Part shown: positions 1 to 64,000 of the stretch, in pieces
Position numbering within the stretch: the stretch's first letter is position 1
Layout of the letters: each line of letters begins with the position of its first letter
From: an uncultured archaeon
GTDB taxonomy: Archaea > EX4484-52 > JAADEF01
DNA: 64,000 nt
Assembly (NCBI GenBank): GCA_964407715.1
Contig: CAYOWP010000004.1
Coordinates: 9,668-73,667 of the forward strand
Direction: 5' to 3'
Notes under the pieces: model-generated
Told to the model about the DNA's origin: nothing
What the model saw: the letters and a program-made list of their open reading frames with translations, nothing else
Databases searched by the model: none
Position numbers and translations under genes: made by a program

Positions 1-236
1 AATAAAATCACCAATGCAAAGAGCATTGAAATAATCAAAGAGATAATTGGTCTAAAAACAGAAAACAATAAGATGAGAAATAAAAATATTAAAATGATAA
101 ATATAGAAAAAAGATATTTAAAACATACACATGCTCCTCTTCTTATAATTCTATACAATGACTCTGTTTTGATTTTGACCATAATACTAAGTATTGTAAA
201 AATATTTAAATACTTCTTTCCAAATTAGAGAATTTT

Positions 237-932
237 ATGGTTAAGCAAAACAAAGATTCGCACATAAAATTCATATTTTTTATAAGTGTTATTTACACAT
301 TGTCAATTATTGCACTTACATTTTCTATTACATATTACTTGGATCAAATAAAGATAAGGGAAGTGCTTTATGATTATAAATATGAGGTTCTAACAATAAA
401 TGAGTATGATTTGTTTACAGAATATTTGGACAATTATTTCAAAAAGAATAAATCTTTTTATTGTGAATATGCATATCCGTTATTGGATAGCCTAACTGAA
501 GATATAAAAAGATTGGGAATAAAACTATCAAAATATGGAAAATCCTCTTCATCTCTCTCTGAGATTGACTATGATTACTTAAAGAGAAAATATTATCTTG
601 TTATGCTTAAAGAATATAATATATTGTGGAAAATAAAGGCAAGATGCAACAATATAAATATAGGCGTGTTCTTTTTCAAAAAGGATCACGAGCCCTCTCT
701 GATTATGGGAAGGGTTTATGAGGAGGTATCTAAGAGGATAAATAACACTTATATTCTCTCATTTGATATTGAATATGAAGATATAGCTCTTTTAAATTAT
801 CTTAAAAGCATATATTCATTAAAGAATTCAGATGCTCCTGTATTCATACTTAACGACAAATGCATAATAAAAGGGGTTAAAAGCATAGATGAAGTGATTA
901 AATATATAAATGAGAATAAATGCTTAAAATAA
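237..932 (+). CDS. hypothetical protein with N-terminal membrane anchor
   Basis: 231-aa ORF; hydrophobic stretch FIFFISVIYTLSIIALTF near N-terminus; no recognisable catalytic motif. Confidence 0.35.
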   Translation: MVKQNKDSHIKFIFFISVIYTLSIIALTFSITYYLDQIKIREVLYDYKYEVLTINEYDLFTEYLDNYFKKNKSFYCEYAYPLLDSLTEDIKRLGIKLSKYGKSSSSLSEIDYDYLKRKYYLVMLKEYNILWKIKARCNNINIGVFFFKKDHEPSLIMGRVYEEVSKRINNTYILSFDIEYEDIALLNYLKSIYSLKNSDAPVFILNDKCIIKGVKSIDEVIKYINENKCLK

Positions 933-965
933 AACATTTAAAAATCACAACAATACCTTTAATAT

Positions 966-2036
966 ATGACACATAATTTAGAGGAAATATTAAGCAAAAT
1001 CTCCTCTATAATAGATAAAAAGAACAGCATACCTAAGGGATATGTAGAGTTAGAAGATATTATGATGGCTGATTCTGAGCAGGACCCGCTTTATGATAAA
1101 AAACCATTTAAAGAAATAAACGCATACAATCTAGATGACATAAAACATCTTAAGATGGATATAGAGTCTTCTCTTTTTGGTGTTGATGGAAGCAGCAAAA
1201 GTGTAGTAGATACAAATGAGTTTGCGATTTTAATGTGTAGGATAGTAGGTACAAATCTCAAAAAAAGATATATCTCTGAATATATTTCCTTTGCATATCT
1301 TGAAAATGAAAAGGAATATGTATTGGAGCATTATTTTATAAGAGGAATGAGATTATTTGATGATGGAAAAATAGGAAATTTTGATGCATATGATACGAGA
1401 TATACATTCAAAGGCAAACGTGCTGATCCAAAGGAAATAGCATCTATTCTACGTAAATTTGGAGAATGGAAGATAGTGGAGAAAATAATGGAGGAAGAGG
1501 AAAATGCTATCATAATCAAAGATGGAGGATTACACTCAACAGTAAAAGAAGAATCTCATCTCATTAATGAAGTAATCAAAAAGCAAAGAGATAATCTCTT
1601 TGCAGGATTAATTAAAAATAACCTGTTGATAACTACGACTGGTAGAAATCTGATTTATGATGCCATGATATATGTTGAATCGAAATATGAATATAAGAGA
1701 TGGTTGTTTGGAGAGATTGCCATAGGAAAATATGATATTCACCCTGCTAAGATATTTATAGCAAAATTTCATGAGAGTTCAAGACCTTATAGAATAGACA
1801 TCCCTAAATCCTTAGAAAAGGATAATGTGATTGAGTTAATAAATGCTATATCTCTCTATACTAATGATAGCGATTTTTTGGGATATCCATATATCTTGGT
1901 AATGGCTGATAGGGAGAGCAATATAAAGGATCACGAAATTATTAAATATAAGAATGCTCTCCTGTATAAATCAAAGAAACTAAGAGAAATGGACAAGTTG
2001 TTTGAGGATATACATAAAATGTTATGGAAAATGTGA
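966..2036 (+). CDS. hypothetical protein, possible NurA-like nuclease fold
   Basis: 356-aa ORF; FGVDGSS motif resembles NurA motif I (xxDGS); no HerA partner nearby, so the call is weak. Confidence 0.3.
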   Translation: MTHNLEEILSKISSIIDKKNSIPKGYVELEDIMMADSEQDPLYDKKPFKEINAYNLDDIKHLKMDIESSLFGVDGSSKSVVDTNEFAILMCRIVGTNLKKRYISEYISFAYLENEKEYVLEHYFIRGMRLFDDGKIGNFDAYDTRYTFKGKRADPKEIASILRKFGEWKIVEKIMEEEENAIIIKDGGLHSTVKEESHLINEVIKKQRDNLFAGLIKNNLLITTTGRNLIYDAMIYVESKYEYKRWLFGEIAIGKYDIHPAKIFIAKFHESSRPYRIDIPKSLEKDNVIELINAISLYTNDSDFLGYPYILVMADRESNIKDHEIIKYKNALLYKSKKLREMDKLFEDIHKMLWKM

Positions 2037-2042
2037 AGTGCT

Positions 2043-3428
2043 ATGGAAGAGAGAATATTCAAGGCATATGATATAAGGGGTTTGTTTGAAAAAGAAATAG
2101 ATTTGGATGATATAGAAGATATCTTCTTTTCGATATTGGATGTGTTCAAACCTACAACAATCTCAATAGCTCATGATGCGAGGAAAGAAAACATAATGAT
2201 ATATGAAAAAGTGAAATCTCTTTGTGAGAAGATAAATAATATCCAGGTGTTCTTCTTAGGGAGAGTGCCAACAACAATCTTTTATATTTATAACAAATTA
2301 AAAAATATAGATATTGGCATAATACTTACAGCATCACATAATCCTAAGGGATATATAGGAATAAAGATTGTTAAAAAAGGAGAGAGCATTTCTCCGGGTG
2401 ATTTAAAGAAGATAAAGGAAATTGCATTTGAATACAAAAAAAAGAAAAAATTTGAGATCAAAGACACTAAAAACAAAAGCATTAGAGAGATAAGTTTAGA
2501 TGAGATTTTGGAGGTGTACTTCGAATATTTAGTGAATTCAATTCCATTAAAATACAAAAGAATCTCAGGAGATCCTCCAAAGATAATATTTGATGTGGCA
2601 TCAGGATCTTTTTCAAGCCCTTTTATAGAGGGTTTCCTATTGAGGTTAAAAGAACTTGTAAACATTGAATATGATCTCATTAATCATGTGGATGACAAAG
2701 GAGAATTTAAATCTCATCCTCCAGATACATCAAATATAAACAATTATAGAGATCTCATAGAGAGGTGCAAAGCAAATAGATCCTGGGGAATCGGCTTTGA
2801 TGGGGATGGTGATAGAATACTCGTGGTTGATCCAAGAGGAATTGTATACCCATCAGAATACATAGCATATCTAATAAGCAAATATTATGAATTTAAAAAT
2901 ATCCTTATTGAGGTTTCTGTATCAAAATATGTGAGTGATCTCATGGAAAAAGAAGGGATGAACATAAAGATGATCAGAACAGGGCATATTTTTATGGAGG
3001 AAAATATGAAAAGTTGTGGAATGGAAATTGGTGTGGAGAGATCAGGGCATTTCTATTTTAAAACAAGAAAATATGGTTATGTTGAGGATGCTATTTTAAT
3101 AATGGTACTCTTTCTCTTTGTTATCTCAGATACTGCTGAGAGAGAAAAAATCATGGAAAATAGTGTTAGGGATTTAAATTATTTTTATGATGTTAAAAAG
3201 ATAGATTTTGAGGGCGGTTTCTTAGCTATTAAAAACACAATAAGGGATCGCTTCAGAGAATGCAATATCATAGAGATAGATGGAATAAGAGTTGAATGCG
3301 ACAAGCATGGTTTCTGGTTTCTTATAAGAAAATCAAATACAGAAGACATTGTAAGGATCATAGTTGAGAGCAAAAGCAAAGAAAAATTGGATGAGATAAG
3401 GGAAGAGCTATTGTCTCTTATCAGATAA
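2043..3428 (+). CDS. phosphoglucomutase/phosphomannomutase family (phosphohexomutase)
   Basis: Active-site loop TASHNP (phosphoserine), metal-binding GFDGDGDR and sugar-binding GMEIGVERSGH motifs; 461 aa. Confidence 0.8.
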   Translation: MEERIFKAYDIRGLFEKEIDLDDIEDIFFSILDVFKPTTISIAHDARKENIMIYEKVKSLCEKINNIQVFFLGRVPTTIFYIYNKLKNIDIGIILTASHNPKGYIGIKIVKKGESISPGDLKKIKEIAFEYKKKKKFEIKDTKNKSIREISLDEILEVYFEYLVNSIPLKYKRISGDPPKIIFDVASGSFSSPFIEGFLLRLKELVNIEYDLINHVDDKGEFKSHPPDTSNINNYRDLIERCKANRSWGIGFDGDGDRILVVDPRGIVYPSEYIAYLISKYYEFKNILIEVSVSKYVSDLMEKEGMNIKMIRTGHIFMEENMKSCGMEIGVERSGHFYFKTRKYGYVEDAILIMVLFLFVISDTAEREKIMENSVRDLNYFYDVKKIDFEGGFLAIKNTIRDRFRECNIIEIDGIRVECDKHGFWFLIRKSNTEDIVRIIVESKSKEKLDEIREELLSLIR

Positions 3429-4010
3429 CAAACCTTCAGCAGCTCTCTTTGCTTCCTCATAGAGGTTCTCTAATGTCTTATAGAAAAGTTCTATGTTTCC
3501 CTCTTTAAAAGCCTTCTTAAATTTTTCCATTTCCTCATCAGTGGGTTGCCTCATTTTTTTCTCATGTATTTCTATATTGTGAACATATGTTCTATATCTA
3601 TCCTCAGGATCCTCAAATCCTCTCCAAAGAAAACTCATATATATGGATTCGGCAGATACTTCTTTAGCAAAATATAATCCGCAAATGAGAGTGTTGAGGT
3701 GGTTATCCCCACAGGAATAAACATCAAATCCTGCATATTCCTTTTCAGGCCAGGTATGTATTGAGATGTGTGATTGCTTGAGTATCAGGATTATGCTTGC
3801 TCCTCCTTTTTTTCCGCTAAAATTGACTACATATGAACTCATAACATCCAGGTTTGAAAGATCACATACCTCATATGCCTTGTCTAAAAGATATTTTGTA
3901 TCAGAAATCTTTTTATGATTACATCCCGAAAGTTCTGCTATGAGATGGTATCCATACTGCTTTGGCTTCTCAGCCCTCCCCAAATATCTCACAAATTTAT
4001 CATACTTCAT
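3408..4010 (-). CDS. speH: pyruvoyl-dependent S-adenosylmethionine decarboxylase proenzyme (SpeH class) with ~75-aa C-terminal extension
   Basis: YGYHL...SHISIHTWPE...GFDVYSCG signature of class 1b AdoMetDC; 200 aa versus ~125 aa typical. Confidence 0.7.
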   Translation of the reverse strand: MKYDKFVRYLGRAEKPKQYGYHLIAELSGCNHKKISDTKYLLDKAYEVCDLSNLDVMSSYVVNFSGKKGGASIILILKQSHISIHTWPEKEYAGFDVYSCGDNHLNTLICGLYFAKEVSAESIYMSFLWRGFEDPEDRYRTYVHNIEIHEKKMRQPTDEEMEKFKKAFKEGNIELFYKTLENLYEEAKRAAEGLLSDKRQ

Positions 4011-4056
4011 AAAGTTAATTATAATATAAGGAAATTAAATATATTTTTTTAGAAAT

Positions 4057-4557
4057 TTACCATTTCCATCCTTCTTTTCTCATCAATCCAATAATATTTG
4101 TACATTCAACTCCAAATTGCTTACAAACAAAGGGAATATTAACCTTGTTTGGTCTAAATCTCTCTTCTGTGATTATTACCCTTACTTCAACTTTTGGTAC
4201 TAATTTGTATTGTTTTTCTTTTTCCAAAGCTAACGCTATAAGCCAAGGATCAGCATCTATCTCTTTATCGGTGTCTATTATTCCTGGAAATTTGGCAGTG
4301 ATATCTTTCATAATCTTTATTTGTTGAGGTGTAATATCTTTAAACATAGTCCTTCTTTCTTTTGCCCACTTATATGCTGAATCATACTTTTTTGAAAGTT
4401 CCTTTAAAACAAATTTATGAGAGATTAATCTCTCTTCTCTAATAAGTCCATCTAAATTCTTCCATAATCTCGGAAAAATGTCTAAAGGATATAACCTAAA
4501 TAAATCTATTATCGAACATGTGTCTATAATATATATGAATCTCTTGGTATGGTTCAT
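4057..4557 (-). CDS. DUF4411 PIN-like protein (putative toxin component)
   Basis: 166 aa; N-terminal IIDTCSIID acidic PIN-like motif and FPRLWKNL motif typical of DUF4411; 5-nt gap to upstream ImmA gene. Confidence 0.55.
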   Translation of the reverse strand: MNHTKRFIYIIDTCSIIDLFRLYPLDIFPRLWKNLDGLIREERLISHKFVLKELSKKYDSAYKWAKERRTMFKDITPQQIKIMKDITAKFPGIIDTDKEIDADPWLIALALEKEKQYKLVPKVEVRVIITEERFRPNKVNIPFVCKQFGVECTNIIGLMRKEGWKW

Positions 4558-4562
4558 CCTTA

Positions 4563-5723
4563 TTACCTCCTAAGAAAAGAAAGTATTTTCTCGTAATGGT
4601 TAGATTTTATCCCCAGATATTCCAAAGCTTGATCAAATGTTATATTTCCTTTTTCAAGATTCACTTCAACCAAGGAGATAAACTTCTCACCTTTTTCAAC
4701 TATACACCTTTTATATGGTGGTAAAAATCCTTCTTTTTCAGCAAATTTCTCCTTTCTTATCATTTCCTCATATTTTTCTTTAGTTAAATAACCCAACTTT
4801 ACCATATTGTAAAGTAGCATGCCTTTACTGATTTTATATCTTTTAGACAATTTTCTTAGCGTATCTTTTTCAAAAAGCACTGTTTTGTTTTCATCAAATA
4901 TTTTCTTAGCTATTTTTTGCGGAAATAAAAATTCAGAAGCAAAATCATTGCACCATTTTTCTATCTTGTTAATTTTTATTTTATCCAATAATGACAAGGA
5001 TTCCTCAGGTAAATCTATTCCAGATCTTTTTAGTAAAATATGCCCAAATTCATGAATAAGCGTGAATAATCTTGGTTCGACCTTTTCTTTGGAGTTTATA
5101 ACGATTACGAAAGGTTCTTCATCCGCTAGCGTAAATCCACGAGCATCTTCAATAGGCATTGGAATTTGAAATACGAAAATATTCAAATTTTCAATCTTTT
5201 TTCTGAGAAAATTGAATGCCTCATACGCATTTCTCCATCTTGTTTGAACTTCTTCATCTATTCCAAAATCATCCCTATATTCTTTAGCTATTTCTAATGG
5301 ATCTTGTTCTATGCTAACATGTTTTATGGTTGGCTTTGTACTTATTCCCAAATTTTCAAGTAAGCTCTTGGCAATTTTTTGTAATCTTCTTGCTAATCTA
5401 ATAGCCAAAAGAGTTTCTCTGCTAAAAACTCCTTCCTTATCTGGTAACATTCTATAATCCTTAGGTAGTGGTTTTTCTTTTGGTGGAGCCGGCAAGAAAA
5501 ATACAGATAAAGGCCTTTTAACATACTTAGCTAAATTTTCTAATTGTCTAAGAGTAGGTTTCTTCTCACCAATTAACCAAGCTTTTATATTCTCTTCCGA
5601 AACTTTGAGCTTTTTACTTAGCTCTTCAACTGTCCATCCAGAGGTCTCAATAGCCCATCTGAGCACTTCTGGCTTAACCTCAACCTCAAATGTTTTGGTT
5701 GTCATTTTTTCATCCCCTTTCAA
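4563..5723 (-). CDS. HTH (XRE-like) domain fused to ImmA/IrrE family zinc metallopeptidase
   Basis: N-terminal helix-turn-helix (WTVEELSKKLKVSEENIKAWL); HEFGH (HExxH) zinc-binding motif of the COG2856/ImmA family. Confidence 0.7.
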   Translation of the reverse strand: MKGDEKMTTKTFEVEVKPEVLRWAIETSGWTVEELSKKLKVSEENIKAWLIGEKKPTLRQLENLAKYVKRPLSVFFLPAPPKEKPLPKDYRMLPDKEGVFSRETLLAIRLARRLQKIAKSLLENLGISTKPTIKHVSIEQDPLEIAKEYRDDFGIDEEVQTRWRNAYEAFNFLRKKIENLNIFVFQIPMPIEDARGFTLADEEPFVIVINSKEKVEPRLFTLIHEFGHILLKRSGIDLPEESLSLLDKIKINKIEKWCNDFASEFLFPQKIAKKIFDENKTVLFEKDTLRKLSKRYKISKGMLLYNMVKLGYLTKEKYEEMIRKEKFAEKEGFLPPYKRCIVEKGEKFISLVEVNLEKGNITFDQALEYLGIKSNHYEKILSFLRR

Positions 5724-5937
5724 ACAATATACCTAACCAAGCAAATAACAAACCTAATATAAAGACTATTATCCTTTCACTAAAGTTTAGATTAGAAACA
5801 AAAATAGATATAACTATTGCTACAAATCCTAACAATACTGCCATAGCTGTCCCCGAAAGAATATTATTACTCATCTTTTTCACCTCCTCCACCAAACACC
5901 CACTAGCATAGGATTTTATTTTCTCTATCTGCTCCAT
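5710..5937 (-). CDS. small two-TM membrane protein
   Basis: 75 aa; two hydrophobic helices; overlaps the ImmA gene start by 14 nt, consistent with translational coupling. Confidence 0.3.
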   Translation of the reverse strand: MEQIEKIKSYASGCLVEEVKKMSNNILSGTAMAVLLGFVAIVISIFVSNLNFSERIIVFILGLLFAWLGILFERG

Positions 5938-6104
5938 TTTTCTAAGAATTTTATTAATTGCTTTATCTCATTTCTTGCCTCTGGTGGTATAATTATGTTA
6001 CTAGTAGTTTTCCAAGTACCATTCCATCTTGATTCTGCTATCGTAAAATAAAAATCAACAGGATGACTTTTTGAATTTATTATGACATGATTAGGTCTTT
6101 TCAT
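5925..6104 (-). CDS. possible 59-aa protein at the head of the ImmA/DUF4411 operon
   Basis: Hand-translated minus-strand ORF MKRPNHVIINSKSHPVDFYFTIAESRWNGTWKTT...; purine-rich GGATGGGAGAGG immediately 5' of the ATG; 13-nt overlap with the next gene; below the 60-aa cut-off of the ORF track. Confidence 0.3.
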   Translation of the reverse strand: MKRPNHVIINSKSHPVDFYFTIAESRWNGTWKTTSNIIIPPEARNEIKQLIKFLEKWSR

Positions 6105-6170
6105 CCTCTCCCATCCTTCACTGCCAAATCTCTCAAGAATTAGGAATTATATTTTATAAGATGGGTAAAA

Positions 6171-6199
6171 AATTTATAAATTTTTTGAATTCGGGAGGC
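6171..6199 (+). promoter_or_regulatory. TATA-like box (AATTTATAAATTTTTT) and GGGAGG ribosome-binding site upstream of the RNA methyltransferase gene
   Basis: A/T-rich TATA-like element ~40 nt and GGGAGG ~16-21 nt upstream of the ATG at 6214. Confidence 0.3.
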
Positions 6200-6213
6200 A
6201 TTTCAAAAGTATT

Positions 6214-7176
6214 ATGGATAACAAAAAAGAGAGCATACCGATTATTCCTTCTGAGTTCAAGGCAAGGTATCACAAACTTTTGGGCAAGGAAAACAAAACA
6301 TTCTTAAGATATTGCATGAAACCCCTAAAAAAGAGCATACGTCTCAATCCCATAAAAACAGATATTAAGGAAATCAAAAAAAGGTTAGAGGAAAAATATG
6401 GATGGAAACTCAAAAAGATTCCATGGTATAAATATGGCTTCTGGATAGAAAATGAAGATGTAAAGGAAGGTGTTGTTGGAAATACATTAGAACATTTTAT
6501 GGGATATTATTATGTGCAGGAAGCTGCATCAATGATTCCTCCTGTTGTTCTTGATCCAAATGAAGATGATTTAGTATTGGATATGTGCGCAGCTCCAGGA
6601 TCAAAAACAACACAAATATGTGAGATGATAAACAATAAAGGCACAATAATAGCAAATGATGTAGATATTCCAAGAATAAAGGCATTAAGGTTTAACATAG
6701 AAAAACTTGGATGTGCCAATGTTGTTGTTACAAGAATGGATGGAAGAGAATTTAGCAAAACTAAGTTGAAATTTGACAAAGTACTAGTGGATGCGCCATG
6801 CTCTGCAGAGGGTACAATACGAAAGGATTGGAAAGCATTATCAAGGTGGAGCATAAATCTAATAAAAAGCATTTCAGGATTGCAAAAGAAATTGATATTG
6901 GCTGCTTATGATTCTTTAAAGGAAGGTGGTACACTTGTGTATTCAACGTGTACTCTTTCTCCAGAAGAAAATGAAGGAGTCATAAATTATCTCATAGAGA
7001 ATAGAGAGGGAGTCAAAATAAAGAAAATAGATATTCCTGGGATTAAATATCATAAAGGAGTCGTTGAATGGGAAAAAGAAAAGTATTGCTCAGATGTAAA
7101 GAAAATAGCAAGAATATATCCACATGATAACGACACAGAAGGATTTGTAATAGCAAAAATTGTCAAGGAAACATGA
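6214..7176 (+). CDS. NOL1/NOP2/Sun-family RNA cytosine-C5 methyltransferase
   Basis: SAM-binding DMCAAPGSKT motif, catalytic PCS and TC motifs (DAPCSAEGT, YSTCTLSPEENE). Confidence 0.8.
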   Translation: MDNKKESIPIIPSEFKARYHKLLGKENKTFLRYCMKPLKKSIRLNPIKTDIKEIKKRLEEKYGWKLKKIPWYKYGFWIENEDVKEGVVGNTLEHFMGYYYVQEAASMIPPVVLDPNEDDLVLDMCAAPGSKTTQICEMINNKGTIIANDVDIPRIKALRFNIEKLGCANVVVTRMDGREFSKTKLKFDKVLVDAPCSAEGTIRKDWKALSRWSINLIKSISGLQKKLILAAYDSLKEGGTLVYSTCTLSPEENEGVINYLIENREGVKIKKIDIPGIKYHKGVVEWEKEKYCSDVKKIARIYPHDNDTEGFVIAKIVKET

Positions 7177-7205
7177 AAATTTTTATATGTTAACCTAATT
7201 TCAAA

Positions 7206-7500
7206 ACTTGGTTAAGAGGAAAGATAAGCTCGTAGGAGGTCATCCAACAGCAGCTAACCTTTTTGATTGGTTAGCTGCTCCTAAAGCCCTTGTGTTAGCG
7301 ATCTCCTCGCGTTAACCAGTTATTTTTAAAAAATGGTTAAGGGGAAAATGTCCTCTTAATGAAGCACATTGCAGCAGCTAACCTCAGAAAGCGGTTAGGA
7401 AGCTGCTAACCTCTTTGAGTGGTTAGCTGCTTCAAAACCTTTGGGAAAAGTGGTATCTTCGCATTAACCAATCTCAGATCAGTTGCATTTCGGGGTGTAA
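7206..7500. repeat. Repeat locus R1: GTTAACC hairpin plus AGCAGCTAACC/GGTTAGCTGCT hairpin family
   Basis: Perfect hairpin CAGCAGCTAACC-N9-GGTTAGCTGCTC at 7248-7280; CGCGTTAACCA...TGGTTAAGGGG hairpin at 7308-7344; further GGTTAGGAAGCTGCTAACC copies. Confidence 0.8.
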
Positions 7501-7528
7501 AACTTGTGGTATCAAATGCGTCAATTAA

Positions 7529-7603
7529 CGAGCCCGAGGGGATTTGAACCCCTGACCTGCAGCTTAGGAGGCTGCCGCTCTAACCAAGCTGAGCTACGGG
7601 CCC
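7529..7603 (-). tRNA. tRNA-Arg (anticodon CCT)
   Basis: Cloverleaf folded by eye: acceptor GGGCCCG/CGGGCTC, D-arm GCTC-AGCTTGGTTA-GAGC, anticodon arm GCAGC-CTCCTAA-GCTGC, T-loop TTCAAAT; 75 nt. Confidence 0.8.
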
Positions 7604-7620
7604 GTAACAACACAAGAAGA

Positions 7621-10023
7621 TTACTCTATCTCTATGCTATTGCTGTTATGATATTCAATTCTCTTTACATGATGCATCATTACAATGTCCTTTTCAAATG
7701 GAATGAATTTCTCATTTATTTTTAAAAGATTTATCTCATCTCTCAAACTCATATTCTTATCCTTTTTATATTTCCATACCGCTTTATTTATCTCAATTAA
7801 ATCCTCAAAATCGACAGAGGAATATATATCAATCTTCTCAGGAAATCTCATCTCAATTATATTCTTCTTATATACATCCTTCATGATTTTATATGTAATA
7901 AAAGGCACAACAGGATGTAGCATAACCAATATATCTTTTAAAATTTTGTGTAATGTATAAAGCGCTGATTTTTGTTCCTCCTGGGAATAAATTCCCTCGG
8001 AGTTATATGCACGGGATTTTACCATCTCAATATAATGGCTCGCAAAGACATCCCATAGATAATCCCTCAATAATGTTGCAGCATTGTGTATCTCATATTT
8101 CATATACCTCTCATATGCCTCATCTATAATGCGGTTATGGAAACATAACATGCTCTTATCTAAATCCGTAAGTTTATCTAAAGGAAAACTATCCACTATC
8201 TCAAAAGCGCTAACAAATCTTGAGACATTCCACAATTTTGTAAGAAACTTACTTGCAGATTCTATTCGCTCAAAACTTATTCTAAAGTCTCCTTTATGCA
8301 TATTTCCCTCAAATGCACACCATAACCTAAAAGGCTCTGCACCATATCTCTTAAGTATCTCTTGCGGATCTATCACATTTCCCAAACTTTTGCTCATCTT
8401 GTTACCATGCTCATCCAACACATGATAGTGTATCCACACGTGATCAAAAGCCTCCTTACCTGTCAATAAGTACACTCTGAGCAAGGTATAGTATAACCAT
8501 GTCCTCACTATCTCCTTTCCTTGAGGTCGCAACGTGATTTTGCCTCCTATCTTCTTAAAGAATTCTTGATCCCTCAGATAACCACCAATAAAGAGAGGTG
8601 TAATCGAGGAATCAAACCACGTATCAAAAACTCTTGTCTCTCCTATAAACTCCTTACTTCCGCATTTTGGACATTCATTAACAGGAGGTTTTTCTTTCCA
8701 TGGAATATAATACCTCCCGGATTCTGGAACAATTACTTCACCACATTTCTTGCAATACCATAATGGAATCTCAGTAGCATAGTATCTTCTCCTTGATATA
8801 GGCCAATCAAAAGAAATCGTATCTATCCAATTTTCCAAGATTTGACGCGAATCCTCAGAGAAGAATTTGATTTTCCTTGAAATCTTACGGATCTCGTTCT
8901 TGAACTCAACCTGTTTCAAATAAAGCTCCCTTAATGGAATAAACTCAATAGGTGTTTTTGTTCTTTCACATACTGGTATTTTATGCCTTATTTTCTCCTT
9001 CTTAACCACATATCCCTTATCCTCAAGAATCTCCACAATCTTCTTTCTCGCATCCTCTACTTTTAATCCTGCTATTGGTCCTGATTTCTCATTCATCTTG
9101 CCATCCTCATCTATAAGAATTATTGGCTCAAGATTTTGCTCTCTAAAGAATTGAATATCTGTATAATCACCAAAGGAACACATCATCACTAACCCTGTAC
9201 CAAACTCTTTTTTAGCATAGGGATGTGCTTTTATTGGTACTTCCCTATTATAAACAGGCAAAATAGCATGTTTACCATTTAAGTGCTTATATCTCTCATC
9301 TTGTGGATTAAAGATTATCATCTGACATGCCCCTAAGAGCTCTGGTCTAGTAGTTGCTATCACTATCTTCTCTCCTGTTTCCTTAACCTCAAAAGTGATA
9401 TACACCAAATATCCCTCAACTTCCTTATATTCTATCTCAGAATCTGCAACAGTAGTTTTTAACTCCGGACAATAATTGCTTATATATTCTCCCTCATAGA
9501 TTAATCCTCTTTTCCATAAATCAATAAATGTTGCTTGAGTCAATGCTCTATACTCGGGCATATCAGTTAAGTATACATCCCCTATATCTGTACCAACATC
9601 CCATGAATTAAAGCTTATTCCAAGTCTAAAAAAAGTCTCTGCACTCTTAAGTGAGTACTCCTCCAATAATTTTTTACATGCCTCTATAAATTCCTCTCGT
9701 GTAACTTCCTCAGGAGAGATGTTTAATATCTTCTCAACAGATACCTCTATCGGCAACCCATTTCTATCCAATCCTAAAGGAAATAAGACCTCATAACCTA
9801 TTAACCTTCTAAACCTTGCGAACATATCCATTAATGTATAGGTTGTTGCATGACCAATATGTACTGGTGAGTTAACATATGGAGGAGGAGTATCTATAGA
9901 GTATATCTTCTTATTCGTTTTCTTATTGAACCTATACATCTTCTTTGATCTCCATTCCTCAGCTATCTCCAATTCCCAATCTTTATTCCATGTTTTCTCC
10001 CTTAACTTAAACTCAGACATCAA
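7621..10023 (-). CDS. valS: class I aminoacyl-tRNA synthetase, most likely valyl-tRNA synthetase
   Basis: IDTPPPYVNSPVHIGHA (HIGH) and KMSKSLGN motifs ~490 aa apart, consistent with a CP1 editing insertion; WPISRRRYYATEIPLWYC resembles Val/IleRS; 800 aa. Confidence 0.6.
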   Translation of the reverse strand: MMSEFKLREKTWNKDWELEIAEEWRSKKMYRFNKKTNKKIYSIDTPPPYVNSPVHIGHATTYTLMDMFARFRRLIGYEVLFPLGLDRNGLPIEVSVEKILNISPEEVTREEFIEACKKLLEEYSLKSAETFFRLGISFNSWDVGTDIGDVYLTDMPEYRALTQATFIDLWKRGLIYEGEYISNYCPELKTTVADSEIEYKEVEGYLVYITFEVKETGEKIVIATTRPELLGACQMIIFNPQDERYKHLNGKHAILPVYNREVPIKAHPYAKKEFGTGLVMMCSFGDYTDIQFFREQNLEPIILIDEDGKMNEKSGPIAGLKVEDARKKIVEILEDKGYVVKKEKIRHKIPVCERTKTPIEFIPLRELYLKQVEFKNEIRKISRKIKFFSEDSRQILENWIDTISFDWPISRRRYYATEIPLWYCKKCGEVIVPESGRYYIPWKEKPPVNECPKCGSKEFIGETRVFDTWFDSSITPLFIGGYLRDQEFFKKIGGKITLRPQGKEIVRTWLYYTLLRVYLLTGKEAFDHVWIHYHVLDEHGNKMSKSLGNVIDPQEILKRYGAEPFRLWCAFEGNMHKGDFRISFERIESASKFLTKLWNVSRFVSAFEIVDSFPLDKLTDLDKSMLCFHNRIIDEAYERYMKYEIHNAATLLRDYLWDVFASHYIEMVKSRAYNSEGIYSQEEQKSALYTLHKILKDILVMLHPVVPFITYKIMKDVYKKNIIEMRFPEKIDIYSSVDFEDLIEINKAVWKYKKDKNMSLRDEINLLKINEKFIPFEKDIVMMHHVKRIEYHNSNSIEIE

Positions 10024-10031
10024 ACATCACC

Positions 10032-10694
10032 TTATCTATACCTACATTTATATATCTCGGCAGCCAACTGAGGTAAACTCCTTGTTTGAAGATAGACTCT
10101 TCCATTACCGCTTATCTCAAACAAAAAACCTTCTCCTCCAAAAAAGAAGGTCTTTAACCCACCAATCTTCCTAAGTTTTACATCTAATGAAGAGTCAAAT
10201 GCCACAAGATTATAGTTGTCCACTAACACGCTTCCTCCATCTAATTTTATTTCCTCTATGGCTCCATAGACATTGAGATATGCGCTTCCATATCCCCTCA
10301 ATTTTAGCCAGAATAAACCTCCACGAGAAAATATCCCTTTAAGACCAAAAAACTTTGTATCTATCTCTATGTTTCCTGTATTTAAAAGATAAGCCCCATC
10401 CCTTACAAAAAGCTCCTCTCCATTTAAAGGAATCTCCAATATCTCTCCTGGATATGATGGCGAAAACCATAACTCTGCATTGCTTATTGCTATGAACCTA
10501 TTTATAAAGAATGTCTCTCCCCCAAATAGAGATCTCTTTATGCCCTTGAATATCCCACCAAAAGATTTTGTTTCTATTCTCACATCTCCATTCATGTACA
10601 TCAAAGACCCAGGTTGCGCATATATCTCTTCTTCAGGTTCAATAAAAGCCCTTACATAGTCATATCCTTTACGTTCTATAATCTCTGTTTTCAT
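10032..10694 (-). CDS. AIM24/DUF124 family protein
   Basis: 220 aa; glycine-rich repeats with C-terminal GNGRVYLQTRSL characteristic of DUF124/TIGR00266. Confidence 0.55.
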   Translation of the reverse strand: MKTEIIERKGYDYVRAFIEPEEEIYAQPGSLMYMNGDVRIETKSFGGIFKGIKRSLFGGETFFINRFIAISNAELWFSPSYPGEILEIPLNGEELFVRDGAYLLNTGNIEIDTKFFGLKGIFSRGGLFWLKLRGYGSAYLNVYGAIEEIKLDGGSVLVDNYNLVAFDSSLDVKLRKIGGLKTFFFGGEGFLFEISGNGRVYLQTRSLPQLAAEIYKCRYR

Positions 10695-10718
10695 AGAACA
10701 TCACCTCAAAATCTCATG

Positions 10719-11141
10719 CTATATAACACCACTACTCTCCAATTGTTGCCTTATCTTTTCCATTTGTCCAACAACATCCTCGATCATATCATCCAATCTG
10801 GTTAACTCTGCACTTGCCTTTTCTTTTAATTTTTCAAAATATTTTATTGCCTTATCATGAGACATCTCAACAACTATATTTGATCCTATATTAACAAAGA
10901 GATTTTTCTTATTTACACTTCCAACCTTTACATACACCCGCGAACTTATTGGTAAAATGTACTCATCATGATCTTCTTTTAATCCCTCAATAGATTTGAT
11001 GACTATATCATATTCATTTATTTTTTTCTCTATTTTTTCCCTTAAGAGAACTAATTGATTTGCCTTTTTTTCATATACATCATACATATACAGCATCTCC
11101 TGAACCTTTGATTCCACATCCATATCTTCTTTCTTTTCCAT
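10719..11141 (-). CDS. pfdA: prefoldin alpha subunit
   Basis: 140-aa coiled-coil / beta-hairpin / coiled-coil architecture; sits directly downstream of aIF6 as in many archaea. Confidence 0.6.
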   Translation of the reverse strand: MEKKEDMDVESKVQEMLYMYDVYEKKANQLVLLREKIEKKINEYDIVIKSIEGLKEDHDEYILPISSRVYVKVGSVNKKNLFVNIGSNIVVEMSHDKAIKYFEKLKEKASAELTRLDDMIEDVVGQMEKIRQQLESSGVI

Positions 11142-11156
11142 TTTACACCACCATCT

Positions 11157-11843
11157 TTATAGAAATCCTAAGCTCTCTGTGGCTCTTCCTAATTCAATTG
11201 GAGTAGTGATATCTCCAACAACTAAGGAAGTATCATTAACAAGAATGCCAGATTTAACATAAGGAGAGCCATAATTAACGGTACCTATATCTCCATCCAC
11301 TCCCAATACCTCTTTAACTTTCTCATATTCCTCTTCCTCTGCATATGCAGAGATTAAAAATCCCTTATTATTTGCAACGCCTAAACTACCAACCAAATCC
11401 AAATCCATAATCTTGCCTATTTCAACATCTACATTCAAGATATCCGCAATCTCTTTCTTATATTTGATAAGTGTCTTTGATATCAATGCACCTTTATTAT
11501 TGCATAAAATCAGATTGCCAATTACATTTTCCCTTGCCTTTAAGAATCCAACATTGATATCTACACCTTCCTCTTTCAATGCTTTTTTCAATGCCTTTTT
11601 TTCATTATCAGATATGATATCTGATAATAATATACCATTATCATTCATACATGCAAAAATACCTATAAATGGAGTATTATAAATGCTTGCCTTGATAACC
11701 CTCACCTTGAATACCTCTGCTATATCTAAATTAAACGATAGTATCTTAGGCACTATTGCTATCTGATTATTTACGATAGCGTATAGTCCAATGTTAATAT
11801 CTCCATCTATTTTGCCCTTTAATATAACCATAATTAACCACAA
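11157..11843 (-). CDS. eif6: translation initiation factor 6 (aIF6/eIF6)
   Basis: 228 aa; five-fold pseudo-repeat with GNLILCNNKGALIS, VANNKGFLIS and DITTPIELG motifs closely matching archaeal aIF6. Confidence 0.85.
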   Translation of the reverse strand: MWLIMVILKGKIDGDINIGLYAIVNNQIAIVPKILSFNLDIAEVFKVRVIKASIYNTPFIGIFACMNDNGILLSDIISDNEKKALKKALKEEGVDINVGFLKARENVIGNLILCNNKGALISKTLIKYKKEIADILNVDVEIGKIMDLDLVGSLGVANNKGFLISAYAEEEEYEKVKEVLGVDGDIGTVNYGSPYVKSGILVNDTSLVVGDITTPIELGRATESLGFL

Positions 11844-12883
11844 AACAACCCTTCAGCTGATGCATTTTCCTCATTAGATAAAGTTAAGTTGCATTCCTCT
11901 GGAGAATCTATAAATGCCTCGCATATGGCATCTTTTAAGGCTTGTGTACTTCTCTCACCGTTATATTTGTAGTCATTTATAAATAAAGTTGGTGATGCTT
12001 TTATGCCCTTTGCAGATGTTGCCTCGTATTCTGATAAAACAATCTTATCAAACTCGTTATTATACTCTTCCTCTATCCTTTCAACATCTAAATTCAAGTT
12101 TTTAGCAATTTCTTTCCAGCAATCCTCTATATTATTGAGGCTACATTCCTTATTAACCTCAACCACATACTCCGCCCATGTCTCTATGCCATAGAGATTA
12201 TAAATTACCTTTTCTCTCACATCCTGATAAAGCTCCCTGTTACCATGTAATGACCAATATTTCTCTCCATTAATCTCAACTATTTCTTCGCTATTGTAGG
12301 GATTGTCTCCTTTATAGATAATATAATGAGGGACAAAATTAACCTTATCCTTTAAGAGCTTGATAACTCCTATCATGACATTTTCTATTTGATTTCCATA
12401 CGGGCAAAAGGACATCACATTTATACTTACATTTGGAACTTCGCTCTTTGTGATATTTGGTTTTGGAATTTCAAAGTGCTCAACTACCTCTACCTTTTGT
12501 AAAAATGCTGTCTCTCCATCACATGAAATATAGAGAGGATGAGGATATTCCCTTCCATTAATTAAAAAATATACCTCATAAAGACAATCGTTGAATTTTT
12601 TTACATCATTAACCTCCACATCCAATGATAAAGAATCAAGATTCATCCCCATTGATGAATAATAATCATATAGCAACTTTGTAAAAGTATTCTTTGCAAG
12701 CTCTCCTGCTTGTTTCTCACTTATCAATGATTTTTGATTTAATGTGCTTGGATGTGTAAGGTATCCCATTAAAAATCCAACTACTATCCCAACAATGCCA
12801 ATGATCATGATCATATAATCCTTTGATATCTTTAAAGATATCTTTTTGTCTTTTTTACTCATTATTTCACCTCCTAACAACAA
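11834..12883 (-). CDS. membrane-anchored hypothetical protein (possible thioredoxin-like ectodomain)
   Basis: 349 aa; N-terminal TM helix; SFCPYGNQ motif; probable true start MSKKDKK; weak. Confidence 0.3.
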   Translation of the reverse strand: MLLGGEIMSKKDKKISLKISKDYMIMIIGIVGIVVGFLMGYLTHPSTLNQKSLISEKQAGELAKNTFTKLLYDYYSSMGMNLDSLSLDVEVNDVKKFNDCLYEVYFLINGREYPHPLYISCDGETAFLQKVEVVEHFEIPKPNITKSEVPNVSINVMSFCPYGNQIENVMIGVIKLLKDKVNFVPHYIIYKGDNPYNSEEIVEINGEKYWSLHGNRELYQDVREKVIYNLYGIETWAEYVVEVNKECSLNNIEDCWKEIAKNLNLDVERIEEEYNNEFDKIVLSEYEATSAKGIKASPTLFINDYKYNGERSTQALKDAICEAFIDSPEECNLTLSNEENASAEGLFCG

Positions 12884-14345
12884 TTGTTTTTATTTTTGTA
12901 AACTCTAATATAGATTCTCCTATTCCCTCTCTGCCTGTTCCAGAACCTTTATTCCCGCCAAATGGGAAGTATCCTATTCCATGTGTGGGATGTGCGTTTA
13001 TTGTTATTTCTCCCTCTCCCAATTCCTTTGCTATTTCAATACCTCGCGATGTGTCAGCAATAAATATGCTTGCATCAAGTCCATATTTTGTATCCTTTGC
13101 CTTTTTTATTGCATCATCCAAATCTTTTGCTGTGGTTATGGTAATTACAGGACCAAAGGTCTCTTCATAGAATATCTTCATCTCATTTGTTACGTTATCT
13201 AAAATAGCAGGTGTAATTACATTATCTCCTTTTCTTTCATATCCATAAACAAGAGTTGCTCCTTTTGTTAAAGCATCTCTTATTAGCTCCTCTACCTTAT
13301 CTGCAGCATCCTTGTCAATTAAAGGAACCAAATTTGTATTTGGATCATAGGGATCCCCAAATCTCCAGTTATCCATCTCTTTTAACAATGCATCTATCAG
13401 TTTTTGTTTAATTTCCTCTAAAACAATAACCCTATTTATGGCATCACATCTCTGTCCTGAGAATTTTAAAGCTCCCTTGGATATTTCCTTTGCATACATC
13501 TCGATGTTCTTATCATCTAAAACCAATGCATTTCCCTTACCTCCCAGTTCAGAATGGAATTTTTTAAATGTAAGTTTAGATGCTATTTTTTCTCCCACAT
13601 ATGTAGAACCTGTAAATGAAACCATATCTGTAAAATCATGTTGCAACAATATATCTCCAATCTCTGAGGATCTTCCCGTAACAACATTGAATATCCTCTT
13701 ATCAACTCCCACTTTCTCAGCAGCCTTATCAAAAGCCTGAGCAAGAAGAATAGAAGAGATTGGGGTTTTAAGAGAAGGTTTTGCAACTATTACATTACCA
13801 GAAAGAAGTGCAGGGATTACCTTTATCATCAGTGTTAGAGCAGGATAATTGAAAGGAGAAATGCACACAACACCACCATAAGGTTCCCTTATGATTATGG
13901 CATATTTTCCATCACTGCCAAAACCAAATTCTCCATCCTTAAATGTCGGTTGTAGTATCTCTACTTCTCTTTCTACATATTTGAATCGCTCTATTAATGC
14001 ATTCACCTCTCCCTCAGCATAATGAATGCTTTTTCCAGATTCCTTAATCAATATGTCTATTAGCTTGTCCTTTATCTTTTCTATTTCTTCTTTCCATGCA
14101 TACATTAGAGATAGTCTCTGCTTTATGCTGCTCTTCTTCCAGTATTCTTTTATCTCTATCAAAGAATCCAGTACCTCGGTTGCTCTTTCCTTGCTAATTA
14201 AAGAAACCTGAGCAAATTCTTTTAAATCATGAGGGGATACCACTCCTTTTCTATCTTCAGAATATTCGAAATTTCCTAACACATAATACGGATATACATT
14301 CTCCTCTTCATTAAAAGACATAATATTCTTATAGTTGAAATACAT
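12867..14345 (-). CDS. NAD(P)-dependent aldehyde dehydrogenase family
   Basis: FTGSTYVGEKI, ELGGKGNALV and GQRCDAINRVIV motifs, including the catalytic Cys and Glu regions of the ALDH family. Confidence 0.8.
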   Translation of the reverse strand: MYFNYKNIMSFNEEENVYPYYVLGNFEYSEDRKGVVSPHDLKEFAQVSLISKERATEVLDSLIEIKEYWKKSSIKQRLSLMYAWKEEIEKIKDKLIDILIKESGKSIHYAEGEVNALIERFKYVEREVEILQPTFKDGEFGFGSDGKYAIIIREPYGGVVCISPFNYPALTLMIKVIPALLSGNVIVAKPSLKTPISSILLAQAFDKAAEKVGVDKRIFNVVTGRSSEIGDILLQHDFTDMVSFTGSTYVGEKIASKLTFKKFHSELGGKGNALVLDDKNIEMYAKEISKGALKFSGQRCDAINRVIVLEEIKQKLIDALLKEMDNWRFGDPYDPNTNLVPLIDKDAADKVEELIRDALTKGATLVYGYERKGDNVITPAILDNVTNEMKIFYEETFGPVITITTAKDLDDAIKKAKDTKYGLDASIFIADTSRGIEIAKELGEGEITINAHPTHGIGYFPFGGNKGSGTGREGIGESILEFTKIKTIVVRR

Positions 14346-14395
14346 TTTAAAAATTTTTAGATTTTATCACCCAACAAGAGACTTCCTCATCAAAA

Positions 14396-14945
14396 GCCTT
14401 TGGAAAGTGATTTTCCCTGCGTTAACCAGTTATTTTGATAAATATGGTTAACGGGAGAGAGAGCCATTTGAGAGAGCTGAGTATAGTATGATAGCCTTTG
14501 AAAGCAGTTAGGAAGCAACTAACCTTTAAAAGCGGTTAGCTGCTCTAAAATCTTTGTGTTAGTGATATCTTCCCGTTAACCAATTTTTTATTTTTAAAAA
14601 TGGTTAAGGGGAAGTATACCTTCTCAAAGGATATCTTACAGCAGCTAACCATTTCAAAGCAGTTAGGAAGCAGCTAACCTTTTAGGGAAGGTTACCATAC
14701 TCCTAAGCCTTTGTGTTAGTGATATCTTCGCGTTAACCAATTTTTTATTTTTAAAAATGGTTAAGGGGAAAAATACCTCATCAAAGAATATCAAACAGCA
14801 GCTAACCTTAAATTGGGTTACTATGCTGTAAAACCTTAGTTATAGTGATATCTTCGCGTTAACCAGTTATATTCAAATAAAAAACATGGTTAAATGGAAA
14901 ACCTGACCATCTGAAAAACCATGGTAGAGCAGCTACCCAAAATAA
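14396..14945. repeat. Repeat locus R2a: ~3.5 tandem ~150-bp units of the GTTAACC-hairpin / GCTGCTAACC family
   Basis: Each unit starts GATATCTTC[C/G]CGTTAACCA...TGGTTAAGGGGAA, followed by CAGCAGCTAACC-N9-(G)GTTAGGAAGCAGCTAACC. Confidence 0.8.
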
Positions 14946-15001
14946 ATGGGTTAAGAAGCGAAAAGTTTCTGAAAAGGATAGTATGGAGCAACATGGATAG
15001 T

Positions 15002-15156
15002 GGCATTATCCAATCATTCTCCATTTGTTAAGCGGAAGAGTAACCTCTTAAAGAACCGCATTAAAGTAGCGAACCTTATAGAGCTGATGCGATTACCGCT
15101 ATAAGTGCTATTTGCGCGTTAAATTTCCGCTTAACAATAAAAAATTTTGGACAAAG
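15002..15156. mobile_element. MITE-like element (short copy) with terminal inverted repeats
   Basis: 5' GGCATTATCCAATCATTC...TTGTTAAGCGGAAGA and 3' TTTCCGCTTAACAATAAAAAATTTTGGACAAAG are inverted complements; shares the AAGAACCGCATTAAAGTAGCGAACC core with copies at 38.1, 44.1 and 45.7 kb. Confidence 0.65.
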
Positions 15157-15243
15157 CCCTCAATGCCTAATGAAGAGTTAATATTTTAAATTTTTTGGTT
15201 TATATCTCTTATTTTTATTTTTATTTTAAGTTTATGGAGGGAG

Positions 15244-15486
15244 ATGATGAGGTTTGAGAAAATATCTCGATTAACAGAGATTTGTATTAAAGAGGGAGGT
15301 AACTTTTATGTTATCTTGAATGGCAATGTTTATTGTGGGATAGCTCGTACTCGCGGTCCTGTAGAATGTCCATATTGCTGTAAAGAAAAAGACATAAATG
15401 GGTTATATAAGTGTACATATGAAGGATATACAAAAATTAGGGATATGATTCTCTACAAAAAACCGCTTAATGATAAGAAATTATAA
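15244..15486 (+). CDS. small cysteine-containing hypothetical protein
   Basis: 80 aa; CGIARTRGPVECPYCC...C pattern suggests a metal-binding knuckle. Confidence 0.25.
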   Translation: MMRFEKISRLTEICIKEGGNFYVILNGNVYCGIARTRGPVECPYCCKEKDINGLYKCTYEGYTKIRDMILYKKPLNDKKL

Positions 15487-17062
15487 AATTTTTTATAATT
15501 ATATTAACAATATGAAGATTGAACATTCAGGAACTTTTCCTTATTCAAAGATCCTTTTGTATGGAATGATAATTGAAATTGGATTGTTTTCATTTATAAC
15601 ATCTTGGTATTTTTATCCATGGGATTTTTTGTCATATTTGCTAAATGGGGATTACTTATTTGGGAATGGAGAATATTATGAAATATACAGACCTCCTTGC
15701 CTCTCTTTTTTCCTCTTTCTATTGAAATTATTTTTTCAAAATAAATATCTTATATTATTTTCCTTTATTTTTATGTCATCAATATTTTTTATTTACTCTA
15801 TAGAACATATCTTAAACTCATTACCCATCAAAAATAGAGATCATGCAAGGTTGCTGATATTTTTTGTACTTGGTATGAATCCTGTCTTTATTGCTTTCTC
15901 TTTTATCCCATCGGGTACTGAAATCATTTCTATAAGTTTCGCTATGTTAGGAATCTCATACCTTCTTTCTTCCAATGGCATAAAAGATGCAACATTAAGT
16001 GGAATCTTGCTCTCACTCTCTTCCCTAACAAGATATAATTTTCTAATTTTGTTTCCTATCTTGTTTTTTCACAGAAAACTTAAGAAAATATTTTTTGCAA
16101 TTGTTTCATTTTCTATGCCTTGGCTCTTCTGGCTAATATATAACAAAGTAATGTATGGTAAATTCCTTTATAGTTTTATAGACTCATATTTCCTTAATGT
16201 ATACTATCGAGAAACAATATCACAATCACCTTCTTTCAATGAACTTCTTTTCTTATTCGTGATTATCATTACAACATCTCTTTTTTTAATATACGTGCTT
16301 AAAAAATTACTTTTCTATCATATAGAATACAAAAAGCAAATAATCGCTCTGCTTTTTATATCATTATATATTTTATTGACCTCCCTCTATACCTTTATTA
16401 TTATGCCTCTAAAAATAAAGAGATATATTTATCCTATAACTATCTCTTATATTCTCTTTGTTCTAATCTACCAAATGCTAATATCTAGCAAAAGAAAAGT
16501 AAAAATCAACAAAAGAACCATAAAAATTGGAGCAATATCTTTTATCATCTTGCTTGTTTCTTTTAATATTTTTTATGCGCAATATCTCTCTTTTTATGAG
16601 TTCAAAAATCACTATGCTCCAATCCAAGAAGAAATCGAAAATGTTTATGAATATATAAAAAATGCTTCCTGTATATACTCTGATTATTGGATTTATTATA
16701 ATGCTCTTAATATTAAAGCATATCCTGAAGGATTCTTATATGATCCGCTTACAAAATCTTTTGATACACGTAATCTCAATAGTAATTGTTCATACATTAT
16801 CTTGCATGAAAATAAAGTAGATATCTTTCCTTATTATAATGAAACCTTTAAAATGAAAGAGATAAATCAAACAAAGATATATTTTATATCCTCAGTACTC
16901 TTAAGGAAAGAAAGCACTCAAAATGCATACTTTAAAAGATATAAAAATAAAGTGGTCATAGATAACATATATTGGTATTCTTTGTTGTATGAAGATCCAA
17001 ATTTATTTTATAAAGTATGCTCAGATGCTTTTGGCATTTTCTCTTTTGCAATGTGCAAGTGA
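15470..17062 (+). CDS. polytopic membrane protein, GT-C-type glycosyltransferase-like
   Basis: ~13 predicted TM helices with a short soluble C-terminal region; resembles PMT_2/ArnT-like membrane glycosyltransferases by architecture only; real start probably internal (MKIEHSG). Confidence 0.35.
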   Translation: MIRNYKIFYNYINNMKIEHSGTFPYSKILLYGMIIEIGLFSFITSWYFYPWDFLSYLLNGDYLFGNGEYYEIYRPPCLSFFLFLLKLFFQNKYLILFSFIFMSSIFFIYSIEHILNSLPIKNRDHARLLIFFVLGMNPVFIAFSFIPSGTEIISISFAMLGISYLLSSNGIKDATLSGILLSLSSLTRYNFLILFPILFFHRKLKKIFFAIVSFSMPWLFWLIYNKVMYGKFLYSFIDSYFLNVYYRETISQSPSFNELLFLFVIIITTSLFLIYVLKKLLFYHIEYKKQIIALLFISLYILLTSLYTFIIMPLKIKRYIYPITISYILFVLIYQMLISSKRKVKINKRTIKIGAISFIILLVSFNIFYAQYLSFYEFKNHYAPIQEEIENVYEYIKNASCIYSDYWIYYNALNIKAYPEGFLYDPLTKSFDTRNLNSNCSYIILHENKVDIFPYYNETFKMKEINQTKIYFISSVLLRKESTQNAYFKRYKNKVVIDNIYWYSLLYEDPNLFYKVCSDAFGIFSFAMCK

Positions 17063-17154
17063 TTGAAGTACTTTTTAATAGAAGTAACCAAAAATTTTAA
17101 ATATTTTGATATATCAATATATTTATATACATTTGTTTATCTAAAGGTGATTAA

Positions 17155-17907
17155 ATGTCTCAACGAGTTATAGGGATTTTGTCAGGTAAAGGAGGAGTGG
17201 GAAAAACTGTCACATCTCTAAATCTTGGGTTGGCATTACATCAATTCGGAGAAGATGTTGTTGTAATAGATGCAGATATTACAGCTTCAAATTTAGGGTT
17301 GCATTTAGGAATGTACAATTTTCCGCATGGTCTTCAAGATGTATTAAATAATGATCTCGACATCGAAAAGGCAATGTATATGCATCATACAGGATTACGA
17401 GTAATACCAGCATCATTAGATATCTCATCTTTAAAGGCAGATATCTCACAATTAAAGAAGGTAGTGAAGGAAATCCCTGCAGAAATAATACTTATAGATG
17501 CTCCACCAGGCATAAATGAAGATGTATTGGCTGTGTTAAATGCATCAAAAGAAATTATGATCGTAACAAATCCTGACATTCCGACAGTTACAAATGCCAT
17601 GAAGATTTCACGGGTATCAGAAAAATATAAAAGGCATGTTTCTGGTGTGATAGTTAATAGATACCTTGGAAATGCATATGAATTAAATATTGATGAGATT
17701 GAAATGATGATAGAATCACAAATATATGGTGTAGTACCTGAAGATCCTTATGTGAGAGAAAGTATTTATCAAAAAATTCCAATTGTGGCGTATAAACCTT
17801 TTAGTCCTGCATCAATAGCATTTAAACAGATTGCGGCTAAGATAATAGGTAAGGTATATAAACTCCCAAGATTTTATAGAATAAAAAGATTATTGGGATT
17901 AATATGA
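17155..17907 (+). CDS. MinD/ParA-family P-loop ATPase
   Basis: Deviant Walker A GKGGVGKT; DAPPG motif; 250 aa; stop overlaps the start of the next gene (ATGA). Confidence 0.8.
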   Translation: MSQRVIGILSGKGGVGKTVTSLNLGLALHQFGEDVVVIDADITASNLGLHLGMYNFPHGLQDVLNNDLDIEKAMYMHHTGLRVIPASLDISSLKADISQLKKVVKEIPAEIILIDAPPGINEDVLAVLNASKEIMIVTNPDIPTVTNAMKISRVSEKYKRHVSGVIVNRYLGNAYELNIDEIEMMIESQIYGVVPEDPYVRESIYQKIPIVAYKPFSPASIAFKQIAAKIIGKVYKLPRFYRIKRLLGLI

Positions 17908-20285
17908 GAAAAAGAAAATTTTTGTTGTGTAGTGTGGTGGTATTCTTACTTTTGATATCTCTTAAAAATGTTTATGCTCAAATTGAAGTTATTAGTTATG
18001 ATAAGTATGTTATCTTTTCTGATGAGGAATTAAAAACAGTAAGTGTAAGCTTTGCATGTCAAAAAGATAATGCTTCTGTAACTGATGCAATTGCAAAATA
18101 TGATAATTTCGGGTTTGTAAAAGCCACTTATAATGGAGCATACTATACAGCAAACCTTCAGATATTCAATATGCTAGGTCTTTATGGTAATAAGACGATA
18201 ACTATTTCATGTATCTATTCTGATTCAACAACAGAAACCAAGTATATACATATTATAGTAGATAAAATATATTTAGAAATTAAGGAACCAACATTCTCTG
18301 ACCCAGTTGAGGTATATAATGGAGAATATGTTACCTCATTAAAAGTTATGCTCAGTTCTTATTATCTTAATACTGATCCCTATTCATTACAAAATCTAAG
18401 AGTTGTGCTAAAATCGTCTGAGAGCACATATACTATAGAAAGTCCTTTAATATCATACAATGGGAATGAGATGAACATAATATTTTATGTTCCATATGAT
18501 ATAAAAGAAGGATTATATGATATCTATGTTAAAGCAGCATACTCGTACTATGGAACAAATTTACAATTAGAATCCAAATCACCAAGAAGTTTAAATGTAC
18601 GCTCACCTATAAAGATAGAAATGCTTTCTCCTTCCAAAGGAAGTACAATAAAGCTGGATACATCAAAAAGAATTTCTATATCCTTTAAAGTATATGAAAA
18701 AGATGAAGAATTAATTGATCTCAGTGATACCAACTTCAAATTTAAACTTGGAGATAAGGAATTAGAATATGAGGTAAAATATGATGAGCAAAATGCAAGA
18801 TATGTTGCAACAGTATATTTAGTGAAAGGTAATGATGGTAACAAAACACAAGATACTTTATTCATTTTCATTAAAGATTATAAAGATTATCCTGAACTTA
18901 AATTCCCTATTTTGAATGTGGAGTATGTTGTATCACTTAAAGGATCAACATTAATAAAAGGAGGTAAGATTATAAATGCGAAATTTATACTTGAAGGAAA
19001 CAATAAAGTATATGAGTTTTCCACAGATAATAAAGGTAATTATAATATTCTTGTGCCAAAAGGAACATATAATGTAACATTAATATTAAATAATATAGAC
19101 AAAATTATATTTTATGATGTTGAAATAGATAATACCTTAGACTCTTTTATAAAGATAGATTATCCTTCAATATCTAATGATAAATTCAGAATTATAAAAT
19201 CTCTTGTGGTTGAGATATCTTCTCCATATTCATATGCAAAATCAGAGATTTATTATGATGACACTAAAATAGTTGATGAAAGAAACATTATTGCATTATA
19301 TTGTGATTATTGGAATTTTGGTTTACAGAAATGTAATGGTGATTTAAAGAAATATGATTATAATATAAATATAATATCTAATAGGATATATCTTGACAAA
19401 TTTGAAGGTAATGTCATTATCTCAGAAAAAAAGAGGCTCTATATCACATTAGATGTGGAAAAAAAAGATTATTATGTAGGTGATGAAATAAAAGTCACAG
19501 GATATATAAAGGATTTTGATGGCAATCCACAAAGTGGTATCGAGATAAAATATAAGATAAAAGGAACAGATATAGAAGGAGATGTGAATACAGATGAAAA
19601 TGGCAAGTTTGAGATATCTTTCATTGCGCCTAATATAAATAGAAGATATGAGAAAAAGGAATTAGTAGTGTTCATTCCATCTTCAGAAGTTAAGGCAGAA
19701 AATAAAAGCATAGTGTTTAACATTGAAAAAAGAGTACGATTAGTTGGTTATGTTGAAGAAATAGTAGATGTGTACAAAGGAGTAGAAACAGAGATACCTA
19801 TAACAATATCAAATGAGGGAGATCTTGATTTAACAGATATAGAGATAAGATTGGCAGGTATCAAAGAGGATTGGTATACTTTCACACCTTCCTTTATCGA
19901 AACTTTAAAAGCAGGAGACAAAGTCAAAGTTAGATTAAGAGTAAAAATTACATGTGGTAATGAATGTAAAGATTATTACTTTGTTAATATGCGCATAAAA
20001 AGCAAAGAAGCAACAGAGGATGTAAGTTTTACATTGAGGGTATTGGATAAAGCCAACACCACTGCTACGCTATCAAGTAAGCAAACTCAGGAAAAAAGCA
20101 TATTTTCAGGAATCTCAGATGCCATAACAGGAAAAATAACAAGCATAAATATAAATAGCAGCAATGTCAATTATTATATAATCATTGCATTTTTCATAGC
20201 AGCATTTATAATAATAACCATAAAGAAAAGGTCGCGCAGAAGATCAAGGATAAGCAGAGCAATTATAATAAAAAAGAATTTTTAA
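17904..20285 (+). CDS. large secreted surface protein (signal peptide, C-terminal TM and basic tail)
   Basis: 793 aa; N-terminal signal LLCSVVVFLLLISLKNVYAQ; many NxS/T sequons; C-terminal IIIAFFIAAFIIITIKKRSRRRSR membrane anchor. Confidence 0.5.
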   Translation: MRKRKFLLCSVVVFLLLISLKNVYAQIEVISYDKYVIFSDEELKTVSVSFACQKDNASVTDAIAKYDNFGFVKATYNGAYYTANLQIFNMLGLYGNKTITISCIYSDSTTETKYIHIIVDKIYLEIKEPTFSDPVEVYNGEYVTSLKVMLSSYYLNTDPYSLQNLRVVLKSSESTYTIESPLISYNGNEMNIIFYVPYDIKEGLYDIYVKAAYSYYGTNLQLESKSPRSLNVRSPIKIEMLSPSKGSTIKLDTSKRISISFKVYEKDEELIDLSDTNFKFKLGDKELEYEVKYDEQNARYVATVYLVKGNDGNKTQDTLFIFIKDYKDYPELKFPILNVEYVVSLKGSTLIKGGKIINAKFILEGNNKVYEFSTDNKGNYNILVPKGTYNVTLILNNIDKIIFYDVEIDNTLDSFIKIDYPSISNDKFRIIKSLVVEISSPYSYAKSEIYYDDTKIVDERNIIALYCDYWNFGLQKCNGDLKKYDYNINIISNRIYLDKFEGNVIISEKKRLYITLDVEKKDYYVGDEIKVTGYIKDFDGNPQSGIEIKYKIKGTDIEGDVNTDENGKFEISFIAPNINRRYEKKELVVFIPSSEVKAENKSIVFNIEKRVRLVGYVEEIVDVYKGVETEIPITISNEGDLDLTDIEIRLAGIKEDWYTFTPSFIETLKAGDKVKVRLRVKITCGNECKDYYFVNMRIKSKEATEDVSFTLRVLDKANTTATLSSKQTQEKSIFSGISDAITGKITSININSSNVNYYIIIAFFIAAFIIITIKKRSRRRSRISRAIIIKKNF

Positions 20286-20297
20286 AAGTGATGTCAT

Positions 20298-23200
20298 ATG
20301 AGAACATGGAAAATCATGTTTTTGTTATTGTTTTCCCTTTATTTTATTGTATCTGAAATACATGCTTATAAAATTTATTTTGAAGTTCAAACATATGATA
20401 GGAAATATAACTTCTCAGATAAAGTAGTCCTTGATGACTCAATAAATAACAAAATTTATTTTTATTTAAGGCAAGATGATGGAGAAGACAATATAACAAA
20501 TATAACATTTTATCTTCCTGGAGATGTTACCTTCACAGGTAAAAATGATACTTCTCTTGGTGATGCAGCAGATTTTGGTGTAAATTCTTCCAATCAATCA
20601 ATTGGGCAGTGGAATATAACAGATAGCACCCAACTAAAAAATAGTTTTGGAAGTTTTTGGATGGAGGTTAATGTTCCTATAGATAAGGAAAAGGAATATA
20701 CTTTCCAATTAAATATCACATATAAAAATAAAAGCGGGATCTTACGTAATTTCACATTGTGGGTTGATACTCTTTCTCCAAGGGATGTCAAAATAACAAA
20801 GGAAAATGATTATGAGTATTATAATATATCTGAAAACTTGATAGTGGAAGTCTCTTCCTATGATGCTTTATGGAACAAAACTATTCTTGCTGTAGTGTTT
20901 AAGAACTCAACAAATTATCCTTATTTACCTGAGAACACTACCTATTTCATATATGAAAATTCACATATAGAAAACTTTACATATGAGGTTCCAAGTAAGA
21001 TAATTATCCTTAAGGATATCATAAATGGCACTACGTATAATGTTCTTGTTAAAAAAATAGAGACATCATCAAACACATATTATATCATGTTAGGTAATTT
21101 CACTAATACCATAAATAATGAATGGTTTAATGGAGGTTTTGTGTATGATAAAGAAAATATCTCTCAATTTCTTTATATTATTAATTTTGACAAAGATCTT
21201 CTTATTAATAAAAGCGGAATATACTATGTGAATGGCACTTCATTGCTTTTGGATTCTCACCAATTTGATTATCTCAATGTTAATCTAAGTTATGGTTTTG
21301 TCAATTTAAGTGGATTGCAAATAGCATATAGTAATCTATCTTTTAATGTCTCATATGTTATTGAAAATACAACTCTTGTATTTAAACCTCTTTATGATGG
21401 AAATTACTCTGTATTTGTAGAGGTTTGGGATTTGTTCTCAAACACTTCCTCAGAAATATCATATGAAATAAATAACTCGCCTTTAGTGTCACCACCTACA
21501 GTATCTTTGGATATAGTTAACGGAACTAGGATTTTGGTAAATAAACCATTTCATTTTACTTTTACATTGGATGATGAGGCTCAAAATTCATCATGCTCCT
21601 TATATCTCAATAATAGTTTAGAAGATTCCATATCTAATATAGGATCAGGAAAATATTCCCTTTCCTCTACACCAACACAAGCGAAATATTATGTGGTTAA
21701 TATCACATGCATAAATGACTTTAAATTAAAAGGCGCTGATTTTAGAGAAATCTATGTTGAGGACAAACCAGATCTCAACTTGTCTTTAGTATCAATTTCA
21801 CCATCTGCATATGGATTAAATGATGAGATAAATATCTCATATAATATAAGCAATTTGGGCTCCTCAAATGCAAATCAAGTTAATATCACATTCAAAGTAT
21901 GCTCTGATTCCTCATGTACAAATATCTTACACGAAAAGTATACAGAAATCAATACGCTTTCCGCAGATGAGTATAAGATAGATTGGTTCAATTATACCAT
22001 AAAGGATTCCTCTACTCTCTATATAAAAATGGATGCTTATTCCAATGATACTGATTTTGATTATTCAAATCAAAACCTATCTCTTATTTTATCTCCAACA
22101 ATTTCTATAAGTTATGCTGTATCAGAATCAACAGAGGATTTAAAACCTGGAAGTGATCTAACTATTTATGTAAATGTAGTTCACTATGATGGAACATATA
22201 TCAGCGAGCTTAATGAAAATAACTTCACTATTTATGATTATTGGCATTATATAGGGAAGTATAGAAATAAAACCAAAAATTTATATCTCATCAATAATTT
22301 TGGTAATGGGACATATAAATTTGCTTATACCTTGCCTAATATTTCCTCTAATGAGAAGTATTATGAGTTCGGTGCACATAAATTAATCTTAGAAGTTAGA
22401 ACAAATAAATATAAGAAAATCAATACAACTGAATTGAACTATGATATACAGGCTCCATTTGTTGAGCTTTATTTCAGTGATGTCCCTTCTAGTATGAAAG
22501 AAGGTGATAAAAAGACAGCATATATCAAAGCCAAAAACCTTGGAGATATGACGATTAACACAATTAAAATAACAATAAAAACATCCTCAACCTCAAAACT
22601 CACATTTAACGGAGATTCCTCTTATTCCTGCAATATAACAGGATTAACTCCTGGAGATACTGAGTCATGTAGTTTTACCTTAAAGGCAGAAGATACGGGA
22701 GATGTGGAGATTTATGTAAGTTCATCTTCAAGTGATACATATTTCATCTTGGATAAGGCATACTCTAAGGATTATCCAGGTTTAGGAGGTAAAATATATT
22801 TCTATTCATATCCTGAAAAGGATATAGAAATAGAAGAAGAGCAAGAAAGTACAACACAGGAATCCTCAAGTGATGAAACAGAATCATCAGAGGAGACAGA
22901 AGAGAATGAAGAAACATCACAAACATCTACAACAGAAGAAAGCAATAAAGTGAGTGAGATCAAAATTGAAATCCCTGAGAATGAATATTCATTTTTAATT
23001 AATGAGTCTAAAACAATTGAAATTAAAATAAAAAATATAGGAAACAAAACCGCATCTTCCTTATCCTTAGGATTAGAGTATGATAAGGAGAACCTAAATA
23101 TTACTCATGACTTCAAAAAATCCTCTTTGGATCCTGGAAAAGAATATGTATTTCATTTGAATGTCTCATCTCCTACTCAACGAGTCGGAAAATATACAAT

Positions 23201-23696
23201 AGCTATAACAGTTGTTTATGATAGCAATAAAGTAGCGGATGGGACATTAACCATTACTCTTTTACCTACAGAAAAAAAGAAAAAAGAGATAGAAGATATG
23301 TTAGAAAATATGAAATCTGAGATTGAAGAGTTGGATGTGCCAGAGGATATGAAAGCAGTATATGATCAAACAAAAAGATTTATTGAAGAAGCAGAGAATA
23401 AGATAAAAAATGGAGATTATGTATCCGCATATGCTTTATTAGAAAAAGCTCAAAAGAACATAAATGCAATAAAAATGTCTGCAACTTCAAAGGGAAAAAG
23501 CAAATGGTGGATATGGGTAATAGTAATACTTATTATATTGGGAATCATAGGAGGAGTGGCTTATTATTTGCTTACACCTCCAACATCAACATATCATCCT
23601 GAAAAAGGATATTCATTCAATCCAAAGGTATATGAGGAACAGAGAGCAAATTATATAAAGAGATTAAAAGAATCCCTTCAAAGAAAATTGAGTTAG
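20298..23696 (+). CDS. giant surface glycoprotein with CARDB-like domains
   Basis: 1132 aa; signal peptide; CARDB-like segments (DLNLSLVSISPSAYGLNDEINISYNISNLGSSNANQVNITFKV; EGDKKTAYIKAKNLGDMTINTIKITIK); acidic S/T/E linker; C-terminal coiled coil and TM. Confidence 0.55.
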   Translation: MRTWKIMFLLLFSLYFIVSEIHAYKIYFEVQTYDRKYNFSDKVVLDDSINNKIYFYLRQDDGEDNITNITFYLPGDVTFTGKNDTSLGDAADFGVNSSNQSIGQWNITDSTQLKNSFGSFWMEVNVPIDKEKEYTFQLNITYKNKSGILRNFTLWVDTLSPRDVKITKENDYEYYNISENLIVEVSSYDALWNKTILAVVFKNSTNYPYLPENTTYFIYENSHIENFTYEVPSKIIILKDIINGTTYNVLVKKIETSSNTYYIMLGNFTNTINNEWFNGGFVYDKENISQFLYIINFDKDLLINKSGIYYVNGTSLLLDSHQFDYLNVNLSYGFVNLSGLQIAYSNLSFNVSYVIENTTLVFKPLYDGNYSVFVEVWDLFSNTSSEISYEINNSPLVSPPTVSLDIVNGTRILVNKPFHFTFTLDDEAQNSSCSLYLNNSLEDSISNIGSGKYSLSSTPTQAKYYVVNITCINDFKLKGADFREIYVEDKPDLNLSLVSISPSAYGLNDEINISYNISNLGSSNANQVNITFKVCSDSSCTNILHEKYTEINTLSADEYKIDWFNYTIKDSSTLYIKMDAYSNDTDFDYSNQNLSLILSPTISISYAVSESTEDLKPGSDLTIYVNVVHYDGTYISELNENNFTIYDYWHYIGKYRNKTKNLYLINNFGNGTYKFAYTLPNISSNEKYYEFGAHKLILEVRTNKYKKINTTELNYDIQAPFVELYFSDVPSSMKEGDKKTAYIKAKNLGDMTINTIKITIKTSSTSKLTFNGDSSYSCNITGLTPGDTESCSFTLKAEDTGDVEIYVSSSSSDTYFILDKAYSKDYPGLGGKIYFYSYPEKDIEIEEEQESTTQESSSDETESSEETEENEETSQTSTTEESNKVSEIKIEIPENEYSFLINESKTIEIKIKNIGNKTASSLSLGLEYDKENLNITHDFKKSSLDPGKEYVFHLNVSSPTQRVGKYTIAITVVYDSNKVADGTLTITLLPTEKKKKEIEDMLENMKSEIEELDVPEDMKAVYDQTKRFIEEAENKIKNGDYVSAYALLEKAQKNINAIKMSATSKGKSKWWIWVIVILIILGIIGGVAYYLLTPPTSTYHPEKGYSFNPKVYEEQRANYIKRLKESLQRKLS

Positions 23697-23715
23697 AATA
23701 TAGGGAGATGAAACC

Positions 23716-24624
23716 ATGATAGAATATATTCTTTATATTATTGGGATATTCCTATCAACACTTGCTCTATATTTCACAGGCATTTTAAATGTTGATTTTT
23801 ATGATATTTCTTCTCTTCTTTTTATTTATAAATATGTTGATTTAAAGATGGTATTGGCATTTGTCTTAATCTATGGATTATCGCTATCTTTTCTTTATTG
23901 GATAAAAATAAAAAATGAGAATCCAAAACTTATGTTCTTAGCAAGTTTTGTTTCTTCTTTTCCATTTTTGATGCTTTCTTATTTTGTTTTTGATATTGGA
24001 TGGTTTATATTGCTTATTGTGTGTACATTGGGCATATCATATATCATTAATATGAATGTATTACGTGAAGAAAAAATATATAAAGTTATACCTTATGACA
24101 AACTCTCAGTTAAATTATTTAAGAATGTTTTATCTTTATTTTTTATTATTTTTGCTTTATTCCTTGCATTTACATCATCATCAAGGGATAATTCTATATA
24201 CATAAATAATCTAACATATCACATTGGAAAGATAAATCTAACAGATATAACCAATTTAGAGAACAAAATTATATCTCTTCAAAGAAATTATGCTATAAAC
24301 ATAGCAAATGCAACCACTTTCATATTAATGAATGAAATATTTAATGATAACTCGCTCTCATATAACACCAAGGTCCAGTGTTTAAGAGCAATAGACTCAA
24401 ATCGAGAAAATGTGTTAGATAAGATTGATAGAGAAATATCAAGGAATGCTTCAAACAATATTGGGCAATTTGAAGATATCTCTGGGGTTGTTGAGATATC
24501 AATAAAAGCATATCCTATCATAATAGGACTTTATGTATATGTGTTATTGGGTTTCACTTTCTTTTTTATATCTTTTGCCTCTCAGGTATTAGTTAAAATA
24601 TATAAGTTAGTATATCATAAATAA
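23716..24624 (+). CDS. polytopic membrane protein of unknown function
   Basis: 302 aa; ~6 TM helices and a central Asn-rich soluble loop. Confidence 0.35.
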   Translation: MIEYILYIIGIFLSTLALYFTGILNVDFYDISSLLFIYKYVDLKMVLAFVLIYGLSLSFLYWIKIKNENPKLMFLASFVSSFPFLMLSYFVFDIGWFILLIVCTLGISYIINMNVLREEKIYKVIPYDKLSVKLFKNVLSLFFIIFALFLAFTSSSRDNSIYINNLTYHIGKINLTDITNLENKIISLQRNYAINIANATTFILMNEIFNDNSLSYNTKVQCLRAIDSNRENVLDKIDREISRNASNNIGQFEDISGVVEISIKAYPIIIGLYVYVLLGFTFFFISFASQVLVKIYKLVYHK

Positions 24625-24630
24625 AAGTAT

Positions 24631-25122
24631 ATGATGCCCTCAACAGAATGTTTAAGTGATGAAGAAAAGATATCCTATTATCTAAGCCACGTAAAAAAAC
24701 CTGTGTTATTATTTATTGGATTTCCTTTTTCAGAGATAAAAAAATTTGAATCTCATGCAAAGGTAATATATCTCATTGGAGATTTAAAAGAGAAAAAATC
24801 TTGCAAAAAAATAAGTGCATTTTCCTCTATGGATGATTTTATCAATAATTTTACATCTCTTGATGCAAAGATAACACATATATTTGCTTATTATATTGGA
24901 TGGGATCAAATAAAAAACCAACTTCCTCCAAAATTTACTCTTAATAACTCAAAACTCTATCTCTTTATAAAAGTGCCATTTGAGAAATGGAAATCTTTTA
25001 TTGATAAGGATAGATATTTGATTGAGAATACCTTAAGTGATTATAACCTCAAATTTGATGATATTATCTCATCAAATAAAGAAAATTATTTTTATGGTGT
25101 TTTTGCAAAGGTGAAAGGATGA
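24631..25122 (+). CDS. hypothetical cytoplasmic protein
   Basis: 163-aa ORF; 4-nt overlap with the next gene. Confidence 0.3.
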   Translation: MMPSTECLSDEEKISYYLSHVKKPVLLFIGFPFSEIKKFESHAKVIYLIGDLKEKKSCKKISAFSSMDDFINNFTSLDAKITHIFAYYIGWDQIKNQLPPKFTLNNSKLYLFIKVPFEKWKSFIDKDRYLIENTLSDYNLKFDDIISSNKENYFYGVFAKVKG

Positions 25123-25799
25123 ACTTTAAAGGAATGTCTCCTTTATTATCTGGAGTGCTTTACATGACAATCATAGTTACAGGTATTTTGATAGTGATGG
25201 CATCCATTTATCCAAAAATAATGGATTTAAAGGAATACTCAAAAATAACAAATACAATAAAATGTGCTAGGAACATGGATTATGCTTTGTCTCTTTTAGA
25301 AAAATCATCTCTTAGAGGAGAACAGGAAATAGAATGTAAAATAAAAAATGCAAAGTTGTCAATTAAAAATGACACTATGCTTTTTATATTTCCACATATT
25401 GATTATTTATCTCTTGACATATTCAAAAATGAAGAATATACGTTAAATGAAGGTGTTTATGTCTATGATAATGGAAGTTATTTTCTTATGGGAAACAAAT
25501 ACTTAGAAGTTAATTTTTCAAAGATATATGCCAATAACATGATAAATATCTCGCAAATTATAAATAACATATATTATAAAAAGACTTCTAAAAATATTGA
25601 TGGCTCCTCTTTATATTTCATATTAAATGATGATCCCTCTATAAGCATAGGTAGAGGATATACGATAGCTGAGCGCTCTGGAGCATATCTAAAATATGGA
25701 AAAATAATTGCTCATGTGGAAAATGATAACGCTAAATATAATTTAACCTTTATTCTATATCCCTCGGCAGATTATATTATTATCTCTGTGGAGAGTTAA
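25119..25799 (+). CDS. candidate archaeal type IV pilin-like protein (class III signal peptide)
   Basis: MNFKG|MSPLLSGVLYMTIIVTGILIVMAS: short basic N-terminus ending KG, followed by a hydrophobic helix, the layout of prepilin peptidase (FlaK/PibD/EppA) substrates. Confidence 0.4.
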   Translation: MNFKGMSPLLSGVLYMTIIVTGILIVMASIYPKIMDLKEYSKITNTIKCARNMDYALSLLEKSSLRGEQEIECKIKNAKLSIKNDTMLFIFPHIDYLSLDIFKNEEYTLNEGVYVYDNGSYFLMGNKYLEVNFSKIYANNMINISQIINNIYYKKTSKNIDGSSLYFILNDDPSISIGRGYTIAERSGAYLKYGKIIAHVENDNAKYNLTFILYPSADYIIISVES

Positions 25800-25834
25800 A
25801 AGTATATATTTAACAAATATCTAATAAAATATTT

Positions 25835-27055
25835 ATGATGTTAAAAAGAAAAGGAACAGAATCTTTTTTTTATGTGTTGTTAGCAGGTTTGGGAATTTTT
25901 ATACTGATAGCTATAATCTCATTAAGTATTGATTATGTGGAAGTAGAGCATCCAGAGGAAGAGATTCCATATCTCCTTAATAAAAAAGGCATAGCCGATA
26001 CAATCAAAGAGAACAAGATATATTATTTTGATAAGTTTCTATTTAAATCCTTAGGTAATGTAGAGGAGAATAAAAGGACAATTTATATTGGAGATAAAAA
26101 CATAGGAAATGTCCTGGCATATGGTGTAGTTAGAGAGAAACCCAAAATAGAGATATATAATGGATTGTTTGGTAAGAAAAATGAAATAATTTATTTTAGC
26201 ACATATAATGCAAAAAAGGTTAGAATCTCTTTTGTTGTTAACAGAACAAACAGATATGGAAGATTGATCCTAAAATTTAATGGAAAAGAAATATTCAGGA
26301 ACCTAACATATGAAGGAGAGAGAATATTGGTTGAGATTGAAAAAGGAATAAAAAATAAAAATGTTTTGGAAATTATGTGTGAATCATCTCTACCAAAAAT
26401 ATGGGCTCCAACAAAGTATGAGATAACAAACTTAAGAATTGAAGCATTGGATTATATATCAAAGGATGCTTACATAGAATTTGAGATTCTTCCAGAAGAA
26501 TATCAAGGATTACGCTATGTTGAAATCAAATTTAATGTATTGGATACAAATGAATATGCTCCTCTCTCTTTTATAGTAAATGGAAAAAAGGTATTTGAGG
26601 ATGTATTTGATGCTGGTGCAGAGCCATATAGAGTATGGTTATATAGAAAGGACAATCTTAAACCAGGAATAAATGTTCTAAGAATGGAAACATATAACTC
26701 ATCATATTATGACCTCCTAAATGTAGAGATTAACATATATTATATAGGAAATGCACATGTATATGTGGATGAGAGTAATTTCAATATAAATCCTGATGAT
26801 TATGAGTTTATAGAAAAGAATAAGGATATTTTAGAGGGAGTTATCGAAATCAACACAAGAAGCATAAATCTTGATAAGGGCATAGTTTTCTATATTAATG
26901 GTGCTCGATACACTATCAGCAACTTAAGGAGTTATGCATCAAATTATCTCACATTTGATGTTGATCTCCTTAGAAAAGGTGTAAATTATCTGAGATGGGA
27001 AACACAAGGAAATTATGAGATAAAAGATATCAAGATAGGAGTTAGGAAAAAGTGA
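25835..27055 (+). CDS. secreted/pilin-like protein with class III-like signal
   Basis: MMLKRKG|TESFFYVLLAGLGIFILIAII N-terminus; 406 aa, remainder beta-rich. Confidence 0.35.
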   Translation: MMLKRKGTESFFYVLLAGLGIFILIAIISLSIDYVEVEHPEEEIPYLLNKKGIADTIKENKIYYFDKFLFKSLGNVEENKRTIYIGDKNIGNVLAYGVVREKPKIEIYNGLFGKKNEIIYFSTYNAKKVRISFVVNRTNRYGRLILKFNGKEIFRNLTYEGERILVEIEKGIKNKNVLEIMCESSLPKIWAPTKYEITNLRIEALDYISKDAYIEFEILPEEYQGLRYVEIKFNVLDTNEYAPLSFIVNGKKVFEDVFDAGAEPYRVWLYRKDNLKPGINVLRMETYNSSYYDLLNVEINIYYIGNAHVYVDESNFNINPDDYEFIEKNKDILEGVIEINTRSINLDKGIVFYINGARYTISNLRSYASNYLTFDVDLLRKGVNYLRWETQGNYEIKDIKIGVRKK

Positions 27056-27061
27056 TATGCT

Positions 27062-27481
27062 ATGAGTGAAAAAAAACTTACATGTCCTGTTGAAGGATGC
27101 AACAATGAAGTATATCTTGAGATGATAGATGGTGAATTATATTGGATTGATAAGATGAATCCATTACAACATAGAGGTAAAGTAATGGAATTACCTTCTC
27201 CAAAAAGGGAGCTTTTTTTGGGATATGCATATGAAAAGGGAATATTAAAAAAGGATAGCGAAAAAAAAGATCAAATAATACAATACACAACTCAGAATAT
27301 GAAAGTCCCCGTGGATAGCAAACAACACATCCCATATGATGCAGCGCTACTTTTTCTTATAGGCATCATATATATAATCTTCTCCTTTATGCCATTTAAT
27401 GAGTTTTCAAGCTCTCTTTTATATTTATTAGGTGGTTTCTTTATGATATTAGGCATTGTGGAGTATTTTTCACTTTATTAG
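27062..27481 (+). CDS. hypothetical protein with Cys knuckle and C-terminal two-TM anchor
   Basis: 139 aa; CPVEGCNNE N-terminus; C-terminal LLFLIGIIYIIFSF and LLGGFFMILGIV hydrophobic helices. Confidence 0.3.
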   Translation: MSEKKLTCPVEGCNNEVYLEMIDGELYWIDKMNPLQHRGKVMELPSPKRELFLGYAYEKGILKKDSEKKDQIIQYTTQNMKVPVDSKQHIPYDAALLFLIGIIYIIFSFMPFNEFSSSLLYLLGGFFMILGIVEYFSLY

Positions 27482-27489
27482 ATTAAAGT

Positions 27490-29337
27490 TTGGTGAATAG
27501 CATGATTAACATACTTTTTATAACCACGCTTTTTTTGGGATGGATGCTAAAATATATTGGATATGATACTCATTATTTTGTACTTTTAATCTTGTTCATA
27601 ATTGCTTATGGTATATTCTATATAGGTATAAAAGAAAACAAACAAAAAAGATTTTTGGTTTATGTTTTGTCTTCAAGTTTTATAATTGTTGTGTTGTGGG
27701 TATTGGAGTACTTTGAAATCTTATCTCTATCTATATATGACTCGCTCTTGTTATCTTTTTCTATATATTTGGCTGGAAGTATTGTTTCAAAACAAAAAAA
27801 TGAGATAATAACAATTTTTTTAACAATCATTTTCATAGGTGCTTTTATCTTTTATGTGCCAAACATATCCTTGGCAGAGATATATGGGGGAGATTTAACA
27901 CATCTTGATAACACCTTACAGAAGCTCCCTTTTATTGAAAGGGTAAAGGAAGGTTACAACATATTGATTCAGAGCTTAAAAAATATGACATATTATGAGG
28001 ATCTTGATTATCCTTCTGGTGCATCTAAGGAAAAGGAAAAAATAAGAGAATCTGTGAAAAAAGAGATAGATGATATTGTACATCTTGATATTTCCCCTTC
28101 CTCAATATCTCAAAAAGGAGATACGAAAAGCATTGTCTCGCTCTCTGCAAATAATCTCTTAAAAGATAGATATGCGAGAAATGTATATGTTGGTATGGAT
28201 GTTGGAAGTGAGGGAAGAATGTATGGTCTTGATGTGAATAGTGAAGAAGGATTCTGCTATGAAAATAATAAGAATTGCTATAGTGCAATAGACACAATAC
28301 CTCCACAAGGATTTGCACCTGCTCTATTCGAGATCATGCTTCCCCCATGTAAGAATGATTTTAATGCAGAAATTTATACAAAATATATCACTACAGCAAT
28401 TGGTGAAAAGGTAATATTTGTAGATAAGGGAGAATATAGAGATACTATATCATCAGAAGGTCCATTAACATTGGATATTGAACTTCTTCCAAAGAGACTT
28501 ACATATCCAGGAGAGGGAGACATGAAATTCATTATCAATATCTACTCATTGCTTAATAGCAATCAGTTTGAGAATCAACATGCATATTACAAATATTTAT
28601 TTCTTTCTATTCCAAAAGAGATAAATCTTGAAAGGGATTCAACATATTGTCCTTATCAAAAATATAGAGAGGAAGGAGGAAATACAATATATCTTTTTGA
28701 AATCAGAGATGAACTTCAATGCTTTGATAAAAATACTATTGGAGTGTTAACATGTAAAGCACAAATACCTGAAGAGAGGGTTGATGAGTTTATAAAAGGA
28801 TATAAGACATTTAGAGTTTATGTACCATATATATTTTATGGATCTTTTCCTTATAAAATAGAAACAATAAGTGATAAAGAATGTGAGAATGTCTTTAAGA
28901 AAAACACATTTGGATTGAGTGATGTAGAGTTTTTAAATAAAAGAGGATATTTAATCTCCTTCAGAAAAACATATAATGAAAAGGAAACAATAAACTTAGA
29001 AGATTTAGTAAGCGAGATGATAGATTTTTGTCATAATATCTTTGAAGGATCTTTTTCTGATCATGAATGTGCTTATGTTGTATTAAAAGGATATAAAGGA
29101 AAATTAAACATAGATTCATCAAGGTTCTCAAAGAGTTCAAAAGATAAGGATAAAGTTGTGTTACAAAAAGATAGTTCCTTAGATGATATCTTATCTAACT
29201 TGGAAAAGATATATGGAAATGAAATGGAAAAAGATGTGGAAATAATAAACAATTATGATGGTGAAGGAGATCTAAGTATAGATGTAAAATATAAATTTGA
29301 TTGTAGAGGTGGTAAAATAGTGGTTATCTTTGAATGA
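27490..29337 (+). CDS. membrane protein with large extracytoplasmic domain
   Basis: 615 aa; ~6 N-terminal TM helices then a ~450-aa soluble domain rich in Cys/Tyr. Confidence 0.35.
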   Translation: MVNSMINILFITTLFLGWMLKYIGYDTHYFVLLILFIIAYGIFYIGIKENKQKRFLVYVLSSSFIIVVLWVLEYFEILSLSIYDSLLLSFSIYLAGSIVSKQKNEIITIFLTIIFIGAFIFYVPNISLAEIYGGDLTHLDNTLQKLPFIERVKEGYNILIQSLKNMTYYEDLDYPSGASKEKEKIRESVKKEIDDIVHLDISPSSISQKGDTKSIVSLSANNLLKDRYARNVYVGMDVGSEGRMYGLDVNSEEGFCYENNKNCYSAIDTIPPQGFAPALFEIMLPPCKNDFNAEIYTKYITTAIGEKVIFVDKGEYRDTISSEGPLTLDIELLPKRLTYPGEGDMKFIINIYSLLNSNQFENQHAYYKYLFLSIPKEINLERDSTYCPYQKYREEGGNTIYLFEIRDELQCFDKNTIGVLTCKAQIPEERVDEFIKGYKTFRVYVPYIFYGSFPYKIETISDKECENVFKKNTFGLSDVEFLNKRGYLISFRKTYNEKETINLEDLVSEMIDFCHNIFEGSFSDHECAYVVLKGYKGKLNIDSSRFSKSSKDKDKVVLQKDSSLDDILSNLEKIYGNEMEKDVEIINNYDGEGDLSIDVKYKFDCRGGKIVVIFE

Positions 29338-29352
29338 ATTTGGAGGTGAGTT

Positions 29353-30369
29353 ATGAAAAAAAACTATAAGAGTTTATCGGTAATAAGCATATTGTTTTAT
29401 CTTGCATTATTATCTGTGATAGTAGTCATGCTTGTTATTGCTACAAAAAAGCATGTCTCATTTTTTGGAAATTTCTTTGGTGAAACCTCTGAACAATCCG
29501 CGGCTTATAATAGATGTCTCACTTATTGCCTTTCTGCATCCCCAAAAGACAAGTGCAAATATGGAGATAAAGAGATTTTATGTGCAGCATTTTTAAGCGT
29601 TTTTGGTTCTTCCTTTGTTTTTGATGATGAAATATTTAATGAAGGAAGTTTAACAGCATTAGGCATCAAAAAGGAAAACTTAGTAAGTAATGTTGGAAGT
29701 TCTGAAGAATACAAATGTAAGATTTATGATTTCTTAAATATAGAAAAAAGAACCTTAGGCAAAGGTATAGGTATCCCATCTTTGGATGATATAAGAAAGA
29801 GTGTTGAGAGAACCATAGAGAAATATGGCTCAGCTATAGAGGAGATATCAGAAAACGAGGGTATTGATCCTTGTATTCTTGTGAGCACAGTAGCAATTGA
29901 GAGTTCTGGGGGAGTTGTTAAAAGAACAAAATATATCTCTTGTGGAATTACAATGATTACCCCACAAAATTTGAGATCATTGGGATATTGTAATGCAAAA
30001 GAAAGTGATAAAGAATGTTGTGAAAAGATAGCTAAGAATGATAGAGCTGCCATTGAGTTAAGCGTTAAACTTTTTAAAAGGTTTGAGAATAACGTGAATC
30101 AATACATCTTTAAGAACAACTATCCTATAGATGAAAATGGAGTTTTCAAGTTGGCATATCTTTTCGCATATTATAATGGTGGTGGAAGTTGCATGGGTCC
30201 ATCTAAAAGTTGCAGTTTTACATCTTGTAAAAACTTAAAGGAAGACTTAAGAGGATTTGATAGCATTCCAATATTCATGTGTGCCTATAAACCTGGAGGT
30301 TGCATCGAAACTCAAGCGCATGTTACTAAATCTCTCTATGCATATAAAATATGTAAGGAGACGTGGTAG
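29353..30369 (+). CDS. Cys-rich secreted protein, possible lysozyme-like (lytic transglycosylase-like) fold
   Basis: 338 aa; signal/TM anchor; >20 Cys; AIESSGG...CGITMITPQN loosely matches the ES...GxMQxxP motif of SLT domains. Confidence 0.3.
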   Translation: MKKNYKSLSVISILFYLALLSVIVVMLVIATKKHVSFFGNFFGETSEQSAAYNRCLTYCLSASPKDKCKYGDKEILCAAFLSVFGSSFVFDDEIFNEGSLTALGIKKENLVSNVGSSEEYKCKIYDFLNIEKRTLGKGIGIPSLDDIRKSVERTIEKYGSAIEEISENEGIDPCILVSTVAIESSGGVVKRTKYISCGITMITPQNLRSLGYCNAKESDKECCEKIAKNDRAAIELSVKLFKRFENNVNQYIFKNNYPIDENGVFKLAYLFAYYNGGGSCMGPSKSCSFTSCKNLKEDLRGFDSIPIFMCAYKPGGCIETQAHVTKSLYAYKICKETW

Positions 30370-30415
30370 TCAATTGCAATGTGAGCTTCTCTAACACAAC
30401 TTTTTAGATGTTATC

Positions 30416-31045
30416 TCGCCTGTTAACCATAATTTGTTGAAAATGGTTAACGGGAAGAAATCGCTCTTCCAAAGCTTTGCGGCGGGATATCCTTTTTTGA
30501 AGGTTAGGTGCTTCACAACCGCTTTGAAATGTTAGCTGCTCTTATGTGTTTTCTTAGAGGGTTAGGTTTCCCGTTAACCAATTTTTTATTGAGAAGATTA
30601 TGGTTAACGGGAAGAAATCGCTATCACAAAAGTTTTTTTGAGTGCGCTATCCTCTTTTAAAAGGTTATCTGCTTCCTAACCGGTTTATTAGGTTAGCTGC
30701 TCTTATGTGCTTCATTAAGGTGACATCTTCCCGTTAACCAATTTTTTATTGAGAAGATTATGGTTAACGGGAAGAAATCGCTATCACTAAGGCTTCGCAG
30801 CATGCTAACCTTTATCAAGGGTTAGCTGCTTCCAAACCGCTTTAAAAGGTTAGCTGCTCTTATGTGTTTTCTTAGAGGGTTAGGTTTCCCGTTAACCATA
30901 TTTTTATTGAGAAGATTATGGTTAACGGGAAGAAATCGCTCTTCCAAAGCTTTGCAGCATGCTAACCTTTATCAAGGGTTATCTGCTTCCAAACCGCTCT
31001 GAAAGGTTAGCTGCTGTAATATGCTTCATTAAGATGACCTTTACC
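30416..31045. repeat. Repeat locus R3: ~4 tandem ~160-bp units
   Basis: Perfect hairpin CCCGTTAACCA-N20-TGGTTAACGGG at 30570-30611, 30730-30771 and 30888-30929 (period 158-160 bp); each followed by AGCATGCTAACC-N9-GGTTAGCTGCT and further GGTTAGCTGCTCTTATGTG half-sites. Confidence 0.85.
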
Positions 31046-31153
31046 CTTTAATCAACTTTAAAAAAGAAATGTCTTGATAACGCTAAAATTTGATAAACTT
31101 AAGATCAGCAAAATAGCATCACCTTTTTTAAATGTCAAGAGGAGAGATATTTT

Positions 31154-32260
31154 ATGGTATCATCTATAGAGGAAAAAATAAAGGCATTGGAAGAGGAGAT
31201 AAGAAAAACGCCAAAGAATAAGGCAACAGAGGTACATTTAGCAAAATTAAAATCAAAACTTGCAGCATTAAAAGAGCTATTAGAAACAAGGAAAAAAGCA
31301 CAAAAGAAGTCTGGAAAAATCACAACAATAAAAAAACAAGGTAATGCAACCATTGGGATAATAGGATTTCCTTCTGTTGGAAAGAGCAGTTTGTTAAATG
31401 CTCTTTCAAATGCTGAGTCAAAGATAGGAGATTATGCCTTCACAACAGTAAATATTGTTCCAGGAATGATGTTTTATAAAGGTGCTTATATTCAACTATT
31501 TGATTTACCTGGAATAATAGAAAACGCGTCAAAAGGAATTGGGATGGGAAAAGAAATATTAAGTTATGCTCGAGCTTGTGATCTATTACTCATCATGATA
31601 GACCCAACAAAGGATATAGAGCACCAAATAAAAACAATTCTTAATGAACTTCACAAAGCAGGTTTTCGAATAAATAAACCAAAACCAGATATAAAGATAG
31701 TGAAAAAAGATCGCGGTGGGCTGGATATATTTATTGCTAATCACCTGAATATAAAAGAGGAAGATGTGAGAGAAATTTGTTATGAGTTTAATATTCATAA
31801 TGCTGACATAGTAATCAAAGATGCCGAAACATTGGAGGATGTTTATGATGCGCTGTTCTCCAATAGAGTATATGTAAAGGCACTCATCATAATAAACAAA
31901 ATTGATTTGTTGGAGAAGCGTACATTAGATGATCTCAAGAATAAGCATCATGATTGGGTATTTATCTCTGCAAAAAATGGAGAGGGAATAGAGGAGTTAA
32001 AAGAAAGAATATTCAGAGAATTGAACTTGATAAGGATATACACAAAAAAACCCTTACAAAAACTTGAGGATGTTGATAAAGAGTTTCCATTAATCCTCAA
32101 AAGTCCATGTTATGTAAGAGATGTTGCAGAAAAGCTACATCTCTTAAAGATTTTCAAATATGCAAGAATATGTGGAAAATCAGTTAAGTTTGATGGTCAG
32201 AGAGTTGGTTTGGATCATAAACTTGAGGATGAAGATATCGTGGAGATATCAACTGAATGA
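31154..32260 (+). CDS. DRG/Obg-family GTPase with C-terminal TGS domain
   Basis: G1 GFPSVGKSS, G3 DLPG, G4 NKID; 368 aa; C-terminal TGS-like segment. Confidence 0.8.
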   Translation: MVSSIEEKIKALEEEIRKTPKNKATEVHLAKLKSKLAALKELLETRKKAQKKSGKITTIKKQGNATIGIIGFPSVGKSSLLNALSNAESKIGDYAFTTVNIVPGMMFYKGAYIQLFDLPGIIENASKGIGMGKEILSYARACDLLLIMIDPTKDIEHQIKTILNELHKAGFRINKPKPDIKIVKKDRGGLDIFIANHLNIKEEDVREICYEFNIHNADIVIKDAETLEDVYDALFSNRVYVKALIIINKIDLLEKRTLDDLKNKHHDWVFISAKNGEGIEELKERIFRELNLIRIYTKKPLQKLEDVDKEFPLILKSPCYVRDVAEKLHLLKIFKYARICGKSVKFDGQRVGLDHKLEDEDIVEISTE

Positions 32261-32380
32261 AGAGATTTTAAATTTTACCACGTATGAACTGTATCTATTA
32301 CTTCTCTTTATATTTTTGACACTTCTTAACTTTATATTTCATAAATTGTCATGTGAAAGATGTAAAATGAGAAATATTTG

Positions 32381-33223
32381 TCAATGACAAAATCTTTTTA
32401 AGAAAGAAGATAAAAGAAAACCTATACCCGATACCAAAACAATAGTTGCGCCAGATGGCAAATCGAACACATAAGAGAGATATAAGCCAATTAGAGTTAA
32501 AATCATACTTATAAATGTTGAAAAAATCATCAATTTCTTTATGTTATAGGTAAATGCTCTGCTTATCGCTGCTGGAATCGTAAGTAATGCTATAACAAGA
32601 ATAACTCCAACAATCCTTATCAAGACCACAACACTCAAAGCAACTAAGCATAAAAGAAGAAAATATACCTTTTTTGTTGGAACTCCCACAACTTCTGAGA
32701 ACTCCTCATCAAATGAGATTGCCAAAAATTCCTTGTAAAACAAAATCACCGTAAAAATTATTATCATGTTCAATATCAACATTATAATTAAATCAAAGGA
32801 GGTAACTGTAAGAATTGACCCAAATAAATAGCTAAAAAGATTAGGAGCATATCCTGGGCTTAAAGCAACAAAGATAATTCCTAATGCCATGCCAACTGTC
32901 CATGAAATTCCTATGGCTGTATCTTCACTGACCTTTGTTTTTTTACTGATAATACCAATGAAAAGTGCAGATAATATACTAAACGGGATAGCAGTAAGAA
33001 TAGGATTCATTCCAAGCAAATATCCTAAACCAATACCACCAAATGCCGCATGAGAAATCCCTCCACTAATAAAAACTATTCTTTTTATCACTACATACGT
33101 CCCTACAATTCCGCATGTTATGCTCACTAAAATTGCCGCTATTAATGCATTTCTCATAAATTCATATTGAAGAATCTCTATCATCTTTCTCATTCCTCCG
33201 CGATATTCTCTCAGGAAGCTCAT
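32381..33223 (-). CDS. ABC transporter permease (Zn/Mn ZnuB-like)
   Basis: 280 aa; ~8 TM helices; in an operon with the ATPase and TroA-like binding protein. Confidence 0.7.
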
Positions 33224-33962
33224 AAGTTATTAGATCTACTGAGTATTGATATGCCTCCTTAAGGTTTTTCAATACTGCTTCCTTTGAACCATAATAAAAC
33301 AACCTGCGATTTAAACAGGCAATCTTTTCCACATAAGTGGAGACCACGCTAATATCATGTGTTACAAGAACAATCGCCATTTTTTTCTTGAGTTTTGATA
33401 GCAATTTATAAAATGATTCCTGTATATTTGGATCTATGCCTGTAGTTGGTTCATCAAGCAGAAGTAGTTTTGGCTCTCTTACAATAGCTCTTGCTACAAA
33501 AACCCTTTGTAACTGCCCACCAGATAGCTTGCCTATCTGTCTATTTTTGAATTCAAGCATATTCACAGCTTTAAGAGCATTAAGTGCTGCCTCTTTATCC
33601 TGTTTGGAATATGGTTTAAATGCTCCTTTATACCTTCCCATTAAAACAACATCAAATACGCTCATCGGAAACTCTGGATCAAAAAAGGTGTATTGTGGAA
33701 GATAACCAATTAGTTTTCTACCTTCCTTTGGGTCTTTTCCAAAAACTTTAACTTCTCCTCTATTAGGCTTAATTAATCCAAGGATGACCTTTAGCAGCGT
33801 AGTTTTTCCACCACCATTTGGCCCTATAATAGCAAGGAAATCATTCTGCTTTATGGAAAAAGAGATATCTTCAAGAACAGGAATACTATCAAAATAAACA
33901 TACACATTCTTTAAGCTAACAATCTCCTTTCCCATTCTAATCACTTGCAAATGCTTCAGCAA
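33162..33962 (-). CDS. ABC transporter ATP-binding protein (ZnuC-like)
   Basis: Walker [10 protein letters not shown], signature LSGGQLQR, Walker B LLLLDEPT; probable true start MGKEIVSL. Confidence 0.85.
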
Positions 33963-34803
33963 CTTTACGCATGTTTTGTAGATAGTCCTTCTTCAAAGGA
34001 TCTACCATAATAACTTTACCATTAATTTCCTCGGCTATCACTTGCGCGATTTTTGGATTAGATTGCGGTGACGCAAATATTAAAGTTATGTTATTTTCTT
34101 TTGCTTGTTTTATTAAGCTTGCAATTCCTTGAGGTGTTGGTTCTTTTCCTTCTTTTTCAATTGCTATCTGCTCTAATCCATAATCTCTCGCAAAGTATGT
34201 CCATGCTGGATGATATACTATGATCTTTTTATTCTTTTTCTTAGAAAGAATTCTAGCGATGTCTTTATCAAGTTCATCCAACTCCTCTAAATATTTTTCT
34301 TTATTTCGCGCATAGTATTCTTTGTTAGAAGGATCCACCTCCACCAATCCTTGGAATATATTCTCAACCATTATCTTTGCATTTTTTGGAGAAAGCCAAA
34401 TATGTGGATCATTATCTATAATCTCTATTCCTTTTGAACAATCCACAACAAGCATTTTTTTATTAACAGAAAGTATTTTATCCATCCATGACAATTCAAA
34501 TTCAATTCCTGATCCAACTTTGGCATAGAGTTTTGCTTTGCTAACCTCTCTTAACTGAAAGGGTGTTGGCTCATAAGTATGTGGATTTGCATCTGGAGGA
34601 ATCATTATAACAACTTTTACTCTATTCCCTCCTATCTTCTCTACAAACTCTGCTTGTGGTGGTATAGTAACAACTACAACTATCTTATTATCAACATCTT
34701 TTGAGTGTGGAATAAGAAAAAGATATGCACTAATCAAAATCCCAATAACCAATATTCCAAAAAACAATAATCTTTTTCTTTCCATCTTCTTTGTCTCCAT
34801 CAT
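33937..34803 (-). CDS. metal (Zn/Mn) ABC transporter substrate-binding protein, TroA/ZnuA family
   Basis: N-terminal signal/TM; metal-ligand motifs NPHTYEPTP and DPHIWLSP. Confidence 0.8.
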   Translation of the reverse strand: MMETKKMERKRLLFFGILVIGILISAYLFLIPHSKDVDNKIVVVVTIPPQAEFVEKIGGNRVKVVIMIPPDANPHTYEPTPFQLREVSKAKLYAKVGSGIEFELSWMDKILSVNKKMLVVDCSKGIEIIDNDPHIWLSPKNAKIMVENIFQGLVEVDPSNKEYYARNKEKYLEELDELDKDIARILSKKKNKKIIVYHPAWTYFARDYGLEQIAIEKEGKEPTPQGIASLIKQAKENNITLIFASPQSNPKIAQVIAEEINGKVIMVDPLKKDYLQNMRKVAEAFASD

Positions 34804-34868
34804 AGATATATAATGGTTATTAGTTGTTAATTTTTAAAATTTTTTGTTGATTATATACTTAGTGAGGT

Positions 34869-35450
34869 ATGAATATGAATATTGATGAATTGAACAAAAT
34901 GATAAAAAATTGTAGGAGATGTAGATTGTCAGAAACAAGAACAAATGCTGTTTGTGGAGAAGGAAATCTAAATGCTAAAATTATGTTGATTGCTCAAGCA
35001 CCAGGAGAAAAGGAGGACAAAGCAGGAAGAATGTTTGTTGGTCCTTCTGGAAAAGTATTGGATGAATTACTAACGTTAGCAGGAATTAAAAGGCAAGAGA
35101 TTTATATGACAAATCTAATTAAGTGTATGCTACCAAATTATAGAAGGCCTAAGGAGGATGAAATTAAAACATGTAGTTATTATTTGGATGAAGAGATTAA
35201 ATTAATAAATCCAAAGATATTAGTTCCATTAGGTTATTATGCTACCTGTTATATTTTTCAAAAATATAATATTTCTCTTCCTTTAACACAAAAATTTTCT
35301 TCAATTTATGGAAGAGTATTCTTAGCTGATAACAAAAAGATATTTCCTCTTCCCCATCCAGCAACCATGCTCTATAATCCAAACTTTAAACAAGATTTAA
35401 TAGAAAATTATAGAAAATTGCATATGGTACTTAAAGAGGTGGAAAAATGA
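34869..35450 (+). CDS. uracil-DNA glycosylase family 4
   Basis: CRRC...C Fe-S cysteines; GEGNLNAKIMLIAQAPGEKEDKAGRMFVGPSGKVL motif; HPA motif near the C-terminus. Confidence 0.8.
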   Translation: MNMNIDELNKMIKNCRRCRLSETRTNAVCGEGNLNAKIMLIAQAPGEKEDKAGRMFVGPSGKVLDELLTLAGIKRQEIYMTNLIKCMLPNYRRPKEDEIKTCSYYLDEEIKLINPKILVPLGYYATCYIFQKYNISLPLTQKFSSIYGRVFLADNKKIFPLPHPATMLYNPNFKQDLIENYRKLHMVLKEVEK

Positions 35451-36139
35451 AGTTTATTATTGTTTATGATGACATTGTGTTTAGAAAAGATTTGCAAGCT
35501 GATTGGGGATTCTCAGCTCTTGTAGAAGTTGAAAAAAGAAAAATTCTCTTTGACACAGGTGCTAATCCGAAAATTTTGCTTTCAAATATGGAAAAATTTG
35601 GCATTAATCCGAAAGAGATTAACAAAGTGGTCATCTCTCACATTCATCATGATCATATTGGAGGTTTAGAAGGTTTCTTAGAAAGGAACAATAATGTTAC
35701 TGTTTTCATCCCAAGTTCCTTTCCTCAATCTATCAAGGATATGATAATCCAGAAAGGCGCAAAATTTGTGGAGATTTCAGCACCAAGGGAAATCTCCAAG
35801 TTTATTTACACAACAGGAGAGCTTTATGCTTTTCCACCAGAGCAATCCTTGATTATTGATTCAAAAAAGGGACTGATAATTATTACAGGTTGCGCCCATC
35901 CAGGAATAGTAAATATTGTGAAGAGAGCTAAGGAATTAATGAAGAGAGATAAAGTATATTTGGTTTTAGGAGGTTTTCACCATCCTCCCATTTCATGTGT
36001 TAAGGAATTCAAAAAATTGGAGGTTGAAAAGGTTGCGCCATCTCATTGTACAGGTGATGCTGTCAGAGAAGCCTTTAGAAATGAATATAAAGATGGTTTT
36101 ATTGAATATGGAGTTGGAAAAATAATTGAAGTTAAATAA
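35447..36139 (+). CDS. metallo-beta-lactamase fold hydrolase
   Basis: HIHHDHIGG (HxHxDH) motif; 230 aa. Confidence 0.7.
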   Translation: MKFIIVYDDIVFRKDLQADWGFSALVEVEKRKILFDTGANPKILLSNMEKFGINPKEINKVVISHIHHDHIGGLEGFLERNNNVTVFIPSSFPQSIKDMIIQKGAKFVEISAPREISKFIYTTGELYAFPPEQSLIIDSKKGLIIITGCAHPGIVNIVKRAKELMKRDKVYLVLGGFHHPPISCVKEFKKLEVEKVAPSHCTGDAVREAFRNEYKDGFIEYGVGKIIEVK

Positions 36140-36142
36140 TGA

Positions 36143-36466
36143 TTGAAGTTAGGAGGTTATATTATGGATTTGAAAACATTTCAGAAAGAGGTAGAGGAGT
36201 TGTTTAATAAAATCTCTAATAAAAGAAATAGAAAACATGAAGAGGAAGAGGTATTTATCCATTTGATTGAGGAAATTGGAGAGATAGCAAGGCAATTAAC
36301 AAACAAAAAAATAAGAAAAGAAAAGTTTAATCATAAAAATCTTGAAGAGGAAATCTCAGATGCAATTGTGTTTTTAACATACTTGGCATCTCTATATGAA
36401 ATTAACCTATCAGATTCTCTAAGAAAAGATATAGAGAAATTAAAGAAAAAGTTTGGAATTTCGTAA
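36143..36466 (+). CDS. MazG-like nucleotide pyrophosphohydrolase (small, single-domain)
   Basis: 107 aa; LIEEIGEIARQL EExGE motif typical of the MazG/NTP-PPase all-alpha family. Confidence 0.65.
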   Translation: MKLGGYIMDLKTFQKEVEELFNKISNKRNRKHEEEEVFIHLIEEIGEIARQLTNKKIRKEKFNHKNLEEEISDAIVFLTYLASLYEINLSDSLRKDIEKLKKKFGIS

Positions 36467-36917
36467 AGACAACTAAACTTTAACAATTTCATCCTTGTGC
36501 TTCTATTCATCATACTTGCTTAGCAACTTAAAGTATTTCTCTATGATGGAATTCCAGAGTTTAATTAAGGGGGTGCTCTTATCATAATGGTTAAAATTTT
36601 TTCCGTAATACATTATTTCCTTGTTTTTGATTTTTCCATTTTCAAAAATTAATCTCTCCCAAATTATCAACCATCCTGTTCTTGTTATTTGCTCAATAGA
36701 ATATGTTAACAATGCAGGATACTCAGGAAAATCAAATTTCAGTTTTAAATTTTGATCAAGATATGTTCTTACTTCATCATAAAGATTCCCTTCTCTCTTC
36801 TCGATCTCTTTGAGAGCCTTTAGATATTCCTCCTGAGTTTTTAATCCAAGAATGCTAAATTTTTTTAATTAGAAATCACATATTATAGATGTCATAGCAA
36901 TATAAGGGAGGAAGAGA

Positions 36918-37889
36918 ATGAGAAAGATAGAGATCATAGTAAATCATATCTCGAAATATATGCTGATTTACACATTACTGACAATTGCTTTTGGGACTTT
37001 TATTAGTTGTAATTATTCTCTAAGCTTTCTATCCAAGTATATAATGATTATTGTGTTCTTAATGATATACCCAATGATGGTTAATGTGTCTTTTGAAAGT
37101 CTTAAAAAAATCAAAACAGTTCACAAACCTGTTGTGATTGCACTATTTTTTAACTTCATTGTTGCGCCATTTCTATACTGGCTTTTATGCATCATATTTC
37201 ATGTTCCCATGGATATAAAAATCGCATTGTTGTTATTGGCTGTAGCGCCTGCTTCAAGCATGGGATTAGGATATGTTGGTTTATCAAAGGGAAACATGGT
37301 CTCAGCAAGCATAATTGTAGCATTGGCTTTTATTATGTCTTTATTTGTTTATCCTATAACAATCCACATATTGAATGCAGGAAATAATATAATTCCTTTT
37401 AGCCAGGTCATCAAAAACTTGATCTTTGTATTAGTATTGCCCATGATATTGGGTTTGACTACAAGAGAAGGAATAATAGAAAAGAAAGGTAAAGACTTCA
37501 AGAAGATAAAGCCATATTTCTCTCTTGCTACATTAACTTTCCTTTATATATTAATTTTTGTAATCTTTGCACTTAAAGGAAAATTGATAATAGAACATTG
37601 GAGAAAGGTAATTTTAATAGCGCCTATTGCGATATGTTTTTATACGATAATGATAGGTGTAGCTATTATATTCAATAAATATTTAGCAGGATTAGGATAC
37701 GAAGACCATCAAGCAATTGTATTTACCACAGTAAGCAAAAACATAGCATTAACAATTGGTTTGTTAGCAACAGTTTTTGGAAAAAATGCGCATGAACTTG
37801 CAATGTATCCAGCCATAATTTCAATCTTTCAGATAATATTCTTAATGAGCTATCTGCATTTTAGTGAACATATAAGAAGATGGTGGTAG
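36918..37889 (+). CDS. membrane transporter, bile acid:Na+ symporter / ACR3-like family
   Basis: 323 aa, ~10 TM helices; family assigned from topology and size only. Confidence 0.4.
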   Translation: MRKIEIIVNHISKYMLIYTLLTIAFGTFISCNYSLSFLSKYIMIIVFLMIYPMMVNVSFESLKKIKTVHKPVVIALFFNFIVAPFLYWLLCIIFHVPMDIKIALLLLAVAPASSMGLGYVGLSKGNMVSASIIVALAFIMSLFVYPITIHILNAGNNIIPFSQVIKNLIFVLVLPMILGLTTREGIIEKKGKDFKKIKPYFSLATLTFLYILIFVIFALKGKLIIEHWRKVILIAPIAICFYTIMIGVAIIFNKYLAGLGYEDHQAIVFTTVSKNIALTIGLLATVFGKNAHELAMYPAIISIFQIIFLMSYLHFSEHIRRWW

Positions 37890-38064
37890 AAATAAAATGA
37901 AGTTTTAGTGTATGCATATCTTTTACTATCCACAATTCTATGCACAATGATGCACTGAAATGACTATCATAATGAAAAAATATAATTGTTGTTCCCTCTA
38001 AAGTCGAACATCAAAAGATAAGAGATATCGCGGAAAGAGTTGAGGAGGTGTTAAGTAAATGATA

Positions 38065-38306
38065 GCATTGTCCAATAATTCTCTATTAATAAAATTTTGT
38101 TAAGCGGAAACATAATCTATCAAAGAAGCGCATTAGAGCAGCAAACATTATAGAGCTAATGCGATTGTAAGAGCAAATTTTCTCGTTAACAAATCCTTAT
38201 TAAAAAATTATTGGACAATTTGTTAATAGGAGGCATAGCCATATTCAACGGGTTAACTGCTCTAATGCGCTTCTGCGAGAGGTTATGTTTCTGCTTTACA
38301 ATGCCG
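38065..38306. mobile_element. MITE-like element copy with an inverted partial duplicate
   Basis: 5' TIR GCATTGTCCAATAATTCTCTATTAATAAAATTTTGTTAAGCGGAAAC; 3' TTCTCGTTAACAAATCCTTATTAAAAAATTATTGGACAAT; then an inverted fragment GGTTAACTGCTCTAATGCGCTTCT, the reverse complement of the AGAAGCGCATTAGAGCAGC core. Confidence 0.7.
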
Positions 38307-38362
38307 TAAATGATGTTAATGAAGTTTAAATTTAAAAGTTTTTCTAAAAAGAATATTTCCTT

Positions 38363-39430
38363 ATGCAATCATATGAATGGTCAAAAGAGAAATATTATAG
38401 TTTTCTGTTGGATAATGAGTGTATAGGTTTTCATGAACAAGGCATAAAGTTGAAATCAGGAAGATTGTCTCCATTTTATGCAAACCTTAGGATATTAACA
38501 GACACTACTGAAAAAGCAAAGGAGTTGGCATCTTATATCATTAATTTTTCAAAAGATAAAGGAATCATAGATGATCCTAATATCCTTTTTTATGGTGTTC
38601 CTGAGGGTGCAACAAAAGCAGGGTTTTTTGCACAACTACAACTTATCCAAAACTATAAGATGGCTCAACCATATATCTTGAGTGATAATACCTCTTTTAA
38701 AAACCAACCACTTCTATATCCGCTTTCACACCTTGAAGCTATAGCATCTTTAATACTTGATAGATTAGAAAAGGAAAAGCTTGAGATTAAAGCAATTGAT
38801 ACGATTTATGGTGATCCAAAAACCATTTATCGAGAGGTGTCTTTGTTATTAGGAGCAAAATGCTATGAGAAATATAAGAAAGATTATTATCTCGTTTTAG
38901 GAAGGATAAAACCAAAAAGCCATGGCCTGGCTCGTGATAGATACTTCATAGGAAAACCAAAAGGAAATGTGCTTATATTAGCACATAATGAGCAAAGAGC
39001 TGAAGAATTGGAAAAACAAGTTAGAGAAATAGAAGATATTAAGCAAATATATAAAGTTGTTATTAATGCAGAGATGCATTATCATAAGCCATCAATACCT
39101 GCTTATAATATCATACTCATAGAGGATGTAACCACAACAGGTGGTTCTGCAATTAAAGAAGTTAAGAACATGCTTTCCATGGGCTTCTCAGTTAAGGGGG
39201 TTATAGCGTTATTTAACAGGAATGAGATAAACGAGGAAGGCACAACAATAGAGGAAGAGCTTAATAAGTTGGGTGTTTCTTATTATGCCATGGCTAATGC
39301 ACTTGATTTGCTTCCTGAGGCTGCTAAGAGAAAGAAGATAGATAAAGAGATGATAGAAAAAGTGATTTCATATTATAAAAAATATGGTGCTCATGATAAA
39401 GAAGGAATAAGAAAAATCCCAATTTTTTAG
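38363..39430 (+). CDS. pyrE: orotate phosphoribosyltransferase-like protein with large insertions
   Basis: LKSGRLSPFYANLR (OPRTase hood motif) and NIILIEDVTTTGGSA (PRPP-binding); 355 aa versus ~180-210 typical; adjacent to pyrF. Confidence 0.6.
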   Translation: MQSYEWSKEKYYSFLLDNECIGFHEQGIKLKSGRLSPFYANLRILTDTTEKAKELASYIINFSKDKGIIDDPNILFYGVPEGATKAGFFAQLQLIQNYKMAQPYILSDNTSFKNQPLLYPLSHLEAIASLILDRLEKEKLEIKAIDTIYGDPKTIYREVSLLLGAKCYEKYKKDYYLVLGRIKPKSHGLARDRYFIGKPKGNVLILAHNEQRAEELEKQVREIEDIKQIYKVVINAEMHYHKPSIPAYNIILIEDVTTTGGSAIKEVKNMLSMGFSVKGVIALFNRNEINEEGTTIEEELNKLGVSYYAMANALDLLPEAAKRKKIDKEMIEKVISYYKKYGAHDKEGIRKIPIF

Positions 39431-39444
39431 AGGAGGTAATACCC

Positions 39445-40173
39445 ATGGAAGATAGAAAAAGATTAATCGAGAAACCTCGAAGGATTATTGTTGCATGTGA
39501 TGTCGAAACATTAAATGAGTATGAAGAAATAATAAAGAAAACATATGATCACCCTGCCATTGGTGGGTATAAAATTGGCTCTTTATTGGCTATTACATAT
39601 AGTCTTCCTCGTCTTGTTGAAATAACACGCAAATATACTCAGAAACCCATAATCTATGATCATCAAAAAGCAGGCACAGATATACCTGACCTCGGTAAGA
39701 AATTCATGAAGACAGTCAAATATGCTGGTACTGATGCCATAATAGTTTTCCCTCTTTCAGGATCTTTGGTATTAGAGAAATGGGTAAAAGCAGCATACGA
39801 TGAAGGATTATATGTTTTGGTTGGTGGCTTAATGACACATAAGCAGTTTTTGATAAGTGAAGGGGGGTATATAGGTGATAAAGAGGTATATGATATTTAT
39901 AAAAGGGCTGCACAATTGGGAGTAAGGGATTTTGTTGTACCCGGAACAAAACCTGAAGAAATAAGGAAGATAAAAGATATATTGATAGAATCTAACATAG
40001 AACCTATTTTTTATTCTCCTGGATTGATTACTCAAGGAGGAGAAATCACAGAAGCTGGAAAAGCAGCAGGTAAGGAATGGCATGCCATAATTGGTCGCGC
40101 AATTTATGCATCAAAAGATGTCCGCAAAACTCTTGATGAGCTATATAAAGCAATAAAGGAAAGCGAAAATTAA
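39445..40173 (+). CDS. pyrF: orotidine 5'-phosphate decarboxylase
   Basis: [12 protein letters not shown] (DxKxxDIP catalytic motif), [17 protein letters not shown]-terminal motif; 242 aa. Confidence 0.75.
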
Positions 40174-42941
40174 CCAACATATCCCATAATCTCTGCAGGC
40201 GTCTTCAATGCAGCCTTTTTCATTTTCTCAACTTTCTCTTTATATCTTTCAATAGTTTCCTTATCTATTGATGGCTTTATTATCTTCAGAGCCTCCATGA
40301 AATCATCTCGTGTTACCTCTCTTGCATTTATATTCTTCCTTAAAGCAATTATACCTGCCTCTTTACAAAGATTAGCAATATCAGCACCTACAAATCCCTC
40401 TGTTAAATCAGCCAACTCCTCAAGGCTAACATCAGAGGATAAAGGCATTTTTCTTGTATGAACCTCCAATATCTTCAAACGTGTTTCTCTATCAGGAACA
40501 GGAATATATATCTGCCTATCAAACCTTCCTGCTCTCAATAATGCTGGATCCACGATATCAGGTCTATTGGTTGCAGCAATGACAACCACATTCTCTAACT
40601 TCTCTAAGCCATCCAATTCTGTAAGAAGCTGAGTGATTATTCTATCTGTTACCTCGTTTCCTATGCCAAGCCCTCTTCTTGGAGCTATGGCATCTATCTC
40701 ATCTATAAATATGATAGCAGGCGCTACCTGTTTTGCCTTCTTAAACACGTCCCTTATTCTCTTCTCACTTTCTCCAACCCATTTGTTAAGTATTTCTGGT
40801 CCTTTAATATATATGAAGTTTGCCTCAGATTCATTAGCCACTGCTTTGGCAAGCAATGTTTTTCCTGTACCTGGCAATCCATATAGCAGTACTCCTTTAG
40901 GAGGTTCAATACTTAATCTCTTAAATGATTCTGGATATTTAAGCGGCCATTCTACCATCTCCTTTAATTGTTGCTTTACATCTTCCAAGCCACCAATATC
41001 ATCCCATGTTACATTTGGCACTTCTATAAGTACCTCTCTCATTGCAGAGGGTTCAACATAGTTTAATGCGTGTTTAAAATCCTCATATGTCACATATAGC
41101 TTTGAGATATCTTCCTCAAGAATCTCCTCATCTGGAGATATCTTGTCAAGCAATCTTCTTAGAGCATTCATAGCAGCTTCCTTTACCAATGCCTCCAAAT
41201 CAGCACCCACAAACCCATGAGTTAATTTTGAGAGTTCATCAATCATATTATCAACGGATTTATCAATTATCTCTTCCTCATATTTTCCAAATAATTTCAA
41301 GATGTTGAATAAAGACTCTACATCCTCATCATTAAGTTTGGATAACTTCTCTATGAATTTGTTATTTAATCCCATGCCTCTGCATATTTCAAGCAATTTT
41401 TTCTTATCGAATTTAATCACATAAGCATTCCTTATCTTCCTAAGATAAGGAAAATCTCTTTCCACCAAATCCTCCAAAATCTCTTTATATTCATCTTTAT
41501 TTATTATGCTCTCAAATTTCATTATGTTCTTTTCTAATTCATCCCATGATATTTCTCTATCAGGATAATGAATAAATACGAACTCTTTTATGTTATCCAA
41601 TATCATTGTATAATATCTCTTTAAGATTTCCATCCTTTCAATGCTACTTATGTTGGAGAATAAAGAAATAAACCTTCTTTTTAATCCATTTATCGCCTTC
41701 TTATTATCTACCTTGCAAAGAATAATCTCAAATGCTATGTTATCATCCCAGTGATATAAAGGCATATTTCGAGTTTTTATTTGAAGAATCTCTTTTCTTC
41801 CATCCTTATTTGGCACTCCTATCTCAATTTCCCTATCAAATCTTCCAGGTCTCCTTAATGCAGGATCCAATGCTTCTGGGCGATTGGTTGCACCTATCAC
41901 CACAACTTGGCCTCTTCCTTTTAACCCATCCATGCTTGCTAATAATTGAGCCACTATTCTTCTTTCAACCTCTCCAAGAACATCCTCACGTTTTGGTGCT
42001 ATGGCATCTATCTCATCTATGAATATGATAGCAGGAGCATTCTCCTCTGCCTCTTTAAATATATCCCTTATCTTTTTTTCGCTCTCTCCATACCACTTAC
42101 TCGTTATCTCAGGTCCATTTATGGAGATGAATCTTGTGCCTGCTTCATTGGCAACTGCTTTAGCAATCATTGTCTTACCTGTGCCAGGAGGCCCATAAAG
42201 CAGTATTCCTTTTGGTGGCTCTATGCCCAATCTCTCAAATAATCGAGGATGTTTTAAAGGCAATTCTATCATCTCCCTTATCTTTTTTATAGTCTCACTT
42301 AAACCCCCTATATCTTCATAGCTTATGGAAGGAATGCTCTCTTCCTCTCTTATCTCCACTGCCTTAGAAAGCACCTTTACATTAGTTAGTTCTGTTATCT
42401 TAACAATGCCAAGAGGTTTTGTATCCACAACCTTAAATTGTATTTCTTGCAATCCAAAATTAAAGAAATCATCCCTTGAAGGTGGGAAAAATCTTGCGCT
42501 TCTTTTATTATATGGAAGGACAATATCTCCCTTGGTAACAACTCGATTCATCATTATTCTCTTAACATATTCATTTGGCATATGTAGAATAATTCCCTTC
42601 TCTGCTGGTGCAAGAACAACTTCCTTTGCCTCTCTAACATTGGCTCTTCTTACCTTCACTATCTCTCCTATGCTCGTACCTGCATTTCTTCTTGTTATAC
42701 CATCCATCCTTATAATGTTAATGCCTATATCTGAGGGATATGCCCTTAAAGCTATAGCAGCAGTTTTTCTTGATCCCTCTATCTCAACAACCTCTCCCTC
42801 TCTTATCCCTATTTCCTCCATCTTTTTTGAATCTATTCTCACTATATTGACCCCTATATCTGATTGAATACTACTTGGAATCTCAGCAACTTTTAATAGA
42901 ATCTCTCCCTTCGGTTCTTTTTCATCATGCTTCTCTTCCAT
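40170..42941 (-). CDS. cdc48: CDC48/VCP-like AAA+ ATPase (double AAA domain)
   Basis: Two Walker A sites ([20 protein letters not shown]; [20 protein letters not shown]), two Walker [13 protein letters not shown] sites, N-terminal double-psi barrel region; 923 aa. Confidence 0.9.
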
Positions 42942-42977
42942 AAATGATAATATAAGAGGGTGTATTTATAAATGTTT

Positions 42978-43334
42978 TTAAATAAAACTAACCTTTAATC
43001 TTTCTCCTTTCTCGGCCTTAAAGTTTTCTCTTGCATCGACCTCAAGAACATATTTATATGGAACCTCAGAACAATAAAGCTTCCATGTGCTTGGATCAAA
43101 ACTGATTTTCTTGGCATACTGAACATCCACAACCTCCAATCTCTTATTTAAAAAATAAAGATGGAGATCATATCTCATAAATAGCATACAAATTCTATGT
43201 CTTCTCTCGCTTTTGAATTCTAAAAGCGCATTGCCCTTCTTTTTAAACATTAAACCTCTCACTAATTCAAAATAGCATTTTTTATGCTCCGCTTCTATCT
43301 CCGAAGACCTACTTTTTATCAAAACCTTTGCCAT
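42978..43334 (-). CDS. DUF192 family protein
   Basis: 118 aa; GLMF...CMLFMR pattern resembling COG1430/DUF192. Confidence 0.45.
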   Translation of the reverse strand: MAKVLIKSRSSEIEAEHKKCYFELVRGLMFKKKGNALLEFKSERRHRICMLFMRYDLHLYFLNKRLEVVDVQYAKKISFDPSTWKLYCSEVPYKYVLEVDARENFKAEKGERLKVSFI

Positions 43335-43359
43335 ATGAAATCAACAACCTCGATGGATG

Positions 43360-44118
43360 TTATTCTATAAACATCTTTATCTCTCCATTATTCCATTTTC
43401 TTATTATCTCCTTTGATGCTCTTTCTAAATCTTCTTCACCATTACTTAAATAAAACTTTCTTCTTATAGCATATTCCCTTAATATATCCGTTGGCTCTTT
43501 TGATGCAATGTTCTTTATCTTTAGTAGCTCCTCAAGGTTATTCTCATATCTCTTAGAATATTCAAGTAACAACAAAGCATGCTTAAGACATTCCTGTTTT
43601 TCAGGATTAACATTTCCTCTAAATACAATGAAATCCTCTGGCTTTTTAGCATTTATTATTCCTGCGGTATCTATGAGTAAGATATCCTCTTTAAGCTTTA
43701 TCCATTGATACTTTTTTGTATAAGCTGGTAAAGGAGATGTCTTAGCTTTTTGTGATCTTGTTAAGAGATTTATAAGAGAGGACTTTCCAACATTTGTGTA
43801 TCCTATAATCCCAACCTTAACTTTTTTGGTTCCTGTGGTTTTCTTAACTTTATGTGATAAGAGATATATTAGCTTTTTAACGCTATTTACTCCCTTTCTT
43901 TCTTTATATGAGGCATATGCTGTAGGAAAAGGCAATGATTTAAGCTTTTTCTCTAATTTTGATTTCTCAACCAAATCGCATTTCATTGCTACAATCATCA
44001 ATAATTTCCCTTTATTCACTATTCTTTTTTCTAATGGTTCACATCTAGTAAAATCTATTGCTCTACTATCCACAACCTCTATAATTATATTGCTCTCATT
44101 TATTATTCTATTTATCAT
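43360..44118 (-). CDS. circularly permuted GTPase (YlqF/YawG-like)
   Basis: G4-like MKCDL precedes G1 GYTNVGKSS and G3 DTAG, a permuted order; 252 aa. Confidence 0.7.
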   Translation of the reverse strand: MINRIINESNIIIEVVDSRAIDFTRCEPLEKRIVNKGKLLMIVAMKCDLVEKSKLEKKLKSLPFPTAYASYKERKGVNSVKKLIYLLSHKVKKTTGTKKVKVGIIGYTNVGKSSLINLLTRSQKAKTSPLPAYTKKYQWIKLKEDILLIDTAGIINAKKPEDFIVFRGNVNPEKQECLKHALLLLEYSKRYENNLEELLKIKNIASKEPTDILREYAIRRKFYLSNGEEDLERASKEIIRKWNNGEIKMFIE

Positions 44119-44148
44119 AATTAGATAACTCTAAAAGAAATTTTAAAA

Positions 44149-44522
44149 GCATTGTCCAATAATTCTTTGTTGTTAAGCGGAAAAGTAACCTCTTAAAGAA
44201 GCGCATTAAAGTAGCGAACCTTGTAGAGCTAATGCGATTTAAAAGGTTAGCTGCTTTATTGCCTTTTGAGAAGGTACATCTCTAACCTCTCGTTAAAGAT
44301 TAGCTGCTCTGATGTGTGTTGTTGATGTGGTATGCTTCCTGTTAACCATGTTTTATTAAAAACATAGTTAACGAGAAAATATCTTCATTCACTCATGGAA
44401 TGCAGCATGTTAATCTTTCGTTAAATGTTAGTTGCTTCATAACCATTATAAAGAGTTAGCCGCTATAAGTGCTATTTGCGCGTTAAATTTCCGCTTAACA
44501 ATAAAGAATTATTGGACAATAC
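44149..44522. mobile_element. MITE-like composite element (374 bp) bounded by ~35-bp terminal inverted repeats and carrying hairpin-repeat cargo
   Basis: 5' GCATTGTCCAATAATTCTTTGTTGTTAAGCGGAAAAG; 3' TTTCCGCTTAACAATAAAGAATTATTGGACAATAC (reverse complement); the interior has GGTTAGCTGCT, GATTAGCTGCTC and a long GTTAACCATGTTTTATTAAAAACATAGTTAAC hairpin. Confidence 0.75.
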
Positions 44523-44608
44523 CTTTTTAAAAAGTATGGCGATAAATTTAAAAAATTTTAAAACATAATTATAATATATCCTCTGTAAAATCAGGAGGTG
44601 AATAAGAA

Positions 44609-44815
44609 ATGGCAGATGTAAAAGGAAAGAGTGCATGGGACTGGATTGCAATTGTGTTGGTGATTATAGGGGGTCTAAATCTTGGTATATTGGGATTGTT
44701 CAATGTTGATGTGATAGGAAAGATATTTGAGAGTGTAGAGGTTGTAGCAAGAATTATATATGTCTTAATAGGTCTTGCTGCACTATATATGATATATTTC
44801 GCAACAAAAGAATAG
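44609..44815 (+). CDS. DUF378 family small membrane protein
   Basis: 68 aa; WDWIAIVLVIIGGLNLGILGLF motif; strong SD AGGAGGTG 8 nt upstream. Confidence 0.6.
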   Translation: MADVKGKSAWDWIAIVLVIIGGLNLGILGLFNVDVIGKIFESVEVVARIIYVLIGLAALYMIYFATKE

Positions 44816-44850
44816 CCTCCATTTTTTTTGTTTTTAATTTTCTTCTTATA

Positions 44851-45645
44851 TTATATTTTTCGTATTATATTTAGGAGTTGTTGTAATATATTAGGGAATG
44901 TCTCTCTCCGTATTTTATAATACATCTCTTTGAATTCCTCTATCAACTCTGGATTAGAGGAATCTCTATCATATAAATTCCAAACACATGGTGGTAATAC
45001 AAGATATTTATTATATAATGAGATTGAATGTGCTACCCTATCAAAATAGCTTAAATCTTCATCAATATAAGCAAAATAAATATTCATAATATGAGGTGAT
45101 TTCATCTTAAAATATTCCATAAAAATATATCCTCCTGTGATGATAAACGATTTCTTACTCTCTTCATTAAGCTCATCAAAACTTCTTACTCTTTCACCAA
45201 AGTAAATTATATTTACTTTATCGAAAGCTCTTATGAATTTCTTCTTAGGTGTTTTCTCTATATCTTTGTTTTTTAGCCATATTGCAAGATTAATATATTT
45301 TTCTTTTCCTTTTCTTTTTACTCCATCTATTTCCACACAACTGTATTTTATATCTTTCCTTTCAAGGATTTCCTTAACTCTTGGTTCTAATTCTTCCTCA
45401 TACTCTCCAAGAATGAATGCTGCAGAGCCATCTATAGATTTTTTAGCTGCATAAGAGAAAATCTCTTCATAAAGCTTATCAGAAATATCTATTTTAATAT
45501 CTGCACATACTCTTATCATAGGTTTTTCAAAATTCTTTATCTTCTTATATATCAGATCAACCATATCCCTATACTCAATTATGACTTTGACATCATCATG
45601 AGTGTTCATATGCCAATTTATTATTTTAGAAAACTTTAAAAACAT
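44851..45645 (-). CDS. hypothetical protein
   Basis: 264-aa ORF with no motif I can recognise; flanked on both sides by MITE-like copies. Confidence 0.35.
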   Translation of the reverse strand: MFLKFSKIINWHMNTHDDVKVIIEYRDMVDLIYKKIKNFEKPMIRVCADIKIDISDKLYEEIFSYAAKKSIDGSAAFILGEYEEELEPRVKEILERKDIKYSCVEIDGVKRKGKEKYINLAIWLKNKDIEKTPKKKFIRAFDKVNIIYFGERVRSFDELNEESKKSFIITGGYIFMEYFKMKSPHIMNIYFAYIDEDLSYFDRVAHSISLYNKYLVLPPCVWNLYDRDSSNPELIEEFKEMYYKIRRETFPNILQQLLNIIRKI

Positions 45646-45656
45646 TACTCATAAAT

Positions 45657-45784
45657 GGCATTGTCCAATAATTCCCTATTAACAAAATTTGTTAAGCGGA
45701 AAAATAGCCTTTTAAAGAAGCGCATCAGAGCAGCAAAGCTTATTGAGCTAAGCGATTGTAGGAGCAAATTTTCTCGTTAACAAA
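45657..45784. repeat. Truncated MITE-like copy (5' TIR plus core only)
   Basis: GGCATTGTCCAATAATTCCCTATTAACAAAATTTGTTAAGCGGAAAAA...AAGAAGCGCATCAGAGCAGCAAAG...TTCTCGTTAACAAAAC; lacks the distal TTATTGGACAAT. Confidence 0.65.
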
Positions 45785-45831
45785 ACAAAAAATAATAAAA
45801 TAAAAAAAGATTTTTCTTTTAAAATTTGCGG

Positions 45832-45954
45832 TTATATTTTTTCTTCCTTATGTAACCAGTAAAGAACTCCGCCAATGATCAACAAAACCACAATAACAAC
45901 TACTGCAATTACATAAGGGTCACTCAAATTTATCCCTGCTATTTCAGCGGCCAT
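45832..45954 (-). CDS. possible 40-aa single-TM peptide
   Basis: Hand-translated MAAEIAGINLSDPYVIAVVVIVVLLIIGGVLYWLHKEEKI; SD AAAGGAGGTG 7 nt upstream; 13 nt downstream of the regulator gene on the same strand. Confidence 0.35.
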   Translation of the reverse strand: MAAEIAGINLSDPYVIAVVVIVVLLIIGGVLYWLHKEEKI

Positions 45955-45967
45955 TTTTTCACCTCCT

Positions 45968-46459
45968 TTATTTTTTTGATATACTCATGTTGTTCTCCAT
46001 ATTTAATGATGATAAATATTTCATCGTCTTTGAGAATATCAAAATCCCTATATTCAATTTTTCATATTCTCTTATTATCCTTCTAACATTTTCCCTAATA
46101 GTACCATCTTCTATTTTGTTTAGGTTTTTAGATAAATAATCAATTAAAGGTTTGATTTCAGTTTCAAGAAAATCATTTATCATATTATTAAATCCATCAA
46201 TCAAAGAGGTATTGGCAGAGTAATAGATCTCTTTACCTTTTTTTGTTATGTTAATCATATTTAACTCCCTCAATTTTTTTAAACTTCTACTTATAAGACC
46301 TCTACTATATCTTATGCCTTTTTCTATCTCCTCTTGTGTCATTGGTTTTGAGTTAAATAATAAGAAACCCCATACCTTTCCTACAGATTTTCCTAAGCCC
46401 CATTGCTTTGACATCTTTTCAAATGATGATAACACTTTTTTTATATTTATCTCTTTCAT
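45968..46459 (-). CDS. winged-helix transcriptional regulator (MarR/TrmB-like)
   Basis: 163 aa; N-terminal wHTH WGFLLFNSKPMTQEEIEKGIRYSRGLISRSLKKLRELNMI; C-terminal helical region. Confidence 0.5.
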   Translation of the reverse strand: MKEINIKKVLSSFEKMSKQWGLGKSVGKVWGFLLFNSKPMTQEEIEKGIRYSRGLISRSLKKLRELNMINITKKGKEIYYSANTSLIDGFNNMINDFLETEIKPLIDYLSKNLNKIEDGTIRENVRRIIREYEKLNIGILIFSKTMKYLSSLNMENNMSISKK

Positions 46460-46564
46460 GTTATCACCTTCATTTTACTTTTTACTAAAAAGTATAATAG
46501 TACAATGATAAATATATAATTTTAAAATTTTTAAAAATTATCTCTACTTTAATATTACTGAGTG

Positions 46565-46625
46565 CACCATCCTGTTGAAGGATGGTGACACGCCAGCGGA
46601 TTTATGAGGCTGGCATGTGGAGTGT
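46565..46625 (+). promoter_or_regulatory. two consecutive perfect hairpins in the uS2 leader
   Basis: CACCATCC-tgttgaa-GGATGGTG (8-bp stem), then GCCAGC-ggatttatgag-GCTGGC. Confidence 0.25.
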
Positions 46626-46725
46626 GAATCAAATGCCTAAAAGAAAAATGCAAAGAAAAAAATCAGATAAAAAATATAGCAAGAAAAGGCAAAGACTTCA
46701 AAGGTCAAGTTCTGATAAGGAAATA

Positions 46726-47391
46726 ATGGCAAATGCTAAAAAAGAGAAGAGGGAAGATATCTCTAAGGAGGCAGAAACAAAATTCTTAATACCTTTAAAT
46801 CAATATTTAGCTACAGGAATACATATAGGAATGAGAGCAAGAACAAAAGATATGGAGAAGTTTATTTATAAAATCAGACAAGATAAATTGGCTGTGTTTG
46901 ATATATCAAAAGTAGATGAACGCATAAGATTAGCAGCAAATTTGTTAAGTACATATGAACCAAATGAGATATTAGCAGTAAGTAGAAAAAGAAATGGACA
47001 CAAGCCTGTATATATGTTTGCAAAAGCAACTGGTGCTAATTGCTTTTATGGTAGATTTATGCCCGGCACACTCACAAATCCAAATTATGAAAAATATATG
47101 GAACCAAAAATCATTATTATAACTGATCCCTTTGCTGATAGCCAAGCATTTCAGGAAGCAATAAAATCAAATATCACAATCATAGCCATGTGCGATACAT
47201 TTGATCAAACAAAATATATCGATTTAGTGATTCCAATGAACAATAAAGGAAGAAAAAGTGTTGCTTTGGCGTATTATCTCCTTGCAAAAGAATACTTAAA
47301 ATTAAGAGGAGAGATAAAATCAGATGATGAGTTTCCATATAAATTAAAAGATTTTGAGATGCCAATTGCTGCTAAAAGGAATATTGTTTAA
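46726..47391 (+). CDS. rps2: ribosomal protein uS2
   Basis: From Met49 of the 269-aa ORF the sequence (FLIPLNQYLATGIHIGMRARTKDMEKFIYKIRQD...IPMNNKGRKSVALAYYLLAKEYLKLRGEI) aligns from memory along its length with archaeal uS2; the upstream in-frame 48 codons (start 46582) are Lys/Arg-rich and probably untranslated. Confidence 0.85.
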   Translation: MANAKKEKREDISKEAETKFLIPLNQYLATGIHIGMRARTKDMEKFIYKIRQDKLAVFDISKVDERIRLAANLLSTYEPNEILAVSRKRNGHKPVYMFAKATGANCFYGRFMPGTLTNPNYEKYMEPKIIIITDPFADSQAFQEAIKSNITIIAMCDTFDQTKYIDLVIPMNNKGRKSVALAYYLLAKEYLKLRGEIKSDDEFPYKLKDFEMPIAAKRNIV

Positions 47392-47403
47392 AAAGGTGAT
47401 TCT

Positions 47404-48648
47404 ATGACAACAGAAAAAGGAAGCCTGAAGGTTAATCATTTTATTGAAAAAAGGTTTTTCTCTATACTTGATGATGATTATCTCTCAAAAGCATTAGGGG
47501 AAATGTATAGCAATAATGTTAAAGGTTTGCTTGTATTTGATAGGAATTGTATATTTAAAGGAGTGTTAACAGAAGAAATCATTACAAAATCATATCTTGA
47601 TCCTTCTACAACAAAAGTAAAAAGTTTAGCTGTTATGCCGCCAAAGAATATCACTGAGAATGATGATGTATATAAAGCAGCCTATATCTTATTCAACTCT
47701 CATCTTCCTATTATCCCTGTATTTGACAAGGATAAAAAGGAAATCATAGGAGTTTTGGAAATAAAATCTCTCATTAAGAAATACTCAGAGATAGATAAGC
47801 AATTTTCCAATATGAGAATCATTGATATAGCGACAACAGATGTTGTAACCGTTAATGAATATGACACGCTAGGAAATGCATTAAGATTAATGCGCGAGAA
47901 CAAGATTACAAGATTGCCCATCTTAGGAAAGAATGGAAAATTAACTGGTATCTTAACCTTGCATGATATAATAGAAAAACTAATAAAACCAAAGTATAGA
48001 AGCCAGAAATTTAGGGAGGGTGAAAGAGTTTCTCGTGAAAAAATAAAAATCACAGAATATCCTGTAAAAGAAATAATGAATAATGTCGTATTTACAATAG
48101 ATCCTCTTGCCACAGTTAAAGAATGCATAAAAATGATGGAAGAACTCAATGTTTCAAGTTTGGTTATTATTGAGGATGATAAAGTAAAAGGTATCGTAAC
48201 AGATAAAGACATCCTTGGCTATATTGCATCGCTTTATCAAAAACCAGAGAAGTTTAAGGTATTGTATGCAATATCAGGAGATGTTGAGGAGCTAGACAAA
48301 TATGAGCTTGAAGATGCAATAGAGCATGTTAGAAATGTTATTCAGAGATATGAGGATTATTTAAACTCAGGAAACATATATATCTATATAAAGCAACATG
48401 ATGAAAGATTTAGATCAATGCCTCTATACCATATAAGAATTAGACTATCATCTGAAAAAGGAGTATTCATAGGGATTGGAGAAACCTGGGGTTTATATAA
48501 TGCGATAGGATGCGCATTAAAGAAATTGAGGGATCAAATAGAGTATAAAAGAGAACTTGAAAAGGATCCATACTTAGGTTTAAGAGCACTTGTAAAAGAA
48601 GTAGCAAATACTACAGTATTACCAAACATAAAGGGGCCAAAAGATTAA
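47404..48648 (+). CDS. CBS-domain protein (two CBS pairs) with C-terminal domain of unknown function
   Basis: Repeated CBS-like segments (ITRLPILGKNGKLTGILTLHDII; VSSLVIIEDDKVKGIVTDKDIL); 414 aa. Confidence 0.65.
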   Translation: MTTEKGSLKVNHFIEKRFFSILDDDYLSKALGEMYSNNVKGLLVFDRNCIFKGVLTEEIITKSYLDPSTTKVKSLAVMPPKNITENDDVYKAAYILFNSHLPIIPVFDKDKKEIIGVLEIKSLIKKYSEIDKQFSNMRIIDIATTDVVTVNEYDTLGNALRLMRENKITRLPILGKNGKLTGILTLHDIIEKLIKPKYRSQKFREGERVSREKIKITEYPVKEIMNNVVFTIDPLATVKECIKMMEELNVSSLVIIEDDKVKGIVTDKDILGYIASLYQKPEKFKVLYAISGDVEELDKYELEDAIEHVRNVIQRYEDYLNSGNIYIYIKQHDERFRSMPLYHIRIRLSSEKGVFIGIGETWGLYNAIGCALKKLRDQIEYKRELEKDPYLGLRALVKEVANTTVLPNIKGPKD

Positions 48649-48667
48649 AAAATAAAAGAAGAAAGGA

Positions 48668-49144
48668 TCACTCTATATTCACTTTTTTCTTTTCCTCCTT
48701 ATGAGCCTTCTTTATCCTTACCTCCAATACTCCATTCTTATATGTTGCCTTTACTTCATCAGGATTCACATCTGTAGGCAATGATAGCGTGATATAATAT
48801 CCTTTATACGCTCTTTCCTCGAATCTTGCTCTCTCTCTTTCCTCCTTTGTCTCCTCTTTTCTTTCAGCCTTTACTTCCAATGTTCTTGAAGTGACTCTTA
48901 AATCAATATCCTCTTTCTCAACTCCAGGAAGCTCTATAACTGCTATAACCTCATCATCCGTCTCCCATACCTCACTAATAGGTTCTCTATATTCTCTTTC
49001 CTCTTCAATATAAGCCCTTCTTCTTGGACCTCCTATATAACTTGTTCTAAAAACATCCTCAAAGGATCTTGCTATATCCTCAAATAGATCCTCTAAGAAG
49101 TCATCAAAAAACCCTCTCCTTCTCCTGAACCTCATTTTTATCAC
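48668..49144 (-). CDS. small heat-shock protein, Hsp20/alpha-crystallin family
   Basis: Alpha-crystallin domain VIELPGVEKEDIDLRV...ATYKNGVLEVRIKK; 158 aa. Confidence 0.85.
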   Translation of the reverse strand: MIKMRFRRRRGFFDDFLEDLFEDIARSFEDVFRTSYIGGPRRRAYIEEEREYREPISEVWETDDEVIAVIELPGVEKEDIDLRVTSRTLEVKAERKEETKEERERARFEERAYKGYYITLSLPTDVNPDEVKATYKNGVLEVRIKKAHKEEKKKVNIE

Positions 49145-49234
49145 CTCCTTCCTGATTTATTTAATAATTATAAAATATATTTTATATATTTTAGAATTTA
49201 AAAATTTTTAAGATTATCTCTTTAATTAAAGTTT

Positions 49235-50305
49235 ATGGAGTCAAATCGTGCTGAAGATAGATATGAGATGCCTCTAAGCACAAGATTGCAATTAAAAAAG
49301 AAGCAGTATGGATTAGTAGGTAAACAAGCATCTGTTAAGATATGTCTATGGACAAAAAAAGCCCTGAAAAGAGAGTATGTATGCTATAAGCAAAGATTTT
49401 ATGGTGCTGAAACACATAGATGTGCTGAAATAACACCAATCACAGCAATATGTTCTCAAAACTGCATATATTGCTGGAGACCTATGGAATGGATGAAATT
49501 TTATGAGCCAAAAGAGGATGAGGTTGATGATCCAAAAGAAATAATTGAGGGCATCTTAAAGGAAAGGCGTCAACTTTTATCAGGATTTAAAGGTAATGAG
49601 AAAGTTGATCAAAAGCTTCTTGAGGAAAGCTATGATCCTTCGCACTGGGCTATCTCGCTATCTGGAGAGCCAACATTATATCCAAGATTGCATGAGCTTA
49701 TAAAGTTGCTATGGAATAGAAAAAGCACAAAAACAATATTTGTTGTAAGCAATGGGGAGCATCCTGAGACATTTATGAAGATGTATGAATATGAGAAAGG
49801 AATGCCATCACAGATATATATCTCGCTTGATGCTCCTAATGAGGAGTTATTCAAGAAAATAAATAGACCTGTATATAAAGATGGTTGGGAGAGATTGATA
49901 AAAACGCTAACAATTCTATCAAAGATGCCAGTCAGAAAAGTTGCGAGATTAACGCTAATTAAGGGCTTAAATGATTCAGAAGAGTACATGCCAGAATTTG
50001 CAAAGATATTTGAATTAGGAAATTTTGATTTCATAGAGATAAAGGCATTTATGCTATTAGGATACTCAAGGAGAAGATTAAGCATAGATAACATGCCTAC
50101 ACACAACGAAATAAAAGAATATGCTGAAAAGCTTTTAAGATATCTTCCTAATTATAGATATGAGGATGAGGTTAGGATGTCAAGAATAGTATTGCTAAGG
50201 AATATCTTCTCTCCATGGCCAAGATATATTAGAGAGGTTCCCATGCATGTAAAGGATATACCATCAGATAAGGATGATGAAAATATGGAAATGGAGGATG
50301 AGTAA
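49235..50305 (+). CDS. radical SAM enzyme, TYW1/Taw1-like (wyosine-base synthesis)
   Basis: CSQNCIYCWRP (Cx3Cx2C) plus an upstream Cys cluster (C..C...HRC) as in TYW1; 356 aa. Confidence 0.55.
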   Translation: MESNRAEDRYEMPLSTRLQLKKKQYGLVGKQASVKICLWTKKALKREYVCYKQRFYGAETHRCAEITPITAICSQNCIYCWRPMEWMKFYEPKEDEVDDPKEIIEGILKERRQLLSGFKGNEKVDQKLLEESYDPSHWAISLSGEPTLYPRLHELIKLLWNRKSTKTIFVVSNGEHPETFMKMYEYEKGMPSQIYISLDAPNEELFKKINRPVYKDGWERLIKTLTILSKMPVRKVARLTLIKGLNDSEEYMPEFAKIFELGNFDFIEIKAFMLLGYSRRRLSIDNMPTHNEIKEYAEKLLRYLPNYRYEDEVRMSRIVLLRNIFSPWPRYIREVPMHVKDIPSDKDDENMEMEDE

Positions 50306-50322
50306 GCATTATCAACTTTATA

Positions 50323-51978
50323 TCATATCTTAGACAAAGGTTTAATTCCAATAATATCAAAAACAATACTTAAAACATCTCTTACTAAAAAAGAAAGATA
50401 CATTCCAGCATGCTCAAACTTAGGGTTATCAATAAAGCGTATGTTTTGATATAAGGTGTTATATCTCTTACATAGCTCTATGCTATATATAACCAAATAA
50501 TGTGGGTCATAATTATCTATGCTTTTCTTAATATAAAAAGGAAACTTATAGATGAAATTCAAAAGTTTTTCTGATGCATTGTTCTCTTTAAGCATTTTCA
50601 ATATCTTTTCCTGATTTAGCTCATTTTCCTGTTTTTTATCTTTATATTTGTTGATAAGGGATTGTATTCTTGCATAGGTATAAACCAAATAAATTGCATT
50701 CTCATTGTTGAATGTGGTGAATTTCTTAACATCAAACATAAAGTTTTTTCTTCTGCTCTGTGAAAGTAAAGCAAATTTTATGGTATTTATGGCAAGCCTT
50801 TCCAAGTTATCATGCAATATCTCTTTTTCCCTTTTTTCAAAATCTTCTTTGATTTTCTCTTTTAGAAAATCTATGAACTCATCAACAAAAACAACATTTC
50901 CTTTTCTTGTGGAGAACTTGCCTTCTGGTAAATACAGCAATCCAAAATCCACATGAACCAAATCGCTATCGCATAACCCTGCTTTTTTAGCAGCATAAAA
51001 AATCTTCTCAAAATATTGCTGCTGCTCATTTCCAACCACATAAAGTATTGCTAAGGGATTATATTTGTTGCATCTAAATCTTATCGCAATCAAGTCACGT
51101 GTTGAATATAATGTTCTCTCTCCTTTTTTATATATCACAAGATTGCCATAAGGAGTAGGAATCAAAACACTGCCATCTTTCTCATCTATAAAAGCAATCT
51201 TTCTTTTAATGAGATTCTCTATCAATGAATTTGCATGTTCAACTTGATTGCTCTCGCTATCATACACATCAAAAGATATATTGAGCTTATCATATATTCT
51301 CTTAAACTCTCTCATGCTAACCTCACAAAATCTCTTCCATAATTCAAAATTCTCTCTATCCCCATTTTCCAATTTTATAAATTCCTCTTCTCCCTTCTCT
51401 TTTATGCTCTCATCCTTTTCCTCATCTTTATGAATTCTTACATATAACTCAAATAAGTATCTTATTCCTCTCTTCTCTAATTCTTTCTCATCACCATATT
51501 TTTTATATGCATATATAAGTTTTCCAAATTGCAATCCCCAATCACCAAAATAGGTCATTCTTAGAACATTATATCCTGAGATGCTTAACAATTTGCTTAG
51601 AGAATCTCCAAGAATTGTTGATCTCAAATGTCCTACATTAAATGGTTTGCCTATATTAGGAGATGAAAACTCAACAATAACTCTCTCCTTATTTCCAAAT
51701 CTTGGAATAGATATGGTATTCAAGAAAAGATTTTTATATGAAACTCTCAGAAAGCAATTATCTAAAGAAAAACTCATTCCTATGCTATCCTCTAATTTTT
51801 TCTTTATTTTATCACATCCCTCATTTGAAATGTTTTTTATTTTATGTAGAGGAATCACAAAAACATAATCATCGCTCTTCTCATATATTGGCTGTACCTC
51901 TATGCCATATTCTTCCTTGAGGTATCTGTTTATTTTTTCATAGAGTTGATAATAATCAGCTATGCTGTGCTCATCCAT
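50323..51978 (-). CDS. argS: arginyl-tRNA synthetase
   Basis: SSPNIGKPFNVGHLRSTILGDSL (class I HIGH-region variant typical of ArgRS); C-terminal DALR anticodon-binding-like helices; 551 aa. Confidence 0.8.
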   Translation of the reverse strand: MDEHSIADYYQLYEKINRYLKEEYGIEVQPIYEKSDDYVFVIPLHKIKNISNEGCDKIKKKLEDSIGMSFSLDNCFLRVSYKNLFLNTISIPRFGNKERVIVEFSSPNIGKPFNVGHLRSTILGDSLSKLLSISGYNVLRMTYFGDWGLQFGKLIYAYKKYGDEKELEKRGIRYLFELYVRIHKDEEKDESIKEKGEEEFIKLENGDRENFELWKRFCEVSMREFKRIYDKLNISFDVYDSESNQVEHANSLIENLIKRKIAFIDEKDGSVLIPTPYGNLVIYKKGERTLYSTRDLIAIRFRCNKYNPLAILYVVGNEQQQYFEKIFYAAKKAGLCDSDLVHVDFGLLYLPEGKFSTRKGNVVFVDEFIDFLKEKIKEDFEKREKEILHDNLERLAINTIKFALLSQSRRKNFMFDVKKFTTFNNENAIYLVYTYARIQSLINKYKDKKQENELNQEKILKMLKENNASEKLLNFIYKFPFYIKKSIDNYDPHYLVIYSIELCKRYNTLYQNIRFIDNPKFEHAGMYLSFLVRDVLSIVFDIIGIKPLSKI

Positions 51979-52030
51979 AAATACTTATCCGTCTTAACTT
52001 TTTAAAATTCTTTTTATATATGTTTATAAT

Positions 52031-52105
52031 AGCGGGGTGGAGCAGCTTGGAGTGCTCGTCGGGCTCATAACCCGAAGGTCGCAGGTTCAAATCCTGCCCC
52101 CGCTA
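52031..52105 (+). tRNA. initiator tRNA-Met (anticodon CAT)
   Basis: AGCGGGG acceptor with an A1:U72 pair and three G:C pairs in the anticodon stem (TCGGG-CTCATAA-CCCGA), the archaeal initiator signature; T-loop TTCAAAT; 75 nt. Confidence 0.85.
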
Positions 52106-52135
52106 TAGCTATGCTATAAGGAATTGGGTGTTTAA

Positions 52136-52813
52136 ATGCATATAAAGAACATCTCAAAAAACCTGATAAAAATAAACAACAAACATTATGCCACATTATC
52201 AAAAAAGGAAGGATATAATGTATATGGAGAGAGAATAATAAGATATAAGAATAGAGAATATCGCATATGGAATCCAACAAAATCAAAATTAGGTGCTGCT
52301 TTACACAATAAAATTCCAATAAACATAATCAAGAAGATAGAATCTTCAAATTATATTTTATACTTAGGTATTGCCAATGGCACAACAGCATCTCATTTAG
52401 AGGATCTAAATCCAAATGCTATGATATTTGGTGTTGAAATTAGTCCAAGAAGCATCATTGATCTCGTTTATATGATAAAAAAGAGGAAAAGCAATATCAT
52501 TCCAATATTGGAGAATGCAGCACATCCATTAAGATATTCCTTTATGGTTGCAAAATCTGATATTCTATATGTGGACATTGCGCAACCCCACCAAACAGAT
52601 ATTGCATTAAGAAATGGAGAGCTATTCTTGAAAAAAGGAGGTTTGTTATTTCTTGCAATAAAAACGAGATCCATAGATATAAAAAAGAAGCCTGTTGAAA
52701 TTGTTAAAAAAGAAATAGAAAAAATAGAATCTTATGGATATGAGATTAGTTTTAGCACTATGCTGGATCCCTATGAAAGAGATCATGGATTTGTAGTAGC
52801 AATAAAAAAATAA
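52136..52813 (+). CDS. flpA: fibrillarin-like rRNA/tRNA 2'-O-methyltransferase
   Basis: YGE...RIWNP...SKLGAAL...ILYLGIANGTTASHLEDL...FGVEISPRS...LYVDIAQPHQ motifs are the canonical fibrillarin signature. Confidence 0.9.
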   Translation: MHIKNISKNLIKINNKHYATLSKKEGYNVYGERIIRYKNREYRIWNPTKSKLGAALHNKIPINIIKKIESSNYILYLGIANGTTASHLEDLNPNAMIFGVEISPRSIIDLVYMIKKRKSNIIPILENAAHPLRYSFMVAKSDILYVDIAQPHQTDIALRNGELFLKKGGLLFLAIKTRSIDIKKKPVEIVKKEIEKIESYGYEISFSTMLDPYERDHGFVVAIKK

Positions 52814-52826
52814 TAAGTAAGAGAAT

Positions 52827-53579
52827 TTATTCCTCTGCACGAGGTGCTAGTATATAATACATCCACAAATCATCGCTATCCTTAAAATCAAATCTTGCAG
52901 GTGCATCTTGATTTATGCTTATCTTAACTGTAGGTGCAACCTTCTTGGCTTTTGTTATCTTCTTAAGATAATCTATGGAATATTTTGCCTTAACATCTTC
53001 CTTAGCATCCAATGCTATCACACCTTCTGATTCTTTCTTAAATTCTGCCTCCATACTTGTAAGCTCACTTTGGGCAGAGATTGTAAATGCTCCATTCTCA
53101 AATGAAAATGTGGCTTCATCAGATATGTTAGATGCATCTTCTATAGCCTCCACAAATAAACTTGAGAGAATCTCAGCACTTCCCTTGAATTCAAGATTGA
53201 GTTCTGGTATTTCTTGAACCTCGCTGTCTAAGATAGGTAGAACAAATCTCTTTTCATGCTTGCCCTTTATAATCACATTCAATCTGCTTATATTTTTCTC
53301 ATTAATTTGAAATATGACCTTATCTGATGCCTTTGTCTTTTTTAAGGATTGTCTCAACAAATCTATGTTTAGCGTAAGATACACCTTATCCTCTACCTCA
53401 TATATATCAAAATTCTCCTTACCATAGAACATCTCTATAAGCGTTACCATTGTTGGATCAGTTGCCTTGAAATGTATTCCCTTTTCATCTATTACAAATG
53501 TTCCTTCGCTGAGAAGATTGCTAATTGCATCCAATATATCCTTAAAAGTACCTATGCTCATAAATTGCACATTCAACAT
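52827..53579 (-). CDS. pcn: DNA polymerase sliding clamp PCNA
   Basis: 250 aa; N-terminal FKDILDAISNLLSEGTFVIDEKGIHFKATDPTMVTLIEM typical of archaeal PCNA; acidic C-terminus. Confidence 0.85.
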   Translation of the reverse strand: MLNVQFMSIGTFKDILDAISNLLSEGTFVIDEKGIHFKATDPTMVTLIEMFYGKENFDIYEVEDKVYLTLNIDLLRQSLKKTKASDKVIFQINEKNISRLNVIIKGKHEKRFVLPILDSEVQEIPELNLEFKGSAEILSSLFVEAIEDASNISDEATFSFENGAFTISAQSELTSMEAEFKKESEGVIALDAKEDVKAKYSIDYLKKITKAKKVAPTVKISINQDAPARFDFKDSDDLWMYYILAPRAEE

Positions 53580-53645
53580 ATCATCACCTCTTCACATGAT
53601 AATATAATTAAATAATAATTTGTAATCTTTAAAAATGTTATCTTA

Positions 53646-53719
53646 TGGACCCGCCGGGATTTGAACCCGGGCTAATGCCTCCGCAGGGCATTGTGCTAAC
53701 CAAGCTACACTACGGGTCC
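53646..53719 (-). tRNA. tRNA-Arg (anticodon GCG)
   Basis: GGACCCG/CGGGTCC acceptor (perfect), anticodon arm ATGCC-CTGCGGA-GGCAT, T-arm CCGGG-TTCAAAT-CCCGG; 74 nt with a 4-nt variable loop. Confidence 0.8.
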
Positions 53720-53739
53720 AAAAAATAAAAAAGAATACA

Positions 53740-53976
53740 TTAAAAACTTTTTTTATATCCCTCTCTATATATCACAGGTTTATAAAATCCGCATCTCTCA
53801 TAATTTCCCTCGAGGGTTCTATAAAATCCATACCCTGAACACTCCTTGCATTTGTTTGAATCAGGAATCTCTTTTGGAGAATATACTGTAGGCTTTCCTT
53901 TTTCAATCTTCCATCTACATATATAAATACCTCTCCCTCCGTTCTCCTCCCCTATATCTACCATATTACTATTCAC
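53740..53976 (-). CDS. small Cys-rich (zinc-ribbon-like) hypothetical protein
   Basis: 78 aa; CRW...CKEC...ERCGF cysteine pattern. Confidence 0.3.
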   Translation of the reverse strand: MNSNMVDIGEENGGRGIYICRWKIEKGKPTVYSPKEIPDSNKCKECSGYGFYRTLEGNYERCGFYKPVIYREGYKKSF

Positions 53977-54015
53977 CTCCCTGTATTTAATTTTTACATT
54001 CTTTAAAGTTTCTTT

Positions 54016-54912
54016 TTAAAAATCTATTAATTTAGATATTATCTTTTCTTTCTTGAATATCTCCAAATCCTCATATCCTTGCCCTGTTCCTAAGAAAAAA
54101 ATTGGTTTTTTAATGGCATAGCATACATTCAAGAATGTGCCTCCTTTATTGTCAGCATCAAATTTTGTTATGATGTATCCATCAAATCCAACCTCATTAA
54201 ATAGCTTAGCTTGAGATATTGCATCATTTCCCGTAGTAGAATCTATCACCAAAAAAATAAAGGATGGTTTATTTACTCTAATAATCTTTTGAAGCTCATC
54301 TATAAGATTCTTATTGATATGCACTCTCCCTGCTGTGTCAGCTAACACAAAATCTATCTTATGTGATTCAGCATACCTTACAGCATCATATATCACTGCT
54401 GCACTATCCGCGCCATATCTGTTCTTGATTACTTTGATGTTAAGATTTCTTGCGTGTTCTTCTAATTGCTCTATTGCTCCTGCTCTATAGGTATCTCCTG
54501 CAGCAAATATGACAGAGTATCTTTTATCAAGAAGGAATTTACCTAATTTAGCAATGGTCGTTGTCTTTCCAACTCCATTAAAACCAATAAATATGATCAA
54601 CCTCGGAGTCTCCTTTTCTCTAATTCTTTCAAGAAATTCTCCTTCCAATAATAGCTCATCCAACAATGATTTGAGAGATGCTTTAATTTTATCTTTGATT
54701 TCAAGAGAGCTCAATTTTTTTCCGATAAGGGCATCTTTAATTCTTGTATTTAAGAGCTCTACAATCTCTAAAGATACATTGCTCTCCAATAAACTTATCT
54801 CCATATCCCACAAAACATCTTTTAAGTCTTCCTCAGAGATTTCTTTCTCTGTGAGTTTTTTAGCAATATCCTCTGTCTTATCTTTTAAAATGCTTCTTAG
54901 TTTCTTTAGCAT
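54016..54912 (-). CDS. ftsY: signal recognition particle receptor FtsY
   Basis: NG domain GFNGVGKTTTIAKL (G1), DTAGR (G3), TKFD (G4); short acidic N-domain and no M-domain so FtsY not Ffh; start reassigned to the ATG at 54912 because the ORF-track N-terminus overlaps tRNA-His. Confidence 0.85.
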   Translation of the reverse strand: MLKKLRSILKDKTEDIAKKLTEKEISEEDLKDVLWDMEISLLESNVSLEIVELLNTRIKDALIGKKLSSLEIKDKIKASLKSLLDELLLEGEFLERIREKETPRLIIFIGFNGVGKTTTIAKLGKFLLDKRYSVIFAAGDTYRAGAIEQLEEHARNLNIKVIKNRYGADSAAVIYDAVRYAESHKIDFVLADTAGRVHINKNLIDELQKIIRVNKPSFIFLVIDSTTGNDAISQAKLFNEVGFDGYIITKFDADNKGGTFLNVCYAIKKPIFFLGTGQGYEDLEIFKKEKIISKLIDF

Positions 54913-54914
54913 AA

Positions 54915-54986
54915 GGCGAGGACCGGGATTCGAACCCGGGTCAGCGGATCCACAGTCCGCCAGGATAACCACTACCCTATCCTCGC
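54915..54986 (-). tRNA. tRNA-His (anticodon GTG)
   Basis: Acceptor GCGAGGA/TCCTCGC with discriminator C; anticodon arm GCGGA-CTGTGGA-TCCGC; T-loop TTCGAAT; position -1 is A, not G. Confidence 0.7.
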
Positions 54987-55055
54987 TCAAAAAATGATTA
55001 ACAACATAAAAATATATTTTCAGATTTAAAAAGATTAAAAGAAAAACGCTATGCT

Positions 55056-55628
55056 TTATAAGTTTAAGCCATTAAGTGTATAGATTCCATTTGTCTCTAA
55101 TAATGTATGAACAATTGCTAATTCCAATGCCTTTTCAAAGTCTCTTGGTCTCCTTAGAATCTCAACCGCAATCAAACAATGGTCTATATTTGCCTTATCA
55201 AGCACCTTGTTTATTGTTCTCTTTGATCTCTGAACAAAATCAGGTACCTCTTCCTCTTCAAGTTCAAAGTTTTCTGATAAAGTGATGCTTAGCAATTTTC
55301 TACCTGTGAGACGAGGAGCAGGTACTATTGTAACTTTTATTGAGTTTGAGGGATCTGTTGAGCTTCCTGCCTGCATAACTGTATTTTCTATTTGCCTCGC
55401 TTCTCTTATTTTTATTTCATTGACCTTCATCTTCTTTAACATCTCTTTGATTACGGGATAGTTCTGAAAGCTGCACTCTATTTGGATTTCCCTTGAGATT
55501 ATAGAGACATTTTTAGCTCCTGATTCCATTAAAATATTGATAACAGTTTCTGATGAGATATTAGCAGGAAGTATTCCAGTAACTTTTAGCATGATATTCT
55601 TTGGAGACATAATAATAAATAAAATCAA
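55056..55628 (-). CDS. hypothetical protein (possible ACT-like regulatory fold)
   Basis: 190-aa ORF; probable start MLKVTGILPANISSE; no catalytic motif recognised. Confidence 0.3.
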   Translation of the reverse strand: MILFIIMSPKNIMLKVTGILPANISSETVINILMESGAKNVSIISREIQIECSFQNYPVIKEMLKKMKVNEIKIREARQIENTVMQAGSSTDPSNSIKVTIVPAPRLTGRKLLSITLSENFELEEEEVPDFVQRSKRTINKVLDKANIDHCLIAVEILRRPRDFEKALELAIVHTLLETNGIYTLNGLNL

Positions 55629-55710
55629 TATCTTTTAAAAAATTACGGTTTATCAATATCTCTATATATATGATTAGGATACATACCTTGTTCCTCCGCA
55701 CACTGCTCCA

Positions 55711-55990
55711 AATGGTTAACGGGAAGCATAACCTCTTCTCAAGGCATATCACAGCAGGTAACCTCTCCGAGCGTTTAGGAAGCAGCTACCCTGAAGAAAG
55801 GTTAGCATGCTTTTATGTGTTTGGTATTGTGATATCTGCGCGTTAACCAATTTTTATTTATTCAAAATAAATAAAAATTCGTTATCAGAAAACATACCAT
55901 CTCAAAAACCACATTGGAGCAGCTAATATTTTATTTTGGTTAGGTGCTATAAAACCTTGCAAAAGATGAGATCTTCGCGTTAACCATAAC
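55711..55990. repeat. Repeat locus R7: degenerate copies of the GTTAACC / GCTAACC hairpin family upstream of tRNA-Glu
   Basis: TGGTTAACGGGAAG, CACAGCAGGTAACC, TTTAGGAAGCAGCTACCC; CGCGTTAACCAA-TTTTTATTTATTcaaaATAAATAAAAA long palindrome; GATCTTCGCGTTAACCA. Confidence 0.7.
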
Positions 55991-56044
55991 GCCTTCACTT
56001 AATTTTTTAAAAATATCTTATCTAAATATCTTTTATTTTGTTTA

Positions 56045-56118
56045 GCCCCGGTAGTCTAGTCCGGTAAGGATAGCGGCCTTTCGAGCCGCAGACCCGGGTT
56101 CAAATCCCGGCCGGGGCA
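56045..56118 (+). tRNA. tRNA-Glu (anticodon TTC)
   Basis: GCCCCGG/CCGGGGC acceptor, anticodon arm GCGGC-CTTTCGA-GCCGC, T-arm CCCGG-GTTCAAATC-CCGGG; 74 nt; no encoded CCA. Confidence 0.85.
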
Positions 56119-56119
56119 T

Positions 56120-56869
56120 ATGAGAGTAAAAGTTACTCTTCTCATGAAGGAAAACACAGGTTTTTTACCATATTCATATCAGTATTTTTTATCTTCTCTT
56201 GTATATTCTGCTCTTGAGAAGGCAAATCCTGAGTTATCTTTTTATCTTCATGACCCGTCTCCTTTTAAAGGGTTTGTCTTTTCATCTTTGTTTTTTGAAA
56301 GGTTTCATAATAAAAAGCAAGGAATTTATTTTGAAGGGAAGGTTGTTTTTTATTTTTCTTCATTTTTTAAAGAAATTACTCGTTCTTTTGTTGAAGGAAT
56401 TTTATCTCTTAAGGATATCTATTTAGGAAAAAATAAATTTGATCTTGAAAAAATAGAAGTATTAGAAGATCCTGATTTCACAACAATAAATACTTTTAAT
56501 TTGCTTTCTCCTCTAATTCTCCAAAAGCCCATCAAAATAGGAAATAAACTTAAAGGTATAGATTTATTCCCACATGACAAAGACTTTTATGATTATCTAT
56601 TAAAAAATATCAAGAAGAGATATGAAAAATTTTATGGAAAATCTTTATCTTCTAACATATTTATAGAATTTTTAAATTTTAAACCAAAGAGATATTGTAT
56701 AAAAGGAGAGTATTACCGAGGGCCGCTAGGAACATTGCGCATAATAGCACCGAAAGATGTTTTACATTTACTATATCACACAGGCATTGGTTCAAAAAAC
56801 TCGATGGGATTTGGAATGCTTGCACCTTACTATGATTCTCACGGAAAACAACATAAAAATAAGATTTAA
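56120..56869 (+). CDS. cas6: CRISPR endoribonuclease Cas6
   Basis: 249 aa; C-terminal glycine-rich loop GIGSKNSMGFGML (GhGxxxxxGhG) diagnostic of Cas6; ATG 2 nt after tRNA-Glu. Confidence 0.85.
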   Translation: MRVKVTLLMKENTGFLPYSYQYFLSSLVYSALEKANPELSFYLHDPSPFKGFVFSSLFFERFHNKKQGIYFEGKVVFYFSSFFKEITRSFVEGILSLKDIYLGKNKFDLEKIEVLEDPDFTTINTFNLLSPLILQKPIKIGNKLKGIDLFPHDKDFYDYLLKNIKKRYEKFYGKSLSSNIFIEFLNFKPKRYCIKGEYYRGPLGTLRIIAPKDVLHLLYHTGIGSKNSMGFGMLAPYYDSHGKQHKNKI

Positions 56870-56916
56870 AAAGTTTATTTAGTTATCTATAATATTTTAT
56901 AAAAGAGGTTGAAATT

Positions 56917-58566
56917 ATGAACTCCTTGTTGCAATATGCGAAAGAGGAAGAAAAAAATAAAACCCATGCTCCTTCAGAACTACACTTTACAAGTAATTCT
57001 ATAAATTCCATAAAATTTGAAATACCTATTCATATAGATGCATGGATGTTAAATGGAATAGAAACACTTTATACTCTACTTAATGATCTGAAAGACTGCA
57101 AAGTAGAACTTGAATCTGATAGGTTAAAGGTAGAAATATTCGATCTGGAAAGTTTTCTAAAAATTTTTGCAGGAAAGATAGAAGATAAACAGAATAAAGT
57201 AATTTTTGTAAAAAAACTTGATAATAAGGGACAGGAAAAATTTATTAAAAAAGATTTCGTGCTTATTCAATACGGAAAAGCTATTAATGGAAAAAATGTG
57301 CTTAAAGAGAAAATTTATTTGGAAACAGAAAAACGTCTTAAAGATATTTTTTTAGCCATCAAAAAAGGGAACAAAACATGTATCCTCTGCGAGCGAAAGT
57401 TCAAAAAATCCGTTGATAAGTTAAAACAAGCTGTACATCCCTTTGCGACCAAAATAAAAAGTTTGAGCGGTGTGAGAACTCTAAAGGAAAATTACGACAA
57501 TCTCTGCCCACTGTGTTATTTGATAGGAACTTTGGAGTGGTTGGATGAAGCTATTCTTTATAGATGTTCCTTAGGTAGTGGTAAGCAAACTTATTCTGTG
57601 ATCTTTCTTCCATTTGAATTGAATCTCAAGAAACTTCATGAATGTAAGGTGGAATATAGAAAAATTTTGAAGAGTAATATAAATTCTCCAGTATCAAATT
57701 TACTAAAAATTGTACCATCCTCAGATGGTAAAGAAAAAAAGATTGGTTATGAAGGTGAGTACACAACGATTCTTAAGTTCTTTGAAAGATTTGTGAAGGA
57801 AATTCTTGGGGAATATGGCAGAGATAATTTCGAAGAAATTGACGAGATTTTTGGATATGCTGAGAGAAAATTCTGCAAATCTTGGATCATGCTTAAAATC
57901 CCTTCTGGAAATGTTAAAAACATTAAATTAAGCCGCTTAGATTTAAACAATGATTTTATTAAATTATTGATAGACCTGGAAAGAAAAGATATTTTCATCT
58001 ACGACAATATCGTGGACAAAATAGGAGTGCGTGATAAGAACGGCAAATTTCTTCCTAAAGAAACGTCTGAAACGAAAGAATACACGGCAAAAACCGTTAT
58101 TTTTGATAATTTCAGAGATTTCTCAAGAATGTTTTTACCGAGAAAAAATATAGTAAAATATCATGGTAATTTAAAAGATTTGGACGAACTAATAAAATTG
58201 TGGAGGTTGATGCCCATGAAACTTGATGAAAACCTAAAAGATATAAAAGATGCTGCAAAGACACTTGCAAAACTTCTGAAAAACCACTTAAGTATTTTGT
58301 ATGAAATGAATAAAGCCAGAACAAAAGAAGAGTTCATAAGAATCTATCAGCAAGCCTGCAGGAGATTATTGGGAGTTAGAGAAGAAGAAAGAACCAACAT
58401 TTACCCACCAGCACTCGAGAAGTTTGCAGACCTGCTGATAAATTCCTCTAACAACGAGTGGAAAACTCTAAGAGATGTGTTGCTTATCTATACTTCGATT
58501 TACATATCTAGAGGAGAATATAAAAATACTTTCACCGGTGAAGAAAATGAAGGAAACAAACCTTGA
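56917..58566 (+). CDS. cas8b: type I large subunit, Cas8b-like (Cst1/Csh1 position)
   Basis: 549 aa; CxxC...CxxC zinc knuckle (TCILCERKF...LCPLCYLIG); position between cas6 and cas7/cas5/cas3; family assigned from synteny and size. Confidence 0.5.
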   Translation: MNSLLQYAKEEEKNKTHAPSELHFTSNSINSIKFEIPIHIDAWMLNGIETLYTLLNDLKDCKVELESDRLKVEIFDLESFLKIFAGKIEDKQNKVIFVKKLDNKGQEKFIKKDFVLIQYGKAINGKNVLKEKIYLETEKRLKDIFLAIKKGNKTCILCERKFKKSVDKLKQAVHPFATKIKSLSGVRTLKENYDNLCPLCYLIGTLEWLDEAILYRCSLGSGKQTYSVIFLPFELNLKKLHECKVEYRKILKSNINSPVSNLLKIVPSSDGKEKKIGYEGEYTTILKFFERFVKEILGEYGRDNFEEIDEIFGYAERKFCKSWIMLKIPSGNVKNIKLSRLDLNNDFIKLLIDLERKDIFIYDNIVDKIGVRDKNGKFLPKETSETKEYTAKTVIFDNFRDFSRMFLPRKNIVKYHGNLKDLDELIKLWRLMPMKLDENLKDIKDAAKTLAKLLKNHLSILYEMNKARTKEEFIRIYQQACRRLLGVREEERTNIYPPALEKFADLLINSSNNEWKTLRDVLLIYTSIYISRGEYKNTFTGEENEGNKP

Positions 58567-58846
58567 AACGATAAAGAGCTTGCTCGAAAAACAAAAACAT
58601 GAACTGAAAATGAAATACGGAGTTAAAAGCATAGGTATATTCGGCTCTTTCGTGCGGGGCGAAGCAAAGAGTAGTAGTGATATAGATGTGCTTGTGGAAT
58701 TTGAAAAACCAATAAGAATGTTCAAATTTCTGGAGCTGGAAGAATATTTATCAAAACTCTGCGGACGTAAGGTTGATCTAGTATCCAAAAAAGCCCTTAA
58801 GCCGAATATAGGAAAGCACATACTGAAAGAGGTTGTGGAAATATAA
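58547..58846 (+). CDS. minimal nucleotidyltransferase (MNT / Pol-beta superfamily)
   Basis: GIFGSFVRGEAKSSSDIDVLVEF (GS...DxD) motif; ~99 aa from the ATG at 58547; overlaps the cas8b 3' end by 20 nt in another frame. Confidence 0.75.
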   Translation: MKETNLETIKSLLEKQKHELKMKYGVKSIGIFGSFVRGEAKSSSDIDVLVEFEKPIRMFKFLELEEYLSKLCGRKVDLVSKKALKPNIGKHILKEVVEI

Positions 58847-58867
58847 ATTCCAAAAAAGGTGTAAAAT

Positions 58868-60472
58868 ATGGCAAAATTGGAACGCACGGATAAACCTGTA
58901 AGCGTACTTTTAGAAGAATTGAAAAGAGGCGAGTTAGGTTTACCAGAAATCCAGAGAGGATACGTATGGAATAGACCGCAAGCAAGAGATTTGGTGGATT
59001 CTCTTTATAGAGAATATCCTTCAGGATTAATCCTCTTGTGGAAACCTAAGGAATTACCACAACTTCGCTCTCCGGATGTAGAACAGCAATCCGAAACAAA
59101 AAGAAATCCAACTTACTTAATTTTAGATGGTCAACAACGTTTAACATCCCTTGCGAAAGTGTTTGATGAAGAAGACGAAGATATAAACATTTATTTTAAT
59201 GTAGAAACTGAGGAATTTCAATTGTTCAGTACAAAATTGAAAGCAGATCCTTTATGGGTATCTGTGAAAGATGTTTTGAATAAGGGAGCTGTAAAAGTCT
59301 GGAGAGAGCTTAAGAAACGTTTATTTGAGAGGGTCTTACCACAAGTGAATGAAAAAAAGCTAGATGAATATTTGGAAAGGTTATCAAGATTAGAAAAAAT
59401 AAAGGATTATACATATCCTGTAATGATAATACACACAGATGATTATGAAGAAGTAACAGAATCGTTTATTAGAGTGAATTTCAATGGAACCAGACTAAAA
59501 GAGGCTGAAATGGCAATGGCACAATTGGCTTTCAGGTGGCCAGGAGTACTTGTTAAAGAATTTGAAAAAGCATTAGAAGATTATGAACAAATTAATTTTG
59601 ATTTCGAGCCTCGTTTTCTAATGAGATGTTTTGTGGCCATAGGTACAGGTCAAAGCAGATTTAAACATTTAACAAATCTCTGGAGAAAGAACTTAAATGA
59701 ACTTCAAGAGATATGGAGAAAAACTAAAGAAGGAATAGATTATACTATAAACTTCCTTAAGAACAACGCCGGAATAGAATCTTCAGAATGGATACCATCA
59801 ATTAATGCATTAGTACCAATTGTAGTCTATTTATCAGAACGCCAATCTTTAACAGAGAAAGAAGAAAGAATCTTGTTATTTTGGTTTTTTGTTTCCACAA
59901 TATTTGGAAGATTTACAGGTAGCCCTGAAACAAAATTAGATCAGGACTTGAAAGCACTCAAGAGTGAGGAACCTCTATTATCGCTTATAACAAATCTTAG
60001 GAGAGAAATGGCGAGTTTTGAGGTAACTCCAGAAATGCTTATAGGTAAATATCAAAGAAATCCCCATCTCCCACTAATATTTGTAATTTGTAGGAATAAC
60101 AAAGCTAAAGATTGGTTCACAGGCACAGTGCTAAGTTCAACTAATGTCGGTCCATCGCATAGACTGGAACTTCATCATATATTTCCAAAATCTTTGTTAA
60201 AAAACAATAATTATAAACCGCAAGATATAGATGCCCTTGCAAACATAGCCTTTCTATCTCAACGTGCAAACAGATCTATTTTGAATTCGCCTCCAAGTGA
60301 TTATCTTAAAGACATAGATGAAGAGAAACTCCGGGCACAGTACATTCCTATCGATAAAAATCTTTGGAAACTTGATAACTTTAGTAAGTTCTTAGAGGAA
60401 AGAAGATACCTACTAGCCAATGCTATAAACGATTATCTTAAGAGTTTAGGAGGGGATATTTATGAGATTTAA
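58868..60472 (+). CDS. DUF262 (ParB-like NTPase) fused to DUF1524 (HNH-like nuclease): GmrSD-type type IV restriction-like protein
   Basis: N-terminal IQRGYVWNRPQARDLVDSLYREYPSGLILLW...YLILDGQQRLTSL (DUF262 signature); C-terminal LELHHIFPKS...NIAFLSQRANRS (DUF1524 His-Me finger); 534 aa. Confidence 0.8.
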   Translation: MAKLERTDKPVSVLLEELKRGELGLPEIQRGYVWNRPQARDLVDSLYREYPSGLILLWKPKELPQLRSPDVEQQSETKRNPTYLILDGQQRLTSLAKVFDEEDEDINIYFNVETEEFQLFSTKLKADPLWVSVKDVLNKGAVKVWRELKKRLFERVLPQVNEKKLDEYLERLSRLEKIKDYTYPVMIIHTDDYEEVTESFIRVNFNGTRLKEAEMAMAQLAFRWPGVLVKEFEKALEDYEQINFDFEPRFLMRCFVAIGTGQSRFKHLTNLWRKNLNELQEIWRKTKEGIDYTINFLKNNAGIESSEWIPSINALVPIVVYLSERQSLTEKEERILLFWFFVSTIFGRFTGSPETKLDQDLKALKSEEPLLSLITNLRREMASFEVTPEMLIGKYQRNPHLPLIFVICRNNKAKDWFTGTVLSSTNVGPSHRLELHHIFPKSLLKNNNYKPQDIDALANIAFLSQRANRSILNSPPSDYLKDIDEEKLRAQYIPIDKNLWKLDNFSKFLEERRYLLANAINDYLKSLGGDIYEI

Positions 60473-60522
60473 AAACATGGCATGGATTATAATAAAAATG
60501 TTTGTGCACGGAGGTGAGATAA

Positions 60523-61497
60523 ATGAAAGGAATAAGTATTGTTTGGTTGTCCAAAACAGATTTGACGAACCTTAATGCAGGTGAAGGAGAAACAAATTAT
60601 ATTGATATCAAGAAATTCAGAAAGGAAGGAAAAGAATATCCCTACGTCTCAGGTCAAGCTATGAGATTTTACATTAAAGAAGCAATAAGAAGAAATCTTA
60701 AAGATAGAGAGTATATGTGTGTTCCTGATGATAAGGGTGAAACATGTGGAAATATTCAAAAGTGTATTCTATGCGATCTCTTCGGATTTATGAGTACTAT
60801 TAAAAAAGGTACTCCATGGCCAGGATATGAGAATGGACATCCAGGGGGAGCTGTAACTAGAGTATCTCCTGTGAAAGTGTCTCCTGCCATAGGTATGTTA
60901 CCGTTTGACGAAAATGTTGTCATAGACTTCCTAACAAGAAGAAAATCTCAAAAAGAAACAGGAGAATTATCTGGAGATATAGTGAATGTTGAAATAGGAA
61001 CAAACATTTATAAATGTGGAATTTCAATCGATGTAGTTAGAGTAGGGGGTGATGAAGTAATAGATAATGAAAATAGAACTGTAAAAATAGAATATCTTAT
61101 GCCCTCCGAAGAGAGAAAAAATAGAATTAAAAAAGTCTTGGAAGCTCTAAGGTATTTAACGGATTATTCGAAGCAGGCGAGATTGCTGACAGATTTCACT
61201 CCTGATGTGATATGCATAACATTCCAGAGTAAATACTCTCACAGGCTGCAGAAGCTGTTTGAGTTTGTAATCGAGAACGGGAAAATCGTAAGGAAGCTTG
61301 ATGTGAAAAGAATGGAAGAAATATTGAATGACGTAAAGGATTACAGCGACAGAATAATGTTTGGAATGATATCTGGAGTAATAGAGAACGAAGAAGAAGT
61401 AAAGGAAGTTATGCAGAAGTTTGGAATTGAAGTAAAAACACCGAAAGAGGTGATTGAAGAAGCTCTGAATTACATAAACAAAGTGGCGGTAGAGTGA
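60523..61497 (+). CDS. cas7: Cas7 (Csa2/Cst2/DevR family) Cascade backbone subunit
   Basis: N-terminal [17 protein letters not shown]...[17 protein letters not shown] matches the Cas7 RRM thumb motif. Confidence 0.8.
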
Positions 61498-62162
61498 GAG
61501 TGATCGAAATGCTTGGCCTGGTTTTTTATCTGGAAGGAATTTATTTTTGTTGTTTCAGGCAGCCGACCACAACAAGCCTAATCCTATCATTCCCCGTTCC
61601 TCCTTTTACTACTATCCGTGGTTTCTTAGAAAATGCTATAGGCTATGAAAAGGATTCATTTGCTCTACAAGAAAAAGATTTGCTCATTGGAATAAGACCT
61701 TTAAGCGAAATTGAGAAAACAACTGAACTGACAAAACTACTAAAGTTAAAAGAAAACGAGCCATGCTTTAAGAGAACTTTTCCTTCTTCACCTATGTTCA
61801 AAACTTTTCTAGTTAATCCTAAATATAAGGTATATTTAGTAGGAGATAATAAACTTATAAAAGAGATTGCAGAAAAGTTGAAAGATCCTTCCCGCCCTCT
61901 ATATCTGGGACAGTCCGACGATTTTGTGGATGTTAAAAATATAGAGACTATGGAAGTGGAAAAAACTAAGAGTTTGAAAATATATAGCGTTATTGAAGGT
62001 TTTCACGAAAATTGCGAGATTGTTAAACTTCCATACAAATTTATAAATAACGGGAAAGATGTGGAAATGAAAATTATCTCGATTCCAAAAAAGTTTCCGT
62101 TGAAGTTGAAAGAAGAAGTCGAGTGCTTTAAATTTGGTGAAGAATATGTGTGGTGCGTTTAG
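61494..62162 (+). CDS. cas5: Cas5 (Cas5t-like) Cascade subunit
   Basis: [33 protein letters not shown]: glycine-rich Cas5 N-terminal motif (PPPST..G...A.G); 4-nt overlap with cas7. Confidence 0.75.
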
Positions 62163-62249
62163 CAAAAAATATTGAAAAGATACTAATTCCAACAATTCAC
62201 AATATAAAGGCCTTGGGTGAACAAAAAAATAGAGGAGCAGGGAGAGTAA

Positions 62250-64000
62250 ATGCTCAAATTGGATAGGAAGAATGTGTTAGCAAAATTTTCAGAAAAAACT
62301 GGAAAAAAGCAAACTTTATCTGGTCACACAATAGATTGTCTTAAAATCCTAAGATGCTATTTTGAAAAAAATGAGGTAATTATAGAGGTATTTTGTAAAC
62401 GATGGAACATAGATAAACAAACATTCATGAGAAACTTGTTCGTTGCGGTTTATCTTCACGATATCGGGAAATTAACAAAAGAGTTTCAGAAGAGAATTAG
62501 TGAGGGAAAACACTCACAGCAGTATCCGCATGCATTTTATGGATTTCCAATTGTTTGGGAGGTCTTTAAAAAACAATTCCAGGAATTCGTGTATTCCGAC
62601 GAGCCATTAATAGAAACTTTAAGTGTTCTTGCACATCACACGCAGCTTTATGATGGAATTTACGAAAACGCGCAGATAAAGGAAGTGGATATACTGAAGA
62701 ACGAGATAATTGAATTCGTAAACGGAATTGAAAAGGTTTATGAAAGCTTAAGTTTCAAAAAATTTTTCGAGTTAAGATGGAATAACCTACAACTACACGA
62801 TTTAAAAAGTTTTGCTTTATTTGAAAGGAATCCCCAGCACAAAATTCCAAACGGTATAAGGAGATTGAGAGAAAAAATTGAAAATTTAAAGGGAAATAAT
62901 TTACAAAAAATTTGTGCACTAAAATCCATATACACATCCTTCCTTTCTATTTTAAAACTCTGTGACTACTATGCAAGTGTAGAGTTCTCAGAGTATGCCT
63001 GTAAGGATAACACAGAAAAAGAAATTTTTGATGATGTTTTGAAAAAACCTGAAAAATATGTGTTATCCTTGCCATCCATAACTGAGGATATCATCCTTAG
63101 AAAACATAAGCCTTATGAATTTCAAAAAGAGATAAAGGAAAAATCTCCAGAATTCTGCTTTTTGTTTGCTCCATGCGGGAGAGGAAAAACAGAAGCAGCT
63201 TTACTCTGGGCATTTGAAGTTTGTAAAAAATACAATAAAAACAAAATTATTTTTGCGATGCCAACTCAAACGACAAGCAATGCTATGAGAGATAGATTTG
63301 TAGAATTACTAGAGAGTGCTGGTCTAAATGGCGAAGAATATGTTGGTTTATATCATGGAAAGAGTTTTATTAAGTTTAAAGAAGAAAGAGTGAGAGATCA
63401 AGAGGAAGAGAAAGATGAATTAAGTGATGAGGATATAGAGGAGATAAAAGGAGAAAATTTTAAAGGAAATATATTTTTCAAGCCAATTACTATCACAACG
63501 ATAGATCATCTTATCCTTTCATTTGTTCATGGTTTTCCCCAGGCGGATTTCGCATTGGGTAATTTGCAAAACGCTGTGATCATATTTGATGAAGTGCATT
63601 ACTATGAAACGCAAACTCTAAAACATTTAGTTGATTTGTTTAAAATTTTAAGAAAAATGAGAGTTCCACACTTGCTTATGAGCGGAACTCTTCCAGATTT
63701 TCTGATTGAAAGAATTAATAAGGATTCAAAAGAGGAAAATATAAAATACGAGTTAATTAAAGATAAAATAGGACTTCAATATACTCCCTTCAAAATCGAA
63801 AAATATAAAGAACCCTTAATCACAAAAGAAAACGTAAATGAGAAAGTAATTGAGGAGATAATAAAAAATTTCAAGATAGGATACAATCAATTTATCATAC
63901 TTAATACAGTCGAGAGGTCACAAAGAGTATATAAAATATTAAAAGAAAAATTAAAGAAATTTGGTGAAAAATATGTAAAAGATATTTTCCTCTTGCATTC
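62250..64000 (+). CDS. cas3: Cas3 HD nuclease-helicase fusion (partial; runs off the window end)
   Basis: HD domain (LSGHT...VAVYLHDIGK), then SF2 helicase Walker A FAPCGRGKTEAALLWA and DEVH box IIFDEVHYYE; SD GGAGCAGGGAGAG upstream of the ATG at 62250. Confidence 0.85.
   Translation, partial: MLKLDRKNVLAKFSEKTGKKQTLSGHTIDCLKILRCYFEKNEVIIEVFCKRWNIDKQTFMRNLFVAVYLHDIGKLTKEFQKRISEGKHSQQYPHAFYGFPIVWEVFKKQFQEFVYSDEPLIETLSVLAHHTQLYDGIYENAQIKEVDILKNEIIEFVNGIEKVYESLSFKKFFELRWNNLQLHDLKSFALFERNPQHKIPNGIRRLREKIENLKGNNLQKICALKSIYTSFLSILKLCDYYASVEFSEYACKDNTEKEIFDDVLKKPEKYVLSLPSITEDIILRKHKPYEFQKEIKEKSPEFCFLFAPCGRGKTEAALLWAFEVCKKYNKNKIIFAMPTQTTSNAMRDRFVELLESAGLNGEEYVGLYHGKSFIKFKEERVRDQEEEKDELSDEDIEEIKGENFKGNIFFKPITITTIDHLILSFVHGFPQADFALGNLQNAVIIFDEVHYYETQTLKHLVDLFKILRKMRVPHLLMSGTLPDFLIERINKDSKEENIKYELIKDKIGLQYTPFKIEKYKEPLITKENVNEKVIEEIIKNFKIGYNQFIILNTVERSQRVYKILKEKLKKFGEKYVKDIFLLH

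Follow-up and report, generated by a model that had tools for sequence, protein, structure and literature searches.

Gene content of the CRISPR-Cas locus

The window, that is, the whole 64,000-nt stretch of DNA analyzed, comes from an AT-rich archaeon with DPANN-like affinities and covers the first two-thirds, from the 5' end, of a type I-B CRISPR-Cas locus that is complete. The locus runs in the order cas6, cas8b, mntA, a gmrSD-like gene, cas7, cas5, cas3, cas4, cas1, cas2, leader, and 20-repeat array, and every cas gene has a family match among the Pfam, NCBIfam/TIGR, or PADLOC profiles. These matches support the type I-B effector operon (cas6-cas8b-cas7-cas5-cas3) of the original prediction, which had overlooked that two members of the operon, an mntA-like gene (58547 to 58846) and a GmrSD-like gene (58868 to 60472), are not cas genes. 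No CRISPR array was found within the 64-kb window. As had been anticipated, the adaptation genes and array lie beyond cas3: contig L001, which matches positions 50523 to 64000 at 100% identity and extends past the window end, carries cas4, cas1, cas2, and an array of 20 identical repeats, the terminal repeat alone being degenerate. The repeat is 30 nt long, with the 3' end ATTGAAAT.

All genes of the locus in the window lie on the forward strand. cas6 (56120 to 56869; 249 amino acids [aa]) matches Pfam Cas6_I-A and Cas_Cas6_C as well as TIGR01877 (133 bits; cutoff, 58.65). Its ATG at 56120 is the true start, as the alignment of six Cas6 homologues begins at residue 1 (MRxxVxL), with R2 invariant. 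cas8b (56917 to 58566; 549 aa), encoding the large subunit, is preceded by a GAGGT Shine-Dalgarno sequence and matches the full PADLOC Cas8b profile (E = 1.4e-129), with no match in Pfam or NCBIfam; its product is 33 to 75% identical to that of the gene immediately 5' of cas7 in 16 related loci and, compared with close homologues, is extended by 31 aa at the N terminus. Inspection of the sequence revealed an in-frame ATG after GGAGGT within cas8b, from which a 116-aa product (58216 to 58566) could be made. Because internal translation starts within the large-subunit gene are a mechanism described for types I-B, I-C, and I-D, this product is a putative Cas11b-like small subunit. cas7 (60523 to 61497; 324 aa) is of the Cst2/DevR type (TIGR02585, 147.6 bits; cutoff, 72.75); among 772 homologues the nearest are 79 to 87% identical, and identities of 61 to 68% are found across many archaeal and bacterial phyla. 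cas5 (61509 to 62162 in the L001 gene call; 217 aa from the ATG at 61509, with an alternative GTG start at 61494) matches Pfam Cas_Cas5d (41.4 bits; cutoff, 23) and scores 71 bits against TIGR01895 Cas5t, under its cutoff of 96.7. cas3, an HD nuclease fused to a helicase (TIGR01587, 340 bits; TIGR01596, 61.6 bits), starts at 62250 and leaves the window at 64000; on L001 it is full length at 856 aa.

In gene set, order, and family matches (Cst2/DevR-Cas7, Cas8b, Cas5, fused HD-helicase Cas3, and Cas1b), the locus resembles the type I-B systems of Archaeoglobi, Methanobacterium, and Thermotogae. It differs from them in having two non-cas genes between cas8b and cas7, a cas6 that starts 1 nt after a tRNA gene, and mosaic codon usage along the operon.

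The cas6 start codon abuts tRNA-Glu

Upstream of cas6 lies a tRNA-Glu gene with anticodon TTC (56045 to 56118, forward strand; ARAGORN; Rfam RF00005, 68.9 bits). Its cloverleaf emerges from folding of the junction RNA, its discriminator base is the A at 56118, and no CCA is encoded. A single T at 56119 separates it from the cas6 ATG, forming a predicted RNase Z cleavage junction; the abutment described originally, and the lack of room for a promoter within it, are thus both borne out. A putative archaeal TATA box for the tRNA-Glu unit, TTTTTTAAAAA (56004 to 56014, forward strand), starts ~41 nt 5' of the mature tRNA, and a TTTTTAAA-type motif is also present upstream of the other tRNAs.

A second tRNA-to-open reading frame abutment occurs on the reverse strand, where TT separates tRNA-His (54915 to 54986; ARAGORN) from the ATG of ftsY at 54912 (gene, 54016 to 54912). 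No TATA-type motif was found within 80 nt upstream of either cas6 or ftsY. The tRNA-His/ftsY junction, with a 1-nt T spacer, is kept on five contigs from three divergent relatives (L021/L022, L023/L024, and L029), whose FtsY proteins are 54 to 66% identical and in which the genes flanking the junction differ. No close host relative with this CRISPR locus was found.

Many operon-leading genes of the window look leaderless. In 14 genes without a Shine-Dalgarno sequence, TTTTTAAA-type boxes start ~29 to 41 nt (mostly ~30 nt) before the ATG; internal operon genes have GGAGGTGA-type sites. The spacer from tRNA-Arg to the PCNA gene measures 65 nt and contains its own TATA box and Shine-Dalgarno sequence.

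Co-transcription from the tRNA-Glu promoter, we infer, is the best reading of the tRNA/cas6 abutment. A tRNA-mRNA precursor including cas6, and probably the following genes too, would start at this promoter, and RNase Z would cut the CCA-less tRNA precursor after the discriminator base, leaving a near-leaderless cas6 mRNA that begins 5'-U-AUG. Because the start codon lies only 1 to 2 nt past the discriminator, cleavage itself would make the leaderless mRNA, which would be a ready translation substrate where operon-leading mRNAs seem largely leaderless. ftsY may be served by the same tRNA/RNase Z device behind tRNA-His. T-runs that could terminate archaeal transcription are present, such as the T6 at 56161 to 56166 early in cas6; similar runs occur throughout this AT-rich genome. 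Separately, a TATA-like stretch in the 47-nt spacer between cas6 and cas8b could drive the downstream genes on its own.

Under the tRNA punctuation model of mitochondria, tRNA maturation enzymes process tRNA-linked co-transcripts. RNase Z cleavage of archaeal tRNA co-transcripts has been described in T. kodakarensis (tRNA-Lys in the TK0306 5' untranslated region, and a tRNA-Arg/sRNA precursor) and N. equitans (tRNA-sRNA precursors) (PMC4247193). The archaeal cases share with the present junction a tRNA and a downstream RNA on one strand, the lack of a promoter between them, and a proposed release by RNase Z. Here, by contrast, the start codon follows 1 to 2 nt after the discriminator, and one instance, tRNA-His/ftsY, is conserved across deep divergence.

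Separate expression of the tRNA and the cas genes is possible but unlikely, with a weak promoter inside the tRNA gene (or a barely expressed cas6) and with cas8b and the genes after it transcribed from the spacer at 56870 to 56916. That spacer does contain the A/T-rich, TATA-like strings TTTATTTAG and TATAATATTTTATAAAA, with motif matches at -52 and -21 relative to cas8b, and promoters within archaeal operons have been reported to be common (PMC2710873). However, the sole A/T-rich stretch within tRNA-Glu is the T-loop TTCAAAT (56099 to 56105), which is unlike every TATA variant upstream of other genes and is centered 18 nt before the ATG, compared with a local norm of ~26 nt. Moreover, ftsY must be expressed, yet it has the same promoterless geometry in four genomes.

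An mntA/nuclease cassette between cas8b and cas7

The first of the two non-cas genes overlaps the 3' end of cas8b by 20 nt and encodes an MntA-like minimal nucleotidyltransferase of 99 aa (58547 to 58846; Pfam NTP_transf_2, 58.8 bits; PADLOC PDC-S09, E = 1e-31; PDB 1wot) with an intact catalytic GS...DxD...D motif. The second encodes a 534-aa GmrSD/BrxU-like nuclease of the type IV restriction type (58868 to 60472; Pfam GmrSD_N, 103.7 bits; PADLOC HEC-05, E = 4e-46; PDB BrxU 7p9k, E = 5e-9). Its N-terminal DUF262 domain with DGQQR and its C-terminal HHIFP His-Me finger motif are both recognizable, and the two motifs are invariant in 12 homologues.

In 10 of 10 genome loci, and also in L013 and L025, cas8b directly abuts cas7. 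In L015, the order is cas8b-mntA-hepT-cas7, with hepT overlapping mntA and with an MntA that is 80% identical to that of the window and found at the matching position. The window and L015 are homologous at the DNA level as far as the stop codon of mntA and again from the ribosome-binding site of cas7 onward, and no hepT gene or remnant was found in the window. Because this relative holds mntA-hepT at the same spot, hepT appears to have been replaced by the nuclease gene. In the proposed history, an ancestor would have acquired an inserted mntA-hepT toxin-antitoxin pair at the cas8b/cas7 junction; in the present lineage, a mobile, normally stand-alone GmrSD/BrxU-like gene would then have replaced hepT exactly, leaving mntA as an intact orphan. 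Part of this nested history is shown; the direction of the swap is deduced from hepT being the canonical partner of mntA. The nuclease would be co-expressed with the Cascade genes and is predicted most likely to provide a second, modification-dependent line of DNA defense.

The resemblance to MntA-HepT (HEPN/MNT, type VII) lies in the minimal nucleotidyltransferase fold and motifs and in the L015 orthologue with its overlapping hepT; the window differs in having no HepT, and its MntA scores 52.1 bits against the NCBIfam MntA_antitoxin model, under the cutoff of 60. Nuclease embedding in other defense operons has already been described, GmrSD-like genes being reported often in Hma and type I restriction-modification (RM) systems and BrxU in a BREX system (bioRxiv 10.1101/2024.01.29.577857). 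As with BrxU in BREX and HEC-05/HEC-06 in Hma/type I RM, a single-gene GmrSD/BrxU-like nuclease is nested in the same orientation in a multigene immune operon, and the proposed logic, covering modified DNA that the host system misses, is shared (bioRxiv 10.1101/2024.01.29.577857). The present case differs in that the nuclease is nested in a CRISPR-Cas effector operon (the main text of that study does not contain the word CRISPR) and in that its gene appears to stand where a resident toxin-antitoxin pair had its toxin gene.

CreTA, an RNA toxin-antitoxin within a Haloarcula type I-B cas operon (reviewed in PMC12737573), likewise places a toxin-antitoxin-type element between I-B effector genes. 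CreTA is RNA based and Cascade controlled, whereas the genes here are protein coding, and no crRNA-like element was found. The shared position among I-B effector genes suggests that addiction or abortive modules are repeatedly associated with Cascade genes.

Could mntA have entered a new functional partnership with the GmrSD-like gene, in which MntA nucleotidylates and restrains the nuclease as it does HepT, making an addiction or abortive-infection module in the Cascade operon? The genes neighbor each other on one strand, with 21 nt between them; both products have intact catalytic motifs by sequence; mntA retains 80% identity to its hepT-linked counterpart; and toxin-antitoxin-type genes recur in this I-B clade, where L026 has MazE, L027/L028 a different MNT, and L015 mntA-hepT. 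We nevertheless consider such a pair quite improbable. The nearest GmrSD-like homologues (73 to 77% identical) are solitary in defense islands, without MNT or cas neighbors, and in many phyla the family occurs as a lone gene conserved at 65% or more. MNTs of this type that stand alone are a catalogued defense candidate in their own right (PDC-S09), and the junction pattern resembles a simple cassette swap.

Codon usage and the history of the operon

The original prediction described DNA that becomes less AT-rich from about 57.3 kb onward. The GC shift is weak: per-gene values range from 0.28 to 0.37 around a window mean of 0.320 (standard deviation [SD], 0.033), and no gene lies beyond ~1.3 SD. 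The shift in codon usage is real but confined to ~57.2 to 62.9 kb. Against 46 host genes (mean codon adaptation index [CAI], 0.717; SD, 0.031; minimum, 0.653), CAI was low in cas8b (0.628), mntA (0.563), cas7 (0.643), and cas5 (0.622), although low CAI can also stem from low expression instead of foreign origin. It was host-like in cas6 (0.705), as had been proposed, as well as in cas3 overall (0.703), cas4 (0.777), and cas1 (0.725); cas2 is too short to judge. The atypical usage ends within the 5' part of cas3. The four codons named in the original prediction (CGT, CCG, GCG, and CTG) reach 23.2 per 1,000 in the cas8b-cas5 block compared with 8.9 per 1,000 in host genes (Fisher P value, 8.5e-7); cas6, cas3, and cas4-cas1-cas2 show no such enrichment. 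Acquisition from cas8b onward was therefore overstated: cas8b looks foreign, but the distal part of cas3, cas4, and cas1 do not.

Identity to L013, L015, and L025 is uneven, with Cas7 at 79 to 87%, Cas5 at 63 to 77%, and Cas8b at 65 to 75%, compared with 35% for Cas6, 44% for Cas1, and 49% for Cas4. These contigs have GC contents of 0.32 to 0.44 and unrelated genomic contexts. The test for an ancestral arrangement gives a split outcome: the array and cas1/cas2 do lie directly downstream of the effector genes here, but the effector-gene relatives occupy unrelated genomic contexts and have no adjoining tRNA. Composition and comparison together point to the cas8b-cas5 block and the first ~600 nt of cas3 having been acquired or replaced horizontally, more recently than the remainder. 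Taken jointly, expression from the tRNA promoter, this mosaic history, and the nested mntA/nuclease cassette are the best explanation of the locus and probably the correct one.

It was also proposed that the module had integrated at the tRNA 3' end, so that the CRISPR-Cas module would be, or lie on, an integrative element and the abutment would be its scar. Integration classically targets tRNA 3' ends, codon usage is atypical in part of the locus, and relatives of the effector genes occur in unrelated contexts. This proposal is nonetheless very unlikely. A search of the 15 kb downstream, which takes in the array and the DNA past it, recovered no direct repeat of any tRNA-Glu segment, only T-arm matches to other tRNAs and chance 9- to 11-mers, and the L001 gene table lists no integrase in the locus. 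In addition, the tRNA-touching cas6 is host-like in codon usage and the foreign stretch begins ~1.1 kb further in, and the same 1- to 2-nt geometry occurs at ftsY, which is essential and vertically conserved, in the window and in the three divergent relatives. The tRNA abutment is not a cas-specific integration scar.

Also very unlikely is a decaying locus, in which the 1.96-kb cas8b-cas7 insertion upsets Cascade stoichiometry and interference is lost: foreign DNA does sit mid-operon and no array spacer matched the viral collection searched in either of two trials, but all cas open reading frames are full length with family-level matches, cas7 retains its GGAGGTGA ribosome-binding site, the array repeats are identical up to the terminal one, and inserted genes occur at this or a neighboring junction in several otherwise intact relatives.

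Finally, the degenerate hairpin-repeat copy noted upstream of tRNA-Glu was recovered as ~1.5 units of a dispersed ~157-nt repeat (55710 to 55987, forward strand), composed of inverted and direct repeats with the terminal stem ATGGTTAACGGGAAG / CTTCGCGTTAACCAT. The repeat has no Rfam family match. The window has full tandem copies at 14.4 to 14.9 and 30.4 to 31.0 kb, with BLAST matches at 14.5 to 14.9 and 30.4 to 31.0 kb, and the copy next to tRNA-Glu folds at -82.6 kcal/mol (z = -5.6).

Results

[quoted passage not shown] Type I-B is a textbook system and the locus is mostly ordinary, its subtype, its array and the probable horizontal transfer of its effector block included. Two features are variants: a likely tRNA-dependent leaderless start and, on the simplest reading, a GmrSD-like nuclease that displaced hepT in the effector operon. 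All genes of the locus in the window lie on the plus strand. The first, cas6 (ATG at 56120, 249 codons), matches Pfam Cas6_I-A and Cas_Cas6_C as well as TIGR01877 (133.4 bits; cutoff, 58.65). The alignment with six Cas6 homologues reaches back to residue 1 (MRxxVxL, with R2 invariant), and 56120 is therefore the true cas6 start. Next is cas8b (from 56917; 549 aa), which matches the full PADLOC Cas8b profile (E = 1.4e-129), had no match in Pfam and NCBIfam searches, and has a homologue ahead of cas7 in every related locus compared. It is followed by mntA (58547-58846; 99 aa), which encodes an MntA-type minimal nucleotidyltransferase and has a 20-nt overlap with the cas8b stop, and by a GmrSD/BrxU-like gene (58868-60472; 534 aa; Pfam GmrSD_N). 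Downstream lie a Cst2/DevR-type cas7 (60523-61497; TIGR02585, 147.6; cutoff, 72.75) and cas5 (61509-62162; Pfam Cas_Cas5d, 41.4; cutoff, 23). Cas5 scored 71 with the subtype-specific Cas5t model, under the cutoff of 96.7, and an exact look-up of cas5 from its GTG start returned no match. The HD-helicase gene cas3 starts at 62250 and runs out of the window.

A search for exact protein matches to Cas7 retrieved a contig, L001, that is identical to window positions 50523-64000 over 13,478 bases and extends 7.5 kb further. On it, cas3 encodes 856 aa (full protein: TIGR01587, 340.5 bits; TIGR01596, 61.6 bits) and is followed by cas4, cas1, cas2, a 250-nt leader, the array and then nop56/58 on the opposite strand. 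Cas1 scored 451 with the Cas1b model TIGR03641 (cutoff, 304), and the cas2 and cas4 profile scores also exceed their cutoffs. The array consists of 20 repeats of 30 nt, GTCTTAATAAGATCATAGTGGGATTGAAAT, with spacers of 36 to 39 nt; the terminal repeat alone is degenerate. A search of the 64-kb window itself found no CRISPR array. The original prediction of adaptation genes and an array downstream of cas3 was thus correct. Two spacers compared with a viral collection gave zero exact matches, and comparison of the spacers with the window and all retrieved loci gave only 14- to 15-nt chance matches and no self-targeting. In the leader (L001 16121-16372), a CTTTTTAAAT box lies about 80 nt ahead of the first repeat; it matches the local promoter motif and is probably the array promoter. 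Within cas8b (window 58190-58566), an in-frame ATG at 58216 has a GGAGGT site ahead of it, and a 116-aa C-terminal product could be separately translated from there as a Cas11-like small subunit.

The junction between tRNA-Glu and cas6 is extremely tight. ARAGORN and Rfam agree in placing tRNA-Glu(TTC) at 56045-56118 on the plus strand. The tRNA ends in discriminator A, its CCA is not encoded, and a single T (56119) separates it from the cas6 ATG. The two genes share a strand, with no promoter between them and, as originally noted, no room for one in the 1-nt spacer. No TTTTTAAA-type box is present in the 80 nt before cas6 or before ftsY, a stretch that is the tRNA itself. From here on we infer each step. 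Most economically, cas6 would be transcribed from the tRNA-Glu promoter as part of a tRNA-mRNA precursor; RNase Z would cut this precursor after the discriminator base, and the released RNA would start with U-AUG, making it an effectively leaderless mRNA. RNase Z prefers a U immediately 3' of the discriminator, and U (T) occupies this position in all five junctions. Transcription might partly terminate at T-runs near the start of cas6, and a TATA-like stretch between cas6 and cas8b might act as an internal promoter. Look-ups for host relatives carrying the tRNA-Glu/cas6 locus found none, and the region upstream of the tRNA gave no Rfam match besides the tRNA. In a predicted fold of the precursor (window 56030-56132), the tRNA-Glu 5' leader (CUUUUAUUUU) is base-paired to codons 2 to 4 of cas6 (AGAGUAAAAG), lengthening the acceptor stem. 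Equivalent pairings at four ftsY junctions vary in register and strength, and we claim no conserved leader-trailer processing helix.

The same geometry occurs a second time in the window. On the minus strand, tRNA-His (54986-54915) is followed by TT and then by the ftsY ATG at 54912 (ftsY, 54016-54912; tRNA-His and ftsY together, 54016-54986). The five contigs of three divergent relatives (L021/L022, L023/L024 and L029) carry the tRNA-His/ftsY junction ...CCTCGCC|T|ATG, located at L021 5842-5917, L023 7319-7394, L024 9928-10003 and L029 2928-3003. The distance from tRNA-His to the ftsY start is thus 1 to 2 nt in four genomes, at only 54 to 66% FtsY identity to the window's protein; the flanking genes are wholly different among these genomes, and the FtsY N termini align from Met1. 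Retention of this geometry at such identities indicates that an essential gene tolerates abutment to a tRNA across deep divergence.

Leaderless transcription also appears to be routine in this host. A TTTTTAAA-type box starts about 29 to 41 nt (mostly about 30 nt) before the ATG of 14 genes that have no Shine-Dalgarno sequence (for example, upstream of 237, 966, 31154, 43360 [minus], 50323 [minus] and 55056 [minus]), so leaderless mRNAs are apparently widespread. Genes internal to operons bear GGAGGTGA-type sites, and tRNAs have a TTTTTAAA-type box 30 to 47 nt upstream. Elsewhere in the window, tRNA genes are closely interwoven with transcription units. Between tRNA-Arg(GCG) and PCNA (53579-53720), a 65-nt spacer holds a separate TTTTTAAA box and a Shine-Dalgarno sequence; between tRNA-Met and fibrillarin (52030-52136), the 29-nt gap has no TATA-type box inside.

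The compositional shift that had been noted from about 57.3 kb onward proved to be one of codon usage, confined to about 57.2 to 62.9 kb. A shift in GC was rejected: GC per gene is 0.28 to 0.37 (window mean, 0.320; SD, 0.033), and neither per-gene nor sliding GC departs from the window by more than about 1.3 SD. Codon adaptation index (CAI) was calculated against 46 other genes (mean, 0.717; SD, 0.031; minimum, 0.653). No host gene has a CAI as low as that of cas8b (0.628), cas7 (0.643) or cas5 (0.622); CAI is 0.563 for mntA and 0.665 for the GmrSD-like gene. Calculated over windows of 100 codons, CAI is low from about 57.2 kb to about 62.9 kb, a stretch that ends in the HD part of cas3. The four codons on which the shift had been proposed (CGT, CCG, GCG and CTG) occur 23.2 times per 1,000 in the cas8b-cas5 block versus 8.9 per 1,000 in host genes (2.6-fold; P = 8.5e-7) and are enriched nowhere outside this block. 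CAI is ordinary for cas3 overall (0.703), cas4 (0.777) and cas1 (0.725), so atypical usage holds from cas8b to the start of cas3 and not for the rest of cas3 or the adaptation genes; cas6 (0.705) is host-like, as had been proposed.

Protein identities to the three loci with the closest relatives of the effector genes (L013, L015 and L025) are similarly uneven, at 79 to 87% for Cas7, 63 to 77% for Cas5 and 65 to 75% for Cas8b, and lower for Cas6 (35%), Cas1 (44%), Cas4 (49%) and Cas2 (49%). Together with codon usage, this indicates that the history of the effector block differs from, and postdates, that of cas6 and the adaptation module. The first ~100 codons of cas8b are host-like in codon usage and the remainder of the gene is not, and the Cas8b identity profile is low only over the first 50 to 100 residues (the 31-aa extension described below included). 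This suggests, though not conclusively, that cas8b is a chimera and that recombination took place within it. Cas8b carries a 31-residue N-terminal extension (window 56917-57010) that is missing in five close homologues.

The effector operon is interrupted between cas8b and cas7. Searching genomes with Cas7 yielded 10 loci, and in all 10 the homologue of cas8b lies immediately next to cas7; the same is true of L013 and L025. L015, whose Cas7 is 79% identical, has the order cas8b-mntA-hepT-cas7; its MntA is 80% identical to that of the window and has the same type of overlap with the cas8b end. DNA homology between the window and L015 runs up to the mntA stop codon and begins again at the cas7 ribosome-binding site. 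Between these two points lies hepT in L015 and the GmrSD-like gene in the window, where tblastn found no HepT or hepT remnant. MntA scored 58.8 bits with Pfam NTP_transf_2 and 52.1 with NCBIfam MntA, under the latter's cutoff of 60. Its GS...DxD...D catalytic residues are intact, with motifs invariant in the alignment, and it matches PDC-S09, a single-gene defence candidate in PADLOC. An ORF of 139 codons antisense to mntA (58468-58887, minus strand) has a low-complexity sequence and almost certainly does not represent a gene.

The GmrSD-like protein matches Pfam GmrSD_N (DUF262; 103.7 bits versus 33.2), with D87-G-Q-Q-R91 invariant, and the BrxU structure 7p9k (E = 5e-9). Its C terminus scored 17.1 bits with Pfam GmrSD_C (DUF1524 His-Me finger) against a cutoff of 23, and residues 123 to 525 match PADLOC HEC-05, a BrxU-like group. 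An alignment of 12 homologues shows no variation at HHIFP or at N459/N468; the HHIFP motif has H at the D position of BrxU (DHIYP). The nuclease family is highly conserved and widely transferred: it comprises 7,767 hits, and identities of at least 65% occur across Thermotogae, Firmicutes, Bipolaricaulota and archaea. The closest homologues (73 to 77% identical) occur singly within defence islands, beside SIR2, PLD-helicase and MmeI-type genes; none has MNT or cas neighbours, and their flanks are unrelated. Plasmid and phage collections held only distant homologues (at most 35% identical), and a metagenome scan with the protein returned one short locus without context.

Read most simply, the locus arose when hepT gave way to a mobile, putative type IV-like nuclease gene; this would have left mntA an orphan and would place the nuclease in co-expression with Cascade. 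Alternatively, MntA, which lies next to the nuclease gene, might form a functional pair with it; we regard this as quite improbable, and the comparison of loci lends such a pairing no support. Further close type I-B relatives carry other toxin-antitoxin-type genes. In L026, a solitary MazE-type antitoxin gene (4301-4552) lies between cas6 and cas8b, and in L027 (1429-2016; also L028) the cas6-cas8b interval holds an 81-aa Cas8b N-terminal stub followed by a different MNT (45% identical). The cas6-cas8b and cas8b-cas7 boundaries therefore look like recurrent landing sites.

Discussion

Two explanations had been put forward for the abutment of tRNA-Glu and cas6, namely cotranscription from the tRNA promoter and integration of the module at the tRNA 3' end. 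Integration is not supported: a blastn-short search of 71.5 kb for a direct repeat of tRNA-Glu yielded nothing beyond matches to the T arms of other tRNAs and 9- to 11-mers attributable to chance, no integrase or recombinase is encoded among the genes from tRNA-Glu to nop56/58, and the gene that touches the tRNA, cas6, is host-like in codons. Because the same arrangement is found at ftsY, leaderless mRNAs appear to be routine and evidence of integration is absent, we read the abutment as design rather than as a scar. The cas6 start is likely a tRNA-processing-dependent leaderless start of a kind common to ftsY. Archaeal tRNA cotranscripts resolved by RNase Z are known from T. kodakarensis and N. 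equitans (PMC4247193). A limited literature search found no description of a start codon 1 nt after the discriminator and kept at an essential gene. We give roughly even weight to a broader proposal, in which tRNA genes of this DPANN-like lineage serve as promoters and RNase Z processing signals, an old arrangement kept by selection at ftsY and adopted by the cas operon. The 1-nt tRNA-ATG junctions of cas6 and ftsY point to tRNA 3' processing as a simple route to leaderless mRNAs in archaea with compact genomes. If this is true, cas expression would be tied to tRNA-Glu transcription and maturation, linking the level of immunity to a housekeeping tRNA promoter in a form of "tRNA punctuation."

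Nesting of GmrSD-like genes within Hma and type I RM operons, and of BrxU within BREX, has been reported, with the proposed rationale that they cover modified DNA; CRISPR is not mentioned in the main text of that study (bioRxiv 10.1101/2024.01.29.577857). With the present locus, this recently described pattern of one defence system nested in another extends to a CRISPR-Cas effector operon. The locus also appears to catch a clean evolutionary step, in which a hepT toxin was swapped for a GmrSD/BrxU-like nuclease gene beside a retained antitoxin-type gene. CreTA, another toxin-antitoxin element within a I-B operon, differs in being RNA based and Cascade controlled (PMC12737573).

The neighbouring host genes (fibrillarin, PCNA, Nop56/58 and ArgRS) are archaeal. 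The nearest FtsY relatives (62 to 66% identical) come from hydrothermal metagenomes, and the next tier (50 to 55%) is labelled Aenigmatarchaeota or Nanohaloarchaeota; on the basis of these labels we call the host DPANN-like, with caution. Dating of the locus by host synteny was abandoned, as the nearest FtsY relatives have entirely different flanks. Archaeal fibrillarin and nop56/58 genes are usually neighbours in a single operon. Here, fibrillarin (52136-52813, plus strand) and nop56/58 (L001 17919-18902, minus strand; window equivalent, 68441-69424) are on opposite strands and separated by 16 kb. The canonical pair would be re-formed if the DNA running from fibrillarin to the CRISPR array were flipped, and this suggests that an inversion took place in the past, one of its breakpoints lying at the CRISPR locus.

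A dispersed family of tandem ~157-nt repeats is present at 14419-14883, 30410-31031 and 55710-55987. The units are long hairpins closed by ATGGTTAACGGGAAG and CTTCCCGTTAACCA and followed by a T-run, and an Rfam search with them gave no match. The copy upstream of tRNA-Glu has a fold z score of -5.6, and the family could represent small RNAs or a MITE-like element.

Follow-up and report, generated by a model that had tools for sequence, protein, structure and literature searches.

What are two extra genes doing in the middle of a CRISPR-Cas effector operon? In the window analysed here, a 64-kb stretch of archaeal DNA, a complete type I-B locus holds, between cas8b and cas7 and on the same strand, a gene for a minimal nucleotidyltransferase (MNT) and a gene for a 534-aa DUF262/HNH-like protein. 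The initial annotation had seen in them a coupled pair, co-opted as a Cascade accessory or serving as back-up defence. We find another account probable: a two-layer insertion, in which the hepT gene of an earlier toxin-antitoxin module was replaced by a mobile, stand-alone BrxU/GmrSD nuclease gene and the MNT was left orphaned.

A type I-B operon with two additional genes

The cas locus is bounded on its left edge by a tRNA-Glu(UUC) gene (56045..56118; Rfam tRNA model, 68.9 bits; ARAGORN; sequence), and the start codon of cas6 begins 1 nt past its end. All features described here lie on the + strand. They are: cas6 (56120..56869; PF01881, PF21350; TIGR01877, E=1.4e-38); the large-subunit gene cas8b (56917..58566; PADLOC Cas8b, E=1.4e-129), whose homologues are 65-76% identical; the MNT gene (58547..58846); the nuclease gene (58868..60472); after a gap of 50 nt, cas7 of the Cst2/DevR type (60523..61497; TIGR02585, E=4.2e-43; PF01905); cas5b (61494..62162; PF09704, TIGR01895); and the 5' part of cas3 (62250..64000), which runs past the window end. 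The last two are also backed by L001, a longer copy of the contig, through gene calls and, for cas3, Pfam matches; the cas5b start is either a GTG at 61494 or the site at 61509, the latter being the gene call on L001. In that copy cas4, cas1, cas2 and a CRISPR array come after cas3. With all cas genes intact and the 20 array repeats identical, Cascade function has probably been retained.

The MNT reading frame opens with an ATG at 58547 and stops at 58846, so that it overlaps the cas8b stop by 20 nt. The final codons of cas8b and its stop codon thus fall within the MNT gene, and the C-terminal tail of Cas8b is consequently unlike that of relatives with an empty junction. The MNT is separated from the nuclease gene by a 21-nt spacer (58847-58867), which contains an AAGGTG Shine-Dalgarno sequence. 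The position of both genes, the overlap and the gap are as the initial annotation had them. Two minus-strand ORFs (58468-58887 and 58797-58985), which overlap well-supported genes, and a 37-aa + strand ORF on L001 (~60462-60575), which covers the stop of the DUF262 gene and the start of cas7, were treated as spurious.

The nucleotidyltransferase and the DUF262/HNH-like nuclease

The 99-aa MNT is a nucleotidyltransferase, as had been proposed, by its match to PF01909 (E=4.8e-16, 59.4 bits against a cutoff of 21); PF18765, the PADLOC models PDC-S09 (E=1.3e-31) and PDC-M05A, and PDB 1wot (E=2e-12) also match it. Its motif (GSFVRGEAKSSSDIDV) has the catalytic GSx2RG...DxD signature intact (G33-S-F-V-R-G38 ... 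D45-I-D47), and residue 57 is an arginine, a non-conservative change at a position occupied by glycine in 98% of homologues. The closest relatives directly precede HepT genes, which they overlap by 4 nt, and the nearest homologues with known context sit beside HepT, for example in two pairs in L093. A phmmer search with the HepT of the related type I-B locus L091 against all ORFs of at least 40 aa found no homologue in the 64-kb window, in agreement with the earlier remark that the toxin is absent. The MNT is best read as a putative orphaned MntA antitoxin, a remnant of a MntA-HepT module with no hepT after it. Such type VII (MNT/HEPN) toxin-antitoxin systems are exemplified by Shewanella SO_3165/SO_3166: the window MNT shares the MntA fold and catalytic motif; unlike that system, it has no HepT, it is followed by a gene for a 534-aa predicted DNA nuclease of unrelated fold, and it scores 52.1 bits against the NCBIfam MntA_antitoxin equivalog, under the cutoff of 60. 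The intactness of the MNT (its motif, 51 of 55 conserved columns, and a dN/dS of 0.125 against the L091 MNT) also fits a retained or a new function.

In the 534-aa protein a DUF262/ParB-like NTPase domain lies at the N-terminus and an HNH-like DUF1524 domain at the C-terminus, with a helical linker between them. Of the DUF262-DUF1524 architecture first assigned to it, the former part stands on its Pfam match (PF03235, DUF262/GmrSD_N; E=1.9e-29, 103.7 bits against a cutoff of 33.2), whereas PF07510 (DUF1524), with 17.1 bits (E=0.005), stays under its gathering cutoff of 23. The predicted HNH-like domain is supported instead by several other matches: PADLOC HEC-05 matches the whole protein (E=4.1e-46), with its best stretch at residues 123-525; the nuclease family profile matches BrxU (7p9k; E=1.4e-17) in three colinear segments; and an AlphaFold model (pLDDT 83.9) gives a full-length Foldseek match to BrxU (E=5e-14), the HNH domains of Cas9 giving weak, partial ones. 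Further, H436, H437, N459 and N468 are invariant across the 26 homologues of alignment A1, in which the nuclease holds every invariant column by construction; so is D87-G-Q-Q-R91, and the RDLVDS stretch (40-45), with R40 and S45 invariant, aligns with CRLFDS of BrxU. An 'Rx4HxF' string at the HNH motif was considered as an MntA target and rejected, as its Arg is not conserved in the family.

By both sequence and fold the protein is thus a member of the BrxU/GmrSD family. Its best match in the PDB on either count is 7P9K, BrxU of Escherichia fergusonii pEFER, a GmrSD-family type IV enzyme embedded in a BREX operon. The two share a DUF262 domain with an RLFDS-like motif and DGQQR, a helical linker and an HNH-like DUF1524 domain, and each lies as one gene within a multigene defence operon, in the orientation of its neighbours, with non-embedded homologues elsewhere. 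They differ in that identity is only ~18%, in the nuclease motif (HH against DH in BrxU), in the host operon, which is an archaeal type I-B effector operon rather than BREX, Hachiman or type I RM, and in the occupation of a former hepT slot. The DUF262 + DUF1524 superfamily also includes SspE and EcoCT GmrSD; the fold match to SspE is weaker (Foldseek E=1.5e-5), and by sequence the match is marginal (E=0.083). The sensing of phosphorothioate marks on host DNA by SspE has no counterpart at this locus, and no ssp or dnd genes lie nearby. PADLOC PDC-M55C (DUF262-like component C) matches the nuclease as well (E=2e-30). Its partners A and B are not adjacent: in the PADLOC scan of the upstream neighbours cas8b and the MNT match only the Cas8b and PDC-S09/PDC-M05A models, and downstream cas7 and cas5 were identified by Pfam/NCBIfam. 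By analogy, the protein is best read as a putative autonomous GmrSD/BrxU-type (type IV) restriction enzyme that would be modification-dependent.

Members of this family are found in Archaea and Bacteria at 65-77% identity, a distribution that indicates horizontal transfer; a viral-contig scan found none in viral contigs. Elsewhere they stand alone. A 120-sequence MNT profile found no MNT near them in 88 other loci (18,125 ORFs), single-sequence searches found neither an MNT nor a cas gene in 80 genome loci, and no cas genes were called in the eight loci beyond these. The three closest homologues (73-77% identity) each occur as one gene within a defence island or an integrated element, and neither an MNT nor a cas gene was called nearby. 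HEC-05 and BrxU are one and the same. GmrSD-like genes often lie embedded within Hachiman, BREX and type I RM operons, in the orientation of the surrounding genes, and members tested experimentally protect against phage (bioRxiv 10.1101/2024.01.29.577857).

The cas8b-cas7 junction in related loci

The premise that cas8b and cas7 are normally contiguous is borne out by 10 related I-B loci, in which the two genes abut or overlap without an insert. Four of these (L101-L104) have a 4-nt cas8b/cas7 overlap; the junction of L100 looks like theirs, the next gene being cut by the contig end after beginning with cas7 sequence; and in L095-L099 cas8b abuts cas7 with no gene between. In a further locus, L105 (Cas8b 73%), the sequence stops 17 nt past cas8b, short of the junction. 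This synteny comparison makes the insert lineage-specific rather than a standard I-B component, in keeping with the initial annotation, which had called the two genes extra. Scanning metagenomes with Cas8b patterns gave no matches, and with Cas7 six loci.

The order in L091 is cas8b-MNT-HepT-cas7-cas5-cas3. Its proteins are identical to those of the window at 66% (Cas8b), 82% (Cas7) and 80% (MNT). The window has higher identity to L104, with its empty junction, in both Cas7 (88%) and Cas8b (76%); hence, the history of the insert can be accounted for only if the cassette either spread laterally or was lost repeatedly. At the DNA level (alignments A3 and A4) the window and L091 are colinear from the 3' end of cas8b through the entire MNT gene; homology ends with the MNT stop codon and is found again from CGGAGGTGAG, ahead of cas7. 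Homology to the empty-junction loci likewise resumes at the conserved cas7 ribosome-binding region (60509..60522; CGGAGGTGAGATAA). The segment so delimited in the window measures 1662 bp (58847..60508), and its L091 counterpart is the 341-bp hepT region (6301-6641), with no homology between them. The break at the MNT stop codon and the resumption at the cas7 ribosome-binding site mark a swap of hepT for the nuclease gene. That the incoming cassette supplied the final MNT codon and its stop was considered and dropped, as P0123 (90% identical) likewise ends in Ile.

The pS between the window and L091 is 0.55 for the MNT and 0.73-0.76 for the cas genes; this lower synonymous divergence of the MNT is only suggestive. 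Sliding-window identity between the two loci gave no clear recombination tract, the MNT (~0.8) being no more similar than the conserved 5' end of cas7. Upstream of the MNT ATG stands a sequence (CGGTGAAGAAAATGAAGGAA) similar to the ribosome-binding site and start of cas7. A target-site duplication was rejected: CGGTGAAGAAAATGAAGGAA also precedes an 85%-identical MNT in L092, in a non-cas context, and so came with the MNT cassette.

Origin, function and significance of the insert

In the first layer of the probable history, a MntA-HepT (type VII, MNT/HEPN) module would have landed at the 3' end of cas8b, a state that appears to survive in L091. Later, in the window lineage, hepT would have given way to a horizontally mobile BrxU/GmrSD gene (DUF262 + HNH-like DUF1524), the replacement beginning at the stop codon of the MNT and reaching the ribosome-binding site of cas7. 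The MNT-DUF262 and MNT-HepT states are each seen in one organism only, so that the direction of the swap rests on parsimony. Both layers have precedents: toxin-antitoxin pairs are common in archaeal cas cassettes (PMC3973734), of which the L091 pair inside its type I-B effector operon is an example, and toxin displacement has been described in defence loci (PMC3506569). The window resembles the latter in that a toxin gene was replaced by another nuclease gene, and departs from it in that the newcomer is a stand-alone restriction enzyme rather than the toxin of a toxin-antitoxin system, so that no obvious target remains for the antitoxin.

The MNT-HepT pair in L091 and the MNT-free loci of the nuclease family together indicate that the adjacency of MNT and nuclease is best explained by hepT replacement, i.e. 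by history and not by function; on the same grounds we do not retain the coupled pair of the initial annotation. It is improbable that MntA was re-used after the loss of hepT to control the nuclease by AMPylation or as an antitoxin, in a hybrid type VII-like module. The tight same-strand spacing, the intact MNT frame with its catalytic residues and the low dN/dS would agree with such a pairing; the unique G57R could mean an altered partner specificity, and orphan MNT genes (PADLOC PDC-S09) are listed among candidates that lie embedded in defence operons. Recognition by MntA is directed at a specific surface of HepT and at the Tyr of an Rx4HxY motif. The nuclease has no conserved motif of this kind, the R of 'RLELHHIF' being Q in most homologues; moreover, its family lacks an MNT in 88 of 88 other loci, the closest relatives included, and the arrangement is seen in a single organism. 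Also improbable is the bolder proposal that an exapted MntA controls the GmrSD-like nuclease, or a Cas protein, through adenylylation or by other means, yielding a hybrid, enzyme-controlled 'toxin' nuclease expressed from within the Cascade operon; if true, this would mark the first re-targeting of a type VII antitoxin to a DNA restriction enzyme, and the first restriction enzyme wired into CRISPR effector expression.

A co-opted CRISPR accessory, with one or both proteins acting with Cascade/Cas3 as an extra effector nuclease or as a regulator of interference or adaptation, is very improbable, even though the genes lie in mid-operon and are probably co-transcribed with it. No recurrent association exists: the 10 related I-B loci lack the insert, the slot in L091 holds an unrelated hepT, and no cas gene was detected near the DUF262 homologue in the 80 screened loci or called beside the three closest homologues, which tells against the co-option first suggested; for archaeal type I systems, evidence of specific accessory genes is minimal (PMC3973734). 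The insert might also be inert passenger DNA, recent and selfish, without host benefit and with one or both genes decaying. This would suit its restriction to one lineage, the partnerless MNT with its change at a near-invariant Gly, and the selfish nature of toxin-antitoxin modules, which often land in cas cassettes (PMC3973734). We hold it unlikely, as both ORFs are full length with intact translation signals, the nuclease has all motif residues and, by construction of A1, all columns invariant in the 26 homologues, the GC of the inserted genes (0.33-0.37) is like that of the host (0.29-0.36), and tested family members defend against phage.

Under the preferred hepT replacement, we infer that the orphaned MNT has no role in the mechanism of the nuclease. 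It may persist by neutralising HepT toxins encoded elsewhere, or too little time may have passed for its decay. The nuclease would act alone, as an NTP-dependent and modification-dependent (type IV) DNA endonuclease, and would cover modified-DNA invaders as BrxU does inside BREX; by this analogy the proposed back-up defence role of the GmrSD-like gene is plausible. Read-through from the cas promoter would account for at least part of its expression, given the shared strand, the GGTG-type Shine-Dalgarno sequence before every gene and the absence of any terminator-like site on the + strand between 55600 and 62300; co-transcription of the insert with Cascade is accordingly plausible from its sequence. 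A TATA-like string (AAATATAAAT, ~58839-58848) lies ~20-30 nt upstream of the nuclease ATG, and stand-alone archaeal homologues have TTTAAAATATTTAAA at the equivalent position; hence, the gene may also have a promoter of its own.

'Guilt by embedding' refers to same-strand nesting in a multigene defence system of genes with non-embedded homologues elsewhere (Payne et al. 2024, bioRxiv 10.1101/2024.01.29.577857), and the nuclease gene has both properties. The locus is a one-lineage example of this known defence-in-defence nesting; nothing in it points to a new CRISPR accessory or reveals a new mechanism. With it the pattern known from BREX, Hachiman, DISARM and type I RM reaches the effector operon of an archaeal CRISPR-Cas system, and both states of one gene replacement are preserved: the toxin-antitoxin pair in L091, and, in the window, a mobile restriction nuclease in the place of the toxin. 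The locus also offers a natural test case for whether an orphan MntA antitoxin keeps or changes its function, and for whether a GmrSD-type nuclease, by analogy modification-dependent, broadens protection when co-expressed with Cascade.

The type I-B locus and its surroundings

The 3' end of the window is occupied by a type I-B CRISPR-Cas locus with all genes on the + strand: cas6 (56120-56869), cas8b (56917-58566), a minimal nucleotidyltransferase (MNT) ORF of 99 aa (58547-58846), an ORF for a 534-aa nuclease (58868-60472), cas7 (60523-61497), cas5 (61494-62162) and cas3, which begins at 62250 and continues past the window end. On a longer copy of the contig (L001), this region extends through cas3, cas4, cas1 and cas2 to a CRISPR array (L001 18028-19345) in which the 30-nt repeat GTCTTAATAAGATCATAGTGGGATTGAAAT occurs 20 times, unchanged bar the final base of the terminal copy, with spacers of 36-39 nt. 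Given these genes and the 20-repeat array, the locus looks complete and active. The host, an uncultured archaeon, has a GC content of ~32%, and the neighbourhood includes genes for fibrillarin, PCNA and Nop56/58. A tRNA-Glu(UUC) gene (56045-56118, + strand) ends 1 nt before the cas6 start codon; hence, cas6 may be transcribed together with the tRNA or arise by processing of a tRNA-mRNA precursor. This tRNA gene may also mark a site at which the entire cas island integrated.

Cas8b as annotated (549 aa; window 56917-57010 region) has an N-terminus ~30 residues longer than its relatives (500-524 aa), and the match to the PADLOC Cas8b model begins only at residue 32; hence, the true start may lie downstream. 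The window also carries a dispersed intergenic repeat with the core GATATCTTCCCGTTAACCA (14 matches vs 0.04 expected by chance; 7300-7470, 14497-14883, 30440-31031, 44365-44383 and 55831-55986), which matched no Rfam family. The copies at 14.5 kb and 30.4-31 kb are arranged as tandem ~157-bp units in inverted orientation, and in the 16-kb block between them lie genes for a ParA-like ATPase and very large CARDB/CarboxypepD_reg proteins; other copies are found upstream of tRNA-Glu/cas6 and close to tRNA-Arg.

Replacement of hepT at the cas8b-cas7 junction

As the initial annotation had described, the first 20 nt of the MNT gene overlap the end of cas8b, and a gap of 21 nt separates the MNT gene from the nuclease gene. 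Assignment of the MNT as a nucleotidyltransferase is borne out by matches to PF01909 (E=4.8e-16) and to a solved minimal nucleotidyltransferase structure (1wot). The catalytic motif is intact, and of the 55 columns with at least 90% conservation across 119 homologues, the MNT matches 51. Residue 57 (window 58715-58717) is Arg in place of the Gly present in 98% of these homologues, including the five closest; this substitution (EKPIGMFKF to EKPIRMFKF), seen in the window MNT alone, may be a sign of constraint relaxed or altered since hepT was lost. The top PADLOC match is PDC-S09, which belongs to the PDC models derived from genes embedded in multigene defence operons and is one of the most frequent ‘systems’ in Archaea (PMC12988326).

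The initial annotation treated the two genes as an insertion lacking a HepT partner, and both points held: no HepT homologue was found anywhere in the 64-kb window, and the insert, absent from ten related type I-B loci in which no gene intervenes between cas8b and cas7, is lineage-specific. These loci comprise five with Cas8b 65-76% identical to that of the window (L100-L104) and five with Cas7 53-70% identical (L095-L099). In the four closest (L101-L104) the cas8b stop and cas7 start overlap by 4 nt; the junction of L100 looks like these, its cas7 being truncated by the contig end.

Among MNT homologues with usable context, the closest (P0125, 80% identical) comes from a related locus, L091, with the order cas8b-MNT-HepT-cas7-cas5-cas3 (Cas8b 66% and Cas7 82% identical to the window proteins). 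A related I-B operon thus has a canonical MNT-HepT pair at precisely this position. The DNA alignment of the two is colinear over the cas8b/MNT junction and the entire MNT gene, breaks off with the MNT stop codon (window 58846) and restarts at the cas7 ribosome-binding site, CGGAGGTGAG (window about 60509), such that the 341-bp hepT region of L091 corresponds to 1662 bp in the window (58847-60508). Since MNT-HepT is a widespread canonical unit (two such pairs occur in L093, for example), the parsimonious order of events, with each inserted state represented by one organism, would be that MNT-HepT inserted first and the nuclease gene then took the place of hepT. The Cas7 and Cas8b proteins of the window resemble those of the empty-junction loci more than those of L091, so lateral movement of the cassette between loci, or its repeated loss, may have taken place; the MNT gene's lower synonymous divergence is suggestive only. 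The insertion has altered the extreme C-terminus of Cas8b. The small subunit can also be encoded in the 3' part of cas8b, and this change may therefore affect Cascade.

Toxin loss or replacement beside this MNT lineage is recurrent, judging by an MNT in another locus (85% identical; L092 995-2015), which is likewise an orphan without a HepT partner; a 33-aa ORF and an AF2212-like/PIN (vapBC-type) pair come after it, and immediately upstream lie a fragmented MNT and a HepT. Repeated invasion of junctions seems to be a trait of this family of cas operons: a DUF1186 gene separates cas6 from cas8b in L100 (4143-4859), and in L101 (4851-8219) two RAMP genes and a gene for a 974-aa protein follow cas5 in place of cas3.

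A BrxU/GmrSD-like nuclease

The nuclease strongly matches DUF262/GmrSD_N (E=1.9e-29), as initially annotated; the accompanying assignment of DUF1524 fell below the Pfam threshold (PF07510, 17.1 vs 23 bits). Nevertheless, the C-terminal nuclease domain is real, based on several lines of evidence: the PADLOC model HEC-05, which is BrxU, matches the whole protein with E=4.1e-46 (best stretch residues 123-525); a profile of 26 homologues matches BrxU (7p9k) in three colinear pieces (E=1.4e-17); the AlphaFold model (pLDDT 83.9) matches BrxU over its full length (Foldseek E=5e-14), with SspE second; and RDLVDS, DGQQR, HH, N459 and N468 are invariant across the family. The model also yields weak partial matches to ParB N-domains and Cas9 HNH domains.

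Members of the family number in the thousands and occur, at 65-77% identity, in unrelated Archaea and Bacteria, among them Methanosuratincola, Thermoplasmatales, Desulfotomaculum, Thermosipho, Anaerolineae and Leptospira. Each of the three closest homologues (73-77% identical) is a lone gene that neighbours SIR2, an MmeI-type methyltransferase, a PLD-helicase or DUF1156/DUF499, or lies within Cdc6-bearing integrated elements. The nuclease gene is a mobile stand-alone gene. Stand-alone archaeal copies have TTTAAAATATTTAAA about 25-30 nt upstream of the ATG; the window has only a weaker AAATATAAAT at that position, plus a Shine-Dalgarno-bearing leader resembling that of a homologue locus (L083), and the nuclease gene may have a promoter of its own.

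A probable role beside Cascade

Alongside the anatomy, the hepT swap and the family membership documented here, we consider it likely that a lone BrxU/GmrSD-like nuclease is co-expressed with Cascade and complements CRISPR interference, with the MNT as a leftover. By analogy with BrxU and GmrSD, the nuclease would act alone as an NTP-dependent, modification-dependent DNA endonuclease, and would complement CRISPR interference as BrxU does BREX. Co-expression is suggested by the shared strand, the GGTG-type Shine-Dalgarno sites upstream of cas8b, MNT, the nuclease gene and cas7, and the absence of a + strand terminator-like site in the region. The MNT would be a leftover antitoxin.

Three other readings bear on the same two genes. 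The MNT, with a dN/dS of 0.125 relative to L091, might have been re-targeted to form a pair with the nuclease, or the insert might serve as an accessory of Cascade. A screen of 80 genome loci, taking in 10 kb to either side of the nuclease homologues, detected no MNT or cas gene, and a 120-sequence MNT profile found no MNT in 88 nuclease-homologue loci; we regard such a pair as quite improbable and an accessory of Cascade as very improbable. That the genes are inert passengers is unlikely. The lone nuclease complementing CRISPR interference is the reading that we prefer.

Every single ingredient is already known, with BrxU-like embedding, PDC-S09, toxin-antitoxin pairs within archaeal cas cassettes (PMC3973734) and toxin displacement in defence loci (PMC3506569) all described; CRISPR-Cas lay outside the scope of the study of GmrSD-like genes nested in Hachiman, BREX and type I restriction-modification operons (bioRxiv 10.1101/2024.01.29.577857). 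The novelty lies in the host operon, that of a type I-B Cascade, and in the survival of both the earlier and the later state of the hepT replacement.
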